Positions 1-64,000 of a DNA stretch of 64,000 nt are shown in pieces; position 1 is the stretch's first letter; the number at the start of each line of letters is the position of its first letter. The stretch is taken from the IMG/VR virus record IMGVR_UViG_3300028805_000065, positions 10,988 through 74,987 of that record. One strand, 5' to 3'. Source of the stretch: a virus. Taxonomy: Duplodnaviria; Heunggongvirae; Uroviricota; Caudoviricetes. Below the pieces are notes generated by a model. That model ran no database searches. It was not told where the DNA came from and saw only the letters and a list, made by a program, of their open reading frames with translations. The position numbers and the translations under genes were made by a program.

Positions 1-3000
1 AATTCCTTTATGGTATTGAGTGCTACTTGACAGAAACATTTGACACCAATATAAGAGACAACTATCATACAATCCTTATCGCCAAAAACAGAGACGGATT
101 TTTGGAGTTGAATGAACTGATATCAAAGATGACGCTTGAAAGTCATAGGTATTATAAGCCTAGATTATCGTTTGAAGAATTCTTTGGGATAAGCGATAAC
201 ATTATTAAGATTTCTGCCTGTCTTGCAAGTCCTCTCTGGAAGTTTATGCACAACATAATGAAAGCAGAGGATGACGGCGAAGATGTTTCCGATAGAAAGG
301 AAGTATATTATAAACTCGCAAGGCACTATGACTATTATGAAATTCAATATCATAATGAACATAACCAAGCTAAGTTTAATCAGTTGTTATACAAAATGTC
401 AAAGGAGTTTGGGAAGCCATTAATCGCCGCAACCGATACACACAGTTTAAATCAGTATAAAGCCGAGTGTAGAATGGTATTGAAATATGGCAAGACTGAT
501 GGTGAGTGGGGCGATAACGAAAATGAACTTGATTTAACTTATAAAACATTCGATCAGTTGAAAGAAGCGTTTGCGACCCAGAACTCTCTTCCAGAAGAGG
601 TGTATCTTGAGGCAATCGAAAATACTAATGTAATGGCTGACAGTTGTTGGGATTTTGAAATAGATTCAACTGTCAAATATCCTATTCTTTATGAGGGTCA
701 AGACGAAGAAAAGATAATGCTTGACAGAATTGACCGCATGTATAAAGAAAAGGTTGCGTTAGGCATTATAGATGGCAATGATGCCAGATATTTAGACAAC
801 ATCAAAGAAGAAATGCGAGTTTTTAAAAAAATTAACATGGTCGGATTTATGTTGTTTATGTCGGAACTCATGTGTTGGGCTAGAGGCGAGGGTTTGTTTA
901 CATCTCCATGTCGAGGATCTGTTGGCGGTTCTACTGTCGCATATATAACCGATATCATCGATGTTGACCCAGTAAAAATGAACACGGTGTTCTCTCGTTT
1001 CGCAAACGAGTACAGGGAAGAAGTCGGTGATATTGATACAGACTGGTTTGAAGATGACAGACCCAAAATATATCAACACATGTTTGAACGGTTTGGTGAT
1101 AGAAAATGTGCATACATCCTTGCGATGGGTACGCTTGCCGATAAAGAAGTAATCAATACTATAGGCAAAGCTTATAGAGTGATGGCTGAAAAAGGGGGAT
1201 ACGAAACTAAATACACACTGGATTTCATTAAGGATGTTAAAGAAGAGTGGTCGGTAGACCAAGAGTCAACTAGGGTTAAGTACCCAGAAATCTTTAAATA
1301 CTATGACGGACTTGCTGGATGTGTCGTATCGCAGTCAATGCACCCGGCTGGAATAGTAGTAGCGCCACTAGATATCATCCCAAACTATAGCGTCTTCTAC
1401 AATAAAGATGGTCAGCAAATTCTTCCAATAGATATGGATGAGGTACATGAATGCGGACTTGTTAAGTATGATATTCTTGGACTTAAGAACGTTGGTATTA
1501 TTGCTAAAACATGTCGGTATGCAAACGTTCCGCTCCCCAAATCTTATAGCATGGATTGGACAGACCAAGAAGTTTTCAAGGACATGGCTGAAAATCCAAC
1601 ATTCATATTCCAATTCGAATCTGATTACGCACATCAAACATTATCCACGTATTACAAAAACAAAAAGGCGAAAGGACTAGACTTTACAATTGATGATTTG
1701 TCAATTGTTAATGCTTGTATCAGACCATCTGGTGCAAGTTATCGTGATGACCTTATTGCGCTTCATATGCATAAAAATCCCTCACCTATAATAGATAAAC
1801 TGCTTGAATCTACATATGGCAGACTTGTCTTTCAGGAGCAAACACTTGCGTTTCTTCAGCAGATCTGCGGACTAAGTGGTGGCGATGCCGATAACGTAAG
1901 ACGTGCTATTGGAAGAAAACAAGTTGACAGACTTAATGCCGCACTTCCGCAGATCCTTGATGGGTATTGCTCAAAATCAAATGAACCTAGAGAAGTGGCT
2001 GAGAGCGAGGCAAAAGAATTCCTACAGATTATTGAAGATTCCGCATCATACCAGTTTGGATTCAATCATTCTACTGGCTACTCAATGTTGGGATATCTTT
2101 GCGGATATTACAGACATTATTATCCGCTTGAGTTTTGCACGGCGGCGCTGAACTGCTCAAAGTCTGATGTAGATATTCAAGACGGCGATAAGCTGGTAGA
2201 GACCCTTGGGTTTAAAATCAAATACCCGAAGTTTAGGTATTCAAGAGCAGAGTATTATTTTGATAAGAATACGGGATCTATTTTTAAAGGTGTTAGTTCT
2301 ATCAAATATTGTAACGCTACAATAGGGGAAGAGTTATATGCGCTACGTGATAGAGAATTTGATAACTTTACATCGTTTCTTATTACAGTATCAAACGAAT
2401 CATCTATTAACAGTAAGCAGATGGGCATCCTTATAAAATCTGGTTTCCTTTCGGAGTTTGGCAACGTTAATAAACTTACCACTATCTACAATATGTTTCA
2501 AAAGGTATATGACAAGAACAAAAAAGCCTTTAAGAAACAAATGAAGAAAGATTCTGTTGAGAAGAATGGGTTTACGCACGAGTTACTAAAATCATTTTGT
2601 TTAAAGGAAACTGACAAAACTTATTCTCAGGTTGACTTTTACACAATGCTTTGCACTGTAGAGAAAACGGTTAACTTTGCCGATGTTGGAATTATTGAAA
2701 AAGTAAAGAACCAAATAGACTGCCTTGGCGCAAGCGACATACATGACAAGCGATATAAAAACTTCGCATGTGTTACAAATATTATTGAAAAACAATCGCC
2801 AATAGTTTATCTATACGCAATTGCGAATGGCAATACAATTGAAGTTAAGATCCCACGTCAAAAATTCAATAAACAAAAACTTGAAATTGGAGATGTGATT
2901 TATATAAAGACTCTTAAAAAGAAAAAGAGGCAAGCTAAAAATCCTGAAACTGGCAAATGGCAGAGTATTCCAAACACAACTGTTTGGTGGGTAGAGGATT

Positions 3001-3074
3001 ATAGAATGGCTAGGAATTCGGATGAATTAAAGCCTATAACAAAACAGGGGGATATGAATGAAAATGGTTATTAA
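1..3074 (+). CDS. dnaE: DNA polymerase III alpha subunit (5' end outside window)
   Basis: Frame is open from position 3 (FLYGIECYLTE, a PHP-domain motif). Also ATDTH, CRGSVGGS, DIDTD, SMHPAGIVV, KYDILGL and FGFNHS motifs of family C polymerases. Confidence 0.95.
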   Translation, partial: FLYGIECYLTETFDTNIRDNYHTILIAKNRDGFLELNELISKMTLESHRYYKPRLSFEEFFGISDNIIKISACLASPLWKFMHNIMKAEDDGEDVSDRKEVYYKLARHYDYYEIQYHNEHNQAKFNQLLYKMSKEFGKPLIAATDTHSLNQYKAECRMVLKYGKTDGEWGDNENELDLTYKTFDQLKEAFATQNSLPEEVYLEAIENTNVMADSCWDFEIDSTVKYPILYEGQDEEKIMLDRIDRMYKEKVALGIIDGNDARYLDNIKEEMRVFKKINMVGFMLFMSELMCWARGEGLFTSPCRGSVGGSTVAYITDIIDVDPVKMNTVFSRFANEYREEVGDIDTDWFEDDRPKIYQHMFERFGDRKCAYILAMGTLADKEVINTIGKAYRVMAEKGGYETKYTLDFIKDVKEEWSVDQESTRVKYPEIFKYYDGLAGCVVSQSMHPAGIVVAPLDIIPNYSVFYNKDGQQILPIDMDEVHECGLVKYDILGLKNVGIIAKTCRYANVPLPKSYSMDWTDQEVFKDMAENPTFIFQFESDYAHQTLSTYYKNKKAKGLDFTIDDLSIVNACIRPSGASYRDDLIALHMHKNPSPIIDKLLESTYGRLVFQEQTLAFLQQICGLSGGDADNVRRAIGRKQVDRLNAALPQILDGYCSKSNEPREVAESEAKEFLQIIEDSASYQFGFNHSTGYSMLGYLCGYYRHYYPLEFCTAALNCSKSDVDIQDGDKLVETLGFKIKYPKFRYSRAEYYFDKNTGSIFKGVSSIKYCNATIGEELYALRDREFDNFTSFLITVSNESSINSKQMGILIKSGFLSEFGNVNKLTTIYNMFQKVYDKNKKAFKKQMKKDSVEKNGFTHELLKSFCLKETDKTYSQVDFYTMLCTVEKTVNFADVGIIEKVKNQIDCLGASDIHDKRYKNFACVTNIIEKQSPIVYLYAIANGNTIEVKIPRQKFNKQKLEIGDVIYIKTLKKKKRQAKNPETGKWQSIPNTTVWWVEDYRMARNSDELKPITKQGDMNENGY

Positions 3075-3246
3075 AAGAGAAATTGAGTTGTCAGAAGATG
3101 AGGTAAAAGATGCTATAAGACAATATTTAGACTATGAAGTAGAAAATAGCGATGATTTAGTTGTAAACCTTGAGTTCCTTGGTACACCAGGTGATGAAGA
3201 CTTTATATTCACCGCCGTATGCAATGAGGAATATGTAACACAATGA
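3058..3246 (+). CDS. hypothetical protein
   Basis: GGGGG RBS; overlaps both neighbours in operon fashion. Confidence 0.7.
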   Translation: MKMVIKREIELSEDEVKDAIRQYLDYEVENSDDLVVNLEFLGTPGDEDFIFTAVCNEEYVTQ

Positions 3247-3779
3247 TTAATAGACGTAAATATTCTGACAAAGAACTTATTAGAATTCTCTCAAAAGAGA
3301 ACATTATTATTCTTGTTGATTCACGAGAAAAAGCTAACAAACACATACTAGATGTCTTCGACAAAGAGGGCATCCAGTATCGTGTGACGACACTTGAGAG
3401 CGGAGATTATACTTTTGAGTTAAAAGCGATTCCAGAATTAGACATTTCACACAATATGGATTTTAGACAAGATGTAATGATTGAACGTAAGAATAGTCTT
3501 GATGAAATTAGTGGTAACTTTACAAGGGGGCGTGAAAGATTTAATGACGAATTCGGTCGGGCATGGGCAGTTAAGAAATATCTGCTAATTGAAGATGGTT
3601 CATATGAGAAAATTCTAAATCACGACTATAGAACAGACTACAATTCAAGTTCGTTCTTCGCTTCACTTCTATCGTTTGACGCACGATATAATTTGCATAT
3701 CTGTTTCGCCTCTAAAGAAACATCTGCAATTCTTATCTATAACATTTGCAAGTATGCACTTCGTGAGATTCTTAAATAA
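3243..3779 (+). CDS. ERCC4/XPF-domain nuclease
   Basis: VDSREK, LESGDY, IERKNSLDE and LLIED motifs. Confidence 0.9.
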   Translation: MINRRKYSDKELIRILSKENIIILVDSREKANKHILDVFDKEGIQYRVTTLESGDYTFELKAIPELDISHNMDFRQDVMIERKNSLDEISGNFTRGRERFNDEFGRAWAVKKYLLIEDGSYEKILNHDYRTDYNSSSFFASLLSFDARYNLHICFASKETSAILIYNICKYALREILK

Positions 3780-3796
3780 ATTTCAAACACAAAACG

Positions 3797-3811
3797 AGAA
3801 GATATATATAG
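3797..3811 (+). promoter_or_regulatory. putative phage promoter motif AGAAG-W(0-2)-TATATA
   Basis: Intergenic AGAAGATATATATAG; related copies at 8615, 9569 and 14737, each upstream of a gene start. Confidence 0.4.
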
Positions 3812-3823
3812 AGGGTTAATTAC

Positions 3824-3982
3824 ATGGGATATATTTTTAATCCAGTTCCGCCGCCACGTTGTGATAACGAGGCGGATAATGATTACCTGAACGCCATTGA
3901 TGATTATATCAATGAATTATGGTTACAAGAAAAATTTGAAAAAGCATTAGAAAAGGAGATGGAAAATGCCAGTCCACGATGA
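3824..3982 (+). CDS. small hypothetical protein (52 aa, MGYIFNPVPPP...)
   Basis: Read by hand; GAGGG RBS; fills the gap and overlaps the thg1 start. Confidence 0.6.
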   Translation: MGYIFNPVPPPRCDNEADNDYLNAIDDYINELWLQEKFEKALEKEMENASPR

Positions 3983-4796
3983 ATTAGGCAAGCGAATGAA
4001 AGCCTATGAAGACGAGTCAAACAAAAAACTCGTAAAGAAACTGCCAGTAATCATTAGGATTGACGGCAGAGCATTTCACACGTTTACAAAAAAACTTGAA
4101 AAGCCATTTGATGACCTATTAATTGACACGATGCATGAGACAATGAGGTATCTTTGCAAACATGTTGCAGGATGTGTGCTTGGATATTGTCAATCTGATG
4201 AGATCAGTCTTCTTTTACAGGATTATAAAAACGAGGAGACTCAGCCGTGGTTTGAATATCGTTTAAACAAACTTTGTTCAGTTACAGCATCAATGGCAAC
4301 ATTTGCCTTTAACCGTGCGTTCGAAAACAATGTTATGGAGTTCCACGATTTATGTTTAGAGAATAGGACGTTTGAGGAAAATGAAGAACGCATTAAAAAC
4401 CTACTTGAATGTGCTGATAAAGGTGCAATGTTTGACGCTAGAGCATTTACACTCCCCTTTAATGAAGTAACAAATTATTTCTACTGGCGTGAGGCTGATG
4501 CAATTCGTAACTCTATTGAGATGGTTGGTCATGCGAACTTTTCGCAAAACCAGTTGCATAAAGTAAACACAGATGGCATTAAGAAGATGTTGTGGTTTGA
4601 AAAAGGTATCGATTACGATAAAACCCCCATTTATAAACAAAGGGGAGCGTGTTGTATTAAAACAAAGATGCCGTCGTTTTCCCCAGACAATACACCAGTA
4701 ATGAGAACTGTTTGGGTAACAGATATTGGCATCCCGATTTTTAAAGGTGATGGTCGTGAATACATTGAATCGAAGATAGGAGATACATACTATTGA
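3966..4796 (+). CDS. thg1: tRNA(His) guanylyltransferase Thg1-like 3'-5' polymerase (TLP)
   Basis: RMKAYE, IRIDGRAFHTFT, QSDEISL, FDARAF, YFYWR..DAIRNS motifs. Confidence 0.93.
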   Translation: MPVHDELGKRMKAYEDESNKKLVKKLPVIIRIDGRAFHTFTKKLEKPFDDLLIDTMHETMRYLCKHVAGCVLGYCQSDEISLLLQDYKNEETQPWFEYRLNKLCSVTASMATFAFNRAFENNVMEFHDLCLENRTFEENEERIKNLLECADKGAMFDARAFTLPFNEVTNYFYWREADAIRNSIEMVGHANFSQNQLHKVNTDGIKKMLWFEKGIDYDKTPIYKQRGACCIKTKMPSFSPDNTPVMRTVWVTDIGIPIFKGDGREYIESKIGDTYY

Positions 4797-5905
4797 TTTA
4801 CATGGATAATGCGGCAATGATGAAGCCGACTGAGGGAGTAATTAATTCCGTTACATTAGCAATGAATGAGTATTGGTACAATCCATCCAGTGCTTATAAA
4901 TATGGCAGAGAGGTTAAAGACGATATCGAATGGGCGAGACGCAATGTTGCAAATGTAATTGGCGCAGATCCGTCCGAAATTCACTTTACTAGTGGAGCAA
5001 CAGAAAGTGCAAACATTCTTTTGGATTCTCTTGTCCCGTGTTGTGAAGTGTATATTACTGCAATTGAACATCCATGTATTGCAAATGCAGAATGTGATGT
5101 TGGAATTCTGCCAGTAGACAAATATGGGAGTATTTACCCGTCAGAACTCCCATTATTTAGGGATGAGTATTTAGAAACAACCCTTTTAGTTATTGGCGCT
5201 AATAATGAAATAGGTACAATACAACCACTTGATTATATTGGCAATACCATTTGTAAAGCAAGGGGATTTCTATTTGGTTCTGATTTGACACAGGCGTTTG
5301 GTCATATTCCGATTAATGTAAAAGATTTGAACATGTCTTTCGCATTTGGTTCTGGTCAAAAGATTGGCGGATTAAGCGGATGTGGATGGTTGTATGTCGC
5401 AAAAGAACATGAAGATTTGATATCTCCGCTTCTTGTCGGTGGCGGTCAAGATATGTTTAAGGGTGGTACTGAAAACATTACAGGCATAATTGCACTCGGA
5501 GAAGCAAGCGCAGAGGTAATAGAAAACCTTGATGAAACAATTAAATATGAGACTGAACTTAGGGATTATATGATTAATAGAATTCTATCTGAAATCCCGG
5601 ATACAATTCTTATCGGTCACCCAACAAACAGACTCCCCAACAATGTAAACATTGGATTTGGTGGATGTGATAGCGAGAGCATTGTACAGTATCTTGACAT
5701 GTATGATATCTGTTGCTCGGCTGGTAGTGCTTGCCATACAAAGAGTGTTGAGCCATCGACTGTACTTAGGGCGTTAAGACTGCCCAGTAAATACATAAAC
5801 GGATCTGTAAGATTTAGTCTTTCAAAAGACAACACAAAAGAAGAAGTAGATGAGGTTATAGGAGTTTTAAAACAATTTTATGCCAGTAAAGACAAAGACT
5901 TATGA
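4793..5905 (+). CDS. iscS: cysteine desulfurase (IscS/NifS family, PLP-dependent)
   Basis: YMDNAA, NPSS, FTSGATES, NNEIGTIQP, SGQK (PLP lysine), GTEN, SAGSAC (catalytic Cys). Confidence 0.93.
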   Translation: MIYMDNAAMMKPTEGVINSVTLAMNEYWYNPSSAYKYGREVKDDIEWARRNVANVIGADPSEIHFTSGATESANILLDSLVPCCEVYITAIEHPCIANAECDVGILPVDKYGSIYPSELPLFRDEYLETTLLVIGANNEIGTIQPLDYIGNTICKARGFLFGSDLTQAFGHIPINVKDLNMSFAFGSGQKIGGLSGCGWLYVAKEHEDLISPLLVGGGQDMFKGGTENITGIIALGEASAEVIENLDETIKYETELRDYMINRILSEIPDTILIGHPTNRLPNNVNIGFGGCDSESIVQYLDMYDICCSAGSACHTKSVEPSTVLRALRLPSKYINGSVRFSLSKDNTKEEVDEVIGVLKQFYASKDKDL

Positions 5906-6002
5906 TGAAGCGTATTTGTACGTGTATAACGAAGAAACAGGAAAGTTTGAATTAGTAGGAAAGGTAACTGAGGTTGGAGAATATGACGGTGAACAAGAGT
6001 GA
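5880..6002 (+). CDS. possible small hypothetical protein (40 aa)
   Basis: Read by hand (MPVKTKTYDEAYLYVY...); bridges iscS and the next gene. Confidence 0.35.
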   Translation: MPVKTKTYDEAYLYVYNEETGKFELVGKVTEVGEYDGEQE

Positions 6003-6366
6003 TAAAGAGGTTTTGATTAGGTCACAAGACGGAAGAGTATATCGTAAGTTTGACTTTCCGCTTGAAGTAATAAGCCCAGAAGATTGGAATGTAAATATAG
6101 AGAATCCACGAGAAAAGAGGCGTGGCTTTGTTTTGGTTATGGGATATACGACACCTATTGCAGAGTACGAAGAGGAAAGACATGCAATTCATGTCATGAA
6201 TTATCTTCTTGCGAAGCGTAATTATTATATGTTTGACGCACCATCTAAAATCAAAAGTATCATTCTCAATGTACCAACAGATGAAATAGTTAAACAAACG
6301 CCTGAAGAAAATCTGCTTAATGAAATGCCAACAAACGGAGTAACAAGTAATGAAGTTGATAACTAA
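5983..6366 (+). CDS. hypothetical protein
   Basis: GGAGA RBS before the ATG at 5983. Confidence 0.7.
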   Translation: MTVNKSDKEVLIRSQDGRVYRKFDFPLEVISPEDWNVNIENPREKRRGFVLVMGYTTPIAEYEEERHAIHVMNYLLAKRNYYMFDAPSKIKSIILNVPTDEIVKQTPEENLLNEMPTNGVTSNEVDN

Positions 6367-6970
6367 ATTTAATCGGTTCATTGATGATTGGAGGGCGGTA
6401 AAAAACCATTGTCGCACAACAGACAATAAAGACTTTACCGATAAAGATGCAACAGATGTTTTTAAAAAGAAATTGCTTATTTCTGAACATAGTCCAATTA
6501 GATTGCTTGAATTTGATTGGTCGTGGAAAGGGATTGCTTATTGGGTAAGCACTGAATGGTCACGCCATAAGTTCGAAAAGTTTATTAGTACACAAAGAGA
6601 CGATAGATTAAAAGACGATATTCCAAGGGGTAAAAAACCACAAGATGCACCAGTGAATTATGATGGTTATGCCAATATGCAAAACCTCATAGACGCATGG
6701 AGAAAAAGGCTTTGTTATCAAGCAACGAAAGAAGCTAGAACGCTTGGGGAAGATTTTAAAATTACACTTCATGATACACACCCTTATGAATCCGACATCC
6801 TAGTCCCTAATTGTGTTTATAGGTGCGGTTGCCCTGAGTTTTATCCATGTGGTTATTTTAAAATGTTTAAAGATTATTTTCTAACACACCATCCAGATAA
6901 AGATTTTCACGATATTCAGACAAGATACGACGTTTATAACGAAATGTTTTATGAGGGTATTGAGCAATGA
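6350..6970 (+). CDS. thyX: FAD-dependent thymidylate synthase ThyX-like protein (divergent)
   Basis: SEHSPIR, STEWSRH...STQR.DR and RLCYQA..E.R motifs typical of phage Thy1 proteins. Confidence 0.75.
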   Translation: MKLITKFNRFIDDWRAVKNHCRTTDNKDFTDKDATDVFKKKLLISEHSPIRLLEFDWSWKGIAYWVSTEWSRHKFEKFISTQRDDRLKDDIPRGKKPQDAPVNYDGYANMQNLIDAWRKRLCYQATKEARTLGEDFKITLHDTHPYESDILVPNCVYRCGCPEFYPCGYFKMFKDYFLTHHPDKDFHDIQTRYDVYNEMFYEGIEQ

Positions 6971-7152
6971 TGAAATGGGAAGACTACAGAAAGGGTGAGA
7001 ATGTTGATTTACATGTAACATATGCAAAAGCTGGCATTGAATGTCCCGAATGTGGTGAAGAAATTTATGAAGACATGTCTGTTGAATATCTATCAAATCC
7101 ACCGCAACATGACTTCTACTGTTTTAAATGTGGGTGGCATGGACGAAAATGA
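6967..7152 (+). CDS. small Zn-ribbon protein
   Basis: CPECG...CFKCG. Confidence 0.7.
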   Translation: MMKWEDYRKGENVDLHVTYAKAGIECPECGEEIYEDMSVEYLSNPPQHDFYCFKCGWHGRK

Positions 7153-7313
7153 AGAAGATAAATTGGATATCAGTGTTACTTTGGACATGGGTAATACTGC
7201 TGTGCGTGATATTAGTTATATTAATAGTCTGTCAAATAAAAGCAGATATTGCCATTATCACGTCAGACGACATACCTTTCTGGCTCAAATGGAAGCTGTT
7301 ACAGGGGAAGTAA
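7149..7313 (+). CDS. small membrane protein
   Basis: Hydrophobic stretch WISVLLWTWVILLCVILVILIV; ATGA overlap with the upstream gene. Confidence 0.6.
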   Translation: MKKINWISVLLWTWVILLCVILVILIVCQIKADIAIITSDDIPFWLKWKLLQGK

Positions 7314-7532
7314 ATGGTTTTATATTATTGTTGCACACAAAAAAATAACGATTGTCCCAATAAAGAAAAATGCATGAGGTATCTGAACGCTGAGTCAGCG
7401 CCTCATGCGACATTGTTTAAATACGCCTGTAAAGAAGATAATGGCTATCAATTATTCATAGAAAAATATGATGTTGATGTTGTTGTTTCTGAAGAAAAGG
7501 AGAATAAAGAGGTAGATGAGCAAGATAGTTAA
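7314..7532 (+). CDS. hypothetical Cys-containing protein
   Basis: GGGAAG RBS; operon packing. Confidence 0.65.
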   Translation: MVLYYCCTQKNNDCPNKEKCMRYLNAESAPHATLFKYACKEDNGYQLFIEKYDVDVVVSEEKENKEVDEQDS

Positions 7533-7881
7533 TGCAAAAATCAAACATGTTTCAATATCAATGGCAGACCACGGTTGTCTTACCTTTAGAATTACGCTTG
7601 ATGGTGGCAGTTGGTGCGCTGGATATGGCGGATATTGTATAGGTCATGGCTACCTTGATAGTGATTCTTTTACCGCTGAAAACGGTGGTGGACTAGTGGC
7701 TATGATGAAAATTATGGACACCGTTGGCGTTGAAAAGTGGGAAGACTTGAAAGATAAATATGTAAGAGTTGTTGATGATGGATGGGGTTCTTCTATTAAG
7801 AAAATCGGTAATATCATAGATGATAAATGGTTTGATATTGAGAAGTTTTTCAAAGAATATAAAGAGGATTCAAAAACATGA
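7516..7881 (+). CDS. hypothetical phage protein
   Basis: GAGGT RBS; operon packing. Confidence 0.75.
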   Translation: MSKIVNAKIKHVSISMADHGCLTFRITLDGGSWCAGYGGYCIGHGYLDSDSFTAENGGGLVAMMKIMDTVGVEKWEDLKDKYVRVVDDGWGSSIKKIGNIIDDKWFDIEKFFKEYKEDSKT

Positions 7882-8252
7882 CAAGAGTTATCGTGGCTGG
7901 TAGTAGAGATTTTACCGATAAAAGAAGATTATATAAAGTTCTCGATGAATACCTACCATCATTTGATGATGAAATTGAAATCGTTAGTGGACATTGTCGT
8001 GGCGCTGATTTATTGGGAGAGGAGTACGCAAAAGAACACAAAATTCCGTTAAAAATATTTCCAGCTGACTGGGATACATACGGTAAAAGGGCAGGATATT
8101 TACGTAATAAACAAATGGCTGAATATGCTTCAAAAGAAAACGGTGTTCTTGTTGCCTTTCCAGTTGGGGATTCAAGGGGTACTAAGATGATGATTAGATT
8201 AGCACATGAATATGATTTGGAAACTAATGTAAATTGGGAGAATAGTTTATGA
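7878..8252 (+). CDS. SLOG-superfamily (DUF2493/YspA-like) protein
   Basis: VIVAGSRDF, VSGHCRGAD, AGYLRNKQM and SRGTKMMI motifs. Confidence 0.85.
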   Translation: MTRVIVAGSRDFTDKRRLYKVLDEYLPSFDDEIEIVSGHCRGADLLGEEYAKEHKIPLKIFPADWDTYGKRAGYLRNKQMAEYASKENGVLVAFPVGDSRGTKMMIRLAHEYDLETNVNWENSL

Positions 8253-8560
8253 GTGAATTAAAGAGATCGGCAATTCCAACAGACGAACAGGAGACAGTAA
8301 TATCTTTTTCTAGGGATGGCAAAAGCGCAGACATATGGACTTCAGACATGACAATGATAACCAAGCTAGATAAACTATGTAGCAAATCACCACAAATGTA
8401 TAAATGTATTGAGGTCGGCAAATATAATGAATTTCTAGTAAATAAAAGATATACACTTAAGGATAAAGCGTTAGTCTCATTTAGAGCCAATCGTCAAAAA
8501 CTCAATCTTACCGAAGAACAAATTGCCGACAGGACTAAAAGGTTACAGAGTAAAAAGTAA
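8249..8560 (+). CDS. hypothetical phage protein
   Basis: GGAG RBS; operon packing. Confidence 0.7.
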   Translation: MSELKRSAIPTDEQETVISFSRDGKSADIWTSDMTMITKLDKLCSKSPQMYKCIEVGKYNEFLVNKRYTLKDKALVSFRANRQKLNLTEEQIADRTKRLQSKK

Positions 8561-8685
8561 TTGTTAAACATACCAAAATAAATTGGGTGGCATATATTTT
8601 TGGTACACTTTGGTAGAAGAATATATGTAGCATATTTACAAAAAACATATGCAAATTATTTTGCAAGATATAGAGGAGATAATAT

Positions 8686-8988
8686 ATGGCAAAATTTTAT
8701 ATGACAAAATCGGCGGATCACGATGAGAGATTTGACGACAAACCGTTTGCGATTAATTTGGATTGTGTTGTTTTGGCTGAACCAGTAGATGATTTCACAA
8801 TGATTAAACTTATTGGAGATGATAACGCATGGTATTGCATTAAGGAAAGGTATGAAGATTTTATCAAGAATCTAACCCCGTATGTCCCGTTTGGTGAGAT
8901 GACCAATAATTGTGTCTCATCAGATTGGATGCAAAAATACATATCAACAACAAGAGGAGAGAATATTGCTAACAATAATAATGGGTAA
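8686..8988 (+). CDS. hypothetical protein
   Basis: GAGGAG RBS. Confidence 0.7.
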   Translation: MAKFYMTKSADHDERFDDKPFAINLDCVVLAEPVDDFTMIKLIGDDNAWYCIKERYEDFIKNLTPYVPFGEMTNNCVSSDWMQKYISTTRGENIANNNNG

Positions 8989-9532
8989 AACTTGTAGCGG
9001 TAAAAACGCCGTTGTTTCAGAACTTGTAAAAAGAGGATGGTCGCAGATTGTTACATATACGACACGACCAAGGCGACGAGGCGAAATAGAGGGGCGAGAG
9101 TATCACTTCCTTACCGATGAAGAATTTGAGAAAAAAGATAAAAAAGGATTCTTTGTAGAGGCACAGGTATATAACGTTAATGGCAAAATTTGGAAATACG
9201 GTTCTCCTTTATGGGAGATACTCGACGCTGGTGTCGATGACGAAAATCATGTAATTATTCTTACACCTACGGGTGTATCTGAAGTAGTTGACGTATTGAA
9301 AGGTTATTCGCCAAACGACAATGTCAATGTTATCTATCTATATTCAAATCGAGAAACAATTCTTAAAAGACTAAAATCCCGTAAAGATAAAAATGATTCA
9401 ATTGAACGGCGGATGAAAGCCGACGACGAAGACTTTGCCAATGCCACGAGTCTCGCCACTAAAATTGTATACAACAACGAATCGGATTCACTTCTCAGTG
9501 TTGTTGATAAGATAATTTCATATAGTATTTGA
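8966..9532 (+). CDS. gmk: guanylate kinase
   Basis: P-loop GKTCSGK, TYTTRPRRRGE..GREYHF, YG; TTG start at 8966 after GAGGAG is more likely than 8912. Confidence 0.9.
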   Translation: MLTIIMGKTCSGKNAVVSELVKRGWSQIVTYTTRPRRRGEIEGREYHFLTDEEFEKKDKKGFFVEAQVYNVNGKIWKYGSPLWEILDAGVDDENHVIILTPTGVSEVVDVLKGYSPNDNVNVIYLYSNRETILKRLKSRKDKNDSIERRMKADDEDFANATSLATKIVYNNESDSLLSVVDKIISYSI

Positions 9533-9605
9533 TCACCTCTGCGGAGCGGAAAATCTTTGTGCAAATGCAGAAGTATATAATAAGAAGAAACTCTTACGAA
9601 AGGGG

Positions 9606-9839
9606 GTGTATTATGACTTGATAGGCAATGTTGGTATGCTGATTGATGAATTAGAAAGATATAGACGTTCATTCTTTTACGATGATTTTCAAACAGAATT
9701 CCTAACCGTTGAACTAGATGGGGAAGAATATTTAATTGATGGGATATGTACAAGAAAAACGAATTCAGATCCGTCAATGAGGCATATGTGTATTAAGATA
9801 AAAAGACCGACTACTTGCGGTGGCGGTATTATCAGATAA
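9606..9839 (+). CDS. hypothetical protein
   Basis: AAGGGG RBS; follows a promoter-like motif. Confidence 0.65.
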   Translation: MYYDLIGNVGMLIDELERYRRSFFYDDFQTEFLTVELDGEEYLIDGICTRKTNSDPSMRHMCIKIKRPTTCGGGIIR

Positions 9840-9851
9840 AAAGGAGACAAA

Positions 9852-10361
9852 TTGGGACTTGATATTAGAGCATATAGCAGACTTAGAAAAAATGAAAAGT
9901 TAACAAATAAATTAAACAAAAAGGCAAGCCATCTTGATTACGAGGGTGATGAATTCATAATGTATCCGCAACTTAGCTATATTGATGAAGTGTTCCCAAA
10001 TAGGGCAAACCCATTAAAGTACAACGGTGATGCGTATGACTATGAAGATTGTGCGTCGTTTTGCATAAGTTCGTATAGCACATACAACCAATTTAGATCA
10101 ACACTTGATGCGTTTGCTGATAAAGTTGATAGTCAACTTTTTGATGATTTAATTGATTTCTCGGATTGCGAGGGCGTGATTGGGTGCGAATTATGTGAAA
10201 AACTATATAACGCTTTTGTTTTTTATGAACATGGATATGAAGAATATATAAATGTCTTATTTGACAATGAAATATTTGACAGTATCTTGATGCACATTTA
10301 TCACAGTTTTGAACAGGCATTTGAAATCGGTAAGGATGGGGGTGCGGTGGAGTTTTGTTAA
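9852..10361 (+). CDS. hypothetical phage protein
   Basis: AAGGAG RBS; MGLDI start and FSDCEG motif. Confidence 0.75.
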   Translation: MGLDIRAYSRLRKNEKLTNKLNKKASHLDYEGDEFIMYPQLSYIDEVFPNRANPLKYNGDAYDYEDCASFCISSYSTYNQFRSTLDAFADKVDSQLFDDLIDFSDCEGVIGCELCEKLYNAFVFYEHGYEEYINVLFDNEIFDSILMHIYHSFEQAFEIGKDGGAVEFC

Positions 10362-10789
10362 CGGTATTTCTAAGTGGTGGTATGAGTGGACTAACACACG
10401 AAGAAATGACTGGCTGGAGAAATGCTATCAAAAAACAATTTGGCTATTGTAACATGAGAATTATTTCTCCCCCAGACTATTTTATGTACGGTTGCGATTG
10501 CTATGACGAAGATAAGGAATCGTTTGTGTTTGATACATACTGGGTAAAGAAGAGCGATGTAGTTATCGTAAATATGAATTCTCCAAAAAGCATTGGTACT
10601 GCGCAAGAAGTTATGCTTGCATACGAATATGGCAAGCCAATTATTATGATAGCTACTAAAGAAATATGGAACAATGAAGTCAATCCGTGGCTAAAACATG
10701 AAGCAACAACCGTTTTCTTTTATGATGATTATGATGATGAGTCTGAGTTGTATGAGGCGGTGTTGGATTATGTTGAGATATATAAGTGA
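10355..10789 (+). CDS. nucleoside 2-deoxyribosyltransferase-like protein
   Basis: VFLSGGM, D...V..SDVVIVN, SIGTAQEV..AYEYGKPII. Confidence 0.85.
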   Translation: MLTVFLSGGMSGLTHEEMTGWRNAIKKQFGYCNMRIISPPDYFMYGCDCYDEDKESFVFDTYWVKKSDVVIVNMNSPKSIGTAQEVMLAYEYGKPIIMIATKEIWNNEVNPWLKHEATTVFFYDDYDDESELYEAVLDYVEIYK

Positions 10790-10830
10790 GTTGAATTAAA
10801 GGAGAGGGATATATGATTAAGGGGGATTAA

Positions 10831-11052
10831 ATGATTATATTATATAGTACTGGATGTCCCAAGTGTAACATACTTGAGAGAAGATTAACAAACGACAATA
10901 TTGAATTTGAAATAAGCAATGATATTGACAAACTGATAGATATGGGATTTCAGAATGCCCCTGTTTTACAAATCAACGACCAGTTTATTGTATTTGAAGA
11001 TGCAATGAAAAGGCTTAAAGCGTATGAGGCTGGAAAGGGTACACTTGAATGA
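10831..11052 (+). CDS. glutaredoxin/NrdH-like redoxin
   Basis: YSTGCPKC (CxxC) and APVL; immediately upstream of nrdD. Confidence 0.88.
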   Translation: MIILYSTGCPKCNILERRLTNDNIEFEISNDIDKLIDMGFQNAPVLQINDQFIVFEDAMKRLKAYEAGKGTLE

Positions 11053-13007
11053 ACATTAATATCAGATTGGACAAGAATTTTACAACCCAATATAACAAAT
11101 TACAGGGTGAATACGGCACTGAGATCGCAAAGATAAATGGGTTTGATGACAACCAATTATCTTATACAGATTTTATTGATAACTTTGTTGATAAAAAAGT
11201 TGTTGCCGATGCGAGTATTGACGGCAGCTCAAATGTCTCACATAAAGATATCGTTACCCTTGAAAGGGAAATGCCAAAGCCACACTCAAAACTTCTCGCA
11301 TTCAATAAGATTTATTACGAGATCCAGAAGAAATATGGGTTTAAATCTGCTAACGAATGGTTGAGAGCGGAGTGGGTTGGTGAACTGTATATGCATGACG
11401 CATCGTCTGCGACATTCAGACCGTACTGTTTTGCATATGATTTAAAGGATTTGGCAGAAAAAGGACTGTTTTTTATTGATGGTCAAGGCGCAGAACCACC
11501 CAAACATCTTACAACGTTTGTAGATTTTATTAAGGAGTTTGTGAGTTTTGCCTGTAACAGAACGAGTGGTGCGGTAGGTCTTCCTAATATTATCCCGTAT
11601 ATGTATTACTTTTGGAAGAAAGACATGGATGCGGATTATTTGGGAATTGCGTCTTCTGAGAATGGCGAATACTATGCAAAACAAAACTTCCAACGTTTTA
11701 TTTATGCAGTGAATCAGCCATACGTTAGGGATGGATCACAGTCAGCATTTACAAATACATCGGTTTTTGACCGCCCATATTTTGAAGCGTTATTTGGCTC
11801 TGCAATCTTCCCTGACGGTTCTTACGTTATTGATTACGAAGAAGCGATTATTGGTTTCCAAAAGTGGTATATGGAAGTCATGGCAATGATTAGGCATGTT
11901 CAGATGTTTACATTCCCGGTAAGCACAATATCTCTTTTAAGAAAAGACGGTAAGTTCGTTGATGAAGATTTTGCAATGTGGGCTATTAAACACAATATGG
12001 AGTGGTCTGACAGTAATCTCTTTATCGACGATAGCGTAACAAGCCTGTCGAACTGTTGTAGATTAAAGAGTGATATTAAAGACTTAGGATATTTTAATTC
12101 CATTGGTGGCACAGCTTTAAAGGTTGGTTCAGTAAAAGTTAACACAATTAATCTCGCACGGCTTGCGCTCGATACAAATTCTGAAGAAGAATATCTTGAT
12201 GAACTCCAAGAGAGGGTTGTAACAAATCTGCAAGCGCTTGACTGTGTCAGATATATTATTAAGAGAAATGTAGAGAAAGGATTACTTCCTAATTTTACAT
12301 ATGGACTTGTAGATTTTGAACATCTGTATAACACAATTGGATTCATCGGCATTTATGAAACGATGAAAAAGTTTGGGTATACTAGAACTGATGAATTTGG
12401 AAACGTGTATTACACAAAAGAAGCGTCAGAGTTTGGTAACAAGATTTTTAAAACGATGAGGGCAACGGCTGATAAGTTTATCGCAGACAACCATTGTGAT
12501 TATATGATTAACACCGAGCAGATCCCCGGAGAAAGTGCGGCGGCTAAGTTAATGATGAAAGACAAATTCTTTTATCCAAATTCAAACATATATGATTTGC
12601 CACTTTACGGCAATCAGTTTATTCCACTTGGCATACAAACGACGCTTCAGGAAAGAGTAAGGATAGCATCGGAGTTCGACAGATACTGCAATGGTGGCAG
12701 TATTCTTCATGCAAATATCGATTCTCCATTTGACTCATTCGATAAGGCTTGGAAAATGGTTAATTATATTGCCGACCAAGGACTGGTATATTTCGCCTTT
12801 AATACAAAAATACAAGCTTGCAAAAACAGCCATGCGTTTTATGGTGATGTATGTCCTGAGTGTGGTAATCCAGTGGATAGTGAGTTCACAAGAATAGTTG
12901 GTTTCTACACAAAAACAAAGACGTGGAGTAAAGAAAGAACGAGCGAATATCACATGCGAAAGTGGGAAAGCATCAATTCAACGGCAGAGGAGTTTAATGT
13001 TAGTTAA
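11049..13007 (+). CDS. nrdD: anaerobic (class III) ribonucleoside-triphosphate reductase
   Basis: LYMHD, PYC, SNCCRL finger loop, EQIPGES, CPECG Zn site and RIVGFY glycyl-radical motif. Confidence 0.95.
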   Translation: MNINIRLDKNFTTQYNKLQGEYGTEIAKINGFDDNQLSYTDFIDNFVDKKVVADASIDGSSNVSHKDIVTLEREMPKPHSKLLAFNKIYYEIQKKYGFKSANEWLRAEWVGELYMHDASSATFRPYCFAYDLKDLAEKGLFFIDGQGAEPPKHLTTFVDFIKEFVSFACNRTSGAVGLPNIIPYMYYFWKKDMDADYLGIASSENGEYYAKQNFQRFIYAVNQPYVRDGSQSAFTNTSVFDRPYFEALFGSAIFPDGSYVIDYEEAIIGFQKWYMEVMAMIRHVQMFTFPVSTISLLRKDGKFVDEDFAMWAIKHNMEWSDSNLFIDDSVTSLSNCCRLKSDIKDLGYFNSIGGTALKVGSVKVNTINLARLALDTNSEEEYLDELQERVVTNLQALDCVRYIIKRNVEKGLLPNFTYGLVDFEHLYNTIGFIGIYETMKKFGYTRTDEFGNVYYTKEASEFGNKIFKTMRATADKFIADNHCDYMINTEQIPGESAAAKLMMKDKFFYPNSNIYDLPLYGNQFIPLGIQTTLQERVRIASEFDRYCNGGSILHANIDSPFDSFDKAWKMVNYIADQGLVYFAFNTKIQACKNSHAFYGDVCPECGNPVDSEFTRIVGFYTKTKTWSKERTSEYHMRKWESINSTAEEFNVS

Positions 13008-13530
13008 AGGGATAATCGATACAGACATTGTTAATTATAAAAAAATATCCATGACAATTGAGTTTCCCAATTGCTCCTTTAAGTGCGATAAAGAATGCGG
13101 ACGGGCTGTATGTCAAAACAGCCCTCTTGCAAATGAGCCAAATATTGAAATCTCATGTGAAAGCATAATTGAAAGATATCTAGACAATAACCTAACTGAA
13201 GCAATAGTTCTTCAAGGTCTTGAACCATTCGACAGTCTGAAAGATGTGTTCGATTTTGTTGTAACTTTAAGGGGTAGATATGGGTGTAGTGATGATGTTG
13301 TAATCTATACAGGATATACGAAAGATGAAGTTGATAAATTTACATTAAGTACAATGTATCCTTTTATGGATGGTACTTGCACCGGGAATATAAAGATAAC
13401 CAAGATGCTAAAATCAACTGGCAATATCATTATCAAATACGGTCGTTACATCCCAGACCAAAAACCGCATTATGATAAAGTGTTAGGTGTTAACTTAGCC
13501 TCTGATAATCAGTACGCAGAAAGGTTGTGA
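12997..13530 (+). CDS. nrdG: class III RNR activating enzyme (radical SAM)
   Basis: CSFKC...CQN, GLEPF, IYTGY, KYGRY and NLASDNQ motifs; ATG at 12997 after GAGGAG. Confidence 0.9.
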   Translation: MLVKGIIDTDIVNYKKISMTIEFPNCSFKCDKECGRAVCQNSPLANEPNIEISCESIIERYLDNNLTEAIVLQGLEPFDSLKDVFDFVVTLRGRYGCSDDVVIYTGYTKDEVDKFTLSTMYPFMDGTCTGNIKITKMLKSTGNIIIKYGRYIPDQKPHYDKVLGVNLASDNQYAERL

Positions 13531-13534
13531 TTTA

Positions 13535-13720
13535 TTGAAAGTAAAGATTTCTGATGACATAGAACTTGTCAATCAAATTAGGGCAAAGCTAAAGGAGCGC
13601 AATGGCTTATGCCCATGCAAACTAGTTGACGCTCTAGAAAACCATTGTATATGTAAAGAATTCTTAGACCAAGGAGTTGGCGAATGTCATTGCGGATTGT
13701 ACATAAAGACAGAAATATAA
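13535..13720 (+). CDS. ferredoxin:thioredoxin reductase catalytic-subunit-like protein
   Basis: CPC, CIC..F and CHCGLY motifs. Confidence 0.8.
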   Translation: MKVKISDDIELVNQIRAKLKERNGLCPCKLVDALENHCICKEFLDQGVGECHCGLYIKTEI

Positions 13721-13969
13721 AAACGGTAAATGAGATAATTGACTTTATCGAAAGATTTTACGATATCAAATTAATGCCTTTTCAAAAACTCATCGTTAAA
13801 ACAGCGTTCATTATAAGGTGAGCGAGGAATGACCGACTCATGCCGTAACTGCAAATGGTACTGCTACCGTTTTTGTTGGTGCGCTCTGCTCAAAAAGCAC
13901 ACGGACAGGATATGCGTGAAATACAAACCGTTTGTACGATAAAGCAATTTTTAAAATAAATGTAAAAAA

Positions 13970-13988
13970 TGGGGCTTTTCAGCCCCAT
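13970..13988. terminator. intrinsic terminator between convergent genes
   Basis: TGGGGCT-TTTC-AGCCCCA hairpin; A-run on its left gives a U-tract on the - strand. Confidence 0.75.
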
Positions 13989-14006
13989 AATTTATACATA
14001 TGAAAG

Positions 14007-14621
14007 TCACTTTCTACTTACAAGTCCTAAAACTTCTTGCATCATTATCAACATATACGGTAATGGTGTTGTTGCACCGTTGCACCAGTTTTCTATAGAC
14101 CTTTTTGGTATTCCAAAGTAATCCCCAAACTTTGCTTGTGATAAGCCAGTCTCTTTTATGATATCCCTCATGGATCTATTTGCCGCCACATATATTGTTT
14201 TTAACCATTCCTTTCTACCATCAGGCGAAACATCCTCGGCTTCCCATATTGGAGAGTCTAAAGCATCTCTCAAAAACAAATCGACATCATCATATTTCCT
14301 TGCCAACTCTATCATTGTTTGAAAGATTTTTGCATTAAGCGGATTTACCATAACATGGTCTACACATAAACACGCTCTTCCGACATACTGATTTTCCTTG
14401 TTGTATATAGGCACAATATAAAAATCAAATTTATTAACAATTATACTATCCCTCGTTTTTTGATATGGTACTAATTCGCACTTCGTCCCAGTTCCATAGT
14501 GGTACTCAGCGCCCGGGACTTTGTCGCCCTGTTTTGGCAATGCCTCAACATAGGTAAATTTTGTAACTTCATTGCCACCATTTATAGTTTTTATTCTTGC
14601 ATGTATTTCTTTTTTTCTCAT
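14007..14621 (-). CDS. protein with C-terminal XRE-family helix-turn-helix
   Basis: IIKETGLSQAKFGDYFGIPKRSIENWCNG; GAGAGG RBS; the only - strand gene in the left arm. Confidence 0.8.
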   Translation of the reverse strand: MRKKEIHARIKTINGGNEVTKFTYVEALPKQGDKVPGAEYHYGTGTKCELVPYQKTRDSIIVNKFDFYIVPIYNKENQYVGRACLCVDHVMVNPLNAKIFQTMIELARKYDDVDLFLRDALDSPIWEAEDVSPDGRKEWLKTIYVAANRSMRDIIKETGLSQAKFGDYFGIPKRSIENWCNGATTPLPYMLIMMQEVLGLVSRK

Positions 14622-14777
14622 ATTATAATCCTCTCTATTCTAAAAATAATAGGTGTGTTTTTGGGTGTGGTTAATAATATAATACCACTTATTGAGTTAT
14701 AAAACAATAATAAAGTATAAAAACAATCATTGAAACAGAAGTAATATATAGAACAATTTTTATTTAAAGGAGATCGA

Positions 14778-15002
14778 ATGATAGACATTATTAAATTCGC
14801 AACAGAAAACAATATTGGTATTGAAATCAAACCACAAGATGGTTCGTTCAGACCACTTGTGGGAAAGGTAAAATGCATTGTCATTTTAAGAAGAAATGAT
14901 TTGACAACATCTGTAACAGTTACAGAAACAGATAGTGATTCTGTGGTAGAGTTGGCGCTACATGATGCACTCAGAAAACTAATGTATGAAAAAGGAGAAT
15001 AA
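14778..15002 (+). CDS. hypothetical protein
   Basis: AAGGAG RBS. Confidence 0.7.
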   Translation: MIDIIKFATENNIGIEIKPQDGSFRPLVGKVKCIVILRRNDLTTSVTVTETDSDSVVELALHDALRKLMYEKGE

Positions 15003-15439
15003 TGAACATTAAAATTAAACTGCTTAATAGTTTAGCCAAGATTCCAACAAGGGCTGACATAGGATCTGCCGGGTACGACTTATATGCGGCAACCGATCAT
15101 GACATTCAAATCCCACCACACTCTAATGCGATGGTCGGCACTGGTATTGCAATGGCTATTCCAATTGGTTATTTTGGCGGTATTTACGCAAGAAGTGGAA
15201 TTGCCTCTAAAAGAAACCTCAGACCAGCCAACTGTGTAGGTGTCATTGATGCTAGTTATAGAGGAGAGATAAAAGTCGCACTTCATAATGATTCTCCAGA
15301 AACAAAAACGATACAGGCAGGAGAAAGAATTGCACAACTCGTGATTAAGAAGCATGAGACTGCCGACTTTGAAGAAGTTGACGAACTCGACGAGACGGAG
15401 CGTGGTATTGGTGGATTCGGATCTAGCGGTGAAAAGTAA
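15002..15439 (+). CDS. dut: trimeric dUTPase
   Basis: SAGYDL, ARSGIA, GVIDASYRGEI, GERIAQL, RGIGGFGSSG. Confidence 0.96.
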   Translation: MNIKIKLLNSLAKIPTRADIGSAGYDLYAATDHDIQIPPHSNAMVGTGIAMAIPIGYFGGIYARSGIASKRNLRPANCVGVIDASYRGEIKVALHNDSPETKTIQAGERIAQLVIKKHETADFEEVDELDETERGIGGFGSSGEK

Positions 15440-15444
15440 ATCAA

Positions 15445-15654
15445 ATGAATAGACGAGAAGCAATAGTAGTATTAAACGATTATAAAAATCGTATTCTAAA
15501 TCCCGATTTTAAAGAAGCGTGTGAAACTGTAATCTCTGAAATGGAAAAACAAGAATATATTATTATGGATAATATCGAACTGTCTGAAATGTGTAGCAAA
15601 CTCACAAACATACTTTGGGAGAATGTATATAACAAAAACACAGGAGAGAAATAA
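15445..15654 (+). CDS. hypothetical protein
   Basis: operon packing. Confidence 0.6.
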   Translation: MNRREAIVVLNDYKNRILNPDFKEACETVISEMEKQEYIIMDNIELSEMCSKLTNILWENVYNKNTGEK

Positions 15655-16100
15655 TGGGAACAAGAAGCACAATTACATTTTGTGAAAAAACAAATGATGG
15701 AATTCAACCACTAGTAAGTATTTATCAACAATATGATGGTTATCTTGAGGGAGTTGGTAAAGATCTATGTACTTGGTTGAGTAAGATGACAATCTTAAAC
15801 GGTTATAGTTTTTACGATAAATACAGTGATGATGTCGCAAATGGAGTTGGTTGTTTGGTGGCACAGTATATCAGAAATATAAAACCACATATTGGAGATA
15901 CTTATATTATTCCAATGGATTCATCACAAGATGGCATTGATTATAATTATAAAATTATTTTTGATGCATATGGTAAAGAACCTTGTAACGCCGCAAAAGT
16001 TGCCACAATTATGGTCAACAATTGGGGGAGAGATTATTTCTTTATCGGCACTCCTAAAGAATTACTCGCCTATATTGACAAACAAAATGAGGATAAATAA
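15654..16100 (+). CDS. hypothetical phage protein
   Basis: AGGAG RBS; MGTRS start and QYDGYLEGVG. Confidence 0.75.
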   Translation: MGTRSTITFCEKTNDGIQPLVSIYQQYDGYLEGVGKDLCTWLSKMTILNGYSFYDKYSDDVANGVGCLVAQYIRNIKPHIGDTYIIPMDSSQDGIDYNYKIIFDAYGKEPCNAAKVATIMVNNWGRDYFFIGTPKELLAYIDKQNEDK

Positions 16101-16862
16101 ATGACAGAAAATGAAGCAAGAAAAATTATGGAGAGAGCGAGAGATACTGGCTCTCCTCTACCTAACATTGCAGAATATTCTGAGGCACTCAGAAAAACTT
16201 ATGAGATTTTAGGAAGTAATTATACAGAGAAGCAATTAGATAATTGGATTCTTGTCGGCAAATATCCGTTCCTTTTACCTACATATTGGAATCGTGATTC
16301 TATGCAGTATAAGGTGGACGAGGATTACACATATAAATACACAGAACTAGATGCAATGCCCGATGGTTGGAGAAAAGCATTTGGTGAAATGATGTGCGAA
16401 GAAATCTATAACGCACTCGTTAAGTGTGGCGGTCTTGACGATTATAGGATCGAACAGATTAAAGAGAAATTTGGTCAACTCCGATGGTATGGTTACCCAT
16501 CCTATAAAGAAGTAGAAGAAATAATTGACAAATATTCTGTTCTTTCTGAAAACATTTGTATTATTTGTGGCAAACCAGATGTGCCTCTAACAAATAATGG
16601 TTGGTTGAGTCCATTCTGCAAAAAGTGTTTCACTACGCCATCCGACTGGCAGAAAAAAGAACACCCTGAAGAAGTTGAAAGATGGATTGAATTTAGAACA
16701 GAGGACTGGGAAGAGTACAACTATGAAGAAAACAATAAAATGCTTGACTCTTACACGGTCGAGGGTTGGTCTAAAGAAGAGGGGGATACAACAACCACAT
16801 ACGATATCTCAGAAACCGCCAATAAAATAAGAAGTAAATGGAGAGTAGAACATGGCGAATGA
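16101..16862 (+). CDS. hypothetical phage protein with Zn-finger
   Basis: GWRKAFGE, QIKEKFGQLRWY, CIICG...CKKC. Confidence 0.75.
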   Translation: MTENEARKIMERARDTGSPLPNIAEYSEALRKTYEILGSNYTEKQLDNWILVGKYPFLLPTYWNRDSMQYKVDEDYTYKYTELDAMPDGWRKAFGEMMCEEIYNALVKCGGLDDYRIEQIKEKFGQLRWYGYPSYKEVEEIIDKYSVLSENICIICGKPDVPLTNNGWLSPFCKKCFTTPSDWQKKEHPEEVERWIEFRTEDWEEYNYEENNKMLDSYTVEGWSKEEGDTTTTYDISETANKIRSKWRVEHGE

Positions 16863-17196
16863 TTTACTTTACAGGACTGATATCTATAACGCAATCTACA
16901 ACGTCCTTATAAATTATCTGGGACACGAAGACGTTCCAAACGGATTAGTCCACGATATCCTAAAAACAATTAATGAAACACCATCTACATTTTGGCATCC
17001 ATGCACCGATGAAGATAACGTTCCGCCAAAGGGTGAAGAGGTTCTCGTCAGCCTTGAACTTCCAAATGGCAAAAAAGAAATAGCATTTGGAGAACATTGG
17101 GGCGAGAACAGAAACGGTGATCTTGCGTACTGTGGCGGACAAAACGAATTGGTCAAAGCATGGGCTAGAGTACCTGAATTCTATGAGGAGAATTGA
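16852..17196 (+). CDS. hypothetical protein (DUF551-like C-terminus)
   Basis: W....D..PP.GEEVLV...VKAW pattern. Confidence 0.6.
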   Translation: MANDLLYRTDIYNAIYNVLINYLGHEDVPNGLVHDILKTINETPSTFWHPCTDEDNVPPKGEEVLVSLELPNGKKEIAFGEHWGENRNGDLAYCGGQNELVKAWARVPEFYEEN

Positions 17197-17663
17197 TATT
17201 GATTTTATGTATCGTAGCAATAATATGTGCCAATATATTATGGGATTTTTTGATGTTATTTATCGATTGGAGAAAAGGTAATATGTCAGATAAATATGTT
17301 ACATTAGATGAATTTATAAATGAGCGTGGCGAGTGGGTTAAGCAAGTTGTGTATAAAGTTGATGGTGATTTTAACGGCGATATCAAAGGTGAAAACGTAA
17401 CTATCATTTTAATGGGTGACGGTAACATTAATGGTGATATTAACGCTAAGAACGGCGAAGTTTTTGTTAACAAAGGTAATATTAATGGTGACGTAAAAGC
17501 TGACAAGATATTATGTCCAAATGAACCAAGAAAAGAAACATGTGAAATGTGTAAATATTATGTGTATCATGACGGACAACATTATTGGTGTACACATGGC
17601 GGTATGTGTCATCTTTGCATTAAAGACGGAACTGTATGCAAATATTATGAGGGTAGAAAATGA
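17193..17663 (+). CDS. bactofilin-like beta-helix protein with N-terminal TM segment and Cys-rich tail
   Basis: Repeats VDGDFNGDIK, GDGNINGDIN, KGNINGDVKA; hydrophobic first ~25 aa. Confidence 0.55.
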   Translation: MILILCIVAIICANILWDFLMLFIDWRKGNMSDKYVTLDEFINERGEWVKQVVYKVDGDFNGDIKGENVTIILMGDGNINGDINAKNGEVFVNKGNINGDVKADKILCPNEPRKETCEMCKYYVYHDGQHYWCTHGGMCHLCIKDGTVCKYYEGRK

Positions 17664-18115
17664 CCATTAAAGAAGTAAAAAAAGATTTATTTACGATGCC
17701 TAACGACTACGCATTGGCACACTGCATCAGCGCAGATTTTGCGCTAGGTGCTGGAATTGCTAAAGAATTTGATAAAAGATTTAATTGTAGAAAGCGTCTT
17801 TTCGATTTAGATGTTGGTGGTGTTGATAACTGGGACGCTGGTGAACATGGCAGATGCATAGCGATCAGGGTTGTAAAACCGCCAACAATATTTAACCTAG
17901 TAACAAAACGAAACTATTGGGATAAACCAACGCTTGAGACTATTAAAAACTCGTTAAAAGAGATGAAAATATTTTGTGAAATTCTTGATATAACAAAAAT
18001 CGCAATGCCAAGAATTGGCTGTGGATTAGATAAACAAAACTGGCATGATGTTAAAGCGTTAATAGAAGAAGTGTTTGGTGATACAGATATAGAAATAGTG
18101 GTGTGTAGTTTATGA
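17660..18115 (+). CDS. macrodomain ADP-ribosylhydrolase (TARG1/DarG-like)
   Basis: HCISADFALGAGIA, FNLVTK and IAMPRIGCGLD motifs. Confidence 0.9.
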   Translation: MTIKEVKKDLFTMPNDYALAHCISADFALGAGIAKEFDKRFNCRKRLFDLDVGGVDNWDAGEHGRCIAIRVVKPPTIFNLVTKRNYWDKPTLETIKNSLKEMKIFCEILDITKIAMPRIGCGLDKQNWHDVKALIEEVFGDTDIEIVVCSL

Positions 18116-18309
18116 ATCAAAAGAATCAAAGTACAGAAACTGATATATGTATGAATTGTAGACATTGTTGGTTTTTATTTGATGATAATGGCAAGCTTAA
18201 AGGGGGATATTGTGATTATTATAACCCTCTTAATACAGACCGTAAAAATATGGTATGTAATATAGAACTTGATAGCCCAGCTTGTAGAGATTGGGGGGAT
18301 ATTTTCTGA
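18112..18309 (+). CDS. small Cys-rich hypothetical protein
   Basis: CMNCRHC...C...C; operon packing. Confidence 0.6.
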   Translation: MNQKNQSTETDICMNCRHCWFLFDDNGKLKGGYCDYYNPLNTDRKNMVCNIELDSPACRDWGDIF

Positions 18310-18659
18310 TGAAAAGAACTAAACAAATTCTACATGAAGAATGTGAAAATTGTGAAAATTTAAGAACGATATCGGTATACATGGACGGTTCTGCCTACTA
18401 CGCCTGTGGGTGTACACCAAATCATGTAGAAAAGGAAAGACATAAATCACCATGCCATAGGTTTATAAACTGTGATAGCTGTTTTGTAATAGTGGAGAAG
18501 AAAGTTCCGTACCCCAAATTTGTTAGCGAAGATGGCTATGCGAATTCAGAATGGTATGCAAAACATTTTAGTTCAAAAGAAGAGGCTGTAAACAATATCC
18601 CAAATGATGGATTAAATTGGGAAGTGCTTAATGTCGATTGGTGTAAAAGGCAAAGATGA
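18309..18659 (+). CDS. Cys-rich hypothetical protein
   Basis: GGGGG RBS; operon packing. Confidence 0.6.
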   Translation: MKRTKQILHEECENCENLRTISVYMDGSAYYACGCTPNHVEKERHKSPCHRFINCDSCFVIVEKKVPYPKFVSEDGYANSEWYAKHFSSKEEAVNNIPNDGLNWEVLNVDWCKRQR

Positions 18660-19279
18660 AACAGATAATTATTGTACGTAAAGACTTGAACATGTCAAAA
18701 GGTAAGATGTCGGCACAAGTTGCCCATGCAAGTATGGCGTTTTTAACTAATGCGATTCGTAAAAATTCTAGAGAAGTATTGGATTGCGAACTTGGACGTT
18801 GTTATTACACAGATACGGACATCGAGGGCAAAACTATCGCAACATTACCGCAAGAGTATAGAAGAGCAGACCTTGATAAGTGGGCGGAAGAAGCAAGGGA
18901 ACGTGGAGAAAAGTATTTTTATTTTGAAGAATATGCGCCATACAAACTTAGATTGTGCGAAAAGAAGTCGCACGTAGAAAGTACTCTCTCATTTGACTGG
19001 GAGTTATATAATGACTGGATTTGCGGTTCATTCACAAAAGTAATTCTTGAAGCCAAAAATAAATATCAGTTAGAAAAAGTATATACAATTGCTAACGAAT
19101 TAGGATTACTTGAAGATATTGATTATTTTCCTATAAAAGATAACTGTTATACAGAACTTGAGCCAGAAGAAGTTGATGAGAACGGTGTTGGTAGAACGCT
19201 TACTTGTGTAGGTTTTATTCCTTTAAATGATGAGATAGCGAATAAGATTAGTAAAAAGTATCAATTATATAAAGATTAA
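18656..19279 (+). CDS. pth2: peptidyl-tRNA hydrolase type 2 with large insertion
   Basis: KQIIIVRKDLNMSKGKMSAQVAHAS, TKVIL, I.D...TE and TCVGFIP motifs. Confidence 0.88.
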   Translation: MKQIIIVRKDLNMSKGKMSAQVAHASMAFLTNAIRKNSREVLDCELGRCYYTDTDIEGKTIATLPQEYRRADLDKWAEEARERGEKYFYFEEYAPYKLRLCEKKSHVESTLSFDWELYNDWICGSFTKVILEAKNKYQLEKVYTIANELGLLEDIDYFPIKDNCYTELEPEEVDENGVGRTLTCVGFIPLNDEIANKISKKYQLYKD

Positions 19280-19288
19280 GGAGCAAAT

Positions 19289-19555
19289 ATGACAATTAAA
19301 AATGGTTGGTATAAGCATTTCAAAGGTGGATATTACTATGTTGTTTGCATGGCAAAACATAGTGAAACATTAGAGGATATGGTTGTTTATTATCATAAAG
19401 ACAATCCAGATGATATATGGGTGCGACCAGCATCAATGTGGGAAGAAATCGTAAATGGCAAACCACGTTTCGAATTTGTTGGAGATAATTATACGTTTAG
19501 CGATGGTAATGCTTCTTATTCTTTTGAGCCACAAGAAGTAAGGGGATATGAATAA
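19289..19555 (+). CDS. DUF1653-family protein
   Basis: YKHFKGG.Y.V...AKHSETLE.MVVY...WVRP..MW.E.V....RF. Confidence 0.88.
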   Translation: MTIKNGWYKHFKGGYYYVVCMAKHSETLEDMVVYYHKDNPDDIWVRPASMWEEIVNGKPRFEFVGDNYTFSDGNASYSFEPQEVRGYE

Positions 19556-19575
19556 TTATATTAAAGGAGAAAAAT

Positions 19576-19740
19576 ATGCAACAGTTAATTGATATTGTGC
19601 TTTCAGTTTTGCTTGTAACAATGTTTGTTTCTGGTGTACTTACGATTGCAGTTTTTTGGTATCTCGTTTTGTCGAGATTGTTTGATAGTATTTTTATAGC
19701 TAAACCAACCGATAAGGAGATAAAGGAAAAGACTAGGTGA
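19576..19740 (+). CDS. small membrane protein
   Basis: Read by hand; AAGGAG RBS; hydrophobic helix. Confidence 0.6.
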   Translation: MQQLIDIVLSVLLVTMFVSGVLTIAVFWYLVLSRLFDSIFIAKPTDKEIKEKTR

Positions 19741-19868
19741 AATTTATTACTGCAAGTTTTTTGATTTTGGATCTTCTGTGTTTGTTTTCTAAAGATACGC
19801 CGTTATCATCAAAAGTTATATATGCAATGGGTGCGTTTATCTTTGGAGCGGCGTTTATCTGTTCTTAA
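19737..19868 (+). CDS. small membrane protein
   Basis: Read by hand; GTGA overlap; hydrophobic. Confidence 0.5.
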   Translation: MKFITASFLILDLLCLFSKDTPLSSKVIYAMGAFIFGAAFICS

Positions 19869-19878
19869 AGGAGAAGAT

Positions 19879-20058
19879 ATGGTTTCAAATGTTGATTTAA
19901 TTTTGGCATCAATACTGACTGCAAATATGGTTGTGTGTGCGGTCATTGGTTTTCCAAGTTGTATAATAAATTTGGTTGCGTGTGTTTTGTCAACGCTTTG
20001 CCTGTTATATAGAAACGTAGAAATAGAATTTGACGACGATGATTTAGGGGGAATTTAA
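19879..20058 (+). CDS. small membrane protein
   Basis: AAGGAG RBS; two hydrophobic segments. Confidence 0.6.
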   Translation: MVSNVDLILASILTANMVVCAVIGFPSCIINLVACVLSTLCLLYRNVEIEFDDDDLGGI

Positions 20059-20059
20059 A

Positions 20060-20704
20060 ATGATTGATACAAAAAAGAATATTGAAGAATTTGAGGCACT
20101 TTATAATAAGTACATTCTGCCTCGTGAGTGCGGTGACAGACTGCTTGAGTTTATTCGTAAGTCTGATTTCTATACCGCACCAGCCTCGACAAGATTTCAC
20201 TTGTCCGAAGAGGGCGGACTGCTTCAGCACAGTCTTAATGTTTTTCACTGCCTTATGAACAAAGCAAGTAACACAACTTGGGCAAATATCATTACACCAG
20301 ATAAGTATAATACGGTTGCATGTGTCGCACTTCTTCATGATTTGTGCAAGACATATTTTTACGATAAGGAACTGAAAAATACAAAGACATATGACCCGGA
20401 GATTGTTGCAAAGTTTAGCGGTAACAATGTAAAACATGATGCAAAGGGCGATTATGTTTGGGCGATGTTGGAGTCTTATACATATAACAACAGATTCCCT
20501 CTTGGTCATGGCGCAAAATCCGTCTTCTTTATTCAGCAATTCATGAAACTATCTATGGAAGAAATCGCTTGTATTTATTGGCATATGGGTGCTTACTGTG
20601 GTAGTGATCAGTGGAACGAGTTGGGTGACGCATATGAAAAGTATCCGCTTGCACTTGCGCTCCACGAAGCAGATATGGAAGCCTCGCATATGTTGGAGAT
20701 TTAA
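20060..20704 (+). CDS. HD-domain phosphohydrolase
   Basis: APAS.RFH..EEGGLLQHSLNV, LLHDLCK, GHG.KS, WHMG, LHEAD. Confidence 0.9.
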   Translation: MIDTKKNIEEFEALYNKYILPRECGDRLLEFIRKSDFYTAPASTRFHLSEEGGLLQHSLNVFHCLMNKASNTTWANIITPDKYNTVACVALLHDLCKTYFYDKELKNTKTYDPEIVAKFSGNNVKHDAKGDYVWAMLESYTYNNRFPLGHGAKSVFFIQQFMKLSMEEIACIYWHMGAYCGSDQWNELGDAYEKYPLALALHEADMEASHMLEI

Positions 20705-20705
20705 C

Positions 20706-20858
20706 ATGGATTATATTGATACTGGGGTTAGCAAACAAGCCATCGGTATCCCGACCGATGAGGAGAGGGAACAGCTTATTAGAGACGGATATACCCTAAT
20801 GTCTAAAGGACGAAGCGCTTATGAACCTTATGAGGAGTATGAAATATGGTTAAAGTAA
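20706..20858 (+). CDS. small hypothetical protein
   Basis: GGAG RBS before the ATG at 20706. Confidence 0.5.
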   Translation: MDYIDTGVSKQAIGIPTDEEREQLIRDGYTLMSKGRSAYEPYEEYEIWLK

Positions 20859-20860
20859 GT

Positions 20861-21040
20861 ATGTTTAAAAAGTTAATCTCACTATTTTCCAATAAGAAAA
20901 AAATTGTTACTGATACTGTCTGTTGCGCTGGATGTAAACATTTGTTTTACTGGTGCGACGGCAGTGTCGGATGTGATATCGAACGGGAACATGATTGCAT
21001 ACCAGAGGGTTTTATCCTAAGAGAGGAAATTAACGAATGA
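20861..21040 (+). CDS. small Cys-rich hypothetical protein
   Basis: CCAGCKH...C...C. Confidence 0.55.
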   Translation: MFKKLISLFSNKKKIVTDTVCCAGCKHLFYWCDGSVGCDIEREHDCIPEGFILREEINE

Positions 21041-21279
21041 ATTTTGATGGTTATATATGTGCGGTAACAGGGCTACCATGTTGCGGTTGCTCAATGTTTT
21101 GTGCAAACCGAGTAAGAGATACAGAGGACGACAATGACGATGACAATAGAGGAAATGATAAAACAACTTGAAAAGTGTTATCTATGTGTAAAAGAACGTG
21201 AATGTATTAATTGCGTATATAACCATTACAAATTAAGTATCATAATCTATTTGCGTGAGCAACAGAAAAAGGAGACAGA

Positions 21280-21693
21280 ATGATTCATAAAAATCGTGGC
21301 AATAGACGCTGGGTCGATAAGCGTAAGAGAAGAAGTAAATACAATCTTTGTCAGAGAATTTGGGGAGATGCTATGTGGTTTCTTGATGGTATTCTTGGTA
21401 AATACGATAAAGGTAAGATCCATGACATAGACCATGCAGAAAAGACTAACGGCAAAGTTTCGCAAAAAGGCGGAAGAGATAATATGGGATATGCTGGCAC
21501 TCTTCATAGAATGGGCAACAATTATTCTTGCTCCGATAAAAGAAAAGTCGAATGTTGTAATGATAAGCTTAGAGACTATGAAGACGGTTGGGCAGAGATT
21601 GACGCAATGGTCGCCGCTGACATTGAATCTTATTATGACTGGATGAGAGAAAATAATAAAATGGAGTGGGAAAAAGCGCATGAAATATCCTAA
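21280..21693 (+). CDS. hypothetical phage protein
   Basis: AAGGAG RBS. Confidence 0.7.
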   Translation: MIHKNRGNRRWVDKRKRRSKYNLCQRIWGDAMWFLDGILGKYDKGKIHDIDHAEKTNGKVSQKGGRDNMGYAGTLHRMGNNYSCSDKRKVECCNDKLRDYEDGWAEIDAMVAADIESYYDWMRENNKMEWEKAHEIS

Positions 21694-22126
21694 TCTTGAA
21701 TTACTTGAATATATTACAGAGAATACTGCAAACGAATTATTTAAAGATGTATTAGTAATGTCAACTTATCATAAATTCAAAATGTATGTATTTCCTCAAA
21801 CTTGGAGTTCAACTGCACTTGGATTTGATGGGTGTGGTGGTTGCAGTGGACAGGCAATTACAGAAGCCTATACTACAGTTGTAGAAATGACATCATATAA
21901 ATTCGAATCTGGTAAGGATATAAGAGGAATAGTTTATAAAGAATTAGAAGACAAAATTTATGCAGTTTTCTTTGATGGGAGTATTGCATATATGTGTTTA
22001 AATCCCGATTCTGAATTTTTGAGAGATTGCAACAATATGCACATGGAGTCACAAAAAGGAGCAAAGTATTATGTTGATGAAAGTCTTAATGATGAATATG
22101 AGTACAGTAGAGTATCCATTTTATAA
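21680..22126 (+). CDS. hypothetical phage protein
   Basis: FPQTWSSTALGF motif; operon packing. Confidence 0.7.
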   Translation: MKYPNLELLEYITENTANELFKDVLVMSTYHKFKMYVFPQTWSSTALGFDGCGGCSGQAITEAYTTVVEMTSYKFESGKDIRGIVYKELEDKIYAVFFDGSIAYMCLNPDSEFLRDCNNMHMESQKGAKYYVDESLNDEYEYSRVSIL

Positions 22127-22197
22127 GTATATTTGTGGCGTTACAGGTTTAACATGTTGTGGTTGCTCTTTGTTTTGCGAACATAGGAGAGAAAAGA

Positions 22198-22389
22198 ATG
22201 AATGACGAGATGGAACAAATCCTCAAAAATCAGTTAGCGATTATGAATGTATTATACAATATGTCTTTCCAAACAGCCTCACAATATCATTGTGGAAGCG
22301 TAGATAGAACGATTGCGACTGATATCGGTAATAGGCTTATATATAATATTGAACAGACTATAAATCTACTTGGAAGAAAGAAAAAATAG
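22198..22389 (+). CDS. hypothetical protein
   Basis: AGGAG RBS before the ATG at 22198. Confidence 0.6.
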   Translation: MNDEMEQILKNQLAIMNVLYNMSFQTASQYHCGSVDRTIATDIGNRLIYNIEQTINLLGRKKK

Positions 22390-22390
22390 A

Positions 22391-22675
22391 ATGGATTGGA
22401 TATTTTGTCATTTGGTTGGGGACTATGTCCTACAACTTGATATTATAGCTAATACAAAAGGCAAAAACTGGTATCATCTATTTGTGCATTGCATGTTATA
22501 TATACTGCCATTCCGTATTGTTTATGGCACAGACTGGCGGCTAATAATATTATTCTCCACGCATATTATCATTGATGCACTTAAGGCGAGATATAAAAAG
22601 ATAACATATATAGAAGACCAGATATGGCATTATACTATAGCGTTTTGGTTGTATGAGGGAATAATAAGATTATGA
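22391..22675 (+). CDS. DUF3307-like membrane protein
   Basis: HLVGDYVLQ, LFVHCMLY, HIIID, DQIWH. Confidence 0.8.
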   Translation: MDWIFCHLVGDYVLQLDIIANTKGKNWYHLFVHCMLYILPFRIVYGTDWRLIILFSTHIIIDALKARYKKITYIEDQIWHYTIAFWLYEGIIRL

Positions 22676-22765
22676 ATTGCGACAACTGTAAACATTATAA
22701 TTGGTACTACGACTATTGTGATAAGTGGAAATGCGAAATAGACGAGAGAGAAGTTCATTCATGTT

Positions 22766-23050
22766 ATGAACAAAGGAGAGAGAATGATAAATGATAAAAA
22801 TGCTTTGCCAGTACTAACAAAAGAACAAATTGCAGAATTAGGCAAAGGACTATCGGAAGATTTTACCGAATCACTCGATAGGGCTGAAAGATTATTCAAA
22901 AAACCGCCCATTGGTTTAAAGCCAAAATTTATACATAGAAAAGAAAGGATAAACGACATACTAGACGCAATGGAGAGATACACTAAAGCTGAATGTCTTA
23001 TTCTTCCAGAGTGGGTCGATGAGTTGAGGGAACTAATAAATGACAATTAA
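22766..23050 (+). CDS. hypothetical protein
   Basis: AAGGAG RBS (true start may be 22784). Confidence 0.6.
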   Translation: MNKGERMINDKNALPVLTKEQIAELGKGLSEDFTESLDRAERLFKKPPIGLKPKFIHRKERINDILDAMERYTKAECLILPEWVDELRELINDN

Positions 23051-23387
23051 CGAAGCTGCTGAATATTATAGTACAGAAGAAATAGCAGATGTACTTGAAA
23101 AATATAGGATTAAAAACGAGACCGCTCTTGTAATAGCGCTTAAAATAGAGAGGTGGCATAGATTGACAGATTCAATTGAAAGAAACCAACGAATAGAATT
23201 GTTAAAGAAAATTAGAAATCGATATGGCTTCCCTGTATGGTTAATTAACGAAGCTTTGAAATATTACAACAATGATGAAGATAAAACTGTTGAAAGATTA
23301 AAAGAAATATATTGTGCTGCTGGAGACTATCCAGATATTTATATAAAAAGAAGTATTGAAAAATTTAAAAAGGAGATAGGTATATGA
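23040..23387 (+). CDS. hypothetical protein
   Basis: GAGGG RBS; operon packing. Confidence 0.6.
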   Translation: MTINEAAEYYSTEEIADVLEKYRIKNETALVIALKIERWHRLTDSIERNQRIELLKKIRNRYGFPVWLINEALKYYNNDEDKTVERLKEIYCAAGDYPDIYIKRSIEKFKKEIGI

Positions 23388-23665
23388 TACACGATGAAAT
23401 GCGTGAGTTACAAAAATATTTGGGCGAACCACATATCCCATTTTTTAAAAGAAATACCCCATTAAAAGAAGATGAAGAAACTTTAAAGAAAAAAGAAGAA
23501 GAATTTGTGGATGAAATAATTAAAACGCTTGAGAGATATAATATCAAAGACGAGTTTGCTTTTTTGGGTTTTATTAACACACTTGGGATGTGGGATATTA
23601 GTAGCGTAAAAACGGAGGATGGTTATGAGCAAACAAAGTTTGGATTTAATACAAGAAAAGATTAA
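23384..23665 (+). CDS. hypothetical protein
   Basis: AGGAG/AGGT RBS. Confidence 0.6.
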   Translation: MIHDEMRELQKYLGEPHIPFFKRNTPLKEDEETLKKKEEEFVDEIIKTLERYNIKDEFAFLGFINTLGMWDISSVKTEDGYEQTKFGFNTRKD

Positions 23666-23831
23666 TGAATTAGAAAACATGAGCGGTGACGTTCACAATA
23701 TGGCACAGGCTAATTGGAACGCTTGTAAAAATATAAAGCACAGACTTAATGATATACAAACATCATTATCCCAGATAGAAGATATGTTAAAAAATATAGA
23801 CGAAACATTATATAGAGAGTCATTGGATTAA
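23619..23831 (+). CDS. coiled-coil hypothetical protein
   Basis: GGAGG RBS; heptad pattern. Confidence 0.6.
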   Translation: MVMSKQSLDLIQEKINELENMSGDVHNMAQANWNACKNIKHRLNDIQTSLSQIEDMLKNIDETLYRESLD

Positions 23832-23883
23832 CCCAATATCCAATCTCTCCTTTCTTATATTACTTATTATTGAGGCAAAAATA

Positions 23884-24051
23884 GTGAAAAGAATTATTAA
23901 TAAAGTTTCAATTGTCTATCTTGATGAAAACATTCAAGATAGATTGGATTTATATTCTAATCAAGGATATAAATTAGTTTCAACTGAATACACAAATCAT
24001 AATAACTTAAGAAAAATATATTTATTCTTTGTTAAAGAGGTTGACGAGTAA
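23884..24051 (+). CDS. small hypothetical protein (DUF4177-like)
   Basis: Read by hand: ...LDLYSNQGYKLVS...YLFFVKE; GAGG RBS. Confidence 0.5.
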   Translation: MKRIINKVSIVYLDENIQDRLDLYSNQGYKLVSTEYTNHNNLRKIYLFFVKEVDE

Positions 24052-24227
24052 TCAAGGTAATCAAAGTAATCATACAAAAATCCTTTATTTAAAGGCTTTG
24101 TGGGCATGGTGTGCGAGTTCGATTCTCGTTGCCAGCTTTAAAAGTAATCATGAGAATCATTTGTTTTCCTTATGTTGTGGAGATTTTCTCGTGACCGCCG
24201 CACTAAAGGTAATCGAAAAGGTAATCA
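24048..24227. other. putative attP site: tRNA 3'-end core plus integrase arm-type repeats
   Basis: T-arm GCGAG-TTCGATT-CTCGT plus TGCCAGCT at 24113-24137. GTAATC(A) repeats at 24048, 24057, 24066, 24144, 24209 and 24221. Lies directly past the integrase stop codon. Confidence 0.75.
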
Positions 24228-24232
24228 AAGAA

Positions 24233-25441
24233 TTAGGCAGTTCTGAAATCGGCAATTCCGTCGATGATGACTGCTTTATTTTTTATGGATTTTCTGTTCC
24301 TGTGGTAGTTTTTTTCGGATACCGCAATATCAGAATGTCCCATTTGGTCTTTGACCGTTCTCTTATCTACACCATTATCAAGAAGTATCGTATCATAAGT
24401 CGCTCTTATTTTATGGGGTGACTTTTTGTATACGCCAGTCTTTTTACAAATTGAATAGATCCGTTTCCTAATCAGAAGAGTAGTAATCCTTTTACCATTT
24501 TCTTCAAACACAAATTCTTGTCCCCTTGACTTAACATATAATTCCTTTAAAAGCCAAGAGTAAGATGACGGGATCACGATTTCCCTAACTCCAGCTTGTG
24601 TTTTCGGATATTCTTTAATGGTATAGACAGTCTTATCGCCGTCCTTAAACCTCGTCTCTGTCCTACGTATTTTGACCGTATTTGAGTTTAAATTAATGTC
24701 TTGGGGTTTTATACCAACCAACTCACCAACTCGCATTCCTGAGACAAATAGCAGGGTTATGCCGTCATTTCTAATGTCACGATTACCAGTAAGATAAGAC
24801 AACATCTTCTGCGTCTCTTCCTCATCGAACACTTCCTCATAGTCTTCCTTAATCTTTTTTGTAAACACATTGTCGGATAAGTCGAGTTCAGTTAGCATTA
24901 ACTCCGGGTTGTAGGTAATTACGCCCTGTCGCTTCGCCCACTTCAACATTCCTTTTGTGATACTCTTCAGACTGGCAAAAGCCTTTGAAGAAAGATTGTG
25001 TTCGAATACTTGAGCCTCTAAGAAATCAATCCATTCATTTTCTTTTACACTTGCGATTCTTCTTTTACCAAATTCCTTGAAGTGTCTGTCGAACACTTGG
25101 CGCAATCTCGTGTGAGATGATTTGGCGATTCTGCCAATATCTCTACGATGATCGTTCCAGTCGTTAAACAAATCCTCGATTGTCGGATTCGACATAACAC
25201 TTTCTTGATATTTGATAACAATATCTTCAATGTCTTTTCTCGTACTTTTCTTTTTTAATATACGTCCTTTCTGCTCGTCGGGGAGATAGGTGTACCATTT
25301 CCCGTTGTTGCCCTCCCAAATTTTATAAGGGTGATTGTTTAAAAGTTCCTGTCTCTTTTTCATTTCTATAATTGATTGGATATTGGGTAAATCAATTATC
25401 CCATTATCAATCGCATATTGCAAATCTATATTTCTATCCAT
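24233..25441 (-). CDS. int: tyrosine integrase
   Basis: SGMRVGEL (catalytic R), PKT (K), HKIR, MGHS....NY (H, Y); N-terminal arm-binding-like region. Confidence 0.95.
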   Translation of the reverse strand: MDRNIDLQYAIDNGIIDLPNIQSIIEMKKRQELLNNHPYKIWEGNNGKWYTYLPDEQKGRILKKKSTRKDIEDIVIKYQESVMSNPTIEDLFNDWNDHRRDIGRIAKSSHTRLRQVFDRHFKEFGKRRIASVKENEWIDFLEAQVFEHNLSSKAFASLKSITKGMLKWAKRQGVITYNPELMLTELDLSDNVFTKKIKEDYEEVFDEEETQKMLSYLTGNRDIRNDGITLLFVSGMRVGELVGIKPQDINLNSNTVKIRRTETRFKDGDKTVYTIKEYPKTQAGVREIVIPSSYSWLLKELYVKSRGQEFVFEENGKRITTLLIRKRIYSICKKTGVYKKSPHKIRATYDTILLDNGVDKRTVKDQMGHSDIAVSEKNYHRNRKSIKNKAVIIDGIADFRTA

Positions 25442-25460
25442 TCGTTTATCCTTTTAATCA

Positions 25461-25493
25461 AAAAAAATGGGAGAGGCTTTCGCCTACTCCCAT
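25461..25493 (-). terminator. intrinsic terminator
   Basis: Minus strand TGGGAGTAGGC-GAAA-GCCTCTCCCA followed by a T-run. Confidence 0.8.
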
Positions 25494-25526
25494 AACTTAC
25501 ATTTCCTATATTTAATTTTTATTTAA

Positions 25527-25823
25527 TCAACCCTCTGTAGGAGTTACTTCCTCTTCAGGCTCTACTTCAGGTTCTACTTCAGGTTCAGGTTGAACAATCT
25601 CATGTCTATAGCATTGATTCATAACTGCTCTACCATCAGCGGTAAGCAAGGTTGCGCTATGTTGAGGAAGTTCACTGACCGCCGCAGAAGCAAGAACCTC
25701 GTGATACTTAGCCTCGGCTTTCAGTCTGGCTTTTGTAGGATTTTCATCATAGGCGAAATGAACAATATGTCCAAATTCTCCGTTTGTATACTGCTGAATT
25801 TCAATAATATAAAATTGATTCAT
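25527..25823 (-). CDS. hypothetical protein with acidic EPEV-repeat tail
   Basis: AAGGAG RBS; PEPEVEPEVEPEEE tail. Confidence 0.75.
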   Translation of the reverse strand: MNQFYIIEIQQYTNGEFGHIVHFAYDENPTKARLKAEAKYHEVLASAAVSELPQHSATLLTADGRAVMNQCYRHEIVQPEPEVEPEVEPEEEVTPTEG

Positions 25824-25910
25824 AATATTTCTCCTTTAACATTATTATATAAAAAATCTGTTAGAAGATTTGATTTTGTGTGTCCTTGTTTTGGTAAAAA
25901 TTTGGTGATT

Positions 25911-28286
25911 TTAATGAGTCCAAAATTTAACTTCTGTTTGACCATTAGAATTTGACCATATATTATTTGTTCCTTTAAAAGTAAGAAGTTGCTGTGGTGT
26001 GAGTTGATAGTGAATTGGTTCTAAGAGTTCATAGCAAGCATGGATGGGATTCTGTGAAAGTGCATCTTTCAAATCCTGCGCAGTTGGATATAACGCTTGT
26101 GTCCCACTAAGTGCTACATAATAATTTGAGTTATAACCATGTGCTGAATACGAATCGCATATTACGTTATCCTGTCCGTTCTTTTTTTTAGGAAATCCGT
26201 TTGAGGGTTGTAATGCAAAACGATATACATCGCTACCATAAGCACTCCACGGTTCGTCACCATCAAATGTCTGATAGGTATAAGTGCCAACTAATTCTTC
26301 TTTAGCCAAATCAACATATCCACCATATACAGTTCCAACATTATCCGTCCAATTGATAGGAATTGATGTATATAAGTCACCATTGACAGCACTGACTGTT
26401 GTTACTTCACCTGTATTATATTCATACCAATCTTTTGGAAATAAATTGAAGAAATATTCTTTTCCAGCGCCAGACTTAGATTCCTCTAAGTCATAAATAT
26501 AATCAGCCATTTCTTCACCAAAAAGCATTGTTAAATCAATGATTTGTGGTCTTGCCACTGCGTCTACTGTAACATCTTTCGTTAATACTCTAAAAGAAAA
26601 TTGATTTATTGATACAGTTGGTTTTGCAAAAGCGCCATCATATGAAGTAGTGGTTGCTTTAATAGAACCAGAATTAGAAAGAACCATTTGTAAATATTGA
26701 GTTCCCTCACCAATTGCTCGTGCTGAAAACCAATAAACATGATTTGCTTCCCATGATGGAGATTGAATTTGTCTTCTTCTAGCGGCAGTACCACTAGTTG
26801 TATTACTTGTACCTTTTATTTCCCATGTACCATTATCTAATTTTGTATATGTAATTCCACCATTTGTGCCAGTTGAACCACTTCCACTATAAAGTTGATT
26901 CCAAGCAATACTTCCCCCATATTTTGGGTCATTATATATATTGACCCCAGTCCAGCCACTGATTGGTCTTATATTATCTGGACTAGGGTCGCCCTCACCT
27001 TCTTGGATGGGTTCAAAATAAACCTTACATTCTTTTAAAGGTGCTTTCATGTCTGTTGTAAAATTAGCAATATCTCCGCTTACAGATTCAATATGAGGCT
27101 GATTTAGTATAATCTTTTTTTTAGCCTTTTGAATATCTTCAGTTTCTTTTAACTCATATTCAACTTCAACATAATCAGCATTTGACCAGAAATTATTTTG
27201 ACCTACAAATGATTTAAGTTGGGTTGGAGTGAGTTGGTGAGTGATTGGAGTTGCAAGTTCATAAGCAATATATAATCCACCACCATTTATTTCAGCATCT
27301 TGTACAGCTGTTTTAAAATCATCTAAACTTGTTATAGTATTTGGTACACTAAAATAAATACGATATTGAGATGCATAAATATTTTTATTATGAATAGAAA
27401 TGGGGAACATATTGCATAAACCTTCAACACCACCACTTATTATTCTTTCACCAATTGATTTATATTTCCAATTGCGAACCCAAACTGCATTAGTATCAAA
27501 GTATGTAATATTAGAACTATATCCACAACTTAATGATTCAAGCTGTTCAGATGTCATTTGTTCATATGTCATATCTTCAACTAATTCCCCACTAATTAAA
27601 TCAATATAACCACCATAAACCGTATCTATATCATTTGACCAATCAATTGAAATATCATTAACACTACTAGGATATACAACACTTATATCATCAAGTTCTT
27701 TTTCACAAACCGCAAGTCCACATAAATATATTTCACCACTATTGTTATATGTACAATAAATACCACTTACTGTTTTATTAACTTTACTTGTAACTGTTTG
27801 CCTTTTCCAAGTATCATTAACAGCAAATATACCACCTAAAGATGATGTCCCATCGGTATATTTAAAACCAAATTTTAATCCTTGAAGAGAATTGCCACTT
27901 ACCGTTTTTAACCATACGGATACATTATATTGAACATTTTCTTTAAAAGGATTACCAATAAATGGATAACCGTTTTTAAATTTTGTATAAAACTTATTTA
28001 CATTTCCTTTATAAACAGGAACTCCACAATACATTGTATTACCATTATCAGAAGATAAAATCCATCCAGAAGCTTCTGTAATATATGACTGGTCAAGTAG
28101 ATTGACAGATGATTTTGCTACTTCGACACCATTCCAACCCACAATCTCCCTAATATTCTCAGGACTGGGGTCACCAGTCCCAAGTTGTTTAGGGCTAAAA
28201 TGTACTTTTAAAGATTTTATATTCGTTTTTGCTGGAGTCATGAAACTTGCAATTTCACCACTTGTTTTTGCTGTTACATTGCCCAT
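25911..28286 (-). CDS. modular fibre/adhesin protein C (two scaffold modules with inserted putative CBMs)
   Basis: Two copies of SG.IA.F / DPSP.NIR.I.GW / TVYGGY.DL / YEL..P...QLTP.QL....G.NN.W; GGGGTGA RBS before the ATG at 28286. Confidence 0.75.
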   Translation of the reverse strand: MGNVTAKTSGEIASFMTPAKTNIKSLKVHFSPKQLGTGDPSPENIREIVGWNGVEVAKSSVNLLDQSYITEASGWILSSDNGNTMYCGVPVYKGNVNKFYTKFKNGYPFIGNPFKENVQYNVSVWLKTVSGNSLQGLKFGFKYTDGTSSLGGIFAVNDTWKRQTVTSKVNKTVSGIYCTYNNSGEIYLCGLAVCEKELDDISVVYPSSVNDISIDWSNDIDTVYGGYIDLISGELVEDMTYEQMTSEQLESLSCGYSSNITYFDTNAVWVRNWKYKSIGERIISGGVEGLCNMFPISIHNKNIYASQYRIYFSVPNTITSLDDFKTAVQDAEINGGGLYIAYELATPITHQLTPTQLKSFVGQNNFWSNADYVEVEYELKETEDIQKAKKKIILNQPHIESVSGDIANFTTDMKAPLKECKVYFEPIQEGEGDPSPDNIRPISGWTGVNIYNDPKYGGSIAWNQLYSGSGSTGTNGGITYTKLDNGTWEIKGTSNTTSGTAARRRQIQSPSWEANHVYWFSARAIGEGTQYLQMVLSNSGSIKATTTSYDGAFAKPTVSINQFSFRVLTKDVTVDAVARPQIIDLTMLFGEEMADYIYDLEESKSGAGKEYFFNLFPKDWYEYNTGEVTTVSAVNGDLYTSIPINWTDNVGTVYGGYVDLAKEELVGTYTYQTFDGDEPWSAYGSDVYRFALQPSNGFPKKKNGQDNVICDSYSAHGYNSNYYVALSGTQALYPTAQDLKDALSQNPIHACYELLEPIHYQLTPQQLLTFKGTNNIWSNSNGQTEVKFWTH

Positions 28287-31200
28287 GTCATCACCCCACA
28301 ATATATTCCATCTGTAATGCACATTTCATAAATTGTATTTGCTTCAACTTCAACCCACCATTCGGGCATCTTAACAGTTGATGGAAGAGTTAATACAGTA
28401 GGAGATGAGCCACTTGTAAATCTAAAATCAATTGTTCCTGTTTCGGGTGGAGTAACTGTAAGTGATAATACTTCACCACAATTATAACGATATGATGGTT
28501 GACCAGTAATAGTTACATCTGTTCCAGTTATTTCTTCAACAAATGAATCATATGTATCGTGAACGCCTAACATTTGTTTAATTGCAGTTTTGGCTTCATC
28601 TGTATATATACCTACCACATTTGAAGAAGAGGACATATCTACACCAGCCGCTTTGGTTAAACCGTAAAATGTAGATGAATGCTGAGTAGAAGGTGTTATT
28701 GGTCGATTGATATCTGTGCCAATTTTATTTAAATCATTATCAGAGGGGAGTATTTTTACAATTCCACTCGAAGAAACCATTAGTCCACTTCCGACCTTCA
28801 TCAAACCTAATGAAGTAAGACTAGCAATCGGAACATTTGCCACTCCATCACTTACGATAGAAGTTCCATCAATTTGTACATCACTAACATAATCATTTAA
28901 TTTTTCTTCTTTGGCATATGAATTTAAATTTGCTTTAATATAATCTACTAAATCTTTATCTACTTGAGAGAAATATTCACAAGAAATATCCCCTGTGTCC
29001 GCAAAGATATTATTCTGACCGTAAAGAGAGTTGATGGTGTGAGCGTCTAACTGTACTTCAATCGGCTCAATCGGAATGGTCAGAGTAACAGGATTTTCCG
29101 CAAGCCAAGCATTGAGTTTTTCTTTGGCTGTCGTTGTGGTTTCTTGCGTGTAATCTGTGATTCCGAGCAAATCATTGGCAATCTTGATGTGTATCTGATT
29201 TTGGTTAATTGCAAATACATTTGGCTCAGATACTCCACTAGTCCATATTGCTTTTGCTTGGAATTTTAATTTGTTGCAGTACTGTGTCGACTGTAATAAA
29301 GGATTAAGTCGAGGTTGTATATCGCTATCAAGCACATACCCGTCAACCCCATCAGAATGGATGTATGAAGATGCAACATTACTTATCGTATCTACCATCC
29401 TAATCTTACGATTTACTCTCATCACCCCACTCAACACATCCAATTTACCACCGTATACAGTTCCTGCTTCTGTTTCCCAGTTGACATTAATTATGCGTCC
29501 TTTGTAGGGTTCGTATTCTGTGGCGGTATTACCAATCTCAAGCTGTACATCCGTAAATCCACCACCTGTCAGGTTAGAAACAATGCGGACATAGCAATCA
29601 TACTTGATGGTCATCGTGTATGCTTTATTGCCAGATGCGATGTTTGCTCCTGCATAGTAGCATTTGGCAGATGAGTTATACGTAAAACCCGAAATGGGAG
29701 TGTCGGAATAATCAGTATAAATCGTTCCGTTTGCGTCCATCATACGGACTCCAAAACGGTGAGTATCTGCACACGAGTAACTCAGAGTATATGTGCCTTG
29801 TTTAAGATAAAAGCAGTTATCAACGGTTGCTGTCCCATCGTTAAAGCGGATAACTGGTAAAGCTAACAGATTCTTCCCCGTCTGCGGAATATTTGCTTCT
29901 GTCCAACCATTAATAGGACAAATATTCTCATAAGGAGTAAAAGTTGCATCTGTTTCACTTGCTTTACGAATCATGGGATAAAACGTTTCACCATCTTGAT
30001 AATCAGAAGTACCGATAATCGGATATACTCTAAGTTCCGTTTCTTCGGTAAGAGTAAATTCAACATCTAATCCACCATAAACATTCGCATAAAAAACCGA
30101 AACATCTGGACTGGCAACAACCATTCTACTTGCTGTTCTTTCACCAAGAGCAAAGCCGTTTGCTTTATATGTTCCAGCAGGAAGTGTTAACGTTCCAAAG
30201 ACAAGCGTTCCTATATTTCCTGTAGGTGTTCCAGTAAATTTGACGCTACCATCACTATTTACAGTAACAGTTACACCGTTAACCGTAGTACTCTGCATTG
30301 TAGTCTGGAACAAATTCTTTCCTGTACCACCAATCCAAGGCTTATCATAGCCATGTAAATCTTGAGTTGGATTAATATCAACTACTAATTCTTTTAATGG
30401 GATATTATCTAATCCATCATCAAAACTTGCAACTGCACCCGATGCACTTTTCTCGACAATGCTTACGTTATCTTGTACATCTTCTTTAGTCGCATAGTCA
30501 TCTAAAATGTCATTAGTATTAACTTCTTCAACATTAACTCCAACATTAACAGCATCACCAGCTTTTAAATCTGTAATTACTTTATATAAAGTTTCACCTA
30601 TATAAAATAAATCACCTACACTATGTGCATTTGCAACAAGTTCTGTTTCAGATTCAGCTATCCATTCTTTTGGAGAATATTTGTCGGTGATGCCTAACAT
30701 ATCTTGAATTGAAGATTTGGCATTGTCAGAGTAAGTACCAAACGCAAGAGTTGAATCTTTTTCGTCTGCTCCAGCAGCTTTAGCAAGACCGTAGAATGTA
30801 GCCATATGCTGACTATATGGAACAATCGGTTTATAACTATTTGTACCAATTTTTATTTCTGAATCATTCCCCCTATTTATAACAGCAAGATTACTACTAT
30901 TCTTTTGTATACCGTAATTTCCATTAATTTTAACTACACCAAATTTATCACTATTGGCTAAAGGAATATTTGCTATATTATCACTAACTATAGATGTACC
31001 ATTAACTTGTACATCAGTCAAATACCCACTCAAATCAATTTTCATACTGCCAAACATTTCCCAAGCACCGTTCACATAAACCCATTCAGTAAATAAATCT
31101 GGACTTGTTCCATCTTCAGTAGGTACTAAATAAAATGTTTTATCATTTGGATTTGCTATAGTAGGAATTCTAGTTTCTGAATCATACTCACTTGCGCTAC

Positions 31201-31414
31201 AAATATGAATTTCCATATCTGTAGCTGGTTCTCCCTTTTCACCTTTTTCACCCCTAATAGAGGGTGTTGTATAAGTTGTCCCATCGGTAAATGTAAGAGT
31301 AAGAGTGTAATCATTATTTAGAACAGCAGAAGATATGCCATTACCATTATCACCTTTTAATGTAGGCACTCCTACCCAATTACCTTGAGAATCTTTTAAT
31401 TTTAATATACTCAT
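28274..31414 (-). CDS. modular fibre/adhesin protein B (collagen-like start, one scaffold module)
   Basis: GEKGEKGE repeat, VDINPTQDLHGYD..W.GG.GKNL, YENICPINGW, GTVYGGKLDVL. Confidence 0.8.
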   Translation of the reverse strand: MSILKLKDSQGNWVGVPTLKGDNGNGISSAVLNNDYTLTLTFTDGTTYTTPSIRGEKGEKGEPATDMEIHICSASEYDSETRIPTIANPNDKTFYLVPTEDGTSPDLFTEWVYVNGAWEMFGSMKIDLSGYLTDVQVNGTSIVSDNIANIPLANSDKFGVVKINGNYGIQKNSSNLAVINRGNDSEIKIGTNSYKPIVPYSQHMATFYGLAKAAGADEKDSTLAFGTYSDNAKSSIQDMLGITDKYSPKEWIAESETELVANAHSVGDLFYIGETLYKVITDLKAGDAVNVGVNVEEVNTNDILDDYATKEDVQDNVSIVEKSASGAVASFDDGLDNIPLKELVVDINPTQDLHGYDKPWIGGTGKNLFQTTMQSTTVNGVTVTVNSDGSVKFTGTPTGNIGTLVFGTLTLPAGTYKANGFALGERTASRMVVASPDVSVFYANVYGGLDVEFTLTEETELRVYPIIGTSDYQDGETFYPMIRKASETDATFTPYENICPINGWTEANIPQTGKNLLALPVIRFNDGTATVDNCFYLKQGTYTLSYSCADTHRFGVRMMDANGTIYTDYSDTPISGFTYNSSAKCYYAGANIASGNKAYTMTIKYDCYVRIVSNLTGGGFTDVQLEIGNTATEYEPYKGRIINVNWETEAGTVYGGKLDVLSGVMRVNRKIRMVDTISNVASSYIHSDGVDGYVLDSDIQPRLNPLLQSTQYCNKLKFQAKAIWTSGVSEPNVFAINQNQIHIKIANDLLGITDYTQETTTTAKEKLNAWLAENPVTLTIPIEPIEVQLDAHTINSLYGQNNIFADTGDISCEYFSQVDKDLVDYIKANLNSYAKEEKLNDYVSDVQIDGTSIVSDGVANVPIASLTSLGLMKVGSGLMVSSSGIVKILPSDNDLNKIGTDINRPITPSTQHSSTFYGLTKAAGVDMSSSSNVVGIYTDEAKTAIKQMLGVHDTYDSFVEEITGTDVTITGQPSYRYNCGEVLSLTVTPPETGTIDFRFTSGSSPTVLTLPSTVKMPEWWVEVEANTIYEMCITDGIYCGVMTWAM

Positions 31415-31430
31415 TTATTTAATCACCCCC

Positions 31431-34400
31431 TTATGTTAATGCTGAAATTGCTTCGGTGATTTTCTTGTTAATATATAATTTTGTATCTGCACGATACTCG
31501 ACTTCCGTATTGCCTGTGTCCGTAAAGATGTTGTTCTGTCCAAGCAGTGAGCGGACTTCTGTGGGAGTGAGTTGGATTTCGATTGGTTCTGCAAGTTCAT
31601 AGCAAGCCATAGGATGGTTGTTAGCAATCCACGTTACAACCTCTGACGAATCTTGTGCTACGGTTTTCGGAACTTTTACGGCAATCGTTGAAGATGTCGG
31701 ATAACCTCTAATAGAGAATACTTCCGAATCTGTAGCGCTCGTTTCCGTGCCTGTTTTCAGCATATTACTGATGATATTTGTCCGCCCCCCTTTTTTGCCA
31801 GTAAGAGTACACCGAATTTCAATAGCATTTTGTCCGAACATGTTGTTAGCCCACCCAGACAGCGTGGCAAGGTCAATGTCTGCCCATTCAATCCTCATCA
31901 ACCCTCTCAGCACATCCAATTTGCCACCATACACTGTGCCTGCTTCGGTCTGCCATGAGATGGGGACGGTCTGTCCGTTGTAGGGTTCGTATGGTGTGAC
32001 GGTTGAACCGACTTCTATCTGCCAGTGGAAATCGGCGAAGGTAACAGTATTACTTGGGTTTCTCTCTACAATCTCGACATAACCATCCTCTCTAACTGTC
32101 TGTGTTATAGGACGTGACGCTTTAACGTTATTCCCCGCTCCTTGCGAACTATTAGGCTGTCTGAAATATACAGGCAGTCCAGTTGCCGTTGTAGCATCAT
32201 CACAATCCGTACTCATTGTCAAAACAGTCCCAACTGGCGCATAAAAAGGGATGACGTTCCACGCCACTTGGTCTTTCATGAGTGTCGGGTCAAGCAGGTT
32301 CTTTCCACTCGCATTAACCGTCATTCCTGTCCATCCGCTTATAGGGCAGATGTTTTCGTAGGGAGCGAACGAAGTGGCTGAAGACCCTTCCTCAATCTGA
32401 ATGTTGGTATACGTTCCCGCACCCGATACATAGATTTTCACGAATGCGCTTGCGTTTGGTAGAGTGAAAGTATATGGGATTACATGACTTCCCGTCACCA
32501 TTGCCGTACCGTCAGCATCCGTAATGGATAGGCTTGCACTCGTGCTTGCCCCACTTGACGATGTGAAACTTATGGTATATGTCCCTGCAGGAAGAGCCAG
32601 TGCGCCATTATAAAGATAAGACCCACTGGAAATAGTTATGTCGTGAGCATTGATTTTATTCTTTCCCCCACCGCCTACCCACGGCGAATCATATCCGTGT
32701 AAGTCTTGTACAGGGTTAATATCAACTACAATAGATTTCAGCGGAAGATTGTCAGCACCATCCGAAAAAGATACGACTGCACCCGATGCCGTATCGGTGA
32801 TAACATCAGACTTAATATTTGCTACTTCTGCTAAAGAATTAGCAACATCATTTTTAGATGGAACATCTAACATATTTTGAATAGATGTTTTCGCTTCTTC
32901 GGTGTACTGACCTACTGGCAGTTCTGAATCTTTTTCGTCATGACCAGCAGCTTTAGCCAAACCATAAAATGTTGACATATGTTGATTACCTGCTACAATT
33001 GGTTTACCATAATCCCAACCAGATTTTATACTATTAAGAGATGACCCAACAACATATAATTTATTATTTGCAGTTACAACACCGCCTTCATAACTGCCAT
33101 TAGTGAAAACATCTACTTTTACTACGCCAGCATTATTTTCACTTGCAGTTGGTATTTTAGCTACACCGTCTTGTACAATACTTACATCATTAATTTGCAC
33201 ATCTTGAACAGGAATTTCTGAAATTTGTTCATTAATATATTTTTGAGGGTCAACCCTATATGTTACATAAGAATTCCCTGTATCAGCCCAAATATTATTT
33301 TGACCTAAAAGAGAATCAATCTCATGGGGAGTGAGTTGAGTTTCAATCCAATCTGTCGTATACATCAAATATGTTGCATAATGTCCTGTAATTAATTCTT
33401 TAAATGCCTCTACATCACCGTTAAGAGATGTACATCGAATTCTAAAAGATGTTCCTCTAACGCCTGACGTGCTATTAAAATAGATAATATTATCTAGTTT
33501 AGTTTCACTAGGACGATTTGTTACTGGAGTGAAGCAATCACATGTTATTGTAAGCGTATTATTACTATGTTGCGCTTTTGGTATTACCTTACTTTCAAAA
33601 CAATCTCTATCACTACGATAATTCCATGTTAAATTACCAAGATTAATAAAATCATGTGTTATGGTAAGTACTCCATTCAATACATCAAGCTGTCCACCAT
33701 AAACAGTTCCAACTTCAGACTGCCATGAGATGGGGATGGTCTGCCCTACGTAAGGCTTAAAATCATCGACCGTCAGAACTCCCTCAAAGATTCCGCAATC
33801 TTCGTAATTCAAGACTACCGCATTTGAAGCATTGTTAATCTTAACGAGTGCCAAAACGGTCTTGCCACTTGCTGACGTATATGCTCCTGTTTTTGATGCT
33901 GACGAACCGTCTGTAGTGCCGTTTGTGTAGACCCATCTAACATTCTTTATGTTTCCAGTAGTGCCGATGTTGATGAATGTGTACTGCGTGTCCTCTTTGA
34001 ATTTGACCCCACCGCTTATGATTTTATTTGCGTTGCCGTCCGTTGTGCCTGTGAATGTGACGGTCTTTGCAGTAGTGTCAATAACCGCACTAGGCATTGA
34101 TGCTTTTACCGCATTTGCAAAATCAATACCACCTAACAGATTTTCGTCTGTGTGGTTAAGTTGCATCCCCTCCCATCCGCTTATAGGGCAGATATTTTCG
34201 TAGGGGGCGTAATCAGTACTTTCAGTTCCAATTTCAAGTTGAGGTTTTGTAACTGTCAGTGTTGTTGAAGCAGTTCCACGGTTTGAAAATACAATGTAGT
34301 AATAGGCAGCATTTTCGGGTGGTGTGAGAGATAAACTCAAATTGACTGTTGTATCAGTATAATTATAATCAGTAAGTACTGTATAATTCGCATCAAGATA

Positions 34401-36311
34401 GCCCCTTGACAAGCCTGCCGTTCCTGTAGAACTAAACGTCAGTTTTAAGCGGTATTGTTTGGTTGTATCTATCGGCAATACAACCGAATACTGTTTCCAT
34501 GTAGTCGTAGTATCTAGACTAAATACTCCATCACTACTTTGCGTAAATTGTAAAGAACTATCTTTCAAAGTAATAACCGTACCGACAGTAGGGTTGTATC
34601 CTATACCAGTATATAAATGTGGATTACACAAATTCTTCCCACTTCCACCAACCCAAGGGTGGTCATACCCATTCAAGTTCTGAACAGGATTAATGTCTAC
34701 TGTTAAATTTTCAAGTGGTAATCCATCTACACTGTCATCAAAAGTTGCAATAGCACCACTGACAGTTTTTGTTGGATATGTATTAAGAATCTTTTTATTT
34801 GTTTCTTGTAAATCTGCAATATCTGCAACTAAATCTTCAGATGTACCATCATCATCAGTATCAATCCAAACTTTAATATCTTCATTTTCTGGCTCTTCTG
34901 TACCAATATAAACACCAGATTCACCAGTTTTTCCAGTATCGCCTTTTTCTCCTTGTTGTCCTCTAATAGATGAAGTAGTATATGTCGTATCATCAGTAAA
35001 TGTTATAGTTAATGTATAATCATCATTTAAAGCAATAGAAGCAATACCTCTACCTGTATCGCCTTTTATACCATTTGCATCAACATTAGTATTTATATAT
35101 TCTCCGTTAGTTGCGTCCCAAACATACCAATACTCACCAATAATTTTGGGGTAATGTGTAACATTGGTTTCAGTTTGATTCTTAAATTCTTCGGCTTGAT
35201 TTTTAAAAGTTTCAGCTTGAGATTTAAAAGCTCCAGCTTGAGTTTTATATTCTTCAGATTGATTTTTAAATTCTTCAGCTTGATTTGCGCTTTCAGATGC
35301 ATTAGTTGCAGACTGGTTAGCCTTATTTGCAGACTGACTTGCGTTCTCAGCAGATTCAGAAGCACTTAACGAAGCATTATCTGCTGATATCATACTTTGA
35401 TATGCTTCACGAGCATTTTCAAAAACATTATCAGCGGTATCATCAATTTGAGTTTTTAATAATTGAACATCACCCTTGATAGTTTGAACATCATCTTTTG
35501 CAGTAAGAGCCTCATCTCTATAGCCTTTAGTCTCATCCCTATAATCAACAATGTTCTGCTTTGCCTGTTCCGCTTCATTCTTAAAAGTCTCAGCTTCATC
35601 TCTAAAATCTTTAGCTTCAGCGGATGCATCGGTAGCAACTTGTGCTTTTTGTTTTGCAATATTTTTTGATTCAAGCGCTTCCTGCGCAGATTGACCTGCA
35701 TCTTCAGAATATCTACGTGCGCCCTCTTCAAATTCAGCCGCATTCTGTGCGGAAGTCTCTGAGCGCCGTGAAGCGTCAATAGCATCTTGCGCTTTTTGCT
35801 CAACGGTCACCGCTGTTGCATCAATATTTTCTTTGAGGTCAACAACTTCATCTCTTATATCTGATACTTGCGCTCTATCATCGCCAGTCTTATTTGCATT
35901 TTCAGTTGTAATTTCTACCGCATTATTCAGTTCTGCAATAGCCCTCTCCATTGCAGATTCCTGTTGCGGTAAAGGTTGTTCATCCGTAGGTTCTGCTCTT
36001 TTAATGAGCGGTATCCTAACCTCATATATCGTCTCGCCATCATTGATATCGCTATGGAGATATATCCAAGCATATATCATCTGAGCGCCACTCCAATAAT
36101 ACTCATCAGGTATCTCGACTAATTTATTGCTACCAACTTGAGGTTTTGAATATCCTTTATCCTTGTTTGAAAAATGTACTTCAAACGCTTGTGGTAGATC
36201 CAAATCCGCAAAATACAAAAACTGCCCATGATTATATTGATATTGTGATTTAGAGGTGACTAAATGTTTGCCTTTAAAATATATGTAAATAATATTTTGC
36301 TTCAAAGCCAT
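31431..36311 (-). CDS. modular fibre/adhesin protein A (BppU-like N-terminus, Ala/Ser coiled coil, collagen-like, two scaffold modules)
   Basis: Stf-like SASESAENASQSA repeats, GQQGEKGDTG, two scaffold copies. Confidence 0.8.
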   Translation of the reverse strand: MALKQNIIYIYFKGKHLVTSKSQYQYNHGQFLYFADLDLPQAFEVHFSNKDKGYSKPQVGSNKLVEIPDEYYWSGAQMIYAWIYLHSDINDGETIYEVRIPLIKRAEPTDEQPLPQQESAMERAIAELNNAVEITTENANKTGDDRAQVSDIRDEVVDLKENIDATAVTVEQKAQDAIDASRRSETSAQNAAEFEEGARRYSEDAGQSAQEALESKNIAKQKAQVATDASAEAKDFRDEAETFKNEAEQAKQNIVDYRDETKGYRDEALTAKDDVQTIKGDVQLLKTQIDDTADNVFENAREAYQSMISADNASLSASESAENASQSANKANQSATNASESANQAEEFKNQSEEYKTQAGAFKSQAETFKNQAEEFKNQTETNVTHYPKIIGEYWYVWDATNGEYINTNVDANGIKGDTGRGIASIALNDDYTLTITFTDDTTYTTSSIRGQQGEKGDTGKTGESGVYIGTEEPENEDIKVWIDTDDDGTSEDLVADIADLQETNKKILNTYPTKTVSGAIATFDDSVDGLPLENLTVDINPVQNLNGYDHPWVGGSGKNLCNPHLYTGIGYNPTVGTVITLKDSSLQFTQSSDGVFSLDTTTTWKQYSVVLPIDTTKQYRLKLTFSSTGTAGLSRGYLDANYTVLTDYNYTDTTVNLSLSLTPPENAAYYYIVFSNRGTASTTLTVTKPQLEIGTESTDYAPYENICPISGWEGMQLNHTDENLLGGIDFANAVKASMPSAVIDTTAKTVTFTGTTDGNANKIISGGVKFKEDTQYTFINIGTTGNIKNVRWVYTNGTTDGSSASKTGAYTSASGKTVLALVKINNASNAVVLNYEDCGIFEGVLTVDDFKPYVGQTIPISWQSEVGTVYGGQLDVLNGVLTITHDFINLGNLTWNYRSDRDCFESKVIPKAQHSNNTLTITCDCFTPVTNRPSETKLDNIIYFNSTSGVRGTSFRIRCTSLNGDVEAFKELITGHYATYLMYTTDWIETQLTPHEIDSLLGQNNIWADTGNSYVTYRVDPQKYINEQISEIPVQDVQINDVSIVQDGVAKIPTASENNAGVVKVDVFTNGSYEGGVVTANNKLYVVGSSLNSIKSGWDYGKPIVAGNQHMSTFYGLAKAAGHDEKDSELPVGQYTEEAKTSIQNMLDVPSKNDVANSLAEVANIKSDVITDTASGAVVSFSDGADNLPLKSIVVDINPVQDLHGYDSPWVGGGGKNKINAHDITISSGSYLYNGALALPAGTYTISFTSSSGASTSASLSITDADGTAMVTGSHVIPYTFTLPNASAFVKIYVSGAGTYTNIQIEEGSSATSFAPYENICPISGWTGMTVNASGKNLLDPTLMKDQVAWNVIPFYAPVGTVLTMSTDCDDATTATGLPVYFRQPNSSQGAGNNVKASRPITQTVREDGYVEIVERNPSNTVTFADFHWQIEVGSTVTPYEPYNGQTVPISWQTEAGTVYGGKLDVLRGLMRIEWADIDLATLSGWANNMFGQNAIEIRCTLTGKKGGRTNIISNMLKTGTETSATDSEVFSIRGYPTSSTIAVKVPKTVAQDSSEVVTWIANNHPMACYELAEPIEIQLTPTEVRSLLGQNNIFTDTGNTEVEYRADTKLYINKKITEAISALT
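31950..31973. repeat. junction repeat J3 (24 bp; 23/24 identical to 33720-33743)
   Basis: CTGCCATGAGATGGGGA[C/T]GGTCTG in both copies. Confidence 0.9.
32331..32363. repeat. junction repeat J2 (33 bp; 32/33 identical to 34173-34205)
   Basis: CCATCCGCTTATAGGGCAGAT[G/A]TTTTCGTAGGG in both copies. Confidence 0.9.
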
Positions 36312-36387
36312 TATTTTTCTCCTCACAATTAATTTCCAAATTAAAAGAGGAGAGCGATTTGACTCACTCCCCTCAACATTTTATTAC

Positions 36388-36681
36388 TTATCCGACAGTA
36401 GTCTGTCCTATCTTTCCAATCAAATCGCTGACGTAGTTAGAGCCACGGCTCATCACAATACCAGTCAGCACCATTCCAATATAGTGATTAACTGTCAATC
36501 CAAGCGGTACAAACATATCTGCATTAAATGCGAATGCGAGACCAACACCAACAATAATAGTCACAATCTGTGTGATCGCAGTTTTCTTGTCACCGCCATA
36601 AAACATATCGGCAATATTCTTGCCATACTCAACAAGACCCTCAATAAGAATCGCCACTGCAATAATAATTGCTATATTCAT
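36388..36681 (-). CDS. putative holin
   Basis: 97 aa, three hydrophobic segments, LTG...SRGSNYVSDL; adjacent to the lysin. Confidence 0.75.
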   Translation of the reverse strand: MNIAIIIAVAILIEGLVEYGKNIADMFYGGDKKTAITQIVTIIVGVGLAFAFNADMFVPLGLTVNHYIGMVLTGIVMSRGSNYVSDLIGKIGQTTVG

Positions 36682-36834
36682 AATTCTGTACCCCCTTATT
36701 TTGGTTCACCAAATAATCTTCCAGCTTTCTTACAAGAGTCAATGAATTCTTTTGTCGGTTTGTAATTCATTATATTTTTTACTTGCTCTTTATTCAGAAT
36801 AGGAAGAATTATTTTATTTATAACTTTGTATTCC

Positions 36835-37248
36835 TTAATTTCCTGTCTTAAAATCATTCTTTTCTAAATGTGTTTGATAATCATTTTTAATATATTCAAT
36901 CGTCGCTTCCGTCTGATGATTCAAAAATTGTGGGTGACTATTACAATAATTAGTATAATTTGTGATATCCTGTAGCACTTGCGTATAACTATCACGACTA
37001 TGCGACCATCCCTCAAGAATTTCATCCATGAATTTTAAGATACGAACACGGCACGAAATCGCACTACGTTCACTCAATTCTCCATCAAGTTTATCAATCT
37101 TTTCATCAAGTTTCTGAATCATTTCAACAATTTTCTTTGAACAATCGTCTTTATTGTCTTTGCGTTGCACAAGGAATTGTATAAAACCCCACAAAGCATT
37201 TGAACCTATAACAGCAATAAATATTGCTATAATTGAATCTCTGTCCAT
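36835..37248 (-). CDS. lysis-cassette membrane protein (holin-like, single N-terminal TM)
   Basis: IIAIFIAVIGSNALWGFIQFLV followed by coiled coil; located between lysin and holin. Confidence 0.6.
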   Translation of the reverse strand: MDRDSIIAIFIAVIGSNALWGFIQFLVQRKDNKDDCSKKIVEMIQKLDEKIDKLDGELSERSAISCRVRILKFMDEILEGWSHSRDSYTQVLQDITNYTNYCNSHPQFLNHQTEATIEYIKNDYQTHLEKNDFKTGN

Positions 37249-37264
37249 TTGTCTAATTCCCCCA

Positions 37265-39001
37265 TTATTTCTTTTTTATATAGGAAGAATAGACGTAGCC
37301 AAACTTCCCATTGTATTTAATCAAATACCAGTTGCCATCTTGGTGGCAAACGCCTACCTCTGTTCCTTTACGAAGAGGTGAGAAACTACAAGTTTTAGCG
37401 GAAGTAGTAGGCTGAATTCTTACATTTAAAGTTCCATTTTTTGTATTAACAATTCCAGTCCATTTGACAGTATGAATATCGTCAACAACAGGATCTGGAT
37501 TCGACACCTCGCTAATCTTAGTTTTACCAATATACTGGCTCTGTACATATCCAAACTTACCATTGTACTTAATCAGATACCAATTGCCCTGTTCATAAGA
37601 CACACCAACTTCCGTACCTTGTTTCAAACCGCTAAAAGAACATTCTTTTGCTTTTGTATTAGGCTGAAGTCTGACTGCAAGCTTTGTATTCTTCCCAATA
37701 TTGACATAACCTTTCCACTTGACAGTATGCATATCATCTGCAACAACAACCTTATTTGTATCGGATGTGATAGCAGTAGAAGAGTAGGCTGGACGGCAGA
37801 ACTTTGTACCGGGCAGTTTAGAATTGTAATATGTCTTCATACATACTCCACCGCCATTCGCAACGATAGAAGATGCACCGCTCGTATTACCCTCAATTGT
37901 GACAAACTTATCACCGTCAACCGCAATGACTAATCCTGTATGAACGAATTTTCCATTACGTTTAAAGATTACAATATCGCCCACCTTTGGATTGGCATGA
38001 AGTGTGAATAATCCAGACATAGTAGGGCAGTATGTGTAAGGATAGTGTTTGAGTAATTCTTTCGCACGCTCCTTGCCTAGTGCTCTTGTAAATACCCAAC
38101 ATATCCAAATTGCGCACCACGGCTGACCTTGCCATTCCTGTTTAATCTCAAACCAGTGTTTGGTTGTATTTTCATCTGACGACCCTTTTGTTTTGTCATA
38201 AAGAATTTCTTTATTATTTTTATATTTAAGGGCTTTTTCAAGATATCCAAGGTCACTTTTCGCAACCTCAATTACCTTTTCAAGTTCAGATTTCTCTATA
38301 GGATTTTCTTCTTTTACAGGTTCAGAACTTGTATTTGTCACATGAGATGGACAAGTTTCCTTCCCATCAATCATCATGTGGAAATCATAATATTGATTAG
38401 ACATATCAACCACGCCACTAATGCCATTAACAGATTCCTTGGACGAGTACTGCCACATGACAAAATAGCCTGTATATTTAGTCATTGTTACGCCATATTC
38501 AGCGACCCAAGTATTTTTAACGGCATCAGATGGGATCTGACTCATATCGATATTGTTATAAAACCAAGACCGTGATGCATAAATTCCGCATGGGATTCCC
38601 CACTTCAGCAAATCTTCACAGATAATACGGAGCATTCTTGTTCTCTTGGCTTGAGATAATTTATCAGAACGTCCACTCTTATCACGCTGAACAACCTCGC
38701 TATCAAGAAATACAGGCATCATGATTCCACTATTAATTACTTCATTCTTAATAAACAGTGCTTCCTCATGCGCTTCTGAATCTGTAATAGAGCATGGGAA
38801 GAAATAAAAGCTATGTTCAATGCCATATTCTTCACAGGCTTTTCTGTATTCTTTATATCTTGGGTCATAAGTAATGATTCCTGTTTTACTTCCTCGGTAA
38901 CCGATTCTAATTATTACAGGATATCCAGTGGCTTTAACTTTTGTCCAATTTGTAACATTATTAAATTGGGATATATCTATTACCTTTCGTTTAACAACCA
39001 T
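37265..39001 (-). CDS. endolysin: GH25 muramidase + CHAP-like domain + 2 SH3-like domains
   Basis: IDISQFN, VFLDSE, GIYAS..W, MWQYSS; QPWCAIW...HTGLV...TIEGNT; two NVRIQP...WYLIKYNGKFGYV repeats; AGGAGG RBS. Confidence 0.92.
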   Translation of the reverse strand: MVVKRKVIDISQFNNVTNWTKVKATGYPVIIRIGYRGSKTGIITYDPRYKEYRKACEEYGIEHSFYFFPCSITDSEAHEEALFIKNEVINSGIMMPVFLDSEVVQRDKSGRSDKLSQAKRTRMLRIICEDLLKWGIPCGIYASRSWFYNNIDMSQIPSDAVKNTWVAEYGVTMTKYTGYFVMWQYSSKESVNGISGVVDMSNQYYDFHMMIDGKETCPSHVTNTSSEPVKEENPIEKSELEKVIEVAKSDLGYLEKALKYKNNKEILYDKTKGSSDENTTKHWFEIKQEWQGQPWCAIWICWVFTRALGKERAKELLKHYPYTYCPTMSGLFTLHANPKVGDIVIFKRNGKFVHTGLVIAVDGDKFVTIEGNTSGASSIVANGGGVCMKTYYNSKLPGTKFCRPAYSSTAITSDTNKVVVADDMHTVKWKGYVNIGKNTKLAVRLQPNTKAKECSFSGLKQGTEVGVSYEQGNWYLIKYNGKFGYVQSQYIGKTKISEVSNPDPVVDDIHTVKWTGIVNTKNGTLNVRIQPTTSAKTCSFSPLRKGTEVGVCHQDGNWYLIKYNGKFGYVYSSYIKKK

Positions 39002-39023
39002 ATATACCTCCTTTCTAAATAAC

Positions 39024-39050
39024 AAAAGGACTCCAGTTTCCCAGAGTCCT
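39024..39050 (-). terminator. intrinsic terminator
   Basis: Minus strand AGGACTCTGG-GAAA-CTGGAGTCCT followed by TTT. Confidence 0.7.
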
Positions 39051-39059
39051 AACCATCAA

Positions 39060-40235
39060 TTACCACTTTTTAGATTTAGCATTTAACAAAGAATTAATCT
39101 CATCTTGAATAAGTTGCCCATATCCAGCACCAAATGTTTTATCAAGATTTTTTATTCTTTCTTCGTTTTTACCATAATCTAATTCTCCATTTATAATTTT
39201 TTGTGCTATACGAACCATAAGTGTCACTCGTGTCTGAATAGTAGTAGGTTCATATCCTGCATCTAATAATCTAGTAATTCTAGCATTATCAGATTTATAT
39301 TTTCCCATAAAAACATCTCTAACTACATTAACTATCCCAGTTGTCTTAAGAGTATTTGCTCCTTTGTATGGTACAGAAAATGTATATTTTTTATTATTTT
39401 TATAAATAGTAAATTTACCATTAGCAATTACAAAGTTGATATCACCAACACATTCAAGAACTTTAATTCCAGCTTGTTTGCAACGATTTGCACCATATTC
39501 TGTAAATCCAGTTGTACCAACACCATTAGGTTCAAGCTGATTATACCAACAATAATCTGCCCCATTCGCTTTTAAACCTTCTGCTTGACTGCGTGGGCAG
39601 CAATTTCCATGATGAGGAATTTTGAAAAACTTAACTTTAATACCAAGTTTCTTAATAAAATCCCAAACCCTATCTGTGCCATCACCACTTGTCCAATAGT
39701 ACCATTCATAAAAATAACAACATAAAGAACCACCATTTACATAATCCCAACCTTCGGTATCATCATCTTCAACACGACTAGGTTGCTCTCTAAATACTTT
39801 AAATTTAATATCTCCAAGTTCAACTTTATCTCCATGTTTTAAAAACTTAACAGGGATTTTCTTTGCTTTTGCTTTAGCTATAATTCTACCAAGATAATCT
39901 ATATCTTCACGAACAGATTCGCTTCCTTTGTTATTTCTTAATCCCCCCTTTAACGAATCAGGGTCATAACAATAAAAAGCAAGAACCGTAAAATAACTAT
40001 CTTCGATAATCTTCTTTAATCCAAATGCATGGTCATAATGTGGGTGGGAGAGTAAAAGATATACTTTTTTTATTTTGTTTCTTTTTAAATAAGAAATGAG
40101 AGCTGTGGTACATTCATCACAGCCCCCATCAATTATAAAACAAATTTTATTTTTATCATCTATCCATACTTGCGCATCACCATGCCTTGTTTCTTTACTG
40201 GGTCTACTAAACCCAGCTACCCAACCTCTAATCAT
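39060..40235 (-). CDS. metallo-beta-lactamase-fold hydrolase (ComEC/Pce-like) with C-terminal Cpl-7-like repeats
   Basis: IIDGG, SHPHYDH (HxHxDH), KIPHHG; C-terminal GKYK..NARITRL..AGY and GELDYGKNEERIKNL. Confidence 0.8.
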   Translation of the reverse strand: MIRGWVAGFSRPSKETRHGDAQVWIDDKNKICFIIDGGCDECTTALISYLKRNKIKKVYLLLSHPHYDHAFGLKKIIEDSYFTVLAFYCYDPDSLKGGLRNNKGSESVREDIDYLGRIIAKAKAKKIPVKFLKHGDKVELGDIKFKVFREQPSRVEDDDTEGWDYVNGGSLCCYFYEWYYWTSGDGTDRVWDFIKKLGIKVKFFKIPHHGNCCPRSQAEGLKANGADYCWYNQLEPNGVGTTGFTEYGANRCKQAGIKVLECVGDINFVIANGKFTIYKNNKKYTFSVPYKGANTLKTTGIVNVVRDVFMGKYKSDNARITRLLDAGYEPTTIQTRVTLMVRIAQKIINGELDYGKNEERIKNLDKTFGAGYGQLIQDEINSLLNAKSKKW

Positions 40236-40253
40236 ATATAATCACCCCTTTAA

Positions 40254-42653
40254 TTACGTCCACGTATATGTATTATTTAAATATATTAATATAAAACTAA
40301 TTGTTGGACTTGAAGTAGAAGAACTAAAATTCCTACATCTAATATGCACTTTATTATTATTATCAATATAAGCTCCTGTTGCTCCTGTATATGCTGAATT
40401 AGTACCAACAACCATAATTGTTTTTGAATATCCAGCTAAATTAGGAAAACTAACGTTAGTTGTTACATCGGTATATCCGCTTGCAAGATTAGAAGCAGTA
40501 TAAGAAGCTGACTTCCATTTGAAAGGTGGCATTGAAGTATCAAAACCACTTGCGGTTCTTATATTTCCATCCCAACCAACAGTTAAAAGATTTGAACGAA
40601 CTGGCGTATAATTTTCATCAACAGTTCCATTACCAATTATCATCGCATATTCATAATTTGTATCTTCAATATTGTATCTGCCAAATACTGCTTGATTATC
40701 ACCTGAGCCAAGCAGACCATAACCATGAGTAAAAGAACCATTCCCACTAACAGTAGAATTAAGACCACCAACATGCGATGTTGTTCCACTTACAGTATTA
40801 CCACTTCCTTCCGCACTGGAATATGCGCCACTAGCAGTATTATTATATCCTTCTGCATGTGACATTAATCCAGAAGCAGTATTATTATATCCTTGTGCAT
40901 TAGAAGCATATCCACTAGCTTCATTATTACTTCCTTCTGCAACTGAATAATTGCCTACAGCTGAATTTGCTTTACGTGTTCCAATTGAATAATAAGGTGC
41001 AACAGCAGTCCCACTTTGAGCATTTCCTTCACCATATCCAAGATGAACATATTCATTACTGTTTCGTTTTAAATCAAAACTATCTTCATCAATATTTACA
41101 GATGTACTTGATGTTCCTATTTGAATTCCGCTGCTTCCAAAAGATGCCAATGTATTTTGACCATTCCTAATATTTACAGATGAATTATTAATAAATACAT
41201 TATTACCAGTTGCAGTACTTGGAGTTTGTCTACCATCGTTCATATCTGCAACCATAATACCTGTAGAATCATTCGATAAATAATTAATCGCAACTTTTCT
41301 AGCATTTATTGCATTAGCATTCGCATCAGTAAGAGCGCTATCTAAAACTGGAGTTGTATCTGTTGGAGAACTGCCATTGTCCCATACAATATGACTTCTT
41401 GTCCAATAATATCTACCCTCTACATAAGCTTGAGGACTATCAGACCATGAACCATCAGCTTGTGTAGTATCAGAAGTGGATAAATAATACTGATTTGTAA
41501 CAGATGATATACCTTTGCCAGTTGTACCTTTTATATTATTTACATACACCCATTTTGCTGTAGATGCATTTCCACCTAATGTACAACGGTAAGTATTATA
41601 CGTGCTAGTATTTAAATACATATCACCAACGACAGCAGATGTTATTCCGCTACCAGAAAATACACTGGCTGTAGTAGACGTACCTGTAATTTTAGTACCA
41701 CTATACCATCTACCACCATCTTTACCATCTTCTCCATCAAGTGTAAGAGCATAAGTAAATTCTTTTGTGAAAGTTTTCCCATCTATAGTAATTGGAATAG
41801 TTAATACTCCATTCTTAGTTACCATAGATGTAGTAACATTAACTTTAAACGCTGTATTAACAGTACCATTATTTAATAAAGTCGTAGTCATACCAGTTGG
41901 TTGACCAGTAATCGTACCAATTGTAGATGCAACTTGTGTTGCGCCTTTATAAGCAATAACATTACATTCAATCTCACTTGCAATTGCTGAAGTTGTGTTG
42001 CCAGCAAATGTATGATTTTCATTTGTTAATATTATAGTATAAGCATCTTTACCATTAGTGCCATTTGTTCCATCTATCCCATCGCTAATAACAGGAATAG
42101 TCTGTTGGTCAAGTAATGTAGTAGTACCATCTTTTAAATATAAATTACAACGAATCGCAACAATATCGTCTATTACATTCCAAGTTGTTGTTGACTCATT
42201 GGCACTTGATGTATATTGCGTAGTCCAAGTAGAATTATCGGTTGTTGTTTCAATTTTAAATCTTCCTGTGTAATTAGTCATAGCGCTACTGCCAGTTTGA
42301 GACTTGGCGGTTAATGTAATTGAGGTAGGTGAAATGTCACTATTCTTATCTTTTACAATAGCAAGATTTGACACAATCAAACTATATGTAACGGCAGATG
42401 GACCAGTTCCACCCCTTATACTGACACGATTACCAGCCAATACAGTAGTGCCATCGGCAGACATAGATAATACTGTATATCTATAATAACTATACATAAT
42501 AATATCTCCAACTTTAACGGATGTATCTGAATCACCTGTTAAGTTGGAGATAGTAAAAGTGTAGTTTGGAGATTTTGGTGCTACGGTCGTAGTCCAAATC
42601 TGCGACCCCTCTTGCACTTCTGTTATTGTATATGTGCCGTAGCTTATTGCCAT
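40254..42653 (-). CDS. tail fibre / receptor-binding protein with collagen-like and YadA-head-like repeats
   Basis: DGIDGTNGTNGKD; (S/A)xAEG.NN.ASG repeats near the C-terminus; position after Tal. Confidence 0.75.
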   Translation of the reverse strand: MAISYGTYTITEVQEGSQIWTTTVAPKSPNYTFTISNLTGDSDTSVKVGDIIMYSYYRYTVLSMSADGTTVLAGNRVSIRGGTGPSAVTYSLIVSNLAIVKDKNSDISPTSITLTAKSQTGSSAMTNYTGRFKIETTTDNSTWTTQYTSSANESTTTWNVIDDIVAIRCNLYLKDGTTTLLDQQTIPVISDGIDGTNGTNGKDAYTIILTNENHTFAGNTTSAIASEIECNVIAYKGATQVASTIGTITGQPTGMTTTLLNNGTVNTAFKVNVTTSMVTKNGVLTIPITIDGKTFTKEFTYALTLDGEDGKDGGRWYSGTKITGTSTTASVFSGSGITSAVVGDMYLNTSTYNTYRCTLGGNASTAKWVYVNNIKGTTGKGISSVTNQYYLSTSDTTQADGSWSDSPQAYVEGRYYWTRSHIVWDNGSSPTDTTPVLDSALTDANANAINARKVAINYLSNDSTGIMVADMNDGRQTPSTATGNNVFINNSSVNIRNGQNTLASFGSSGIQIGTSSTSVNIDEDSFDLKRNSNEYVHLGYGEGNAQSGTAVAPYYSIGTRKANSAVGNYSVAEGSNNEASGYASNAQGYNNTASGLMSHAEGYNNTASGAYSSAEGSGNTVSGTTSHVGGLNSTVSGNGSFTHGYGLLGSGDNQAVFGRYNIEDTNYEYAMIIGNGTVDENYTPVRSNLLTVGWDGNIRTASGFDTSMPPFKWKSASYTASNLASGYTDVTTNVSFPNLAGYSKTIMVVGTNSAYTGATGAYIDNNNKVHIRCRNFSSSTSSPTISFILIYLNNTYTWT

Positions 42654-42674
42654 ACAAGCACCCCCTTTTATTCT

Positions 42675-45245
42675 TTATATGGTGACTTTTACATCAACAA
42701 TTAATTTCTTGTCAACTAAATCACCATCAACATATATTACCTTTGAACCTCTATCATTTACTCCTGTATCACCAGCAGATGGAGTTCCCTCGGTGATAAT
42801 ATTTCCATCTTTGTCACGATAAAACCATTCATATTTGCCTGTGTAACTATCAGAAGAAACTTGCCAACTTGTAGTATATTTATATAATACTAATGTTTTG
42901 TCTGACTCTTTTAGCAAGTAACAATAGTCGCCATTCTTTGCGCCAGTTGGTAATTCTCCAACTGATTCGACAAACCTCTCTGACTTAATCGGGTCAATTT
43001 CTTGCCCATTCCTATACACTAATGCATATAATGCACCAACCGCATTACCATTAATAAATTTATCCCCGACAGAAGAAAGTACAGTAACTTGAATCGGATC
43101 TGTTTTATCAACGAGCGACATATATTGGATATATGGATTCCCACCATATGTAACAGTACATCTATAAGATGCATAACCATCTACAGTAGAACCAGCAATT
43201 GTAATCTTTTTCGACGTTTGACCATCAATCGTTTGATAACTTGTTCCGTTAAACTTTGCCCAAACAAATGTACTGGAATTTGTAACATTTGTAGTTCCGT
43301 CATAAACAGTAGCCTCAATATCTAAACTGCCAGCACCGTTTTCAAAATAATTTCCTTTTGGAGTTGACAACTGAAGAATAACAGAATTGATACCATTCAC
43401 GCCATCTCTAGCCTGTCTGTTTTTACCCCAACTATAATCATATGTTACTGTTTTATTTGCTTTGGTAAATTTAAATGTAAATGTTATTGTGCCACCATCA
43501 GTGGGGACAGATGTTCCTGCTGGGATTACATACACAATACTTCCGTCCGCTGATGTAGTCGCATTTGTAACAGTAGGAGATATACCAAGTAGTGTCGGGT
43601 ATGCATTGTTTTGTTTAACAACCGTAGTCGCAACCTTTGTTATACCTTGATATCCAGCAAATGGTATTGTAACCGTATATGCAGTTGATACGTTGTTGTC
43701 ACTATTTGTGGGTATACCATCATAAGAATTGCCTACGATTACATTAAGTGCATCTACGCCGTCATCGCCCTCGTCACCTTTATCACCTTTTTGCCCCTCT
43801 AAAGTAATAGCGACGGTCTGTGTATCTAATTTTGTAGATGTTCCACCACTCTTATAAAGGACGCAAACGATAGATGTACAAGTAGAAGACGGTACATATG
43901 TATGATATCCATTGCTCTCATCAGAACCAGATGTATATTGTGCCTGTGTAGATGATGTGATTTCACTTGCCAAGATATTCTCATATATTTTAAAACGTCC
44001 ATGATAAAGACTCTTTGTTTGATTCTCGGTCTGATATGCATAGAATGTAACAGATTGTGGTGTATAAACAGGATTAACGTCATCCCTTGTTTTATTTAAT
44101 GTATAAGTATCTGGTTCAAGGCTATATACAATTGGGTTTTTGCCATCAGCGCCACTTTGAACTTTAACTACAGAAAACTGTTTAAGTAATGGGGTCTTCC
44201 CTGTTTTTTCTGCTTTAAAAGTAATATATCCAGTATTGCCAGTTAAACCAGTAATAGTAACAGTGTCATTTGTGGTTGTTGTTGACGAAGCAGTATATGT
44301 CACGTTCGACATCATATTGGACGGTAATGTAATAGTCCATTGACTTGTTACATCTACTCCGCTTTCATAGATAATCATTCTAGAAACTGCACCACTATAA
44401 TCTCCAACACCGCTAGAGTTAAACGGTATCATTTGGTCTTCGTTTGTAAGAACCGCAGAAATAGTATCCGCACCAGCAGCACCGTCTTTAAGTTTTGTTA
44501 TTGTATGTAAATCATAAATGCTACTATCGGCGGTACAAAGTTTAATAACGCACTTATCATTTGTAAAAACGTTATCTGTATTATTTACAACAAGAGTAGG
44601 GTCTGTCGTACTGCCTTGGTAAGTAGCCCATGTACCATCACCTTTCTGATACTGCCAAGCAGTAATAGAACCATTAGTAACTCTTCCTGTAAGAGTAATT
44701 GATGTTGCACCCAAAGGACTTCCATCGCCCTTATATTTAAATATGCTTTCGCCAGTAATAGTTGCGGTTTTAGCAGTAGACGCCTGTTTAACAAGGCTGA
44801 AAGTAATTTCGCCTTGCGCAGTTAATGTTTGCCTGCTTGTTGGTTCGACATATGATACAGCTACAATATATGTAAGCAATGTGCTGCTTTCTGTAAATTT
44901 ATTTGCATTAACTTTTAAAATGCCATTTGTCACTGTTTCATTAGTTGTGAGCGCAGTAGGGCTACCAGAACCTACTTGTCTAGTCCAAGTTACTGTAACA
45001 CCACTTGCTAGAGTTCCTACATATTGTCCATTATTTTCAGTTACAGTAATTAAAGATTCGCTTCCATACCAAATTGAAGGGACAAGCCAAAGATTACTTG
45101 TTCCCCAGTTCGGCGTAAATGAGCCTTGGTCTGGATTATATATTATGCTTAATGGCAAATTAGATTTTGGGTATACAGATAATTGTCCGACATCTGTTAC
45201 GTCAACTATTGAAATACTGCCATAAGCCACAGTAGTTGTTGCCAT
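42675..45245 (-). CDS. minor tail/baseplate protein with tandem beta-sandwich domains
   Basis: Thr/Ser/Gly-rich beta pattern, GQKGDKGDEG; position after Tal. Confidence 0.7.
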   Translation of the reverse strand: MATTTVAYGSISIVDVTDVGQLSVYPKSNLPLSIIYNPDQGSFTPNWGTSNLWLVPSIWYGSESLITVTENNGQYVGTLASGVTVTWTRQVGSGSPTALTTNETVTNGILKVNANKFTESSTLLTYIVAVSYVEPTSRQTLTAQGEITFSLVKQASTAKTATITGESIFKYKGDGSPLGATSITLTGRVTNGSITAWQYQKGDGTWATYQGSTTDPTLVVNNTDNVFTNDKCVIKLCTADSSIYDLHTITKLKDGAAGADTISAVLTNEDQMIPFNSSGVGDYSGAVSRMIIYESGVDVTSQWTITLPSNMMSNVTYTASSTTTTNDTVTITGLTGNTGYITFKAEKTGKTPLLKQFSVVKVQSGADGKNPIVYSLEPDTYTLNKTRDDVNPVYTPQSVTFYAYQTENQTKSLYHGRFKIYENILASEITSSTQAQYTSGSDESNGYHTYVPSSTCTSIVCVLYKSGGTSTKLDTQTVAITLEGQKGDKGDEGDDGVDALNVIVGNSYDGIPTNSDNNVSTAYTVTIPFAGYQGITKVATTVVKQNNAYPTLLGISPTVTNATTSADGSIVYVIPAGTSVPTDGGTITFTFKFTKANKTVTYDYSWGKNRQARDGVNGINSVILQLSTPKGNYFENGAGSLDIEATVYDGTTNVTNSSTFVWAKFNGTSYQTIDGQTSKKITIAGSTVDGYASYRCTVTYGGNPYIQYMSLVDKTDPIQVTVLSSVGDKFINGNAVGALYALVYRNGQEIDPIKSERFVESVGELPTGAKNGDYCYLLKESDKTLVLYKYTTSWQVSSDSYTGKYEWFYRDKDGNIITEGTPSAGDTGVNDRGSKVIYVDGDLVDKKLIVDVKVTI

Positions 45246-45300
45246 AAAATTTCCTCCATAAAATACTAGAAATTATATTCTAGTTTAATCACCTTTTTAT

Positions 45301-48300
45301 TCATTGTTGTATTGTTACTTCACATCCAAAAATAGCCTTACTCATTACATCGTCCGTGTTAATCGTAATTGTATTAGAAGTAGTATATCTTGACCACGAA
45401 GTGTCAATTGTGCCATCGCTATTTTTTTTAGTCCATTTAAATTCAGTAACCTCAGAAGTGATATCTTCACCACCTTTATATACAGTTGCGGTAAGAATTG
45501 TTGATATATTTTTATTTTTAAAAATTACACCAGCACTAGAGTCTATTTGAATAGTTATTGGTAAAGATACATCAATTTCAGCTTCATCAATAGCATCATC
45601 TATATATTCTATAATAGGTAAACCACCTATAGTAATTGAATCACCTGCAATTTGCACATCACCATTTGAATCTACATAAATATATTTTTCTACATAAGGT
45701 CTACCTTGTTCATCTGTTTTTTCTTTTTGAATAACAAATAAATCTGTATTGTCATCACCATCAACAGCGGTTATTTTTAAACCGTCATTACCCATTTCGA
45801 ATTTACCAGATTCAGAATATATCTTAAGGTTTTCACCCAAGATGAGTTTACCGATAACGGTGTCAGCGATAATGCCATATGTCTCAACGGTTTCGCCAGT
45901 TTCAGGATCTACATATGAATAATGACCCAACCCGGTTGAAACCGTTTCCCACGCATCTTTTGTAATATAAATTCCGTTATTATAGATACGAGCCTGTTCT
46001 GGTAACGTCTCCGTGCCATCGACTCTTTTAAGTAAAATGCCGTCATCGTCATATACAATGTTCGTATTTCCTTTAGAGGTAATCGCTTTTATTTTACGAA
46101 AGTCAATTCCGTAATCTTTATATATTTTAATTGTTTCATTTGCGTCTTTGCCCTTGATGGCTTGTTTTGCTGTATAATCGTATGTCGTTGCCATGCTTCT
46201 AGATTTAGATAAAATTGAAGCAATATCTGATATACTTCCACCGACACGAATAACATCAGAAAATTCTACGTCAAGGTCTTCGATGCTATCGAAATCAATA
46301 GTCCAATTTGTGAGTCTTAATTTATATACATTTCCGTCTACCTCTAAATGAATCCAGTTACCAGTTTTAAACTTCCTCTGTAGTTTTATAAACTCTGGCA
46401 TTATTAAGAAATCAATAAGGGGAGCGGAGATAGTATGTTGTAACGTTGAAGCTTTTATTATTTCTTTATTGGCGGACTCGACAAAACGTTGAGCCTGTTC
46501 AATTATTTCGCCGTCAGTAAGTCCGTCAGAAATATAATTGCTATTTTGATATTCATCTTCACGCCTATAAAAAGAAAGTTCAGTCCATAATTCATCACCC
46601 AGATATGTTTGCATATCAAGCAATTTTGACAAATCATTCTGCACAATCACAATAACGTCAAGCAATCCAAGTTCTGGATATCTCGGATCTGTATTACCCT
46701 CATCATCAGTTGGGCGCTGAAGATAGGAAAGTTCTCTTTCTTTAACGGCGATTTCCGCCTGTATGGCACGACTCTTATCTAGATATGGTTTGTAGAGTTG
46801 TGTATAGATATCAGTGTTGACAGAGTCTTCGTTTGCAACACCTTGTTCAGTTAAGATTGTAATGGCGCTCGTTGCCATGCTATCCATAATACTTAAATAA
46901 TCTAACGAATATCCTTGTATTCTGGTTTCAAATGACTGTAGCGTTTCGTCTGAATTGAATAGCTTTACTACGCTGAGATCAGTGACCTCTCTATTAGCCA
47001 TTGCCTTTTGCACTGACTGATTTAACCATTCTGCATACTTGTCATTGCTTGTGCTATCGAATAAGGTTATTACAAAATCATCTGTAGCCTTATCCTCATC
47101 GTCAGTATATGATTGTATTGTTATTTCACCACTCCACTGCGTTCCTGTAATGTCATGTGTGAAGACAGTTATTTTATATCTTGATGTATCTATAAATACT
47201 TTTGCATATGATTGTATGGCGGAGTTTGCACTTGTATATGGTATCGTTCCGCTGACGCTTGAAATACCAACCTCATCAAGATTTCCATCAGATTGCAAAA
47301 TCTCTAACTGTTCAAACGCCGTTGTAGAATCAACCTTTTCTGATGTTGGCATTAATTCACTTTTTATAAACCCATAAAGATTAACGCCGTCATAATATGC
47401 TTCTGTCAGTTTTGACGTACCCACAATAGGGTATTCTATTTCATATAATTCATCACTGTAAGCACTATACTTTCTGACTAATGAATTGTAATTATCAACA
47501 TGTACTCTTGCGACACTCATGTTACGGGTCGTCTGATAATCGCTTACCAGTTGCTGATATTCCGTCACCTTTTGTCTTAACTCGTCAGACATGTCATCTA
47601 ACATATCGTCTGAAAAATACCATATGTATTGAGACATTGACGGATTACAAGACTTAATCGCCGCCGTCATTACATCATCACCAGCGACTAATCTAAAACA
47701 GTTCTTTAGATTATCCGTGTTTGACTCATAGTTTATAGACGTTGCAAGATTTTCCCTTGAAATAAATATTCCTGTATCTTCGCCATATCCATAAGTTATG
47801 TTTGTAGATCCACAGTTTGTGCAAACATGCTCAGAATAATTGCCACGTTTGCCACACTCGTTACAATAATCCTCAAGGTCGTATGCGCTTATTGTACGAT
47901 GATACTTTCCATCGTTCTCCGCCCATTCACCATACACAAACAGACAACCAACTTCTTCGGCTATCTGATTTAAAGCGTCTTGAATGGAAGTGCCATTAAA
48001 AGAAAACTGTCGCCACAAACCTTTTAATGAATCATCGACATGATAAATCTGATAGTGTGGTGCTTTGTCGCTTAAGACACGGTGTAGAAGAGAGGCTTTG
48101 GGATTATCCTCATCATAGAAAAATGTTTCCTCGTAGTCATCCCTTTCAATATCTGCATCAGTATTTATCTCTACCTCATACAAATTGAGTTGTCCAAGTT
48201 CAGCCTCATTGGCATGTACGCAAGTAACATGCTTAACAATATCGTCTTCCTCGTCTAACGTAACCTTTGCTTCAAACCAAGTGTTGTTGTATGGTATTTG

Positions 48301-48549
48301 AATAAACTTGAAATCTTTAATCTTATTCCAGTCTTTATATTCAACGCCATCGACAACCTTGTACACATCAAAGGACAACTCAGCAACGTCTGACAAAGGA
48401 TGTGTAATATTAATACTTCTTACGTTTTGAATTGCGCCAATCTTATTTCCGCCTCTTGACGACAGTACAAGAGTGGGTTCAATTGGCTGACCGTCAGCAC
48501 CGATTTCTATTAAACTATTGTTTAATGATTTCAAAACATCTAAGTTCAT
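45301..48549 (-). CDS. Tal-like tail protein (baseplate hub)
   Basis: Follows Dit. N-terminal LSFDVYK / WF...V.LDE pattern, central coiled coil, GI.AD.VIG.L segment. Confidence 0.75.
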   Translation of the reverse strand: MNLDVLKSLNNSLIEIGADGQPIEPTLVLSSRGGNKIGAIQNVRSINITHPLSDVAELSFDVYKVVDGVEYKDWNKIKDFKFIQIPYNNTWFEAKVTLDEEDDIVKHVTCVHANEAELGQLNLYEVEINTDADIERDDYEETFFYDEDNPKASLLHRVLSDKAPHYQIYHVDDSLKGLWRQFSFNGTSIQDALNQIAEEVGCLFVYGEWAENDGKYHRTISAYDLEDYCNECGKRGNYSEHVCTNCGSTNITYGYGEDTGIFISRENLATSINYESNTDNLKNCFRLVAGDDVMTAAIKSCNPSMSQYIWYFSDDMLDDMSDELRQKVTEYQQLVSDYQTTRNMSVARVHVDNYNSLVRKYSAYSDELYEIEYPIVGTSKLTEAYYDGVNLYGFIKSELMPTSEKVDSTTAFEQLEILQSDGNLDEVGISSVSGTIPYTSANSAIQSYAKVFIDTSRYKITVFTHDITGTQWSGEITIQSYTDDEDKATDDFVITLFDSTSNDKYAEWLNQSVQKAMANREVTDLSVVKLFNSDETLQSFETRIQGYSLDYLSIMDSMATSAITILTEQGVANEDSVNTDIYTQLYKPYLDKSRAIQAEIAVKERELSYLQRPTDDEGNTDPRYPELGLLDVIVIVQNDLSKLLDMQTYLGDELWTELSFYRREDEYQNSNYISDGLTDGEIIEQAQRFVESANKEIIKASTLQHTISAPLIDFLIMPEFIKLQRKFKTGNWIHLEVDGNVYKLRLTNWTIDFDSIEDLDVEFSDVIRVGGSISDIASILSKSRSMATTYDYTAKQAIKGKDANETIKIYKDYGIDFRKIKAITSKGNTNIVYDDDGILLKRVDGTETLPEQARIYNNGIYITKDAWETVSTGLGHYSYVDPETGETVETYGIIADTVIGKLILGENLKIYSESGKFEMGNDGLKITAVDGDDNTDLFVIQKEKTDEQGRPYVEKYIYVDSNGDVQIAGDSITIGGLPIIEYIDDAIDEAEIDVSLPITIQIDSSAGVIFKNKNISTILTATVYKGGEDITSEVTEFKWTKKNSDGTIDTSWSRYTTSNTITINTDDVMSKAIFGCEVTIQQ

Positions 48550-49358
48550 ACGATCACCACCTTTGCGTATGGTGAGTACCTGATTTCATATGTGATTGAA
48601 AGGTTCGTGTGCAATACATTTGCCACAGAACCAAACATATTGTTTACCCTGTAATATACATAATTAAAATCATCTGCAATCTTATGAGATGCTAATGAAG
48701 ACGAAATCTGTTGGTTTTTATCTATTGTGATAACCTCATTTGCCTTACAGTTTTTAATAACTGTTTCCCTTTCGTCATTATTCTTTAAAGTCAAATCACC
48801 GTTTTCATTGACAGTTATTGTTATGTCTGGATAAATCCATCCAATCTCGTCCGATGTGCAGTTGTATTCTAATGATTCGTTTGCATTTAAACTTCCGCTG
48901 AGTACGACATCTTCCTTATATCCGAATGGTGCATCGCATTCAAATTTTAAACTTGCCCCCACACGACCATCGCCAAGTACATATTCCTCAACATTAAAAC
49001 TGCCCATCCAATAAATACCATTATATTCATTGCCGACAACAGTCAACTTGTGAGGGGAGTGCCTGACAAGCCATCTTTTTAAATACGCCATATCGCTCAA
49101 CGTGATTGTGTAAGACTCCTTTGACATGCTTTGTCTTCCATTAACACATATATTTTTTGCAATATGGAACTCCATCTCAAGCGGATCTTCATAAACAGAA
49201 GTGATGTATGGCTGACGCTTTCCACCCATCATGGGCGCATGATTGTACGAAAGCTGTGAGTCAGTATCAATTTCTCCACCTTTAGAACCATCAAATGAGA
49301 CAATCATATAGCCCAAATCACTGAGTCTCAATCCATCATAAATAAAATCTGTAACCAT
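48546..49358 (-). CDS. distal tail protein (Dit)
   Basis: DFIYDG.RLSDLG, YED.LE.EF.I, RWL, F.CDAPFGY, YPD..I; follows TMP. Confidence 0.85.
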   Translation of the reverse strand: MVTDFIYDGLRLSDLGYMIVSFDGSKGGEIDTDSQLSYNHAPMMGGKRQPYITSVYEDPLEMEFHIAKNICVNGRQSMSKESYTITLSDMAYLKRWLVRHSPHKLTVVGNEYNGIYWMGSFNVEEYVLGDGRVGASLKFECDAPFGYKEDVVLSGSLNANESLEYNCTSDEIGWIYPDITITVNENGDLTLKNNDERETVIKNCKANEVITIDKNQQISSSLASHKIADDFNYVYYRVNNMFGSVANVLHTNLSITYEIRYSPYAKVVIV

Positions 49359-49375
49359 AACTCACCCCCTATATA

Positions 49376-49588
49376 TTATTCATCGAGATCTAATTCTTTA
49401 TCTTTAACAAGTCCATCTCGTATTTCTTTTATTTCTTGTAAAAATAATTTAGCCTCTCGTATTAGTCCATCTAATTGTTCATGTTTTGCTTTAAGCAGTT
49501 CAAGCGACTCGTTATATTCTTTTGCCAACTCGTCAACTTGACCTATGTCTTTGTTCTTTTTCTTCTTTTTATCTTTATCTTTAGCCAT
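49376..49588 (-). CDS. small Lys-rich coiled-coil protein
   Basis: AAAGGA RBS before the ATG at 49588 (MAKDKDKKKKK...). Confidence 0.55.
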   Translation of the reverse strand: MAKDKDKKKKKNKDIGQVDELAKEYNESLELLKAKHEQLDGLIREAKLFLQEIKEIRDGLVKDKELDLDE

Positions 49589-49634
49589 CCTTTTTCTCCA
49601 AATAAATAGACTGGCAGATTTCTCTGCCAGCCAT

Positions 49635-52075
49635 TTAAACTCTAATCGCATTTTTTGCCAGTGAACCATGTCCATTAACACGACCCAATGTCATTTCCTG
49701 AATAAGCTTTTCAAATCTCTTGTCCTTACGAAGTGCATCCATAAACTCGGACGGGCTTCTAAGACCACTAAGATTGAATTCAAGATTTACATTGTTACCA
49801 CTTCCATATGTATTATTAACGCCAAGCCCCCTCAGGAACTTCTGAGGATTGTTGGCGAAATCCCACATGTTTTGCGTGGCGTTATTATTTAAAACAGTAT
49901 CGTTTGTATTGAGGCGTGTAAGGATAGCACCATCAGACTTTCTTATAATAGTCTCAGGCGCTCCCTCGTTTGTCCAATACATTCCATTGGACGGTACAGA
50001 CCTTACGCCACTCTTATAACCTTTCCATTTACCATTTGCGTCAAATGTAAGCCAACCTCTGTTGGTCTTCTTCTTCCCATTGACAACTCTTGTACCGTCA
50101 GCACCAACATAATAGTCGCCCTTAACTGGTTTGGTAGTTATCGCACCATTATGTATCCACTGAGATACAACTCTTTTATTGGTTTTGGGGTCAAAGAAAA
50201 ACCATTTTCCAGAATCTGTCTTAAGCCAACCACTCGCGGCTTTGCCATTAGCGCCAAAATGATATAATCCGTCACCAACTTGTCTCCAAGTATTTTTAAC
50301 CATAGCGCCACTATTGGTATCAAAATAATATTTTGAACCATTTACGGTTTGAAGTCCTTTTTTGTTAACGCCATTACTATCAAAATAGAATTGTTTGTCG
50401 TTAATGGTTTGTATGCCAGTTAACGCTTCTCCGTTCTTATTAAAACGATACAAGTTGCCACCAATACTTCTCCAAGCATTAGTAGCCCTTGAGCCGTCTT
50501 TATCCAAATAGTATTTCTTGCTACCAACGTTAACCCACTGAGAACCACTCATCATTTGACCATTGGCAAAACGATAGTACTTACCACCATTATTTACCCA
50601 ACCAGTAAAAGATGTGTCGAGAGTACCGTCATCTTTAAAATACCCGGTCTTTGTTTTACCGTTACTATCGGTATATGTCTGCATATGACCAGTGCTTCTT
50701 ACCTTTTCAGCCATGATGTTGGCTTGTGCTTTTTGGTCGGCATTTTTCTGCGCAGAAGAGTAGTAGTCGGTGATCAGTTTTACACCGTCCGCAATGCCAG
50801 TTACGCTTTCAACAAATTTGCCATTAACAAAATAAGATGCCAAATCCTTGACAGCAGAAGAGTCAAACATATTTGATGTAGCTTCTGTCATAATATATCC
50901 AACATCATTAGATGCGGTTTTAATAGCATCGACAATCGTTGAAGAATTTACATTAACTCCATCTACTACTGCTTGAATAAGTGCGTCAACATCGTCAAGT
51001 CTTGCGTTAAGAATATTTTCATATTCTTCCTGTAAATCAGACAATAACTTCTTCGTCTGAGACATACGACGTTCTTCCTCGGTTTGTGCTAAAGTGTCTT
51101 GCGCATTCTTCAGGTCGTTTCTCAACTTCTGTCTACGTGACGCACCCTCTTCAGTATCATCGTTTGCATATGCATTTAACTGCTTCTGTATTTTGTTTAC
51201 ATTATTTTGCGCATCTGCGACTTTCTTTGCGTAATCAATTTCATCTTTTTGGGCATCCATCAAATCGGTATATTTAGATATAAGATCCTTTAATGAATCA
51301 ATCTGTTTCTTAATACCATTCTCAACCAAATCGACAATAGACTCTTTATAGTTATTAGCGTCCTCAATCGACTGTCTTTGAGACTCATATAACTCTTGCC
51401 GTCTTTCTATTAAATCTTGGTTGTAAGGATCTTTTGCAAGTTCTTGATTTATCTTTTTGATTTCAGACGCATACTTTTGAGCCTCTTGCATTGCCACGTT
51501 GTACTGCGCAGACAGAATTCCAAACCCGGCTACACCATTACTTGTAACAACGCCTTTCTCGTCATACATCTTGTCCTCATCACCAAGAAGACCATACAAG
51601 AATTCCAATTCGTCCCGTACATTAGAAATAGTTTCAGCGCCTCTATCAAAGATTTCCCAATTCGTCTCACGGATAGACTTATTGAGTTCCTCAATATTCG
51701 CAGTTGTCTCTACAATGCTTTCGCTAATATCGTTTAATGTACTGAGCATTTCATAGTAGCCCTCAGAATTAATCTTGATTTTGCCACTAGCAACCGCCTT
51801 GTCCATTATGGTTTTAAGGCTATTGTACTCAGTTTTCAACTTAGATATCTTTTTCTTTTCTTCGTCAATCTGACGGAGTCTTAACTTATTGGCGGATATT
51901 CTCCCAGTGTTTTCAGCAAGACTTATATAATTGTCAAGTTGGTCATATAAATGTTGATATTGCGCAATCTGATTTTCATAATTTGTTTGATTGAGTTCAA
52001 ACCTCTGATTCCACAAATCAGCTTCATCGGCTTTTAACTTATATACTGCATCACGAGCATCGAGAGCAGCCTCAT
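49635..52075 (-). CDS. tape measure protein, exon 2 (coiled coil + cell-wall-binding repeats)
   Basis: Joins exon 1 in frame as AAG TGG T|AT GAG GCT (KWYEAALD); 6298+2441 = 8739 nt = 2912 aa + stop. Confidence 0.9.
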
Positions 52076-53405
52076 CATTTATATTTTGTCAGTTCGCTAC
52101 GCCGACAGGGTAGTAGTACCCCTCATGTTTTCACATGAGATTAGACTATATCTTTAGGTTTAATTCTTTTATTTTATTGCTAATAATCTCCTTTACATTA
52201 TGTCCATCCCAATATGGGATTCTTAAAATATTTATATTGTTTTGTTTACAATACTCATTTTTAATTTTATCATGCGCAATAGTTATATCATGTGTTGGGA
52301 ACACTTCATAAAAATGATTTTGTCCGTCAAACTCTATAACCAAATTATAATCTTTAATATAAAAATCAAATGGAAGTGGCTTTTTGTCTCTACAATCTTT
52401 GAATCTTTTTTCTGGCTCATAAGAAATACGAAGTTCATCTAATGCTTTTCTTACCTCAATTTCGCCAGAACTTTCTATAGCAACACAAGTAGGGCATCTT
52501 CTTACACCAGCCTTTTTGTAGTTAATATAACTTGTAGTAAAATGTTTTCCACATTTACATCTTATTTTCAGACACCTATCTGTACAATTTGTATACTCAT
52601 TTTCATTACACCATACATTACCATCGTCGGATATCGTTTGTTTGATTATACTTTTATCTATTCTACTGTAATCTCTATTTTTATAAGACTCTACTAAACA
52701 ATCATGACCACGTATAAAATTATCTAACCAAACTTGCGTTACTACACTCGGTGTTTTGATCGTTATATACATACAAACAGTAGTAAGTTCATCTTTTGGT
52801 GTGATTAATTCGTATCCCCTTTTATTACATTCTGCAATTGCCAAGCTATAATTTCTTTCTATTCTAATGTATGCATTTTTAATATTCACCTTTTGGGAAG
52901 CACAGTGTTTACATGCATTTAATTCACCTTTATTAATTGCATTTTTAATAACACAGTATGACGATTCATATTCCTCTCCACAATAATCACACACTGCCCT
53001 CACCTTTGTTTTACTTGTGTCAAATAAATCACATGCCTTGACATAAAAATCATCATTAGCTTTAGTAAAAATATATCCAAGTGCTTCATAATGTTTTCTA
53101 GTATTACCATTCCATTTTACTTTAACCAGTTGTTCTTTATTAAACATATTTTTGCGCAATAAAATAAGCATGGTTTCCCATGCTTTAAATTAAACCTATT
53201 CACCTTTTCGAATTGCCAATCGCTTGCAATTCTACTCCCTTACGGGATAGTCGTTGAGCGTTCCCCTATTCGGGGCTTCGTTGCTGATTGCCACATAACA
53301 TATAATTTTCAAACATTCACGTATAGGTATATTTCATCCTTGCGTTGTAGTTTATATGTCTTCGCAGTTTTCCAGCATTTAAATGAATTGAGTGGCGTGA
53401 ATTCC
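52076..53405 (-). mobile_element. group I intron (IA2-like) with homing endonuclease in L8
   Basis: P1 with U.G at the 5' splice site; P3 AUUCAUUU/AGGUGAAU; P4 UGCUGG/UCAGCA; P7 GACUAU/AUAGUC; P7.1, P7.2, 12-bp P8, P9 GAAA hairpin; terminal G. Confidence 0.93.
52146..53171 (-). CDS. intron-encoded endonuclease (Zn-ribbon repeats + DUF559/Vsr-like PD-(D/E)xK domain)
   Basis: CDYCG, CKHC, CKCG and CPTC knuckles; SSGE..V, LPFDFY, IEFDG.NH, DKIKN.YC, LRIPYW. True start may be the ATG at 53147. Confidence 0.88.
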   Translation of the reverse strand: MLILLRKNMFNKEQLVKVKWNGNTRKHYEALGYIFTKANDDFYVKACDLFDTSKTKVRAVCDYCGEEYESSYCVIKNAINKGELNACKHCASQKVNIKNAYIRIERNYSLAIAECNKRGYELITPKDELTTVCMYITIKTPSVVTQVWLDNFIRGHDCLVESYKNRDYSRIDKSIIKQTISDDGNVWCNENEYTNCTDRCLKIRCKCGKHFTTSYINYKKAGVRRCPTCVAIESSGEIEVRKALDELRISYEPEKRFKDCRDKKPLPFDFYIKDYNLVIEFDGQNHFYEVFPTHDITIAHDKIKNEYCKQNNINILRIPYWDGHNVKEIISNKIKELNLKI

Positions 53406-56400
53406 ACCACTTTCTATATTCTTCAATCTTTTTCCAAGTATCTTCATTCTTGATATCTTGAATATCAATCTCGCCCTTACGAACCTTTGCGGCGAGTTTT
53501 GAATCAAGCCCGACTTTATTAGCTTGTTTAATATAGCGATTATATGCACGTTCTTGTTCTTTGATTTCAGTTCCAACAACATAAAGACTCTTTGATAAAG
53601 CGTCGCTTCTTGTTGTTAGATTGTTAAATACATTAGACGCAACGGTGTCAAAATTAGAAATCATGCGGTCTAAGCGGTCAATGCGGATTTCGATCTTATC
53701 GAGCGTTTCTTTAAAATCTTTAGCTTCATTATTAGCCTTACTAGCGTTTCCGCCACCGCCACCGTTATCATTTCCGCCACCGCCACCGCCACCACTTGAT
53801 GATTTAGATGAAGATGTGGCTTTCTTAAATCTTCCGCCACCAATTGCCGTTGCATGTGCACTTCCCTTAATAGTCCCGTTTGCAAAAGAATTACCAAAAA
53901 CATTGGCATAATTATTAGTCCAACCCTTTGACAGAAGTTCTTTTGTCTGTTGGGCATTAAAGATTATATCGCCTTTTTTAAGTGGCGCACCCATCGTCGG
54001 TTTCCCACCATTGAAAATCATCCACGAATCTTCGGATGGTCTAACAACTATCTCAGCGCCAACTTCATTAATAAGTGCGTTTTCATCCTGTTTTAAACCA
54101 AACTTATTAAGCCCGTTTGCATGTGCAGTTCCACCAACATGTGACATGCCTCTAAACGCAGAGTTTGGCACAGTTCCTTTATAGGCTGGCGGTGATCCCA
54201 CAGTATTTATATAATATGTAATATATCTACTTCCACTGCTAGGCAAATCGTCAACGGCTGATGCACCGTAAACGTTGATATCATAATTGACATTTCTGTC
54301 AAAGTTTGGTGGATTATAATTATCAACCTCTGACGATTCCTTTCCATATGTTACCGTTAACTCTGGTATTTCTTTTGGTGTATATTCATCTACGGCGGTA
54401 CTATCTAATTTTGCTACAACATCTATCGGATTTGGTTCAGCGTCTACGTGTACAGTTTGGTCTGGTATTGTAACACTACTAGAATCAAAATCAGCCCTAA
54501 CAGTAGCACTTGTACTTAAGTCATTTGTAGGCTGTTGATATTGTACTGGTATTGTTACTGTTTGTTTTTCCAGCTTATCAACAATAGCGCTTGCATCGTC
54601 GTTAGCCTCAAAACCAAGAGATACTTTCATATCTTCGGGAAGATTGGCAATTTCCTCAGAAAGTTGTTGTACTTTCTCATCACCCTCGACTGACAAATCG
54701 ATACCGGGCTGTTCATTCATTTCTCCAATCGCCCTGATACGTTGCTGAAGTTCGTCCATCTTACTAAATCCAGCTGATAATGTATCAAAGTTTATTGGTA
54801 CTTCCGCAGTATCGCCAGTAAGTAAATCACGCTTTTTTTGAATCTCATCTATTAAATCACGAAATGCTTCATACGCCGCAGGGTTTACCTTTGGATCTGG
54901 AACATTTTCGCTTAACTCATTAAGTGCATCATCGCATTCTTGTACAGTATCTAAACCATTAACATCTAAGTTTATAGCAGAAGACACATCTAAATTCCCA
55001 ATCTTGCCCTCTTCGTTTGCAAGATTTTTTAATGTATCTTGTGCTTCTGTGGCTCTTTCATTTATTTCACTTAGCGCCTCGGCTGTTTCAGGGGATACAA
55101 AATGTATATCGAAACCATAATCGTTTAACTTTTTAAATGCCGCCTCAACTAAGTCAACACTCATACCAAGTTCATCGGCGAGTTCCTGTGTATCTATACC
55201 CTCTGAAAAATCATAATTACCTTGAGCATCTTTAGTAGCTAACTCTAAATCTACTAGCTTATCAGCAAATGCTACTGCACCCTTTTGCCCCTCTGTAAAG
55301 TATTTCTTAACAACACCAACGCCGTCCTCATATGCTTTGACGACATCATCAATAGATGCGGTTGACAAGTCTTCACCAGAATACAACTGTGCAAGCGCTC
55401 TAAACTCATTTGTGCCAACAAGCCCTTGGTCATATAATTCTTTACCACGTTTGAGAGCGGTATCAACAACGGTATCATACTGATCACCCATTTCTCCGCC
55501 CTTTTGAGCGTCGAGCCATTTTTGATAAGCGCTAGTAGCACCGTCATATGCTGTGGATAAAAGCTTTACATTCTGAAGCCTTGTCTTCCAAGCTTGAATT
55601 TCAGAAGCATTTCCGCTCTCAATAGCCTTATTAAGGTTCTCTTGAGCCTCTTGAATCCTTTTTTCAAACTCAGACTTCATTGTGCGCTCTTGTTCAGCCC
55701 TCATTTCACGAAGAGCCTTTGTGTTTACTATAATACCATCAGCTGTTCTTTCAAATAATCTTTCGGGATTATAAGACTCAAGATCCTTATATGCACTCAT
55801 GATAGTGGCAACATCGCCAGTTAGCGCACCAGTTTCTTTGTCAACACCCATGCTAAGACCACCACTAGCAAATGCGTTAACAAGTGCAGAGTTAACCTTA
55901 TCTATTGTTTCAATAGACTCAGAAGCGCTCTTCATAAAACCGTCAAAAGATTCTTTCGCTAAGTCAATACCATCGCCAGCACCACCAGCGACAACTTCAA
56001 GTTGTGAAAGAAAATCAGCAAAACTTCTAACTGAATCTTCTGTAAAATCAAAATTTGGATCGTATATTTTTGCTAATGCAGATAAATCTTCAAAACCTAC
56101 TCCACCGTTCAACAGAATATTCTGTACATCAACACCATCTAAACCAAGAGCCTTTACATTATTAACAGCTGAGAATATTTCAGACTGATACTTAGCTAAA
56201 TCATTTGATGATTCGGCAATTCCATCTTTAATGATATCGCTAAACTGATAAACTCTTTCTGTTGTTTTTTCTACGCTATTTGCAACTTCATCAAAGAAAT
56301 CCCCATACTCAGCATGAGCGTCTGTTATTTCTTTTACAGTTCCTTTATATTCATCAAGCTGAACTTTGGCTTCATTGATTTTCTCCGCATCACCGCTAAA

Positions 56401-59400
56401 GAGAGCATCGTTATATGCTTGCGCTCTCTCTGCATATTCCATTAATTCATCGCCAAAACCATCTGCATATAATTTTTGTTCCATGTATGCACGATAGTTT
56501 TCCTTATACTCATCCACTATCTTCTTATTGGCATCAAACTGTTTTTGAGCATTATTTATAGCTGTCTGAATTAGACTTTGATCAGAATCATCAACAGTTT
56601 TTTTGAGATCTTCTAATTCATCCATCACCCTATTAATTTCTGATTCAAACTGTGATGCGTCACCTCTAAATACAAATGTGCCATATTGGTTTTTCCAGAA
56701 TTCATTGTCAAATATTTTGTTATATGCCTTTTGAGCCGATTCAGAAAGTTCAAAAGTTTGACCCTCGCCAGTATCAAAATTAGGGTCTTCTATCTTATAA
56801 GTGCGAGTCTTTTGCATCTCGCTCCTTGCTTTTTCGTATCCTTGATAGTTTTCCCTAATATTGCGTTTTGCTTCTTCAGCCGAAATATTTGTTAATAATC
56901 CAAGTTGCGTTTCAAGACTACCGTTAACCAAATCGATTTTGCCAGCTTGTTCACCATATTTAGAATTAATCTCATTTTGCAAGTCAAGCAACTGTTGTTT
57001 AATGCTGATTCGTTGAGATTCCGTAATATTTGCGTTGTTAAGTTGTTCGTTTAATTCGGCATAACGTTCTTTATATTGTTCTATTTCTCCCTTGCCACTA
57101 TTCCAAGAGGTGGTTGCGTTAGAGGTATTACGTTGTATTTCCTCTTGACGACCTTTCCAAATTTTATATAAAGCAAAAGCACCTGCTATACCAGCACCAA
57201 TGCCAAGCGTAAGCGGACTAATATTTGATAAAAGCCCAATAAAAGCATTACTAGCTCCCTCTGCTCCAATAGATACTTCTTCCCAAAGCATACTAAAAGC
57301 AATCTTTAAATCGCCAACATTTTTGATTGTTCTAGGACTAAACAAAGAAAAAGCATCGCCAATATCACTTAAATTTGTAATGCCACTTTTAATTATGCTA
57401 AATGTTTTAGCAATACCAAGACCAGTTATGGCAGTACCAAGAACACCGATATGCTTTACAAGCCCGTCAATTATTTTTATAATCGTTGTTCCAGCGTCAA
57501 CAATACCTTTTATAAAACCAGAGCCAAGTACATCGGCAGATAATTCTTGAAATGCGACATGGAACTTATCAAGACTAGCTTGAATAGACTGATTGTAGAC
57601 TTCAAGCTGTTGATCCATAGAGCCAACACTTTCTGTTGTTGCACCCTTTATAGTATCTTCAACGATATCCCAGTTCTGAAGAGCGGCGGCTAAAACGTTA
57701 GCTCCTCTTTTGCCAGCCAAAAGTTCAAGTAAGTTAGCTTGGTCAATGTCTTCCATCTTGTCATAAACTTGAGCCAACTCTCTGACAATCTGCGTTGTGC
57801 TTTTAAATGTTTTCTCATCAGCCTCTAATATATCCACGCCACTAAGAGCCATAACCTGAGAGCGAAGTTTAGATACAGATTCAACCATTCCACTGGTGTC
57901 TTCACCAGCCTCTTCAAGTTCTGTCTTAGCGCCCCTAATTCTCATTGAGATTGTACGCCATGCATTACCAGCAGATGCCGCATCTTGCGTAACCGAAGTT
58001 GTAGCCGTAATAAGACCGATTGTTTCCTCTAATGAGTTATTAGCCTCTGACATAGCGGCTGAAGATCTTTCAAGACCGTTAATAATTCCAATCGCATCAA
58101 TAGGCTCAGTATCTGCGACATAGTTAATCATATCGCCGACTCTTTTGGCTTCATCTGCGGCAAGACCAAATCCTCTAATAGTTGCTTGCAGACCCTCGGT
58201 AGCAGTATCAACATTCAATCCACTACCGACCTGTGCCAGTTCCGCCGTTACATCGGATAATGTAGTTGCGTCTTTTAATTCGTACCCAAGCCTCGTCCAA
58301 CTTGCGGTAGATTCAATTATACCGTCTATAGTTTGTCCATATTTAGACGCACTGTCTGCGGCTTGGTCGAAATAATTCGTAATCTCAGAAGCGCTTGCCG
58401 TACTAACTTTTCTAAGTTCAGTCATCGCAGTATCTATTTTGATGACTTCTTGCGCCATTTCACGAGGTAATTGTCTTATCTGACTAGTAAGCGCATAAAT
58501 TCCAGTAAATTCACCAATATGTACGAACGCCTTTTTAATCTGATCTCCAAGTGTTAATCCACCAAGACCAGCCGCAGTGATTTCAGCTTTTAAATTCTTA
58601 AACTGATTTACATAACCGTTCAATTCACCTTGCGTCTGAGCATTTCTCATTTTATTGGCAAGGTCTGTCAGCTGATCGCCATACTGCTTGAGTGCCTTTG
58701 AATTGTTCCTTGCCCAAGTTTCAACTTGATTTGCATTCCTTGCGCCAACGCCCTCTGCCAACATTTTTTGGGTATTGGCTCTAACCTCTGTCATAGCGTT
58801 GTTGTAAGTTTTTAGTGATACTTCGGCTTGCTTATAAGCATCAGCTAACTGTTGCCCCTGTAACGCCCCCTGTTGATTTGGGTTGGCAAGGGAGTTTGAA
58901 ATCTCTTGCGTAATCCTATAATATTCCGCAGCCGCATCGGATGCCTTTTTTACCAAATCGGAACTGACGCTATTACTGATTCCCATCAGTCCTTGTTCCA
59001 TTTTGGATATGTTTGCGTCAAATGTACCAGTAATAAAAGATTGGCTGACCCTATCTAATTCTTGTCCAAGCTTCTGTGCCTCTTGTTGCGCTTGCTTAGT
59101 GCCAGCCGTAAAATCAGTAAGATACTGGATATTGGTTTTCCACTCGCCACCTTCTACTCCAAGAAAGTTACCTTGTTTGTCTGTTTTAGCGACCGCCTCT
59201 TTCCACTTACTGGTAAGTGTTACCAGCGTCCCCATATCATTTATTGCCTTGGCAACAAAACTTGTCCCCGTTTCATTAAACTTAATACTCTGAATTTGCA
59301 GACCTTTTTGTTTAATACTGTCCAACTCTTTCTCTAAAGTTTTAAAAACAGCACTACTCGCACCAAGTTCTTTAAGCCCGGAGTTCCCGAAAATCGATAA

Positions 59401-59703
59401 AGTTAAAGAGCCTTTGCCATTTTTTGCACTTACTCTATCAACTATGCCTTTAAGCATATTATTGGCGACTTTTGTTGTATCTATGGCAGCAATATTTTTT
59501 TCAAAACCTTGTGCATACTGTCGCCCCGCTTGAGAGCCAATAGATTGTGCTTGCTTTTGTAAATTGCCCCAAACTGCATTAAACCCACTTGCGTCAACCG
59601 TTATTTTTATCGGTTGTTCCATTGACTTCTTAAATGTTTCGAAGTCTTGTTTAGCTTTACTTAGGTCGGCTATGCCAGTAATTTTGGCTTCAAATTCAGC
59701 CAT
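53406..59703 (-). CDS. tape measure protein, exon 1
   Basis: TP901-type core (MTELRKV...A..YG..ID....S.ASW.RLG), long helical composition, position before Dit. Confidence 0.93.
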
Positions 59704-59723
59704 AGCGTATTCCCCCTTTCAAT

Positions 59724-59746
59724 AAAAAAAAGAGGCGCATAGCCTC
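59724..59746 (-). terminator. intrinsic terminator just upstream of TMP
   Basis: GAGGC-TATGC-GCCTC followed by a T-run on the - strand. Confidence 0.65.
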
Positions 59747-59749
59747 CTC

Positions 59750-60160
59750 TTAAATCTTTTTAAAATATTTACCAAAGGTATTTGGTATAATTTCGTATTC
59801 AATATCCATCATTGTGTCCCACCAAAAATGTGGGTTACCTAACATATGGCTAGGCGGATAACCAGTTTCCGCATTCTCAATAACCATCATCGTATCATAT
59901 GTACCCGTTGTATAATTGACATCGTCATTTATTTCAATCATACCAATACCGCCAGTTGCTGTCGGTTGAAAATGTGGGGCAGATGCACTAGACCCAAGTT
60001 GCCCGGTTCTATTATATAATACTGGTTCTGGTGACTCATAAAATCTATCTAAATACTTTGAAAGTCTTATAAGAGATAATTCTTGCGCTTCTTGCGTAGC
60101 AAGACGAACCTTATCTATGACTCCTTTTTCAAGACTTGCCCAATCTGTATAAACCATCAA
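59750..60160 (-). CDS. hypothetical tail-module protein
   Basis: P..Y.RTGQL motif; located between MTP and TMP. Confidence 0.7.
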   Translation of the reverse strand: MMVYTDWASLEKGVIDKVRLATQEAQELSLIRLSKYLDRFYESPEPVLYNRTGQLGSSASAPHFQPTATGGIGMIEINDDVNYTTGTYDTMMVIENAETGYPPSHMLGNPHFWWDTMMDIEYEIIPNTFGKYFKKI

Positions 60161-60873
60161 CCATCACTTTCTTTCTTAAAAGCAAGAACGTTCCTTGCAT
60201 TATAATCCTTTTCAAGTTCCTCGTTTCGTTTCTTAAGTTCTTCGATTTGTTTATTCTTTGCATCGATAATTTCCTGAGAAGCCTTGTCAACATCAAATTT
60301 CGCCGCATCCTTAATAACTTTAGCAAGATTCTTTTCAGTTAATTCAAAATCACTAGACTTTATTTTATCTATAATTTCCTTTGATGCCTCAATATCTTCT
60401 TTACTAATATTACCTAAATCAAGTTTTACAAGATTACCAAGCGCAATATCTAAATCATTAATAAAATTGCCAAACTCATTTATTCTTGCTGTAATATCTC
60501 CAATGTTTTTCGCAATTGTTTCAAGAGCATCTGCGCCGTGAATCATTCTTTGCTTTTTATAATCAACAACTTCCTTGACGTTTTCCCTAATAATATTCAT
60601 TATCTTCGCTTGCTCAGAAAAACGCTCATCGCCATAAAACCTATTAATAAGCTTCTTTACATCCTCAAGTTCACAAATTACAAACAGAGAATCGCCATCT
60701 TCAAACTCTATACCATCTATAAAATATTGAACAATAGCCATTCTCTCTGCAAATCTCTGATAATATGGACTATACGTTCCACCAATAAAACATGCGTTTG
60801 AAATATATTCAATAACCTCTGCGATAGTATCAGGAGCAATATTTTCTTTAATATTCAGTTCTGTAATCTTCAT
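60157..60873 (-). CDS. hypothetical tail-module protein (possible chaperone)
   Basis: AAAGGA RBS; helical, coiled-coil C-terminus. Confidence 0.7.
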   Translation of the reverse strand: MKITELNIKENIAPDTIAEVIEYISNACFIGGTYSPYYQRFAERMAIVQYFIDGIEFEDGDSLFVICELEDVKKLINRFYGDERFSEQAKIMNIIRENVKEVVDYKKQRMIHGADALETIAKNIGDITARINEFGNFINDLDIALGNLVKLDLGNISKEDIEASKEIIDKIKSSDFELTEKNLAKVIKDAAKFDVDKASQEIIDAKNKQIEELKKRNEELEKDYNARNVLAFKKESDG

Positions 60874-60915
60874 ATCCTTTTCCTCTCTTTCTTTATGCGC
60901 ATTTCTCGCATTAAT

Positions 60916-61398
60916 TCATTTTATGCAGAACGCCTCGCATATATTAATTGCGTCCGCCTCATCGTCACTTATATCTAATTTATACTTCTGTAAAACATGA
61001 TTAACTGAATCAGCTTTTACTTTCTTTCTATTCGAATTCTTTATTCCAACTAACTTACGCCAAGTAGCACAAGCCATCTCTGTGTAATTTATATTATTTG
61101 ATAAACAGTAATAAAATACTGCACCTATAATCCTAGATAATTTTCTTGTAGTGTCAGCATTTCTTGTAGACGGCATTTGTTCAATAACTACATCATCTGG
61201 GGATTTATCAAATATCAAAGTAGTAATTGAAAAACACATTTTCTTTATTCTGTCTTCAGCATTTTTATTTTTGCTTAAATCTATTACTCCGCTTTCAGCG
61301 TATTTACCGTTAACAAACAACGCCCATCCAGTTTTATTTGATGATGTATCAAGCGCTAACACTTTCCATTTTTTCTTTTTAGCCATAATATTTACCAT
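60916..61398 (-). CDS. RuvC-like Holliday junction resolvase
   Basis: VLALDTSS.KTGW, VVIEQ, W...VG, K...K, DDEADAI (RuvC acidic tetrad). Start may be 61386. Confidence 0.88.
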   Translation of the reverse strand: MVNIMAKKKKWKVLALDTSSNKTGWALFVNGKYAESGVIDLSKNKNAEDRIKKMCFSITTLIFDKSPDDVVIEQMPSTRNADTTRKLSRIIGAVFYYCLSNNINYTEMACATWRKLVGIKNSNRKKVKADSVNHVLQKYKLDISDDEADAINICEAFCIK

Positions 61399-61400
61399 TG

Positions 61401-61498
61401 AAGAGAGTGGGGCAGAGTGTTCTGCAATTCTCTACCCTCTTTGTAACGATTGTCCCCTCGCCAATGAGCAGAACGGGATCATTAGCAAGGACACAATC
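61401..61498 (-). ncRNA. putative structured RNA: two hairpins with a 7-bp kissing loop
   Basis: 20-position P1 (one G.G mismatch, three G.U); 8-bp P2 plus extension; loop GUUCUGC complementary to loop GCAGAAC. Confidence 0.7.
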
Positions 61499-61712
61499 AT
61501 GTTAACTCACCCTTTTTCCACAACTTGTATAGTTCCTTTGTTTCTTCTCTCCAAAAGACGAACACAAAAATATTGTCCGTCTTGCTAAAAAGCACGTCAG
61601 CCAAATGACACCCATGCGACGCATATAACTTGGCTTGCTTTAAATCTTTGACAAGAACCACATCCTCAATTCTATAATTAATGGCTTTTGTCATCACTTG
61701 TGATTCTTTCAT
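61497..61712 (-). CDS. small hypothetical protein (DUF5659-like)
   Basis: GGAGAGGT RBS; VFVF..EETKELY..W. Confidence 0.7.
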   Translation of the reverse strand: MKESQVMTKAINYRIEDVVLVKDLKQAKLYASHGCHLADVLFSKTDNIFVFVFWREETKELYKLWKKGELT

Positions 61713-61735
61713 ACCTCTCCTTTGCCTCAAGATGT

Positions 61736-61783
61736 AAAAAATGGGAAAACAATAAACGACTAGTGTCTACTCCTTTCCCATAA
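61736..61783 (-). terminator. probable terminator hairpin
   Basis: ATGGGAAA...TTTCCCAT inverted repeat with a U-tract on the - strand. Confidence 0.55.
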
Positions 61784-61791
61784 ATCACGCA

Positions 61792-62130
61792 TTATTTTTT
61801 CCACTTGACATTCTTCTTGTTATTGTTCGCCTTAACATTATTAGCAATGTCGTTCTTAATTTGCGGTGGTTTTGCCTTGCTCTTAATCTCAGCTAAAACC
61901 TCTTTAATATTTGGTCTAAAATTCTCAGAACCAGTTAAATCCAATTTGCCAAGTAGACTATTAGCCTTATCGGCATCGATAATCTCATTAACGTAATCAC
62001 GAACTATACAGAAGATTTGATAGTGTTCAGCCGTATCAGTTACCTTTCTCCAACTTTCCTCAGAACTACAATTGCATCTGTGGTATTCAGATCCGCAAAT
62101 ACGGCAAAAAGCATTATTGTAATCTTTCAT
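61792..62130 (-). CDS. hypothetical protein with CxxC-CxC motif
   Basis: CRICGSEYHRCNC; AAGGAG RBS. Confidence 0.75.
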   Translation of the reverse strand: MKDYNNAFCRICGSEYHRCNCSSEESWRKVTDTAEHYQIFCIVRDYVNEIIDADKANSLLGKLDLTGSENFRPNIKEVLAEIKSKAKPPQIKNDIANNVKANNNKKNVKWKK

Positions 62131-62146
62131 ACTTTCTCCTTAATAT

Positions 62147-62174
62147 AAAAGAGTGGGGTAGTTTCCCACCCCAC
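62147..62174 (-). terminator. intrinsic terminator after major tail gene
   Basis: Minus strand GTGGGGTGG-GAAA-CTACCCCAC followed by TCTTTT. Confidence 0.75.
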
Positions 62175-62197
62175 ACTTTATAAAATCAATTCGTGAA

Positions 62198-62992
62198 TTA
62201 CTCGTCCTTTTCAAAGTCGATGAAGAACGCCGCAATCTTCTTATCCTCTGCGTTGCACAGGGAGTTGGACATGGTGTTCCAAGACTGAGACGGTTTGCCA
62301 TCAATTGCGAAGTCGATATCAATAGACGTAACATCCTTCTGCACACGGTAGAATACCCATACACCAGAGAATGTCTCATCGGTGCAGACATCCTTAACCT
62401 TGATATAGATATGGAGTTCACGGATAGGATACTCAGTATCTGTAGCCGCCTCAACAACAGCACCCTTGGTCATAGCCTTTTCATAATTAATCATAGCTGT
62501 GCCCCTAACGCCACTTGCAAACTTAACCTGTTTGCCAGTAACAGTGAAAGTACCATCGCCAGCCGTAGCATCATAGTGATAAAGCTTACCAATAGGGTCG
62601 TCCTCGGTAGTAACACGAACAGTAATATCCTCTGCGCTCACAGGTGTATACGCAAGAGTAACACCAGTAGTTGTGATTGTCTTTGTTTCAGATACAGGAC
62701 GATTAATTGTTGCATTCTCAGTAGCAAACCTCGGAGCAGTACCAAGGTTCTCAGAAATCGTAAGCAGAGACTGAAGAGACTCATCATAGTTAACAGTCAT
62801 CTGTACGTTATTATACAGACTCCAAAGTTCCTGTCCATGAGGGTCAGTAACGGAAGTCTTGTCGGCAGATTTATTAATCGTGAAATTCTCGATAAGGCTC
62901 TCGTGACCAACCATCTCATGAGTGTTGATATCAAAGATCTCAGCCGCATAAGCCTCTACGAATACGAAATTTTTCAAGGTTTCTCTAGCCAT
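62198..62992 (-). CDS. probable major tail tube protein
   Basis: 264 aa, acidic, beta-rich; AGGAGG RBS; followed by a terminator; upstream of TMP. Confidence 0.7.
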   Translation of the reverse strand: MARETLKNFVFVEAYAAEIFDINTHEMVGHESLIENFTINKSADKTSVTDPHGQELWSLYNNVQMTVNYDESLQSLLTISENLGTAPRFATENATINRPVSETKTITTTGVTLAYTPVSAEDITVRVTTEDDPIGKLYHYDATAGDGTFTVTGKQVKFASGVRGTAMINYEKAMTKGAVVEAATDTEYPIRELHIYIKVKDVCTDETFSGVWVFYRVQKDVTSIDIDFAIDGKPSQSWNTMSNSLCNAEDKKIAAFFIDFEKDE

Positions 62993-63035
62993 TTCATTTT
63001 CCTCCTAAATTTTTGCAAATTAAAAAGCCTAGACA

Positions 63036-63905
63036 TTAATCCAGACTTCCTAACCAATTCAATGATTTCTCTTTTTCGCTTGAAGAGAATTTGCTTAAAT
63101 CCACTCCAAAACCAGAATAACCAGATTGAAGTAGAAGATTAGCATTTTTAATTTTCTGCACCCTTGATACAGCATCAAGAAATGCATTGATTTTCATTTC
63201 CCACACATCTAGCCAGCCGTACTTAAAACCCTCAACATTAGTCATAGCACTTATCATATCTAACAAATCAGATTTGTCTTTCCGTGCCAAAGCCTTTGCC
63301 CTGTCACGTAGCGCAAGGCGGACTTCCATTTTACGAGCATTCTTATTGCCGGGCTTCAATTTGTTATATTTGAACTTGTGGGTTTTCCGTATATATTGAG
63401 ACGCTCTAATATAATCTTCTTCTGTGAATATTATCTGTGAATCAATATCATCACAATCTAATCCACATATTTTTAACTTAAAGGTCTCATCACCATACTC
63501 ATCATAATCGTCTGGTGATATAAGATAAGGGTTGCCATCAGGATCTATTCCCTCATAATATGGGTAACCGACAAGATTGATTTTATCATCTTCGTCTTTA
63601 AACGGTATAAGTTTTGTAAAATCAAATCCTTTAAATATAAAGTCGCCAATTTTTTTACCAAAACTTCTATACATACCATACGATGTAAAAAACTCCCAGT
63701 CGCTGATTTTCATAAAGTCAATTCCGCTTTGCTCAAACTCGACTATTAAATCACTGGGTGTACTACAGAACGTACTGACATATCCAAAATACTCCTTTTC
63801 CCCAAACTCTGCGATTTCGCCTAACGTCTTCTGTTCAATTGACAGATATTCATTAACAACGAAATCCTTTCCTCTATATACTTGTAATTCATCTACTTGT
63901 ATCAT
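63036..63905 (-). CDS. hypothetical structural-module protein
   Basis: Long ORF with an ATGA overlap to the upstream gene; function not recognised. Confidence 0.7.
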   Translation of the reverse strand: MIQVDELQVYRGKDFVVNEYLSIEQKTLGEIAEFGEKEYFGYVSTFCSTPSDLIVEFEQSGIDFMKISDWEFFTSYGMYRSFGKKIGDFIFKGFDFTKLIPFKDEDDKINLVGYPYYEGIDPDGNPYLISPDDYDEYGDETFKLKICGLDCDDIDSQIIFTEEDYIRASQYIRKTHKFKYNKLKPGNKNARKMEVRLALRDRAKALARKDKSDLLDMISAMTNVEGFKYGWLDVWEMKINAFLDAVSRVQKIKNANLLLQSGYSGFGVDLSKFSSSEKEKSLNWLGSLD

Positions 63906-64000
63906 GAAATGTATTTATTCATCTCAGCGCACAAATCAATACTCATTTCTTCACCCTCAAAAATCATAGACCTCATCAGCCAATCGGGTTTTGTACATGG
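63902..64000 (-). CDS. 3' end of an upstream gene (partial)
   Basis: Open frame PCTKPDWLMRSMIFEGEEMSIDLCAEMNKYIS* ending in the ATGA overlap. Confidence 0.6.
   Translation of the reverse strand, partial: PCTKPDWLMRSMIFEGEEMSIDLCAEMNKYIS

Follow-up and report, generated by a model that had tools for sequence, protein, structure and literature searches.

The locus lies within a 64,000-nt stretch of phage DNA (the window) from an uncultured gut phage, whose ~139-kb genome is represented by a metagenome-derived record with an estimated completeness of 92%. Three ORFs appear there on the ORF track, encoding a 2128-aa protein (53317..59703), a 341-aa protein lying between, and an orphan 793-aa protein (49635..52016). 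The first-pass annotation had read the two outer ORFs as the unspliced halves of one tape-measure protein (TMP) gene split by a complete group I intron that carries a homing-endonuclease gene (HEG), and both ORFs are present as it described. Identification of the interrupted gene as a phage tail TMP gene is supported by the PhageMin_Tail domain, the very long helical product predicted from the sequence, and the syntenic position. Exon 1 gave profile matches to PF10145 (E 2.1e-20, 73.9 bits against a cut-off of 33.2) and phrog_4211 (3.1e-67), and exon 2, which comprises a conserved coiled region, choline-binding/cell-wall-binding repeats and a C-terminal domain, matched PF19127 (8.1e-22), PF01473 and PF19085. 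The choline-binding repeats suggest a host of Firmicutes type. The gene order (RuvC, two small genes, TMP, a 68-aa gene and DUF6558) is syntenic with that of the related loci L002-L009. The features of the locus are collected in Table 1.

Table 1. Coordinates of the tape-measure exons, the intron and its parts (window positions).
Feature	Position	Strand	Details or basis
TMP exon 1	53406..59703	-	2099 codons + first base of Tyr codon
TMP exon 2	49635..52075	-	813 codons including the split Tyr
Complete group I intron, 1330 nt, G1 (53405) to terminal G (52076)	52076..53405	-	Rfam, excision, covariation
P1 hairpin	53391..53412	-	exon AGUGGU (53411-53406) / guide GCCACU (53396-53391)
Ribozyme 5' half	53188..53388	-	Rfam alignment, RNAalifold, per-helix pair counts
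P3 5' strand	53388-53381	-	
P4	53377-53372 / 53287-53282	-	
Extended P5	53367-53291	-	
In-frame stop for exon 1 read-through	53317..53319	-	within P5 extension
P6	53280-53259	-	
P7 5' strand GACUA	53252-53248	-	
P7.1 (UCCC-GUAA-GGGA)	53247-53236	-	
P7.2 (GAAUUGC/GCAAUUC)	53232-53210	-	
P3 3' strand	53205-53198	-	
P8 5' strand	53197-53188	-	
Conserved hairpin AAGCAUGG-GAAA-CCAUGCUU, then U-rich tract	53156..53185	-	P8 loop, just 5' of HEG start
HEG, 333 aa from conserved Met	52146..53147	-	phrog_559, 9084, 7140
Ribozyme 3' half	52076..52165	-	Rfam model positions 219-251, pair counts
P8 3' strand	52165-52156	-	
J8/7 AAAGAUA	between P8 3' and P7 3'	-	
P7 3' strand UAGUC	52148-52144	-	
P9 (CUCAUGU-GAAA-ACAUGAG)	52139-52122	-	
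P9.1	52121-52108	-	
P9.2	52107-52087	-	

When positions 53406 and 52075 were ligated in silico, exon 1 (ending in ...AAGUGGU) and exon 2 (starting with AUGAGG) gave one open frame of 2912 aa with the junction ...KIEEYRKW-YEAALDARD, which is the spliced product that had been predicted; in mRNA sense the ligated junction reads AGAAAGTGGTATGAGGCTGC as a 20-mer. The intron splits the Tyr codon, behind its first base, within the W-Y-E-x-A-L stretch that is conserved in the TMP. This junction is spanned by over 100 uninterrupted TMP homologues from metagenomes (2000-3600 aa), exon 1 is colinear with uninterrupted TMPs, no indel was found at the junction among ~45 aligned uninterrupted TMPs, the closest of these carry an identical WKKIEEYRKWYEAALDARD there, and exon 2 is covered completely (100%) by the longer ones. 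Intron-less alleles, which had been proposed as a check, were found in L002, L003 and L004. The DNA of L004 (92.5% identity), whose segment 4515-4634 contains the intron-less site, is colinear with the ligated exons with no gap at ...AAGTGGT-ATGAGGC..., as is that of L002/L003 (81% identity, again with no gaps), and exact excision of the intron restores the DNA sequence of the intron-less alleles. The closest TMP relative is intron-less, and alleles with and without the intron coexist. Taken by themselves, the three ORFs on the ORF track would also fit a free-standing endonuclease gene that splits the TMP gene into polypeptides of 2128 and ~793 aa acting together without splicing, and an HEG-split phage ribonucleotide reductase is known to stay functional (cited in PMC10448857). 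This is very improbable here because the flanks of the HEG form a covariation-supported group I core with boundaries exactly at the exon ends, the orphan ORF begins at a TTG that lies 20 codons inside conserved exon 2 and has no visible Shine-Dalgarno-like sequence 5' of it, and the exon 1 product would bear a non-conserved 29-aa tail. For an intein, a group II intron or an assembly chimera nothing speaks apart from the interruption itself, and we regard these elements as exceedingly improbable: stop codons interrupt the TMP frame within the insert, which thus cannot be an intein, neither a reverse transcriptase nor a group II match was obtained in Rfam or Pfam, and the junctions are reproduced by independent contigs.

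The intron boundaries, the exon and guide sequences, the U.G wobble at the 5' splice site and the terminal (omega) G at the 3' splice site were all found with the coordinates and letters that the first-pass annotation had given. P1 forms a predicted 7-8 bp hairpin (-10 to -11.5 kcal/mol) in all six orthologues, and a related intron at another TMP site, in L037, pairs exon GGUGGU with guide GCCACC, a compensatory change. The P10 that had been proposed between the P1 loop (UUCA) and exon 2 (UGAG) can form, but it is weak at 3-4 bp, being made of UCA/UGA plus one variable pair, the fourth, which is gone in L009. An Rfam search had likewise been suggested, and its outcome was mixed. When the scan was restricted to 1.7 kb, RF00028 gave two partial matches of 30.3 and 23.4 bits separated by the ORF, one for P3-P7/P3' (E 2.2e-5) and one for J8/7-P7'-P9 (E 2.4e-3), aligned to model positions 48-158 and 219-251, and GACUA...AAGAUAUAGUC agrees with the RF00028 consensus. 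Neither partial match reached the gathering score of 50 bits, which is a score limit set by the curators and not a structural feature; a scan of the whole window gave nothing at the gathering score or at E<=0.1, and RF00028 gave no match across the whole 139-kb genome at E<=0.01. The match comes in pieces because of the 1-kb ORF in P8, the ~60-nt insert in P5, and P7.1/P7.2.

The helices P3-P4-P5-P6-P7-P8-P9, with a P3/P7 pseudoknot, could be assigned in the predicted fold and correspond to a group I core. P8 is a long-range pairing of AGGUUUAAUU/AAUUAAACCU that can be lengthened to ~12 bp. A pairing of the P3 5' strand CAUUUA with the 3'-terminal UAAAUG, obtained by RNAalifold on the ORF-deleted alignment, was replaced by the Rfam-guided P3, where pairing reaches 98% and the changes are consistent. 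Across 8 related introns, 98.0% of the cells for 81 proposed pairs (P3-P9.2 including P7.1/P7.2) are paired versus 34-41% when the partners are slid, a value reached by none of 500 shuffles, and 32 of the 81 pairs show double (compensatory) changes. These counts support the helices P3, P4, P7, P7.1, P7.2, P8 and P9 that had been named from the letters. Double changes fall in 3 of 4 bp of P7.1 and 5 of 7 bp of P7.2, with several compensatory changes each in P7.2, P8, P9.2 and the P5 extensions, while P7 is invariant. The earlier IA2 assignment is supported in part: P7.1 and P7.2 are present and point to an IA2-like subgroup, a label left to these two helices only because P2, which the relative L122 has, is absent from the window intron. 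The sub-threshold Rfam scores, together with the metagenomic origin and estimated 92% completeness of the genome, might be taken to mean that the intron is decaying and splicing-defective and that the phage genome, defective or mis-assembled, carries the TMP as a pseudogene. We think this most unlikely, given that the catalytic core (P7, J8/7 and J6/7) agrees with the consensus and does not vary among the 8 relatives, that five independent assemblies show this same architecture, that purifying selection on the HEG is strong, and that both exons are intact and conserved.

The HEG is located in the P8 loop, and its UAG stop shares bases with the 3' strand of P7. Translation from an upstream ATG (53171) would yield 341 aa; the conserved start is the second ATG at 53147, since the corresponding M9 (numbered from the 341-aa start) is nearly invariant. 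Homologues of the HEG number 1131. The ORF remains intact in 6 loci and shows dN/dS of 0.06-0.15, indicating purifying selection. That the intron encodes a homing endonuclease, as had been claimed, is borne out by the PHROG matches and by the predicted fold. In the structure model (pLDDT 90.4), the C-terminal domain aligned best (VIA-align) with I-Bth0305I (3r3p_A, Z 12.3, rmsd 2.9 over 94 aa), followed by Vsr (1cw0, Z 11.6) and 3hrl (Z 11.1), with the next rows at ~8; Foldseek with the whole model returned nothing at E<=0.001, with I-Bth0305I and Vsr listed at probability 1.0. Residues E280, D282, H286, H300, D301 and K304 are invariant in 42 HEG homologues. The modeled nuclease domain is predicted to be Vsr-like and closest to I-Bth0305I, the intron-encoded prototype of the EDxHD homing endonucleases (PDB 3R3P; Taylor et al., 2011, PMC3239194). 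The two share the C-terminal Vsr-like catalytic domain (best structural match, 94 of 97 residues, 22% identity), and the acidic and His residues that are invariant in the HEG family described here are candidates for the composite catalytic motif (E, D, H, D). In contrast, I-Bth0305I has N-terminal NUMOD/HTH modules and resides in P5 of a recA intron (PMC3239194), whereas the N-terminal 225 aa of our HEG contain four invariant Cys pairs (CxxC) in zinc-ribbon-like modules, with weak Pfam matches to a HypA-like zinc ribbon and, in relatives, to DUF723/DUF4379; the N-terminal 224 aa folded alone gave a best Z of 4.0 against 48,161 chains. By sequence, the HEG had no match in the PDB even at E<=10. 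We found no support for the "HNH" label attached to phrog_559 and to RefSeq records of relatives: Pfam HNH gave no match at E<=1, no HNH structure was among the fold matches, and the sole recognizable nuclease domain in the model is Vsr-like. A relative of this HEG in Lactococcus phage phiL47, either free-standing or intron-associated, was considered as a TMP intron and rejected, as its neighbors are ribonucleotide-reductase genes and not TMP.

With its exact boundaries, conserved fold, intact HEG under selection and both allele types, the element is very likely a mobile group I intron of IA2-like type with P7.1/P7.2 and P9.1/P9.2, without P2 and with the HEG in the P8 loop. In the mechanism we infer, the ribozyme would fold in the late transcript and P1 would present the U.G pair at 53406, the 5' splice site would be attacked by exogenous guanosine, and the terminal G would then dock in the invariant P7 pocket so that the exons are ligated to encode the 2912-aa TMP. 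Unspliced RNA would give only the 2128-aa protein, which lacks the conserved C-terminal 813 aa. The HEG, combining the zinc-ribbon-like modules with a predicted Vsr-like (EDxHD-type) nuclease domain, would presumably cut intron-less TMP alleles in co-infection, and repair would then copy the intron in.

A different question is whether the intron might condition TMP output. The exon 1 frame runs without splicing for 29 codons into the intron (tail WNSRHSIH...), and read-through tails of 25-29 aa with a comparable end point are found in L006, L008, L009 and L029. In addition, the P8-loop hairpin with its U-tract looks like an intrinsic terminator and gave a terminator-like match; the hairpin is retained through compensatory changes, with altered sequence in L006, L008 and L009. 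Through this hairpin and the conserved in-frame stop, the intron could be more than a neutral parasite and serve tail assembly as a timing or isoform switch, a reading that we hold to be improbable. If it were true, a host-type RNA polymerase would stop before the HEG and exon 2, unspliced RNA would give a defined 2128-aa short TMP, and the full 2912-aa TMP with its wall-binding repeats would be made only by a terminator-insensitive phage polymerase together with splicing. The related proposal that splicing efficiency gates virion assembly is speculation.

The group IA2 introns in td, nrdB and nrdD of phage T4 have P7.1/P7.2, an ORF looped out from a peripheral helix, a conserved coding site and an in-frame stop shortly past the 5' splice site, all of which the window intron shares, and the nrdB intron is also without P2. 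The T4 introns interrupt nucleotide-metabolism genes and carry their ORFs, encoding GIY-YIG or HNH endonucleases (I-TevI to I-TevIII), in P6/P6a; the window intron differs in its TMP host gene, the P8 location of its ORF and its Vsr-like HEG. The first-pass annotation had remarked that structural-gene hosts are less common, which is overstated for TMP (PMC2504315, PMC10448857). Introns in TMP genes are already known, from Bacillus cereus-group prophages in 2008 and, with splicing, from ICP1 in 2023. The former, TMP-IVS1/IVS2 (IA2) and TMP-IVS3 (IA1), occupy three TMP sites, with coexisting alleles with and without intron, some copies without HEG, and P1 guides of related introns adapted to different sites (Tourasse and Kolsto, 2008, PMC2504315). 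An IA2-like subclass in TMP, the alternative sites, the P1 guide adaptation, the coexisting alleles and the copies without HEG are shared with our case, whereas the phages belong to another lineage, with a different TMP family and other insertion sites, and sequence relatedness was not detected in our searches. In Vibrio phage ICP1, full-length splicing of the TMP introns was demonstrated by RNA-seq and RT-PCR, and TMP was termed a 'frequently interrupted gene' (Barth, Dunham and Seed, 2023, PMC10448857). Positions 24-142 of our ribozyme core match, at 72.5%, the ICP1 stretch between a TMP-embedded HEG (ORF80) and the next TMP piece. Both TMP genes are interrupted by introns carrying an HEG; in ICP1, however, there are four exons and three introns, the HEG is of the HNH-3 type and the host is Gram-negative, whereas the present phage, known here from sequence alone, has a single intron, whose P8 loop holds the Vsr-like HEG, and choline-binding repeats in its TMP.

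Since TMP introns and their splicing are already published, current understanding is unchanged, and the consequences concern annotation and comparative use. In this phage, as in many gut-phage relatives, the TMP has been wrongly annotated as two or three genes, and the correct product would be the single 2912-aa protein with the wall-binding repeats in its C-terminal third. In this phage clade the TMP gene has introns at three or more sites, with or without an HEG, which makes the clade a natural data set for group I intron retargeting via P1 changes and for HEG gain and loss. The little-studied Vsr-like (EDxHD-type) family would gain a zinc-ribbon-type DNA-binding architecture that is labeled 'HNH' in databases.

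Five independent contigs (L006-L009 and L029) have the same intron with its HEG inserted at the same codon, with ribozyme halves 84-97% identical between loci and flanking exons there only 60-71%. Synonymous sites of the HEG approach saturation between orthologues (pS ~0.7), so that old vertical inheritance with losses, and not recent homing, may account for much of this distribution. For an L122 intron at the same site no convincing P1 was found (3 bp only), and its exact boundaries come from protein alignment only. A megablast search of the region against GenBank phages gave no match. MT835469.1, the only TMP relative among the GenBank phage records, was considered as carrying an insert at the same place and rejected: its TMP is one continuous ORF of 2722 aa, so the extra distance is protein divergence and not an intron. 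Between them, the relatives L037, L122, L008 and L100 show alternative TMP sites, P1 guide adaptation and copies without HEG. In many phages, with the TMP intron region of ICP1 among the matches, unannotated gaps align with the ribozyme core.

The minus-strand frames found by ORF scan across the tail tape-measure protein (TMP) gene comprise 2128, 341 and 793 amino acids, the first and last being those that the first-pass annotation had given for the unspliced gene. The 2128-aa frame encodes a tape-measure protein, with PF10145 matching at 73.9 bits (cut-off 33.2) and phrog_4211 at 3.1e-67; the frame downstream of the intron, read from 52073, encodes a conserved helical region, then choline-binding/cell-wall-binding repeats (Pfam PF19127, 8.1e-22; PF01473; PF19085) and a C-terminal domain. 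When the exons were joined in silico at 53406 and 52075, a single open frame of 2912 aa was obtained, reading ...KIEEYRKW-Y-EAALDARD... as earlier proposed. In unspliced RNA, read-through from exon 1 would run for 29 codons into the intron and stop at 53319-53317, within the P5 extension; four contigs of related phages (L006, L008, L009 and L029) have comparably placed ends to read-through tails of 25-29 aa. Since the 2128-aa read-through product lacks 813 conserved residues, tail formation very probably requires splicing. The first-pass annotation's further suggestion, that splicing efficiency could gate virion assembly, is speculative. The window is part of a 138,987-bp IMG/VR virus record estimated to be 92% complete. 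Gene order around TMP (window 48546-49681 and 59750-61398) is common to related contigs L002-L009, and runs from a RuvC-like 160-aa gene through two small genes (~231-238 and 134-136 aa; candidate tail-assembly chaperones) to TMP, a 68-101-aa gene, a 270-aa DUF6558 protein and a ~1080-1110-aa protein.

Coordinates of the intron, its parts and related insertions (window positions unless a contig is named)
Feature	Position	Strand	Remark
2128-aa ORF	53317..59703	-	
341-aa ORF	52146..53171	-	
793-aa ORF	49635..52016	-	
RF00028 piece 1	53389-53198	-	model positions 48-158
RF00028 piece 2	52156-52124	-	model positions 219-251
P8 stem	53197-53188 / 52165-52156	-	encloses ORF
Hairpin + U-rich tract	53156-53185	-	inside P8 loop, just upstream of conserved HEG start
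Equivalent hairpin	L006:4183-4210		
ORF-less relative	L122:5508-5837		330 nt
Further TMP interruption	L037:8227-8532		ORF-less relative, 306 nt
Further TMP interruption	L008:2761-4200		
Further TMP interruption	L122:3550-4961		
Further TMP interruption	L100:626-2037		
Further TMP interruption	L007:1-227		
Further TMP interruption	L009:1-434		
Further TMP interruption	L100:7493-8032		
Further TMP interruption	L037:3010-4244		

The boundary sequence is exactly as first annotated: exon 1 ends in AAGUGGU at 53406, exon 2 starts with AUGAGG, the last intron base is G (52076), and the guide GCCACU sits 10-15 nt inside the intron. Searching longer proteins with exon 2 gave 444 matches; more than 100 of the proteins listed (2000-3600 aa) span the junction, and no indel was present at the join in the ~45 TMP homologues aligned across it. 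Identical WKKIEEYRKWYEAALDARD was found at the junction in the four closest proteins (P0004, 93%; P0006; P0005; P0010), and the insertion site lies in the most conserved stretch of the surrounding TMP region in the protein alignment. Intron-less alleles in related phages, proposed earlier as a check, were found in L004, L002 and L003, whose uninterrupted genes follow the ligated exons without a single gap for 118-120 nt (DNA identity 92.5% for L004 and 81% for L002/L003) and all read ...AAGTGGTATGA(G/A)GC... across the join. When a U was required before the 5' splice site and a G before the 3' splice site, 53406/52075 was, judged from these sequences, the only boundary pair giving the TAT (Tyr) codon of the intron-less alleles.

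No Rfam family, including the group I catalytic intron family RF00028, matched at gathering score or in the whole-window E-value scan. The Rfam search suggested earlier gave two RF00028 pieces when confined to a 1.7-kb region (30.3 bits, E 2.2e-5; 23.4 bits, E 2.4e-3). In the core, the strings GACUA ... AAGAUAUAGUC agree with the consensus, and the match is broken up by the P5 insert (~60 nt), P7.1/P7.2 and the 1-kb ORF. Structure was counted on an alignment of eight introns using RNAalifold helices plus the canonical P3. The 81 pairs in 17 helices were paired in 98.0% of cells, against 34-41% when partners were slid by 1-3 columns, and 32 of them carried double-sided changes; the observed values were reached by 0 of 500 shuffles. 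Double changes support the P7.1 and P7.2 of the earlier annotation (3/4 and 5/7 pairs), P8 (3/9) and P9.2 (4/6), with several compensatory changes in the P5 extensions, and P7 is invariant across the alignment. P1 folds into a hairpin of 7-8 bp in each orthologue and covaries between the window (AGUGGU/GCCACU) and the relative L037 (exon GGUGGU, guide GCCACC). The annotated P10 is weak, with a conserved UCA/UGA and a variable fourth pair; the long-range P8 stem is present, its annotated 12 bp being reached only by extension with neighbouring pairs; and P2 is absent from the window intron. RNAalifold preferred, in all eight sequences, a minus-strand pairing of the P3 5' strand CAUUUA (53381-53387) with the intron end UAAAUG (52076-52081), which may be chance or an alternative that competes with P3 ahead of 3' splice-site use. 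The core of the first reading, that of a functional group I intron with a homing-endonuclease gene (HEG) whose removal gives the 2912-aa TMP, is supported with high confidence.

The HEG (52146-53147) has its conserved start at the second Met (53147), nearly invariant in 42 homologues, and encodes a 333-aa protein; its UAG stop falls inside the P7 3' strand, and a 1-nt difference in L006, L009 and L029 puts the stop two codons further on. PHROGs and RefSeq name the family 'HNH endonuclease' (e.g., Lactococcus phages phiL47 and WRP3), and a Staphylococcus phage member is called 'intron-encoded protein B'; Pfam gave only weak matches to DUF5889, DUF2726 and RAP on the C-terminal part. Homologues numbered 1131 in the metagenome protein collection, relatives at 26-32% identity occurred in 431 GenBank phage records, mostly of Firmicutes phages, and the gene is single copy in the 138,987-bp record. 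The AlphaFold model (pLDDT 90.4) best matched the I-Bth0305I catalytic domain (3r3p; Z 12.3, rmsd 2.9 A, 94/97 residues), followed by Vsr (Z 11.6) and a DUF559-type protein (Z 11.1), with remaining PD-(D/E)xK proteins at ~8 or less. E280, D282, H286, H300, D301 and K304 are invariant in the 42 homologues, the ORF is intact in 6/6 loci and dN/dS is 0.06-0.15. The N-terminal 225 residues hold four invariant Cys pairs and had no structural match among solved folds (best Z 4.0). By this model the sole recognisable nuclease domain is Vsr-like, and no support was found for the HNH label. Given the fold match, invariant residues, intact ORF and low dN/dS, we read the product as a predicted active homing endonuclease that belongs to the Vsr-like (EDxHD-type) family but differs in its DNA-binding part.

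The hairpin and U-rich tract in the P8 loop resemble an intrinsic terminator and recur in L006, L007, L008 and L009; the hairpin is kept in all orthologues despite altered stems (AAGCAUGG/CCAUGCUU, GAGACAUGG/CCAUGUCUU, AAGCACA/UGUGUCUU). It could act in transcription termination, RNA stabilisation or control of HEG translation.

Five independent assemblies (L006-L009 from ENA metagenomes, L029 from IMG/VR) carry this intron, ORF included, at the identical codon, and over 116 IMG/VR contigs contain the 15-mer GCTCAACGACTATCC (P6-J6/7-P7). L122 and L037 hold minimal, ORF-less versions of this ribozyme family. That of L122, with an extra P2-like hairpin, occupies the same site in a TMP only 32% identical; that of L037, ~75% identical to the window core, lies at a different TMP site with its guide altered to match. 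That site, at about residue 1913/1914 of the window protein, holds a 340-aa HEG in L008, and another interruption in related phages lies at about residues 570-665; window exon 1 is uninterrupted at both. Between the window and other intron-bearing loci, identity was 84-97% in the ribozyme halves, 68-79% in the HEG and only 60-71% in the flanking exons. L004 (Logan SRR17889449 contig, with TMP at 17-7015) is the nearest TMP relative identified, at 93% aa identity over the 300 residues flanking the junction and 92.5% nt identity over the 120 nt that span it. It lacks the intron while more distant relatives (~71% exon identity) carry it, which implies gain or loss within the clade and suggests that either the window's lineage gained the intron fairly recently or that of L004 lost it. 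Synonymous sites of the HEG are close to saturation (pS ~0.7) and the copies are old. The distribution may reflect vertical inheritance, with copies lost or transferred now and then, or homing, histories that trees would be needed to part. The analysis establishes the anatomy of the intron, its boundaries, the conservation of its fold and the integrity of the HEG. From what is known of group I introns and of I-Bth0305I (PMC3239194), two transesterifications, with the terminal G taking part, would excise the intron, the HEG product would cut intron-less TMP alleles, and gene conversion would then copy the intron into them.

Tourasse and Kolsto (2008) described group I introns in the TMP genes of B. 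cereus-group prophages, where they occupy three positions (IVS1-3); subclass IA2 includes IVS1 and IVS2, with related introns fitted to different sites via P1 and some copies lacking a HEG (PMC2504315); the further TMP interruption sites in the related phages resemble this pattern. Barth et al. [quoted passage not shown] Terminase, capsid, tail-tube and minor-tail gene introns have been published too (PMC2504315 among the sources), and the earlier view that structural-gene hosts are less common is overstated for TMP. Introns in phage TMP genes and their splicing are therefore known already, and the window intron adds one well-documented case. The HEG-encoding TMP intron region of ICP1 aligns with window ribozyme core positions 24-142 at 72.5%, and this segment also aligns to gaps lacking annotation in phages of Streptococcus, Enterococcus, Bacillus and Serratia.

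Follow-up and report, generated by a model that had tools for sequence, protein, structure and literature searches.

The 64,000-nucleotide stretch of phage DNA analyzed here (the window) raises the question of what an apparently folded sequence is doing between two minus-strand genes: whether the structure belongs to RNA, whether it falls into a known family, and what it might contribute to the gene that follows. The element (minus strand, 61402-61498, about 96 nt) takes up all of the space that separates the stop codon of a gene encoding 71 amino acids (61497-61712) from a gene for a ruvC-type Holliday junction resolvase (60916-61386; PHROG 159/827). Both neighbors proved to be as the original prediction had described them, with a Pfam match of the resolvase to RuvC (PF02075, 7.7e-11). 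The acidic residues D13, E69, D141, E143 and D145 of this protein are invariant, and the catalytic residues are taken to be among them.

Two hairpins, P1 and P2, joined by a loop-loop helix make up the element. The 5' arm of P1 (61479-61498) is pyrimidine-rich, shows C/U variation opposite fixed G residues, and begins, as had been noticed, inside the UGA stop codon of the upstream gene (61499-61497). It pairs with the 3' arm (61448-61467), which includes an invariant Shine-Dalgarno (SD)-like GAGGG whose partners vary one-sidedly; when the sequence was rechecked, 19 of the 20 positions paired, three of them as G.U, with one G.G mismatch. Loop 1 (11 nt, 61468-61478) carries GUUCUGC (61474-61468), the 5' strand of the kissing helix, which abuts the P1 3' arm. 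The linker that follows (61438-61447) ends in AAAGA; these bases and the first G of P2 (AAAGAG) are near-invariant and unpaired. P2 was likewise found at the predicted position, with GGGUAGAG (61430-61437) pairing with CUCUGCCC (61410-61417) through one U.G, and its loop 2 (12 nt, 61418-61429) supplies the 3' strand of the kissing helix, GCAGAAC (61425-61419), perfectly complementary to loop 1 over 7 bp. An unpaired pyrimidine tail, CACUCUC (61403-61409), comes next; it is CACCCUC in 20 of 20 relatives and, on our own reading of the letters, resembles the anti-SD of 16S rRNA. An A/U-rich non-coding spacer (61387-61402), in which an SD is weak or absent, leads to the ruvC start. The minimum free energy of the element was -40.1 kcal/mol compared with -24.0 ± 3.1 kcal/mol for 200 dinucleotide shuffles (z = -5.2), none of which equaled it. 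As had first been proposed, the structure is no terminator, since no U-tract follows P1 or P2 and a terminator scan called none at 61400-61500. The suggested extension of P2 by AAGA/UCUU had to be dropped, being unconserved, with positions 8-9 of the tail region varying without compensation.

The element was present in 21 distinct sequences, no relative whose RuvC is at least 50% identical being without it, and 93% of the pair cells are paired across them. Double-sided compensatory changes were found at 11 of 34 pairs, compared with 4.0 ± 1.5 in shuffles (0 of 500 as high) and 0-3 in slid controls. Two pairs of P2 show compensation from G-C to A-U, and the kissing helix covaries at three of its seven pairs (U-A to G-C; G-C, through G.U, to A-U; C-G to U-A), the loop 1 strand appearing as GUUCGGC, GUUCGAC or GUUCUGU and the loop 2 strand as GUCGAAC, ACAAUAAC or AUAAUAAC among the homologues. 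RNAalifold recovered P1 and P2 unaided from the homologue alignment. The covariation check on homologous intergenic regions that had been proposed thus supported P1, P2 and the loop-loop helix alike. At the DNA level, the element is 72-90% identical to the window copy, compared with 62-83% for ruvC, a difference in line with selection on the element.

The strand to which this structure belongs was indicated by the wobble pairs. It had been argued that the G.U pairs point to selection on RNA, and the homologues bore this out: G.U occupied 75 cells and A.C only 10, so the structure belongs to the sense-strand RNA. A covariance model scored 107 bits on the minus strand and 27 on the plus strand, and found one copy only in the 139-kb genome. 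These values weigh against a DNA-level inverted repeat that would extrude as a cruciform or hairpin and serve as a substrate or loading site for the resolvase, or as an origin or primosome signal. A 20-bp inverted repeat directly adjoining the gene of a junction-resolving enzyme invites such an explanation, but the complementary strand would carry many mismatches, its score is far lower, and the loop-loop covariation has no rationale in DNA; we consider it scarcely credible.

Other pairings were also evaluated and rejected. A helix that would close a three-way junction by pairing the GGGUG with which the upstream gene ends to CACCC of the tail is predicted in the window but unsupported in the homologues: 12 of the 21 sequences have GGGCG instead, leaving an uncompensated central C.A mismatch. 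In several members, single-sequence minimum free energy folding favors an alternative outer helix, AAGAGGGU/ACYCUCUU, together with an inner GCAGA/UCUGC hairpin. The compensations follow P2 against this helix (GAG/CUC in L063 and L075, GGA/UCC in L019), the helix is unconserved in L053, L075 and L066, and RNAalifold prefers P2.

The search for a known family gave nothing. Rfam 15 (4227 models) returned no hit at gathering scores in the whole window, nothing relevant there at E<10, and none at E≤0.1 in five homologous loci; the best score over the element was that of Fibro-purF, with 16 bits against a threshold of 60 (E 0.37). With no Rfam 15 family reaching its gathering score and covariation in all three helices, the claim of a cis-located structured RNA outside the known families stands; the element is new as an RNA motif, although its general kind is known. 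An 851-bp DNA query found no match in the INPHARED phage collection, and stem-anchored and core pattern searches of IMG/VR and GTDB genomes returned only the same three relatives. Five further candidate homologues (L006, L007, L010, L071 and L072) were discarded as chance matches on inspection. A 159-nt contig of metatranscriptome run X2 spans 61373-61531, which establishes no more than the occurrence of the sequence in an RNA library. The matches in runs X1 and X3 are probably DNA, and the contigs give no ends, strand or level.

The complementary loops raise the possibility of a stand-alone RNA released from the transcript, acting as a multimer held together by its loops, much as ROOL and GOLLD assemble through kissing loops, as a decoy or cofactor, or as a new self-cleaving ribozyme. 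The covariation fits intramolecular and intermolecular pairing alike, P1 and P2 differ by 12 bp in length, which by estimate makes a coaxially stacked intramolecular kiss geometrically tight, and the size and the pseudoknot are typical of small ribozymes. The element also shares with phi29 pRNA a length of about 100 nt and two mutually complementary loops. However, phi29 pRNA has its own promoter at the genome end, relies on 4 bp of strictly intermolecular pairing and serves the phi29-type portal motor, whereas the element is embedded in an mRNA of a large (139-kb) SPbeta-like phage, without a promoter or terminator of its own, and occupies an entire intercistronic gap. Such a phage presumably packages its DNA by terminase, and a pRNA would then have no role. 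Neither pRNA nor any ribozyme model of Rfam matches, no conserved cleavage-site core is visible, and the two hairpins could feasibly lie side by side within one molecule if the 10-14-nt linker follows lower P1. Large rumen and phage RNAs that assemble through kissing loops are described in a preprint (bioRxiv 10.1101/2024.12.08.627333). Altogether, a released RNA seems improbable, and the multimerization of the pRNA kind that had been offered as an option is conceivable but unsupported.

The main rival to the reading that we favor, which places the control at the translation of ruvC, arises from P1 itself. This helix keeps 19-20 bp in 21 of 21 sequences, with constant length, no indels in its arms and one internal mismatch, amounting to about two turns of mostly continuous double-stranded RNA, and the element fills the intercistronic gap of what is probably one very long operon. 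An enzyme of the RNase III type could therefore cut the roughly 20-bp P1 between the 71-aa gene and ruvC, as part of mRNA processing or stability. The polypurines at the new 5' end (GAGGG, and AAAGAGGG before P2) would then act as a STAB-SD-type stabilizer against RNase J, and the kissing fold would shape or gate the cleavage. GAGGG stays fixed in the P1 3' arm while its partners drift between C and U, which indicates a constraint other than pairing and is in line with this explanation. Intercistronic RNase III sites are known from T7 and SP82, and the element resembles them, and STAB-SD, in its irregular intercistronic hairpin of about 20 bp and in SD-like polypurines that no start codon follows. 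In Bacillus, RBS- or SD-like sequences stabilize the SP82 phage, aprE and gsiB mRNAs (PMC7509114), and that review also cites STAB-SD (Agaisse and Lereclus, 1996). Nevertheless, processing sites need no second hairpin, no covarying 7-bp loop-loop helix and no invariant 3' tail; P2, the loop-loop helix and the pyrimidine tail have no counterpart at the T7 and SP82 sites, and cleavage of the element is hypothetical. Moreover, the GGG of the second SD-like tract is paired in P2 with compensations, and so is not free as an SD. Processing was thus considered unlikely, though less so than any other rival.

The position of the element in the operon bears on a further proposal, that of a put/EAR-like antiterminator in which the nascent RNA modifies the polymerase so that it reads through the hairpin and U-tract before the tape measure gene. 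Like HK022 put and the Bacillus EAR, nascent hairpin RNAs of about 70-120 nt upstream of intrinsic terminators, the element is a two-hairpin RNA of about 100 nt, and it lies 1.6 kb upstream of a conserved terminator-like hairpin (minus strand, 59751-59727) that was seen in 12 of the 14 RNA-bearing loci scanned. It is, however, located in mid-operon rather than in a promoter-proximal leader. It lies two genes and about 0.7-0.8 kb downstream of an equally good terminator-like hairpin on the same strand (62174-62153), upstream of the five-gene block and about -790 relative to ruvC, which was seen in 8 of those 14 loci and would have to be passed without the element. Two relatives lacking the RNA (L020 and L024) also retain the terminator-like hairpin before the tape measure gene, and no EAR model of Rfam matches. 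Promoter-like hits around the element were not above shuffle expectation.

The likely polymerase argues in the same direction. The late genes of SPbeta form one operon transcribed by YonO, a polymerase without the flap domain on which multisubunit polymerases rely to terminate at hairpins (PMC5467207). The present genome contains an 887-aa ORF whose tblastn matches include one Bacillus subtilis phage record, and the late genes are probably read by a polymerase of the YonO type. The element is thereby read as part of a late polycistronic mRNA in an SPbeta-like phage of rumen or gut Firmicutes. Antitermination, the first of the options originally listed, is consequently disfavored and appears highly improbable. 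In a single late operon transcribed by such a polymerase, differential expression of its genes would have to be post-transcriptional.

The start codon of ruvC required a correction. The element had been said to end 3 nt before the ruvC ATG, but the ATG at 61398 is unconserved and reads ATA in the relatives, whereas the ATG at 61386 is conserved; the structured part therefore ends 16 nt before the start. Among the 21 homologues the spacer from tail to AUG measures 10, 13, 14, 15 or 16 nt, lengths whose differences are not multiples of 3 and which mark it as non-coding. The observation that ruvC lacks a strong SD was confirmed in the window, where its SD energy of -2.8 kcal/mol is the weakest of the block and its neighbors reach -8 to -11 kcal/mol. 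Across the clade the values run from +2.2 to -5.9 kcal/mol, and the SD is fair in certain members (GGUGGAG in L050), so that a weak SD is not universal in the clade. Several ways of translating through the gap were rejected. Small ORFs from ATG 61500 (22 codons) and UUG 61427 (11 codons), and an in-frame extension of the RuvC N-terminus from AUU 61428, are absent or out of frame in the relatives, and neither the frames nor the matched codons for stop-codon read-through or gene 60-type bypassing are conserved. A split SD was also discarded, with AAAGA still at least 23 nt from the AUG after removal of P2 and GGG paired inside P2.

A sister clade has a different arrangement at this locus. In relatives with about 40% RuvC identity the element is absent, and the upstream gene, homologous to the 71-aa gene (42% identity, E 3e-13), overlaps ruvC as ATGA, with a strong GAGGAG SD (mean -8.1 kcal/mol). 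The element is hence a clade-specific insertion of about 100 nt between two translationally coupled genes. In the clade that has it, the stop codon of the 71-aa gene lies 0-5 nt from the P1 foot, or inside it, in 21 of 21 homologues.

From this context we infer that the element is a cis-acting leader controlling the translation of ruvC within the long late mRNA, to which we would assign a probability of roughly 45%. Translational control of the resolvase had been among the functions first suggested; it fits the context best, with the overlap replaced and the SD weak. Expression of ruvC would be governed post-transcriptionally, most likely at translation initiation. With the insertion, a compact folded domain would have taken the place of direct translational coupling, insulating ruvC from the ribosomes that complete the 71-aa gene. 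Initiation would be left to a poor, A/U-rich start region, the 5' edge of which is the anti-SD-like pyrimidine tail, 10-16 nt from the AUG. The invariant blocks (the AAAGA(G) linker, GAGGG in the P1 3' arm and the CACCCUC tail) suggest that a partner reads the fold. This partner might be the 30S subunit or else a protein, and the case of the T4 gene 32 operator makes RuvC itself one possibility. The likely net effect would be that RuvC, a potentially harmful nuclease, is made in small amounts that can be tuned apart from the abundant tail proteins encoded by the rest of the mRNA.

Two considerations qualify this mechanism. A simple insulator needs neither a conserved kissing loop nor invariant unpaired blocks, which leaves insulation incomplete as a mechanism, and the relatives lacking the RNA do well with a coupled, strong-SD ruvC, so that low RuvC output is not an obvious necessity. 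A relay model supposes that P1 is melted by a ribosome that terminates at its foot, and that the ruvC start is thereby freed. Partition-function opening energies did not support this idea, and it was rejected: in a model that ignores the kissing helix, imposing the footprint raised the energy needed to open the start region from 5.6 to 7.5 kcal/mol, and lowered it in only 4 of 21 sequences.

The tail also admits a different kind of control, that of a ligand-sensing riboswitch in which the two kissed hairpins, side by side, make a pocket from the invariant linker and tail, and the anti-SD-like tail acts as the expression platform for ruvC. Kissing-loop aptamers share the general architecture of the element, its invariant unpaired nucleotides adjoin covarying helices, and in predicted folds the tail can pair with purine-rich start regions (GGUGGAG in L050, AUGAG in L075 and AAGAGG in L004). 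The pattern of conservation, an invariant tail opposite putative partners that vary, is the reverse of that expected for a simple sequestering helix, and there is neither a conserved SD to sequester nor a terminator. Furthermore, no riboswitch model of Rfam 15 matches, the element is confined to one phage clade and one gene, and a resolvase gene offers no obvious metabolite candidate. A riboswitch is accordingly rated as quite improbable.

Translational control without a small ligand has closer precedents in T4. In the gene 32 operator an unstructured, A/U-rich run leads from a 5' pseudoknot to the start site, and gp32 represses its own synthesis there (PMC3014915). Like this operator, the element sets a pseudoknotted fold some tens of nucleotides ahead of the start codon in a phage gene for DNA metabolism, and has an unstructured, A/U-rich spacer with a weak start site, here 10-16 nt in 21 of 21 sequences. 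It differs in having two full hairpins and a 7-bp kiss rather than a compact H-type pseudoknot, with unrelated sequence and topology, and in its intercistronic position, where its foot takes in the stop codon of the preceding gene. In addition, gp32 is a cooperative single-strand binder, whereas RuvC is a junction-specific dimer whose binding to the element is hypothetical. T4 genes 25 and 38 offer structure-dependent start sites, in which a small hairpin brings SD and AUG into register (PMC3014915). As in the split RBS of gene 26-25 and gene 38, an intercistronic RNA structure in one phage sub-clade would condition the downstream initiation, but neither hairpin of the element has an SD directly on its 5' side that would give a workable effective spacing (5-11 nt).

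A more specific form of translational control would make RuvC the partner. The kissing-loop fold might mimic a branched nucleic acid and be bound by the RuvC dimer, giving autogenous repression through an RNA decoy of its DNA substrate; we regard this as a long shot. If true, such repression would account for the unpaired blocks that do not vary, for the strict placement of the fold 10-16 nt from the start codon, and for the exchange of simple translational coupling for the element in one clade. To our knowledge, logic of the gene 32 type has not been described for any junction resolvase. A large IMG/VR screen, with more than 10,000 unnamed candidates, includes unnamed candidate RNAs upstream of phage genes for RusA, a Holliday junction resolvase, and for 'resolvase' (PMC10690425).

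If the reading as a translational leader is right, the element shows how a large phage can adjust the expression of a single enzyme gene within a very long late operon, probably transcribed by its own minimal RNA polymerase. The motif is small (about 96 nt), has a clean 7-bp kissing helix and a compensatory series of G-C, G.U and A-U pairs, and is absent from Rfam; it is well suited to found a new family there and to be studied by structural or biochemical means. On the same reading, the element would record an evolutionary transition between sister clades, from coupling by a stop/start overlap to a structured RNA leader, and it adds to what the IMG/VR screen hints at, a recurrence of structured RNAs ahead of junction-resolvase genes in phages.

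On the - strand, the gap between the 71-aa gene, whose UGA stop was read from the sequence at 61499-61497, and the resolvase gene contains exactly the pairings of the original prediction: hairpin P1 (61498-61479 with 61467-61448), with 19 of 20 positions paired, three as G.U, and one G.G mismatch; hairpin P2 (61437-61430 with 61417-61410); and a perfect 7-nt kissing complement between loop 1 (61474-61468) and loop 2 (61425-61419). The minimum free energy of this 98-nt stretch was -40.1 kcal/mol, compared with -24.0 ± 3.1 in shuffles (z -5.2). As had been proposed, the element is not a terminator, since the U-tract is absent and the terminator scan made no call there. Its failure to match a known family was also borne out: Rfam 15 was empty over the window at gathering thresholds, no meaningful match was obtained over the element at E<10, and none in five homologous loci at E<0.1. 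The element is single-copy in the 139-kb genome, an IMG/VR virus record, where a covariance model built from the alignment found one site (107 bits; antisense strand, 27 bits). A free, multimerising, decoy or ribozyme RNA is improbable, as the element has neither its own promoter nor its own terminator and shows no core motif.

RuvC homologues were plentiful in rumen and gut metagenomes, and the element was found in the same gap in all relatives whose RuvC was at least 50% identical. The 21 distinct sequences, representing perhaps eight lineages, were aligned and scored against an imposed structure comprising P1, P2 and the kissing helix. Standard pairs made up 93.0% of the pair cells, compared with 88.7 ± 0.3% in shuffles, a control that ignores phylogeny, and 40–56% when the partners were slid. 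Two-sided changes were observed at 11 of the 34 pairs; shuffles gave 4.0 ± 1.5 (0/500) and slid partners 0–3. P1 showed double changes at six pairs, P2 changed from G-C to A-U at two, and the kissing helix, 97.9% paired across the 21 sequences, covaried at three of its seven; the covariation sought in homologues, loop-loop helix included, was thus found in all three helices. RNAalifold without structure input returned P1 and P2. Despite the limited number of lineages, the covariation case can be considered robust on this alignment, given the slid controls and several compensations that arose independently. Additionally, 75 G.U cells were counted across the alignment versus 10 A.C cells, which upholds the selection on RNA suggested earlier from the G.U wobbles and therefore indicates a sense-strand RNA, not a DNA cruciform. 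A hairpin acting at the DNA level is contradicted by this strand asymmetry and deserves almost no credence.

Most sequences carry the kissing pair GUUCUGC/GCAGAAC, while the related metagenome loci L053 and L054 carry GUUCGGC/GUCGAAC and L075 carries GUUCGAC/GUCGAAC; through L075, the variants form a G-C, G.U, A-U series at one position and change from U-A to G-C at another. In L019, L061 and L012, GUUCUGU is matched with ACAAUAAC or AUAAUAAC; the terminal C-G becomes U-A and a two-base bulge replaces the central pair, leaving 3+3 bp. This class (L019:1389-1485, L061:1392-1488, L012:1392-1488) also has a 3-nt insertion after P1, ACAAUAAUU, with two possible P1-foot registers, and AUAAC of the new loop 2 is also the complement of its linker GUUAU.

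The downstream ORF encodes a RuvC resolvase (Pfam PF02075, 7.7e-11; PHROG 159/827) whose acidic residues D13, E69, D141, E143 and D145 were invariant in the RuvC comparison. Its conserved start is the ATG at 61386, giving a protein of 156 aa with the N-terminus MAKKKK; the ATG assigned earlier (61398, the start in the ORF list) is ATA in relatives, both codons lying within 61384-61398. When RuvC was about 40% identical, there was no gap, and the homologous counterpart of the 71-aa gene (42% identity, E 3e-13) overlapped ruvC as ATGA, preceded by a GAGGAG Shine-Dalgarno (SD) sequence. In L038 (RuvC 37%), a short gap without the element precedes ruvC. Since the element is present at RuvC identities of at least 50% and replaced by the ATGA overlap near 40%, it is, judging from these comparisons, a derived insertion of ~100 nt between two translationally coupled genes. 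So far as searched, it is distributed in one clade of rumen/gut SPbeta-like phages only. The element is also conserved as well as or better than the flanking coding DNA, with identities to the window's copy of 72–90% versus 62–83% for ruvC DNA.

The five-gene ruvC block on the - strand comprises, in order, a hairpin (62174-62153), 112-aa and 71-aa genes, the element, ruvC, 238-aa and 136-aa genes, and a second hairpin (59751-59727) before the tape measure gene. Both hairpins are terminator-like; among the 14 RNA-bearing loci scanned (L013, L055 and L059 among them), 12 have the pre-tape-measure one and eight have the upstream one. In what is probably one late operon, they could be partial terminators or mRNA 3' stabilisers. 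The genome contains an 887-aa ORF, whose distant tblastn matches include one B. subtilis phage record, and the phage polymerase is probably of the YonO type. Multisubunit polymerases require a flap domain for hairpin-dependent pausing and termination, and YonO has none (PMC5467207). The earlier suggestion of a processive antiterminator acting on the pre-tape-measure terminator is thus very unlikely: besides the probable polymerase, a similar hairpin already lies upstream of the element, the pre-tape-measure terminator is kept in RNA-lacking relatives, and the element sits mid-operon.

Other features were recorded in this region. In the RNA-lacking clade L020-L037 (e.g., L021:1259-2037), ruvC is preceded at ~300 nt by a strong terminator-like hairpin, itself directly before an 81-aa gene, and in several members a further hairpin follows ruvC immediately (+530); operon punctuation therefore differs between clades. 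A 145-aa GTG ORF (61151-61588, + strand) runs antisense to ruvC and the element; since what it faces is conserved coding DNA and the structured RNA, it is almost certainly spurious. A weak sigma-70-like match (61478-61505, - strand; TTAACA, 16 nt, AATGAT; 9/12) overlaps the P1 5' arm; it was unconserved in relatives, and promoter-like matches in the region were no commoner than in shuffles. A 139-aa gene directly before the tape measure gene of L053 (L053:2650-3069) has a weak Pfam YomN match, consistent with an SPbeta-like tail module, and choline-binding repeat Pfam matches in the tape measure proteins of L057 and L058 (2949–2950 aa) point to a Firmicute host.

Several near-invariant blocks, unpaired or one-sidedly constrained, are unexplained by a two-hairpin cartoon: AAAGA(G) in the linker; GAGGG within the P1 3' arm, whose partners drift between C and U, hence the many G.U pairs; and the tail CACCCUC directly 3' of P2 (CACUCUC in the window alone). 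We read the tail as similar to the 16S anti-SD, and the purine blocks as SD-like. A riboswitch might be suggested by nucleotides that are unpaired yet invariant, together with a platform of anti-SD type, but the lack of a model match, the narrow distribution and the absence of a plausible ligand make this reading doubtful at best. A processing and stability element would fit the constant ~20 bp of P1, and SD-like polypurine tracts without a start codon recall the 5' stabilisers known from mRNAs of Gram-positive bacteria and phage SP82 (PMC7509114); it does not account for P2, the kiss or the tail, and we regard it as unlikely.

In all sequences the upstream stop codon lies inside the P1 foot or within 5 nt of it, and the tail is followed by an A/U-rich spacer of 10–16 nt, varying by non-multiples of three, and then by AUG. 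The weak ruvC SD noticed originally was confirmed as the weakest in the block (-2.8 versus -8 to -11 kcal/mol), and SD energies across the RNA-bearing clade were +2.2 to -5.9, compared with a mean of -8.1 in RNA-lacking relatives. Because the element stands at a tail-gene/nuclease-gene boundary, replaces a stop/start overlap and leaves ruvC a poor start region, the control of ruvC translation, one of the options first offered, is tentatively favored, with the element as a cis-acting leader (probability about 0.45). The folded domain would uncouple ruvC from upstream ribosomes, the invariant tail forming the 5' edge of the poor start region, and, to judge from the invariant blocks, the 30S subunit or a protein may recognise the element. 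The effect could be repression or activation, and the kiss intra- or intermolecular. A relay model, with a ribosome terminating at the P1 foot freeing the start region, was not supported: the opening energy rose from 5.6 to 7.5 kcal/mol and was lower in only 4 of 21 sequences, in a partition function that cannot represent the kissing helix.

Among known systems, the T4 gene 32 operator offers the nearest working analogy: a pseudoknot is followed by an A/U-rich run to the start site under autogenous repression. T4 genes 25 and 38 are examples in which initiation can depend on clade-specific structures between cistrons (PMC3014915). [quoted passage not shown]

As an RNA motif the element is new to Rfam 15 but of a well-known general type, structured leaders between two cistrons of a phage mRNA, with a role in ruvC control that we infer. 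Thousands of comparable unnamed candidate RNAs exist, and a large IMG/VR screen includes some upstream of RusA and of genes called "resolvase" (PMC10690425). The covariation of this element is unusually clean, loop-loop helix included. What sets it above an ordinary hairpin is the support for its tertiary pairing, together with the replacement of overlap coupling that can be seen in its evolution.
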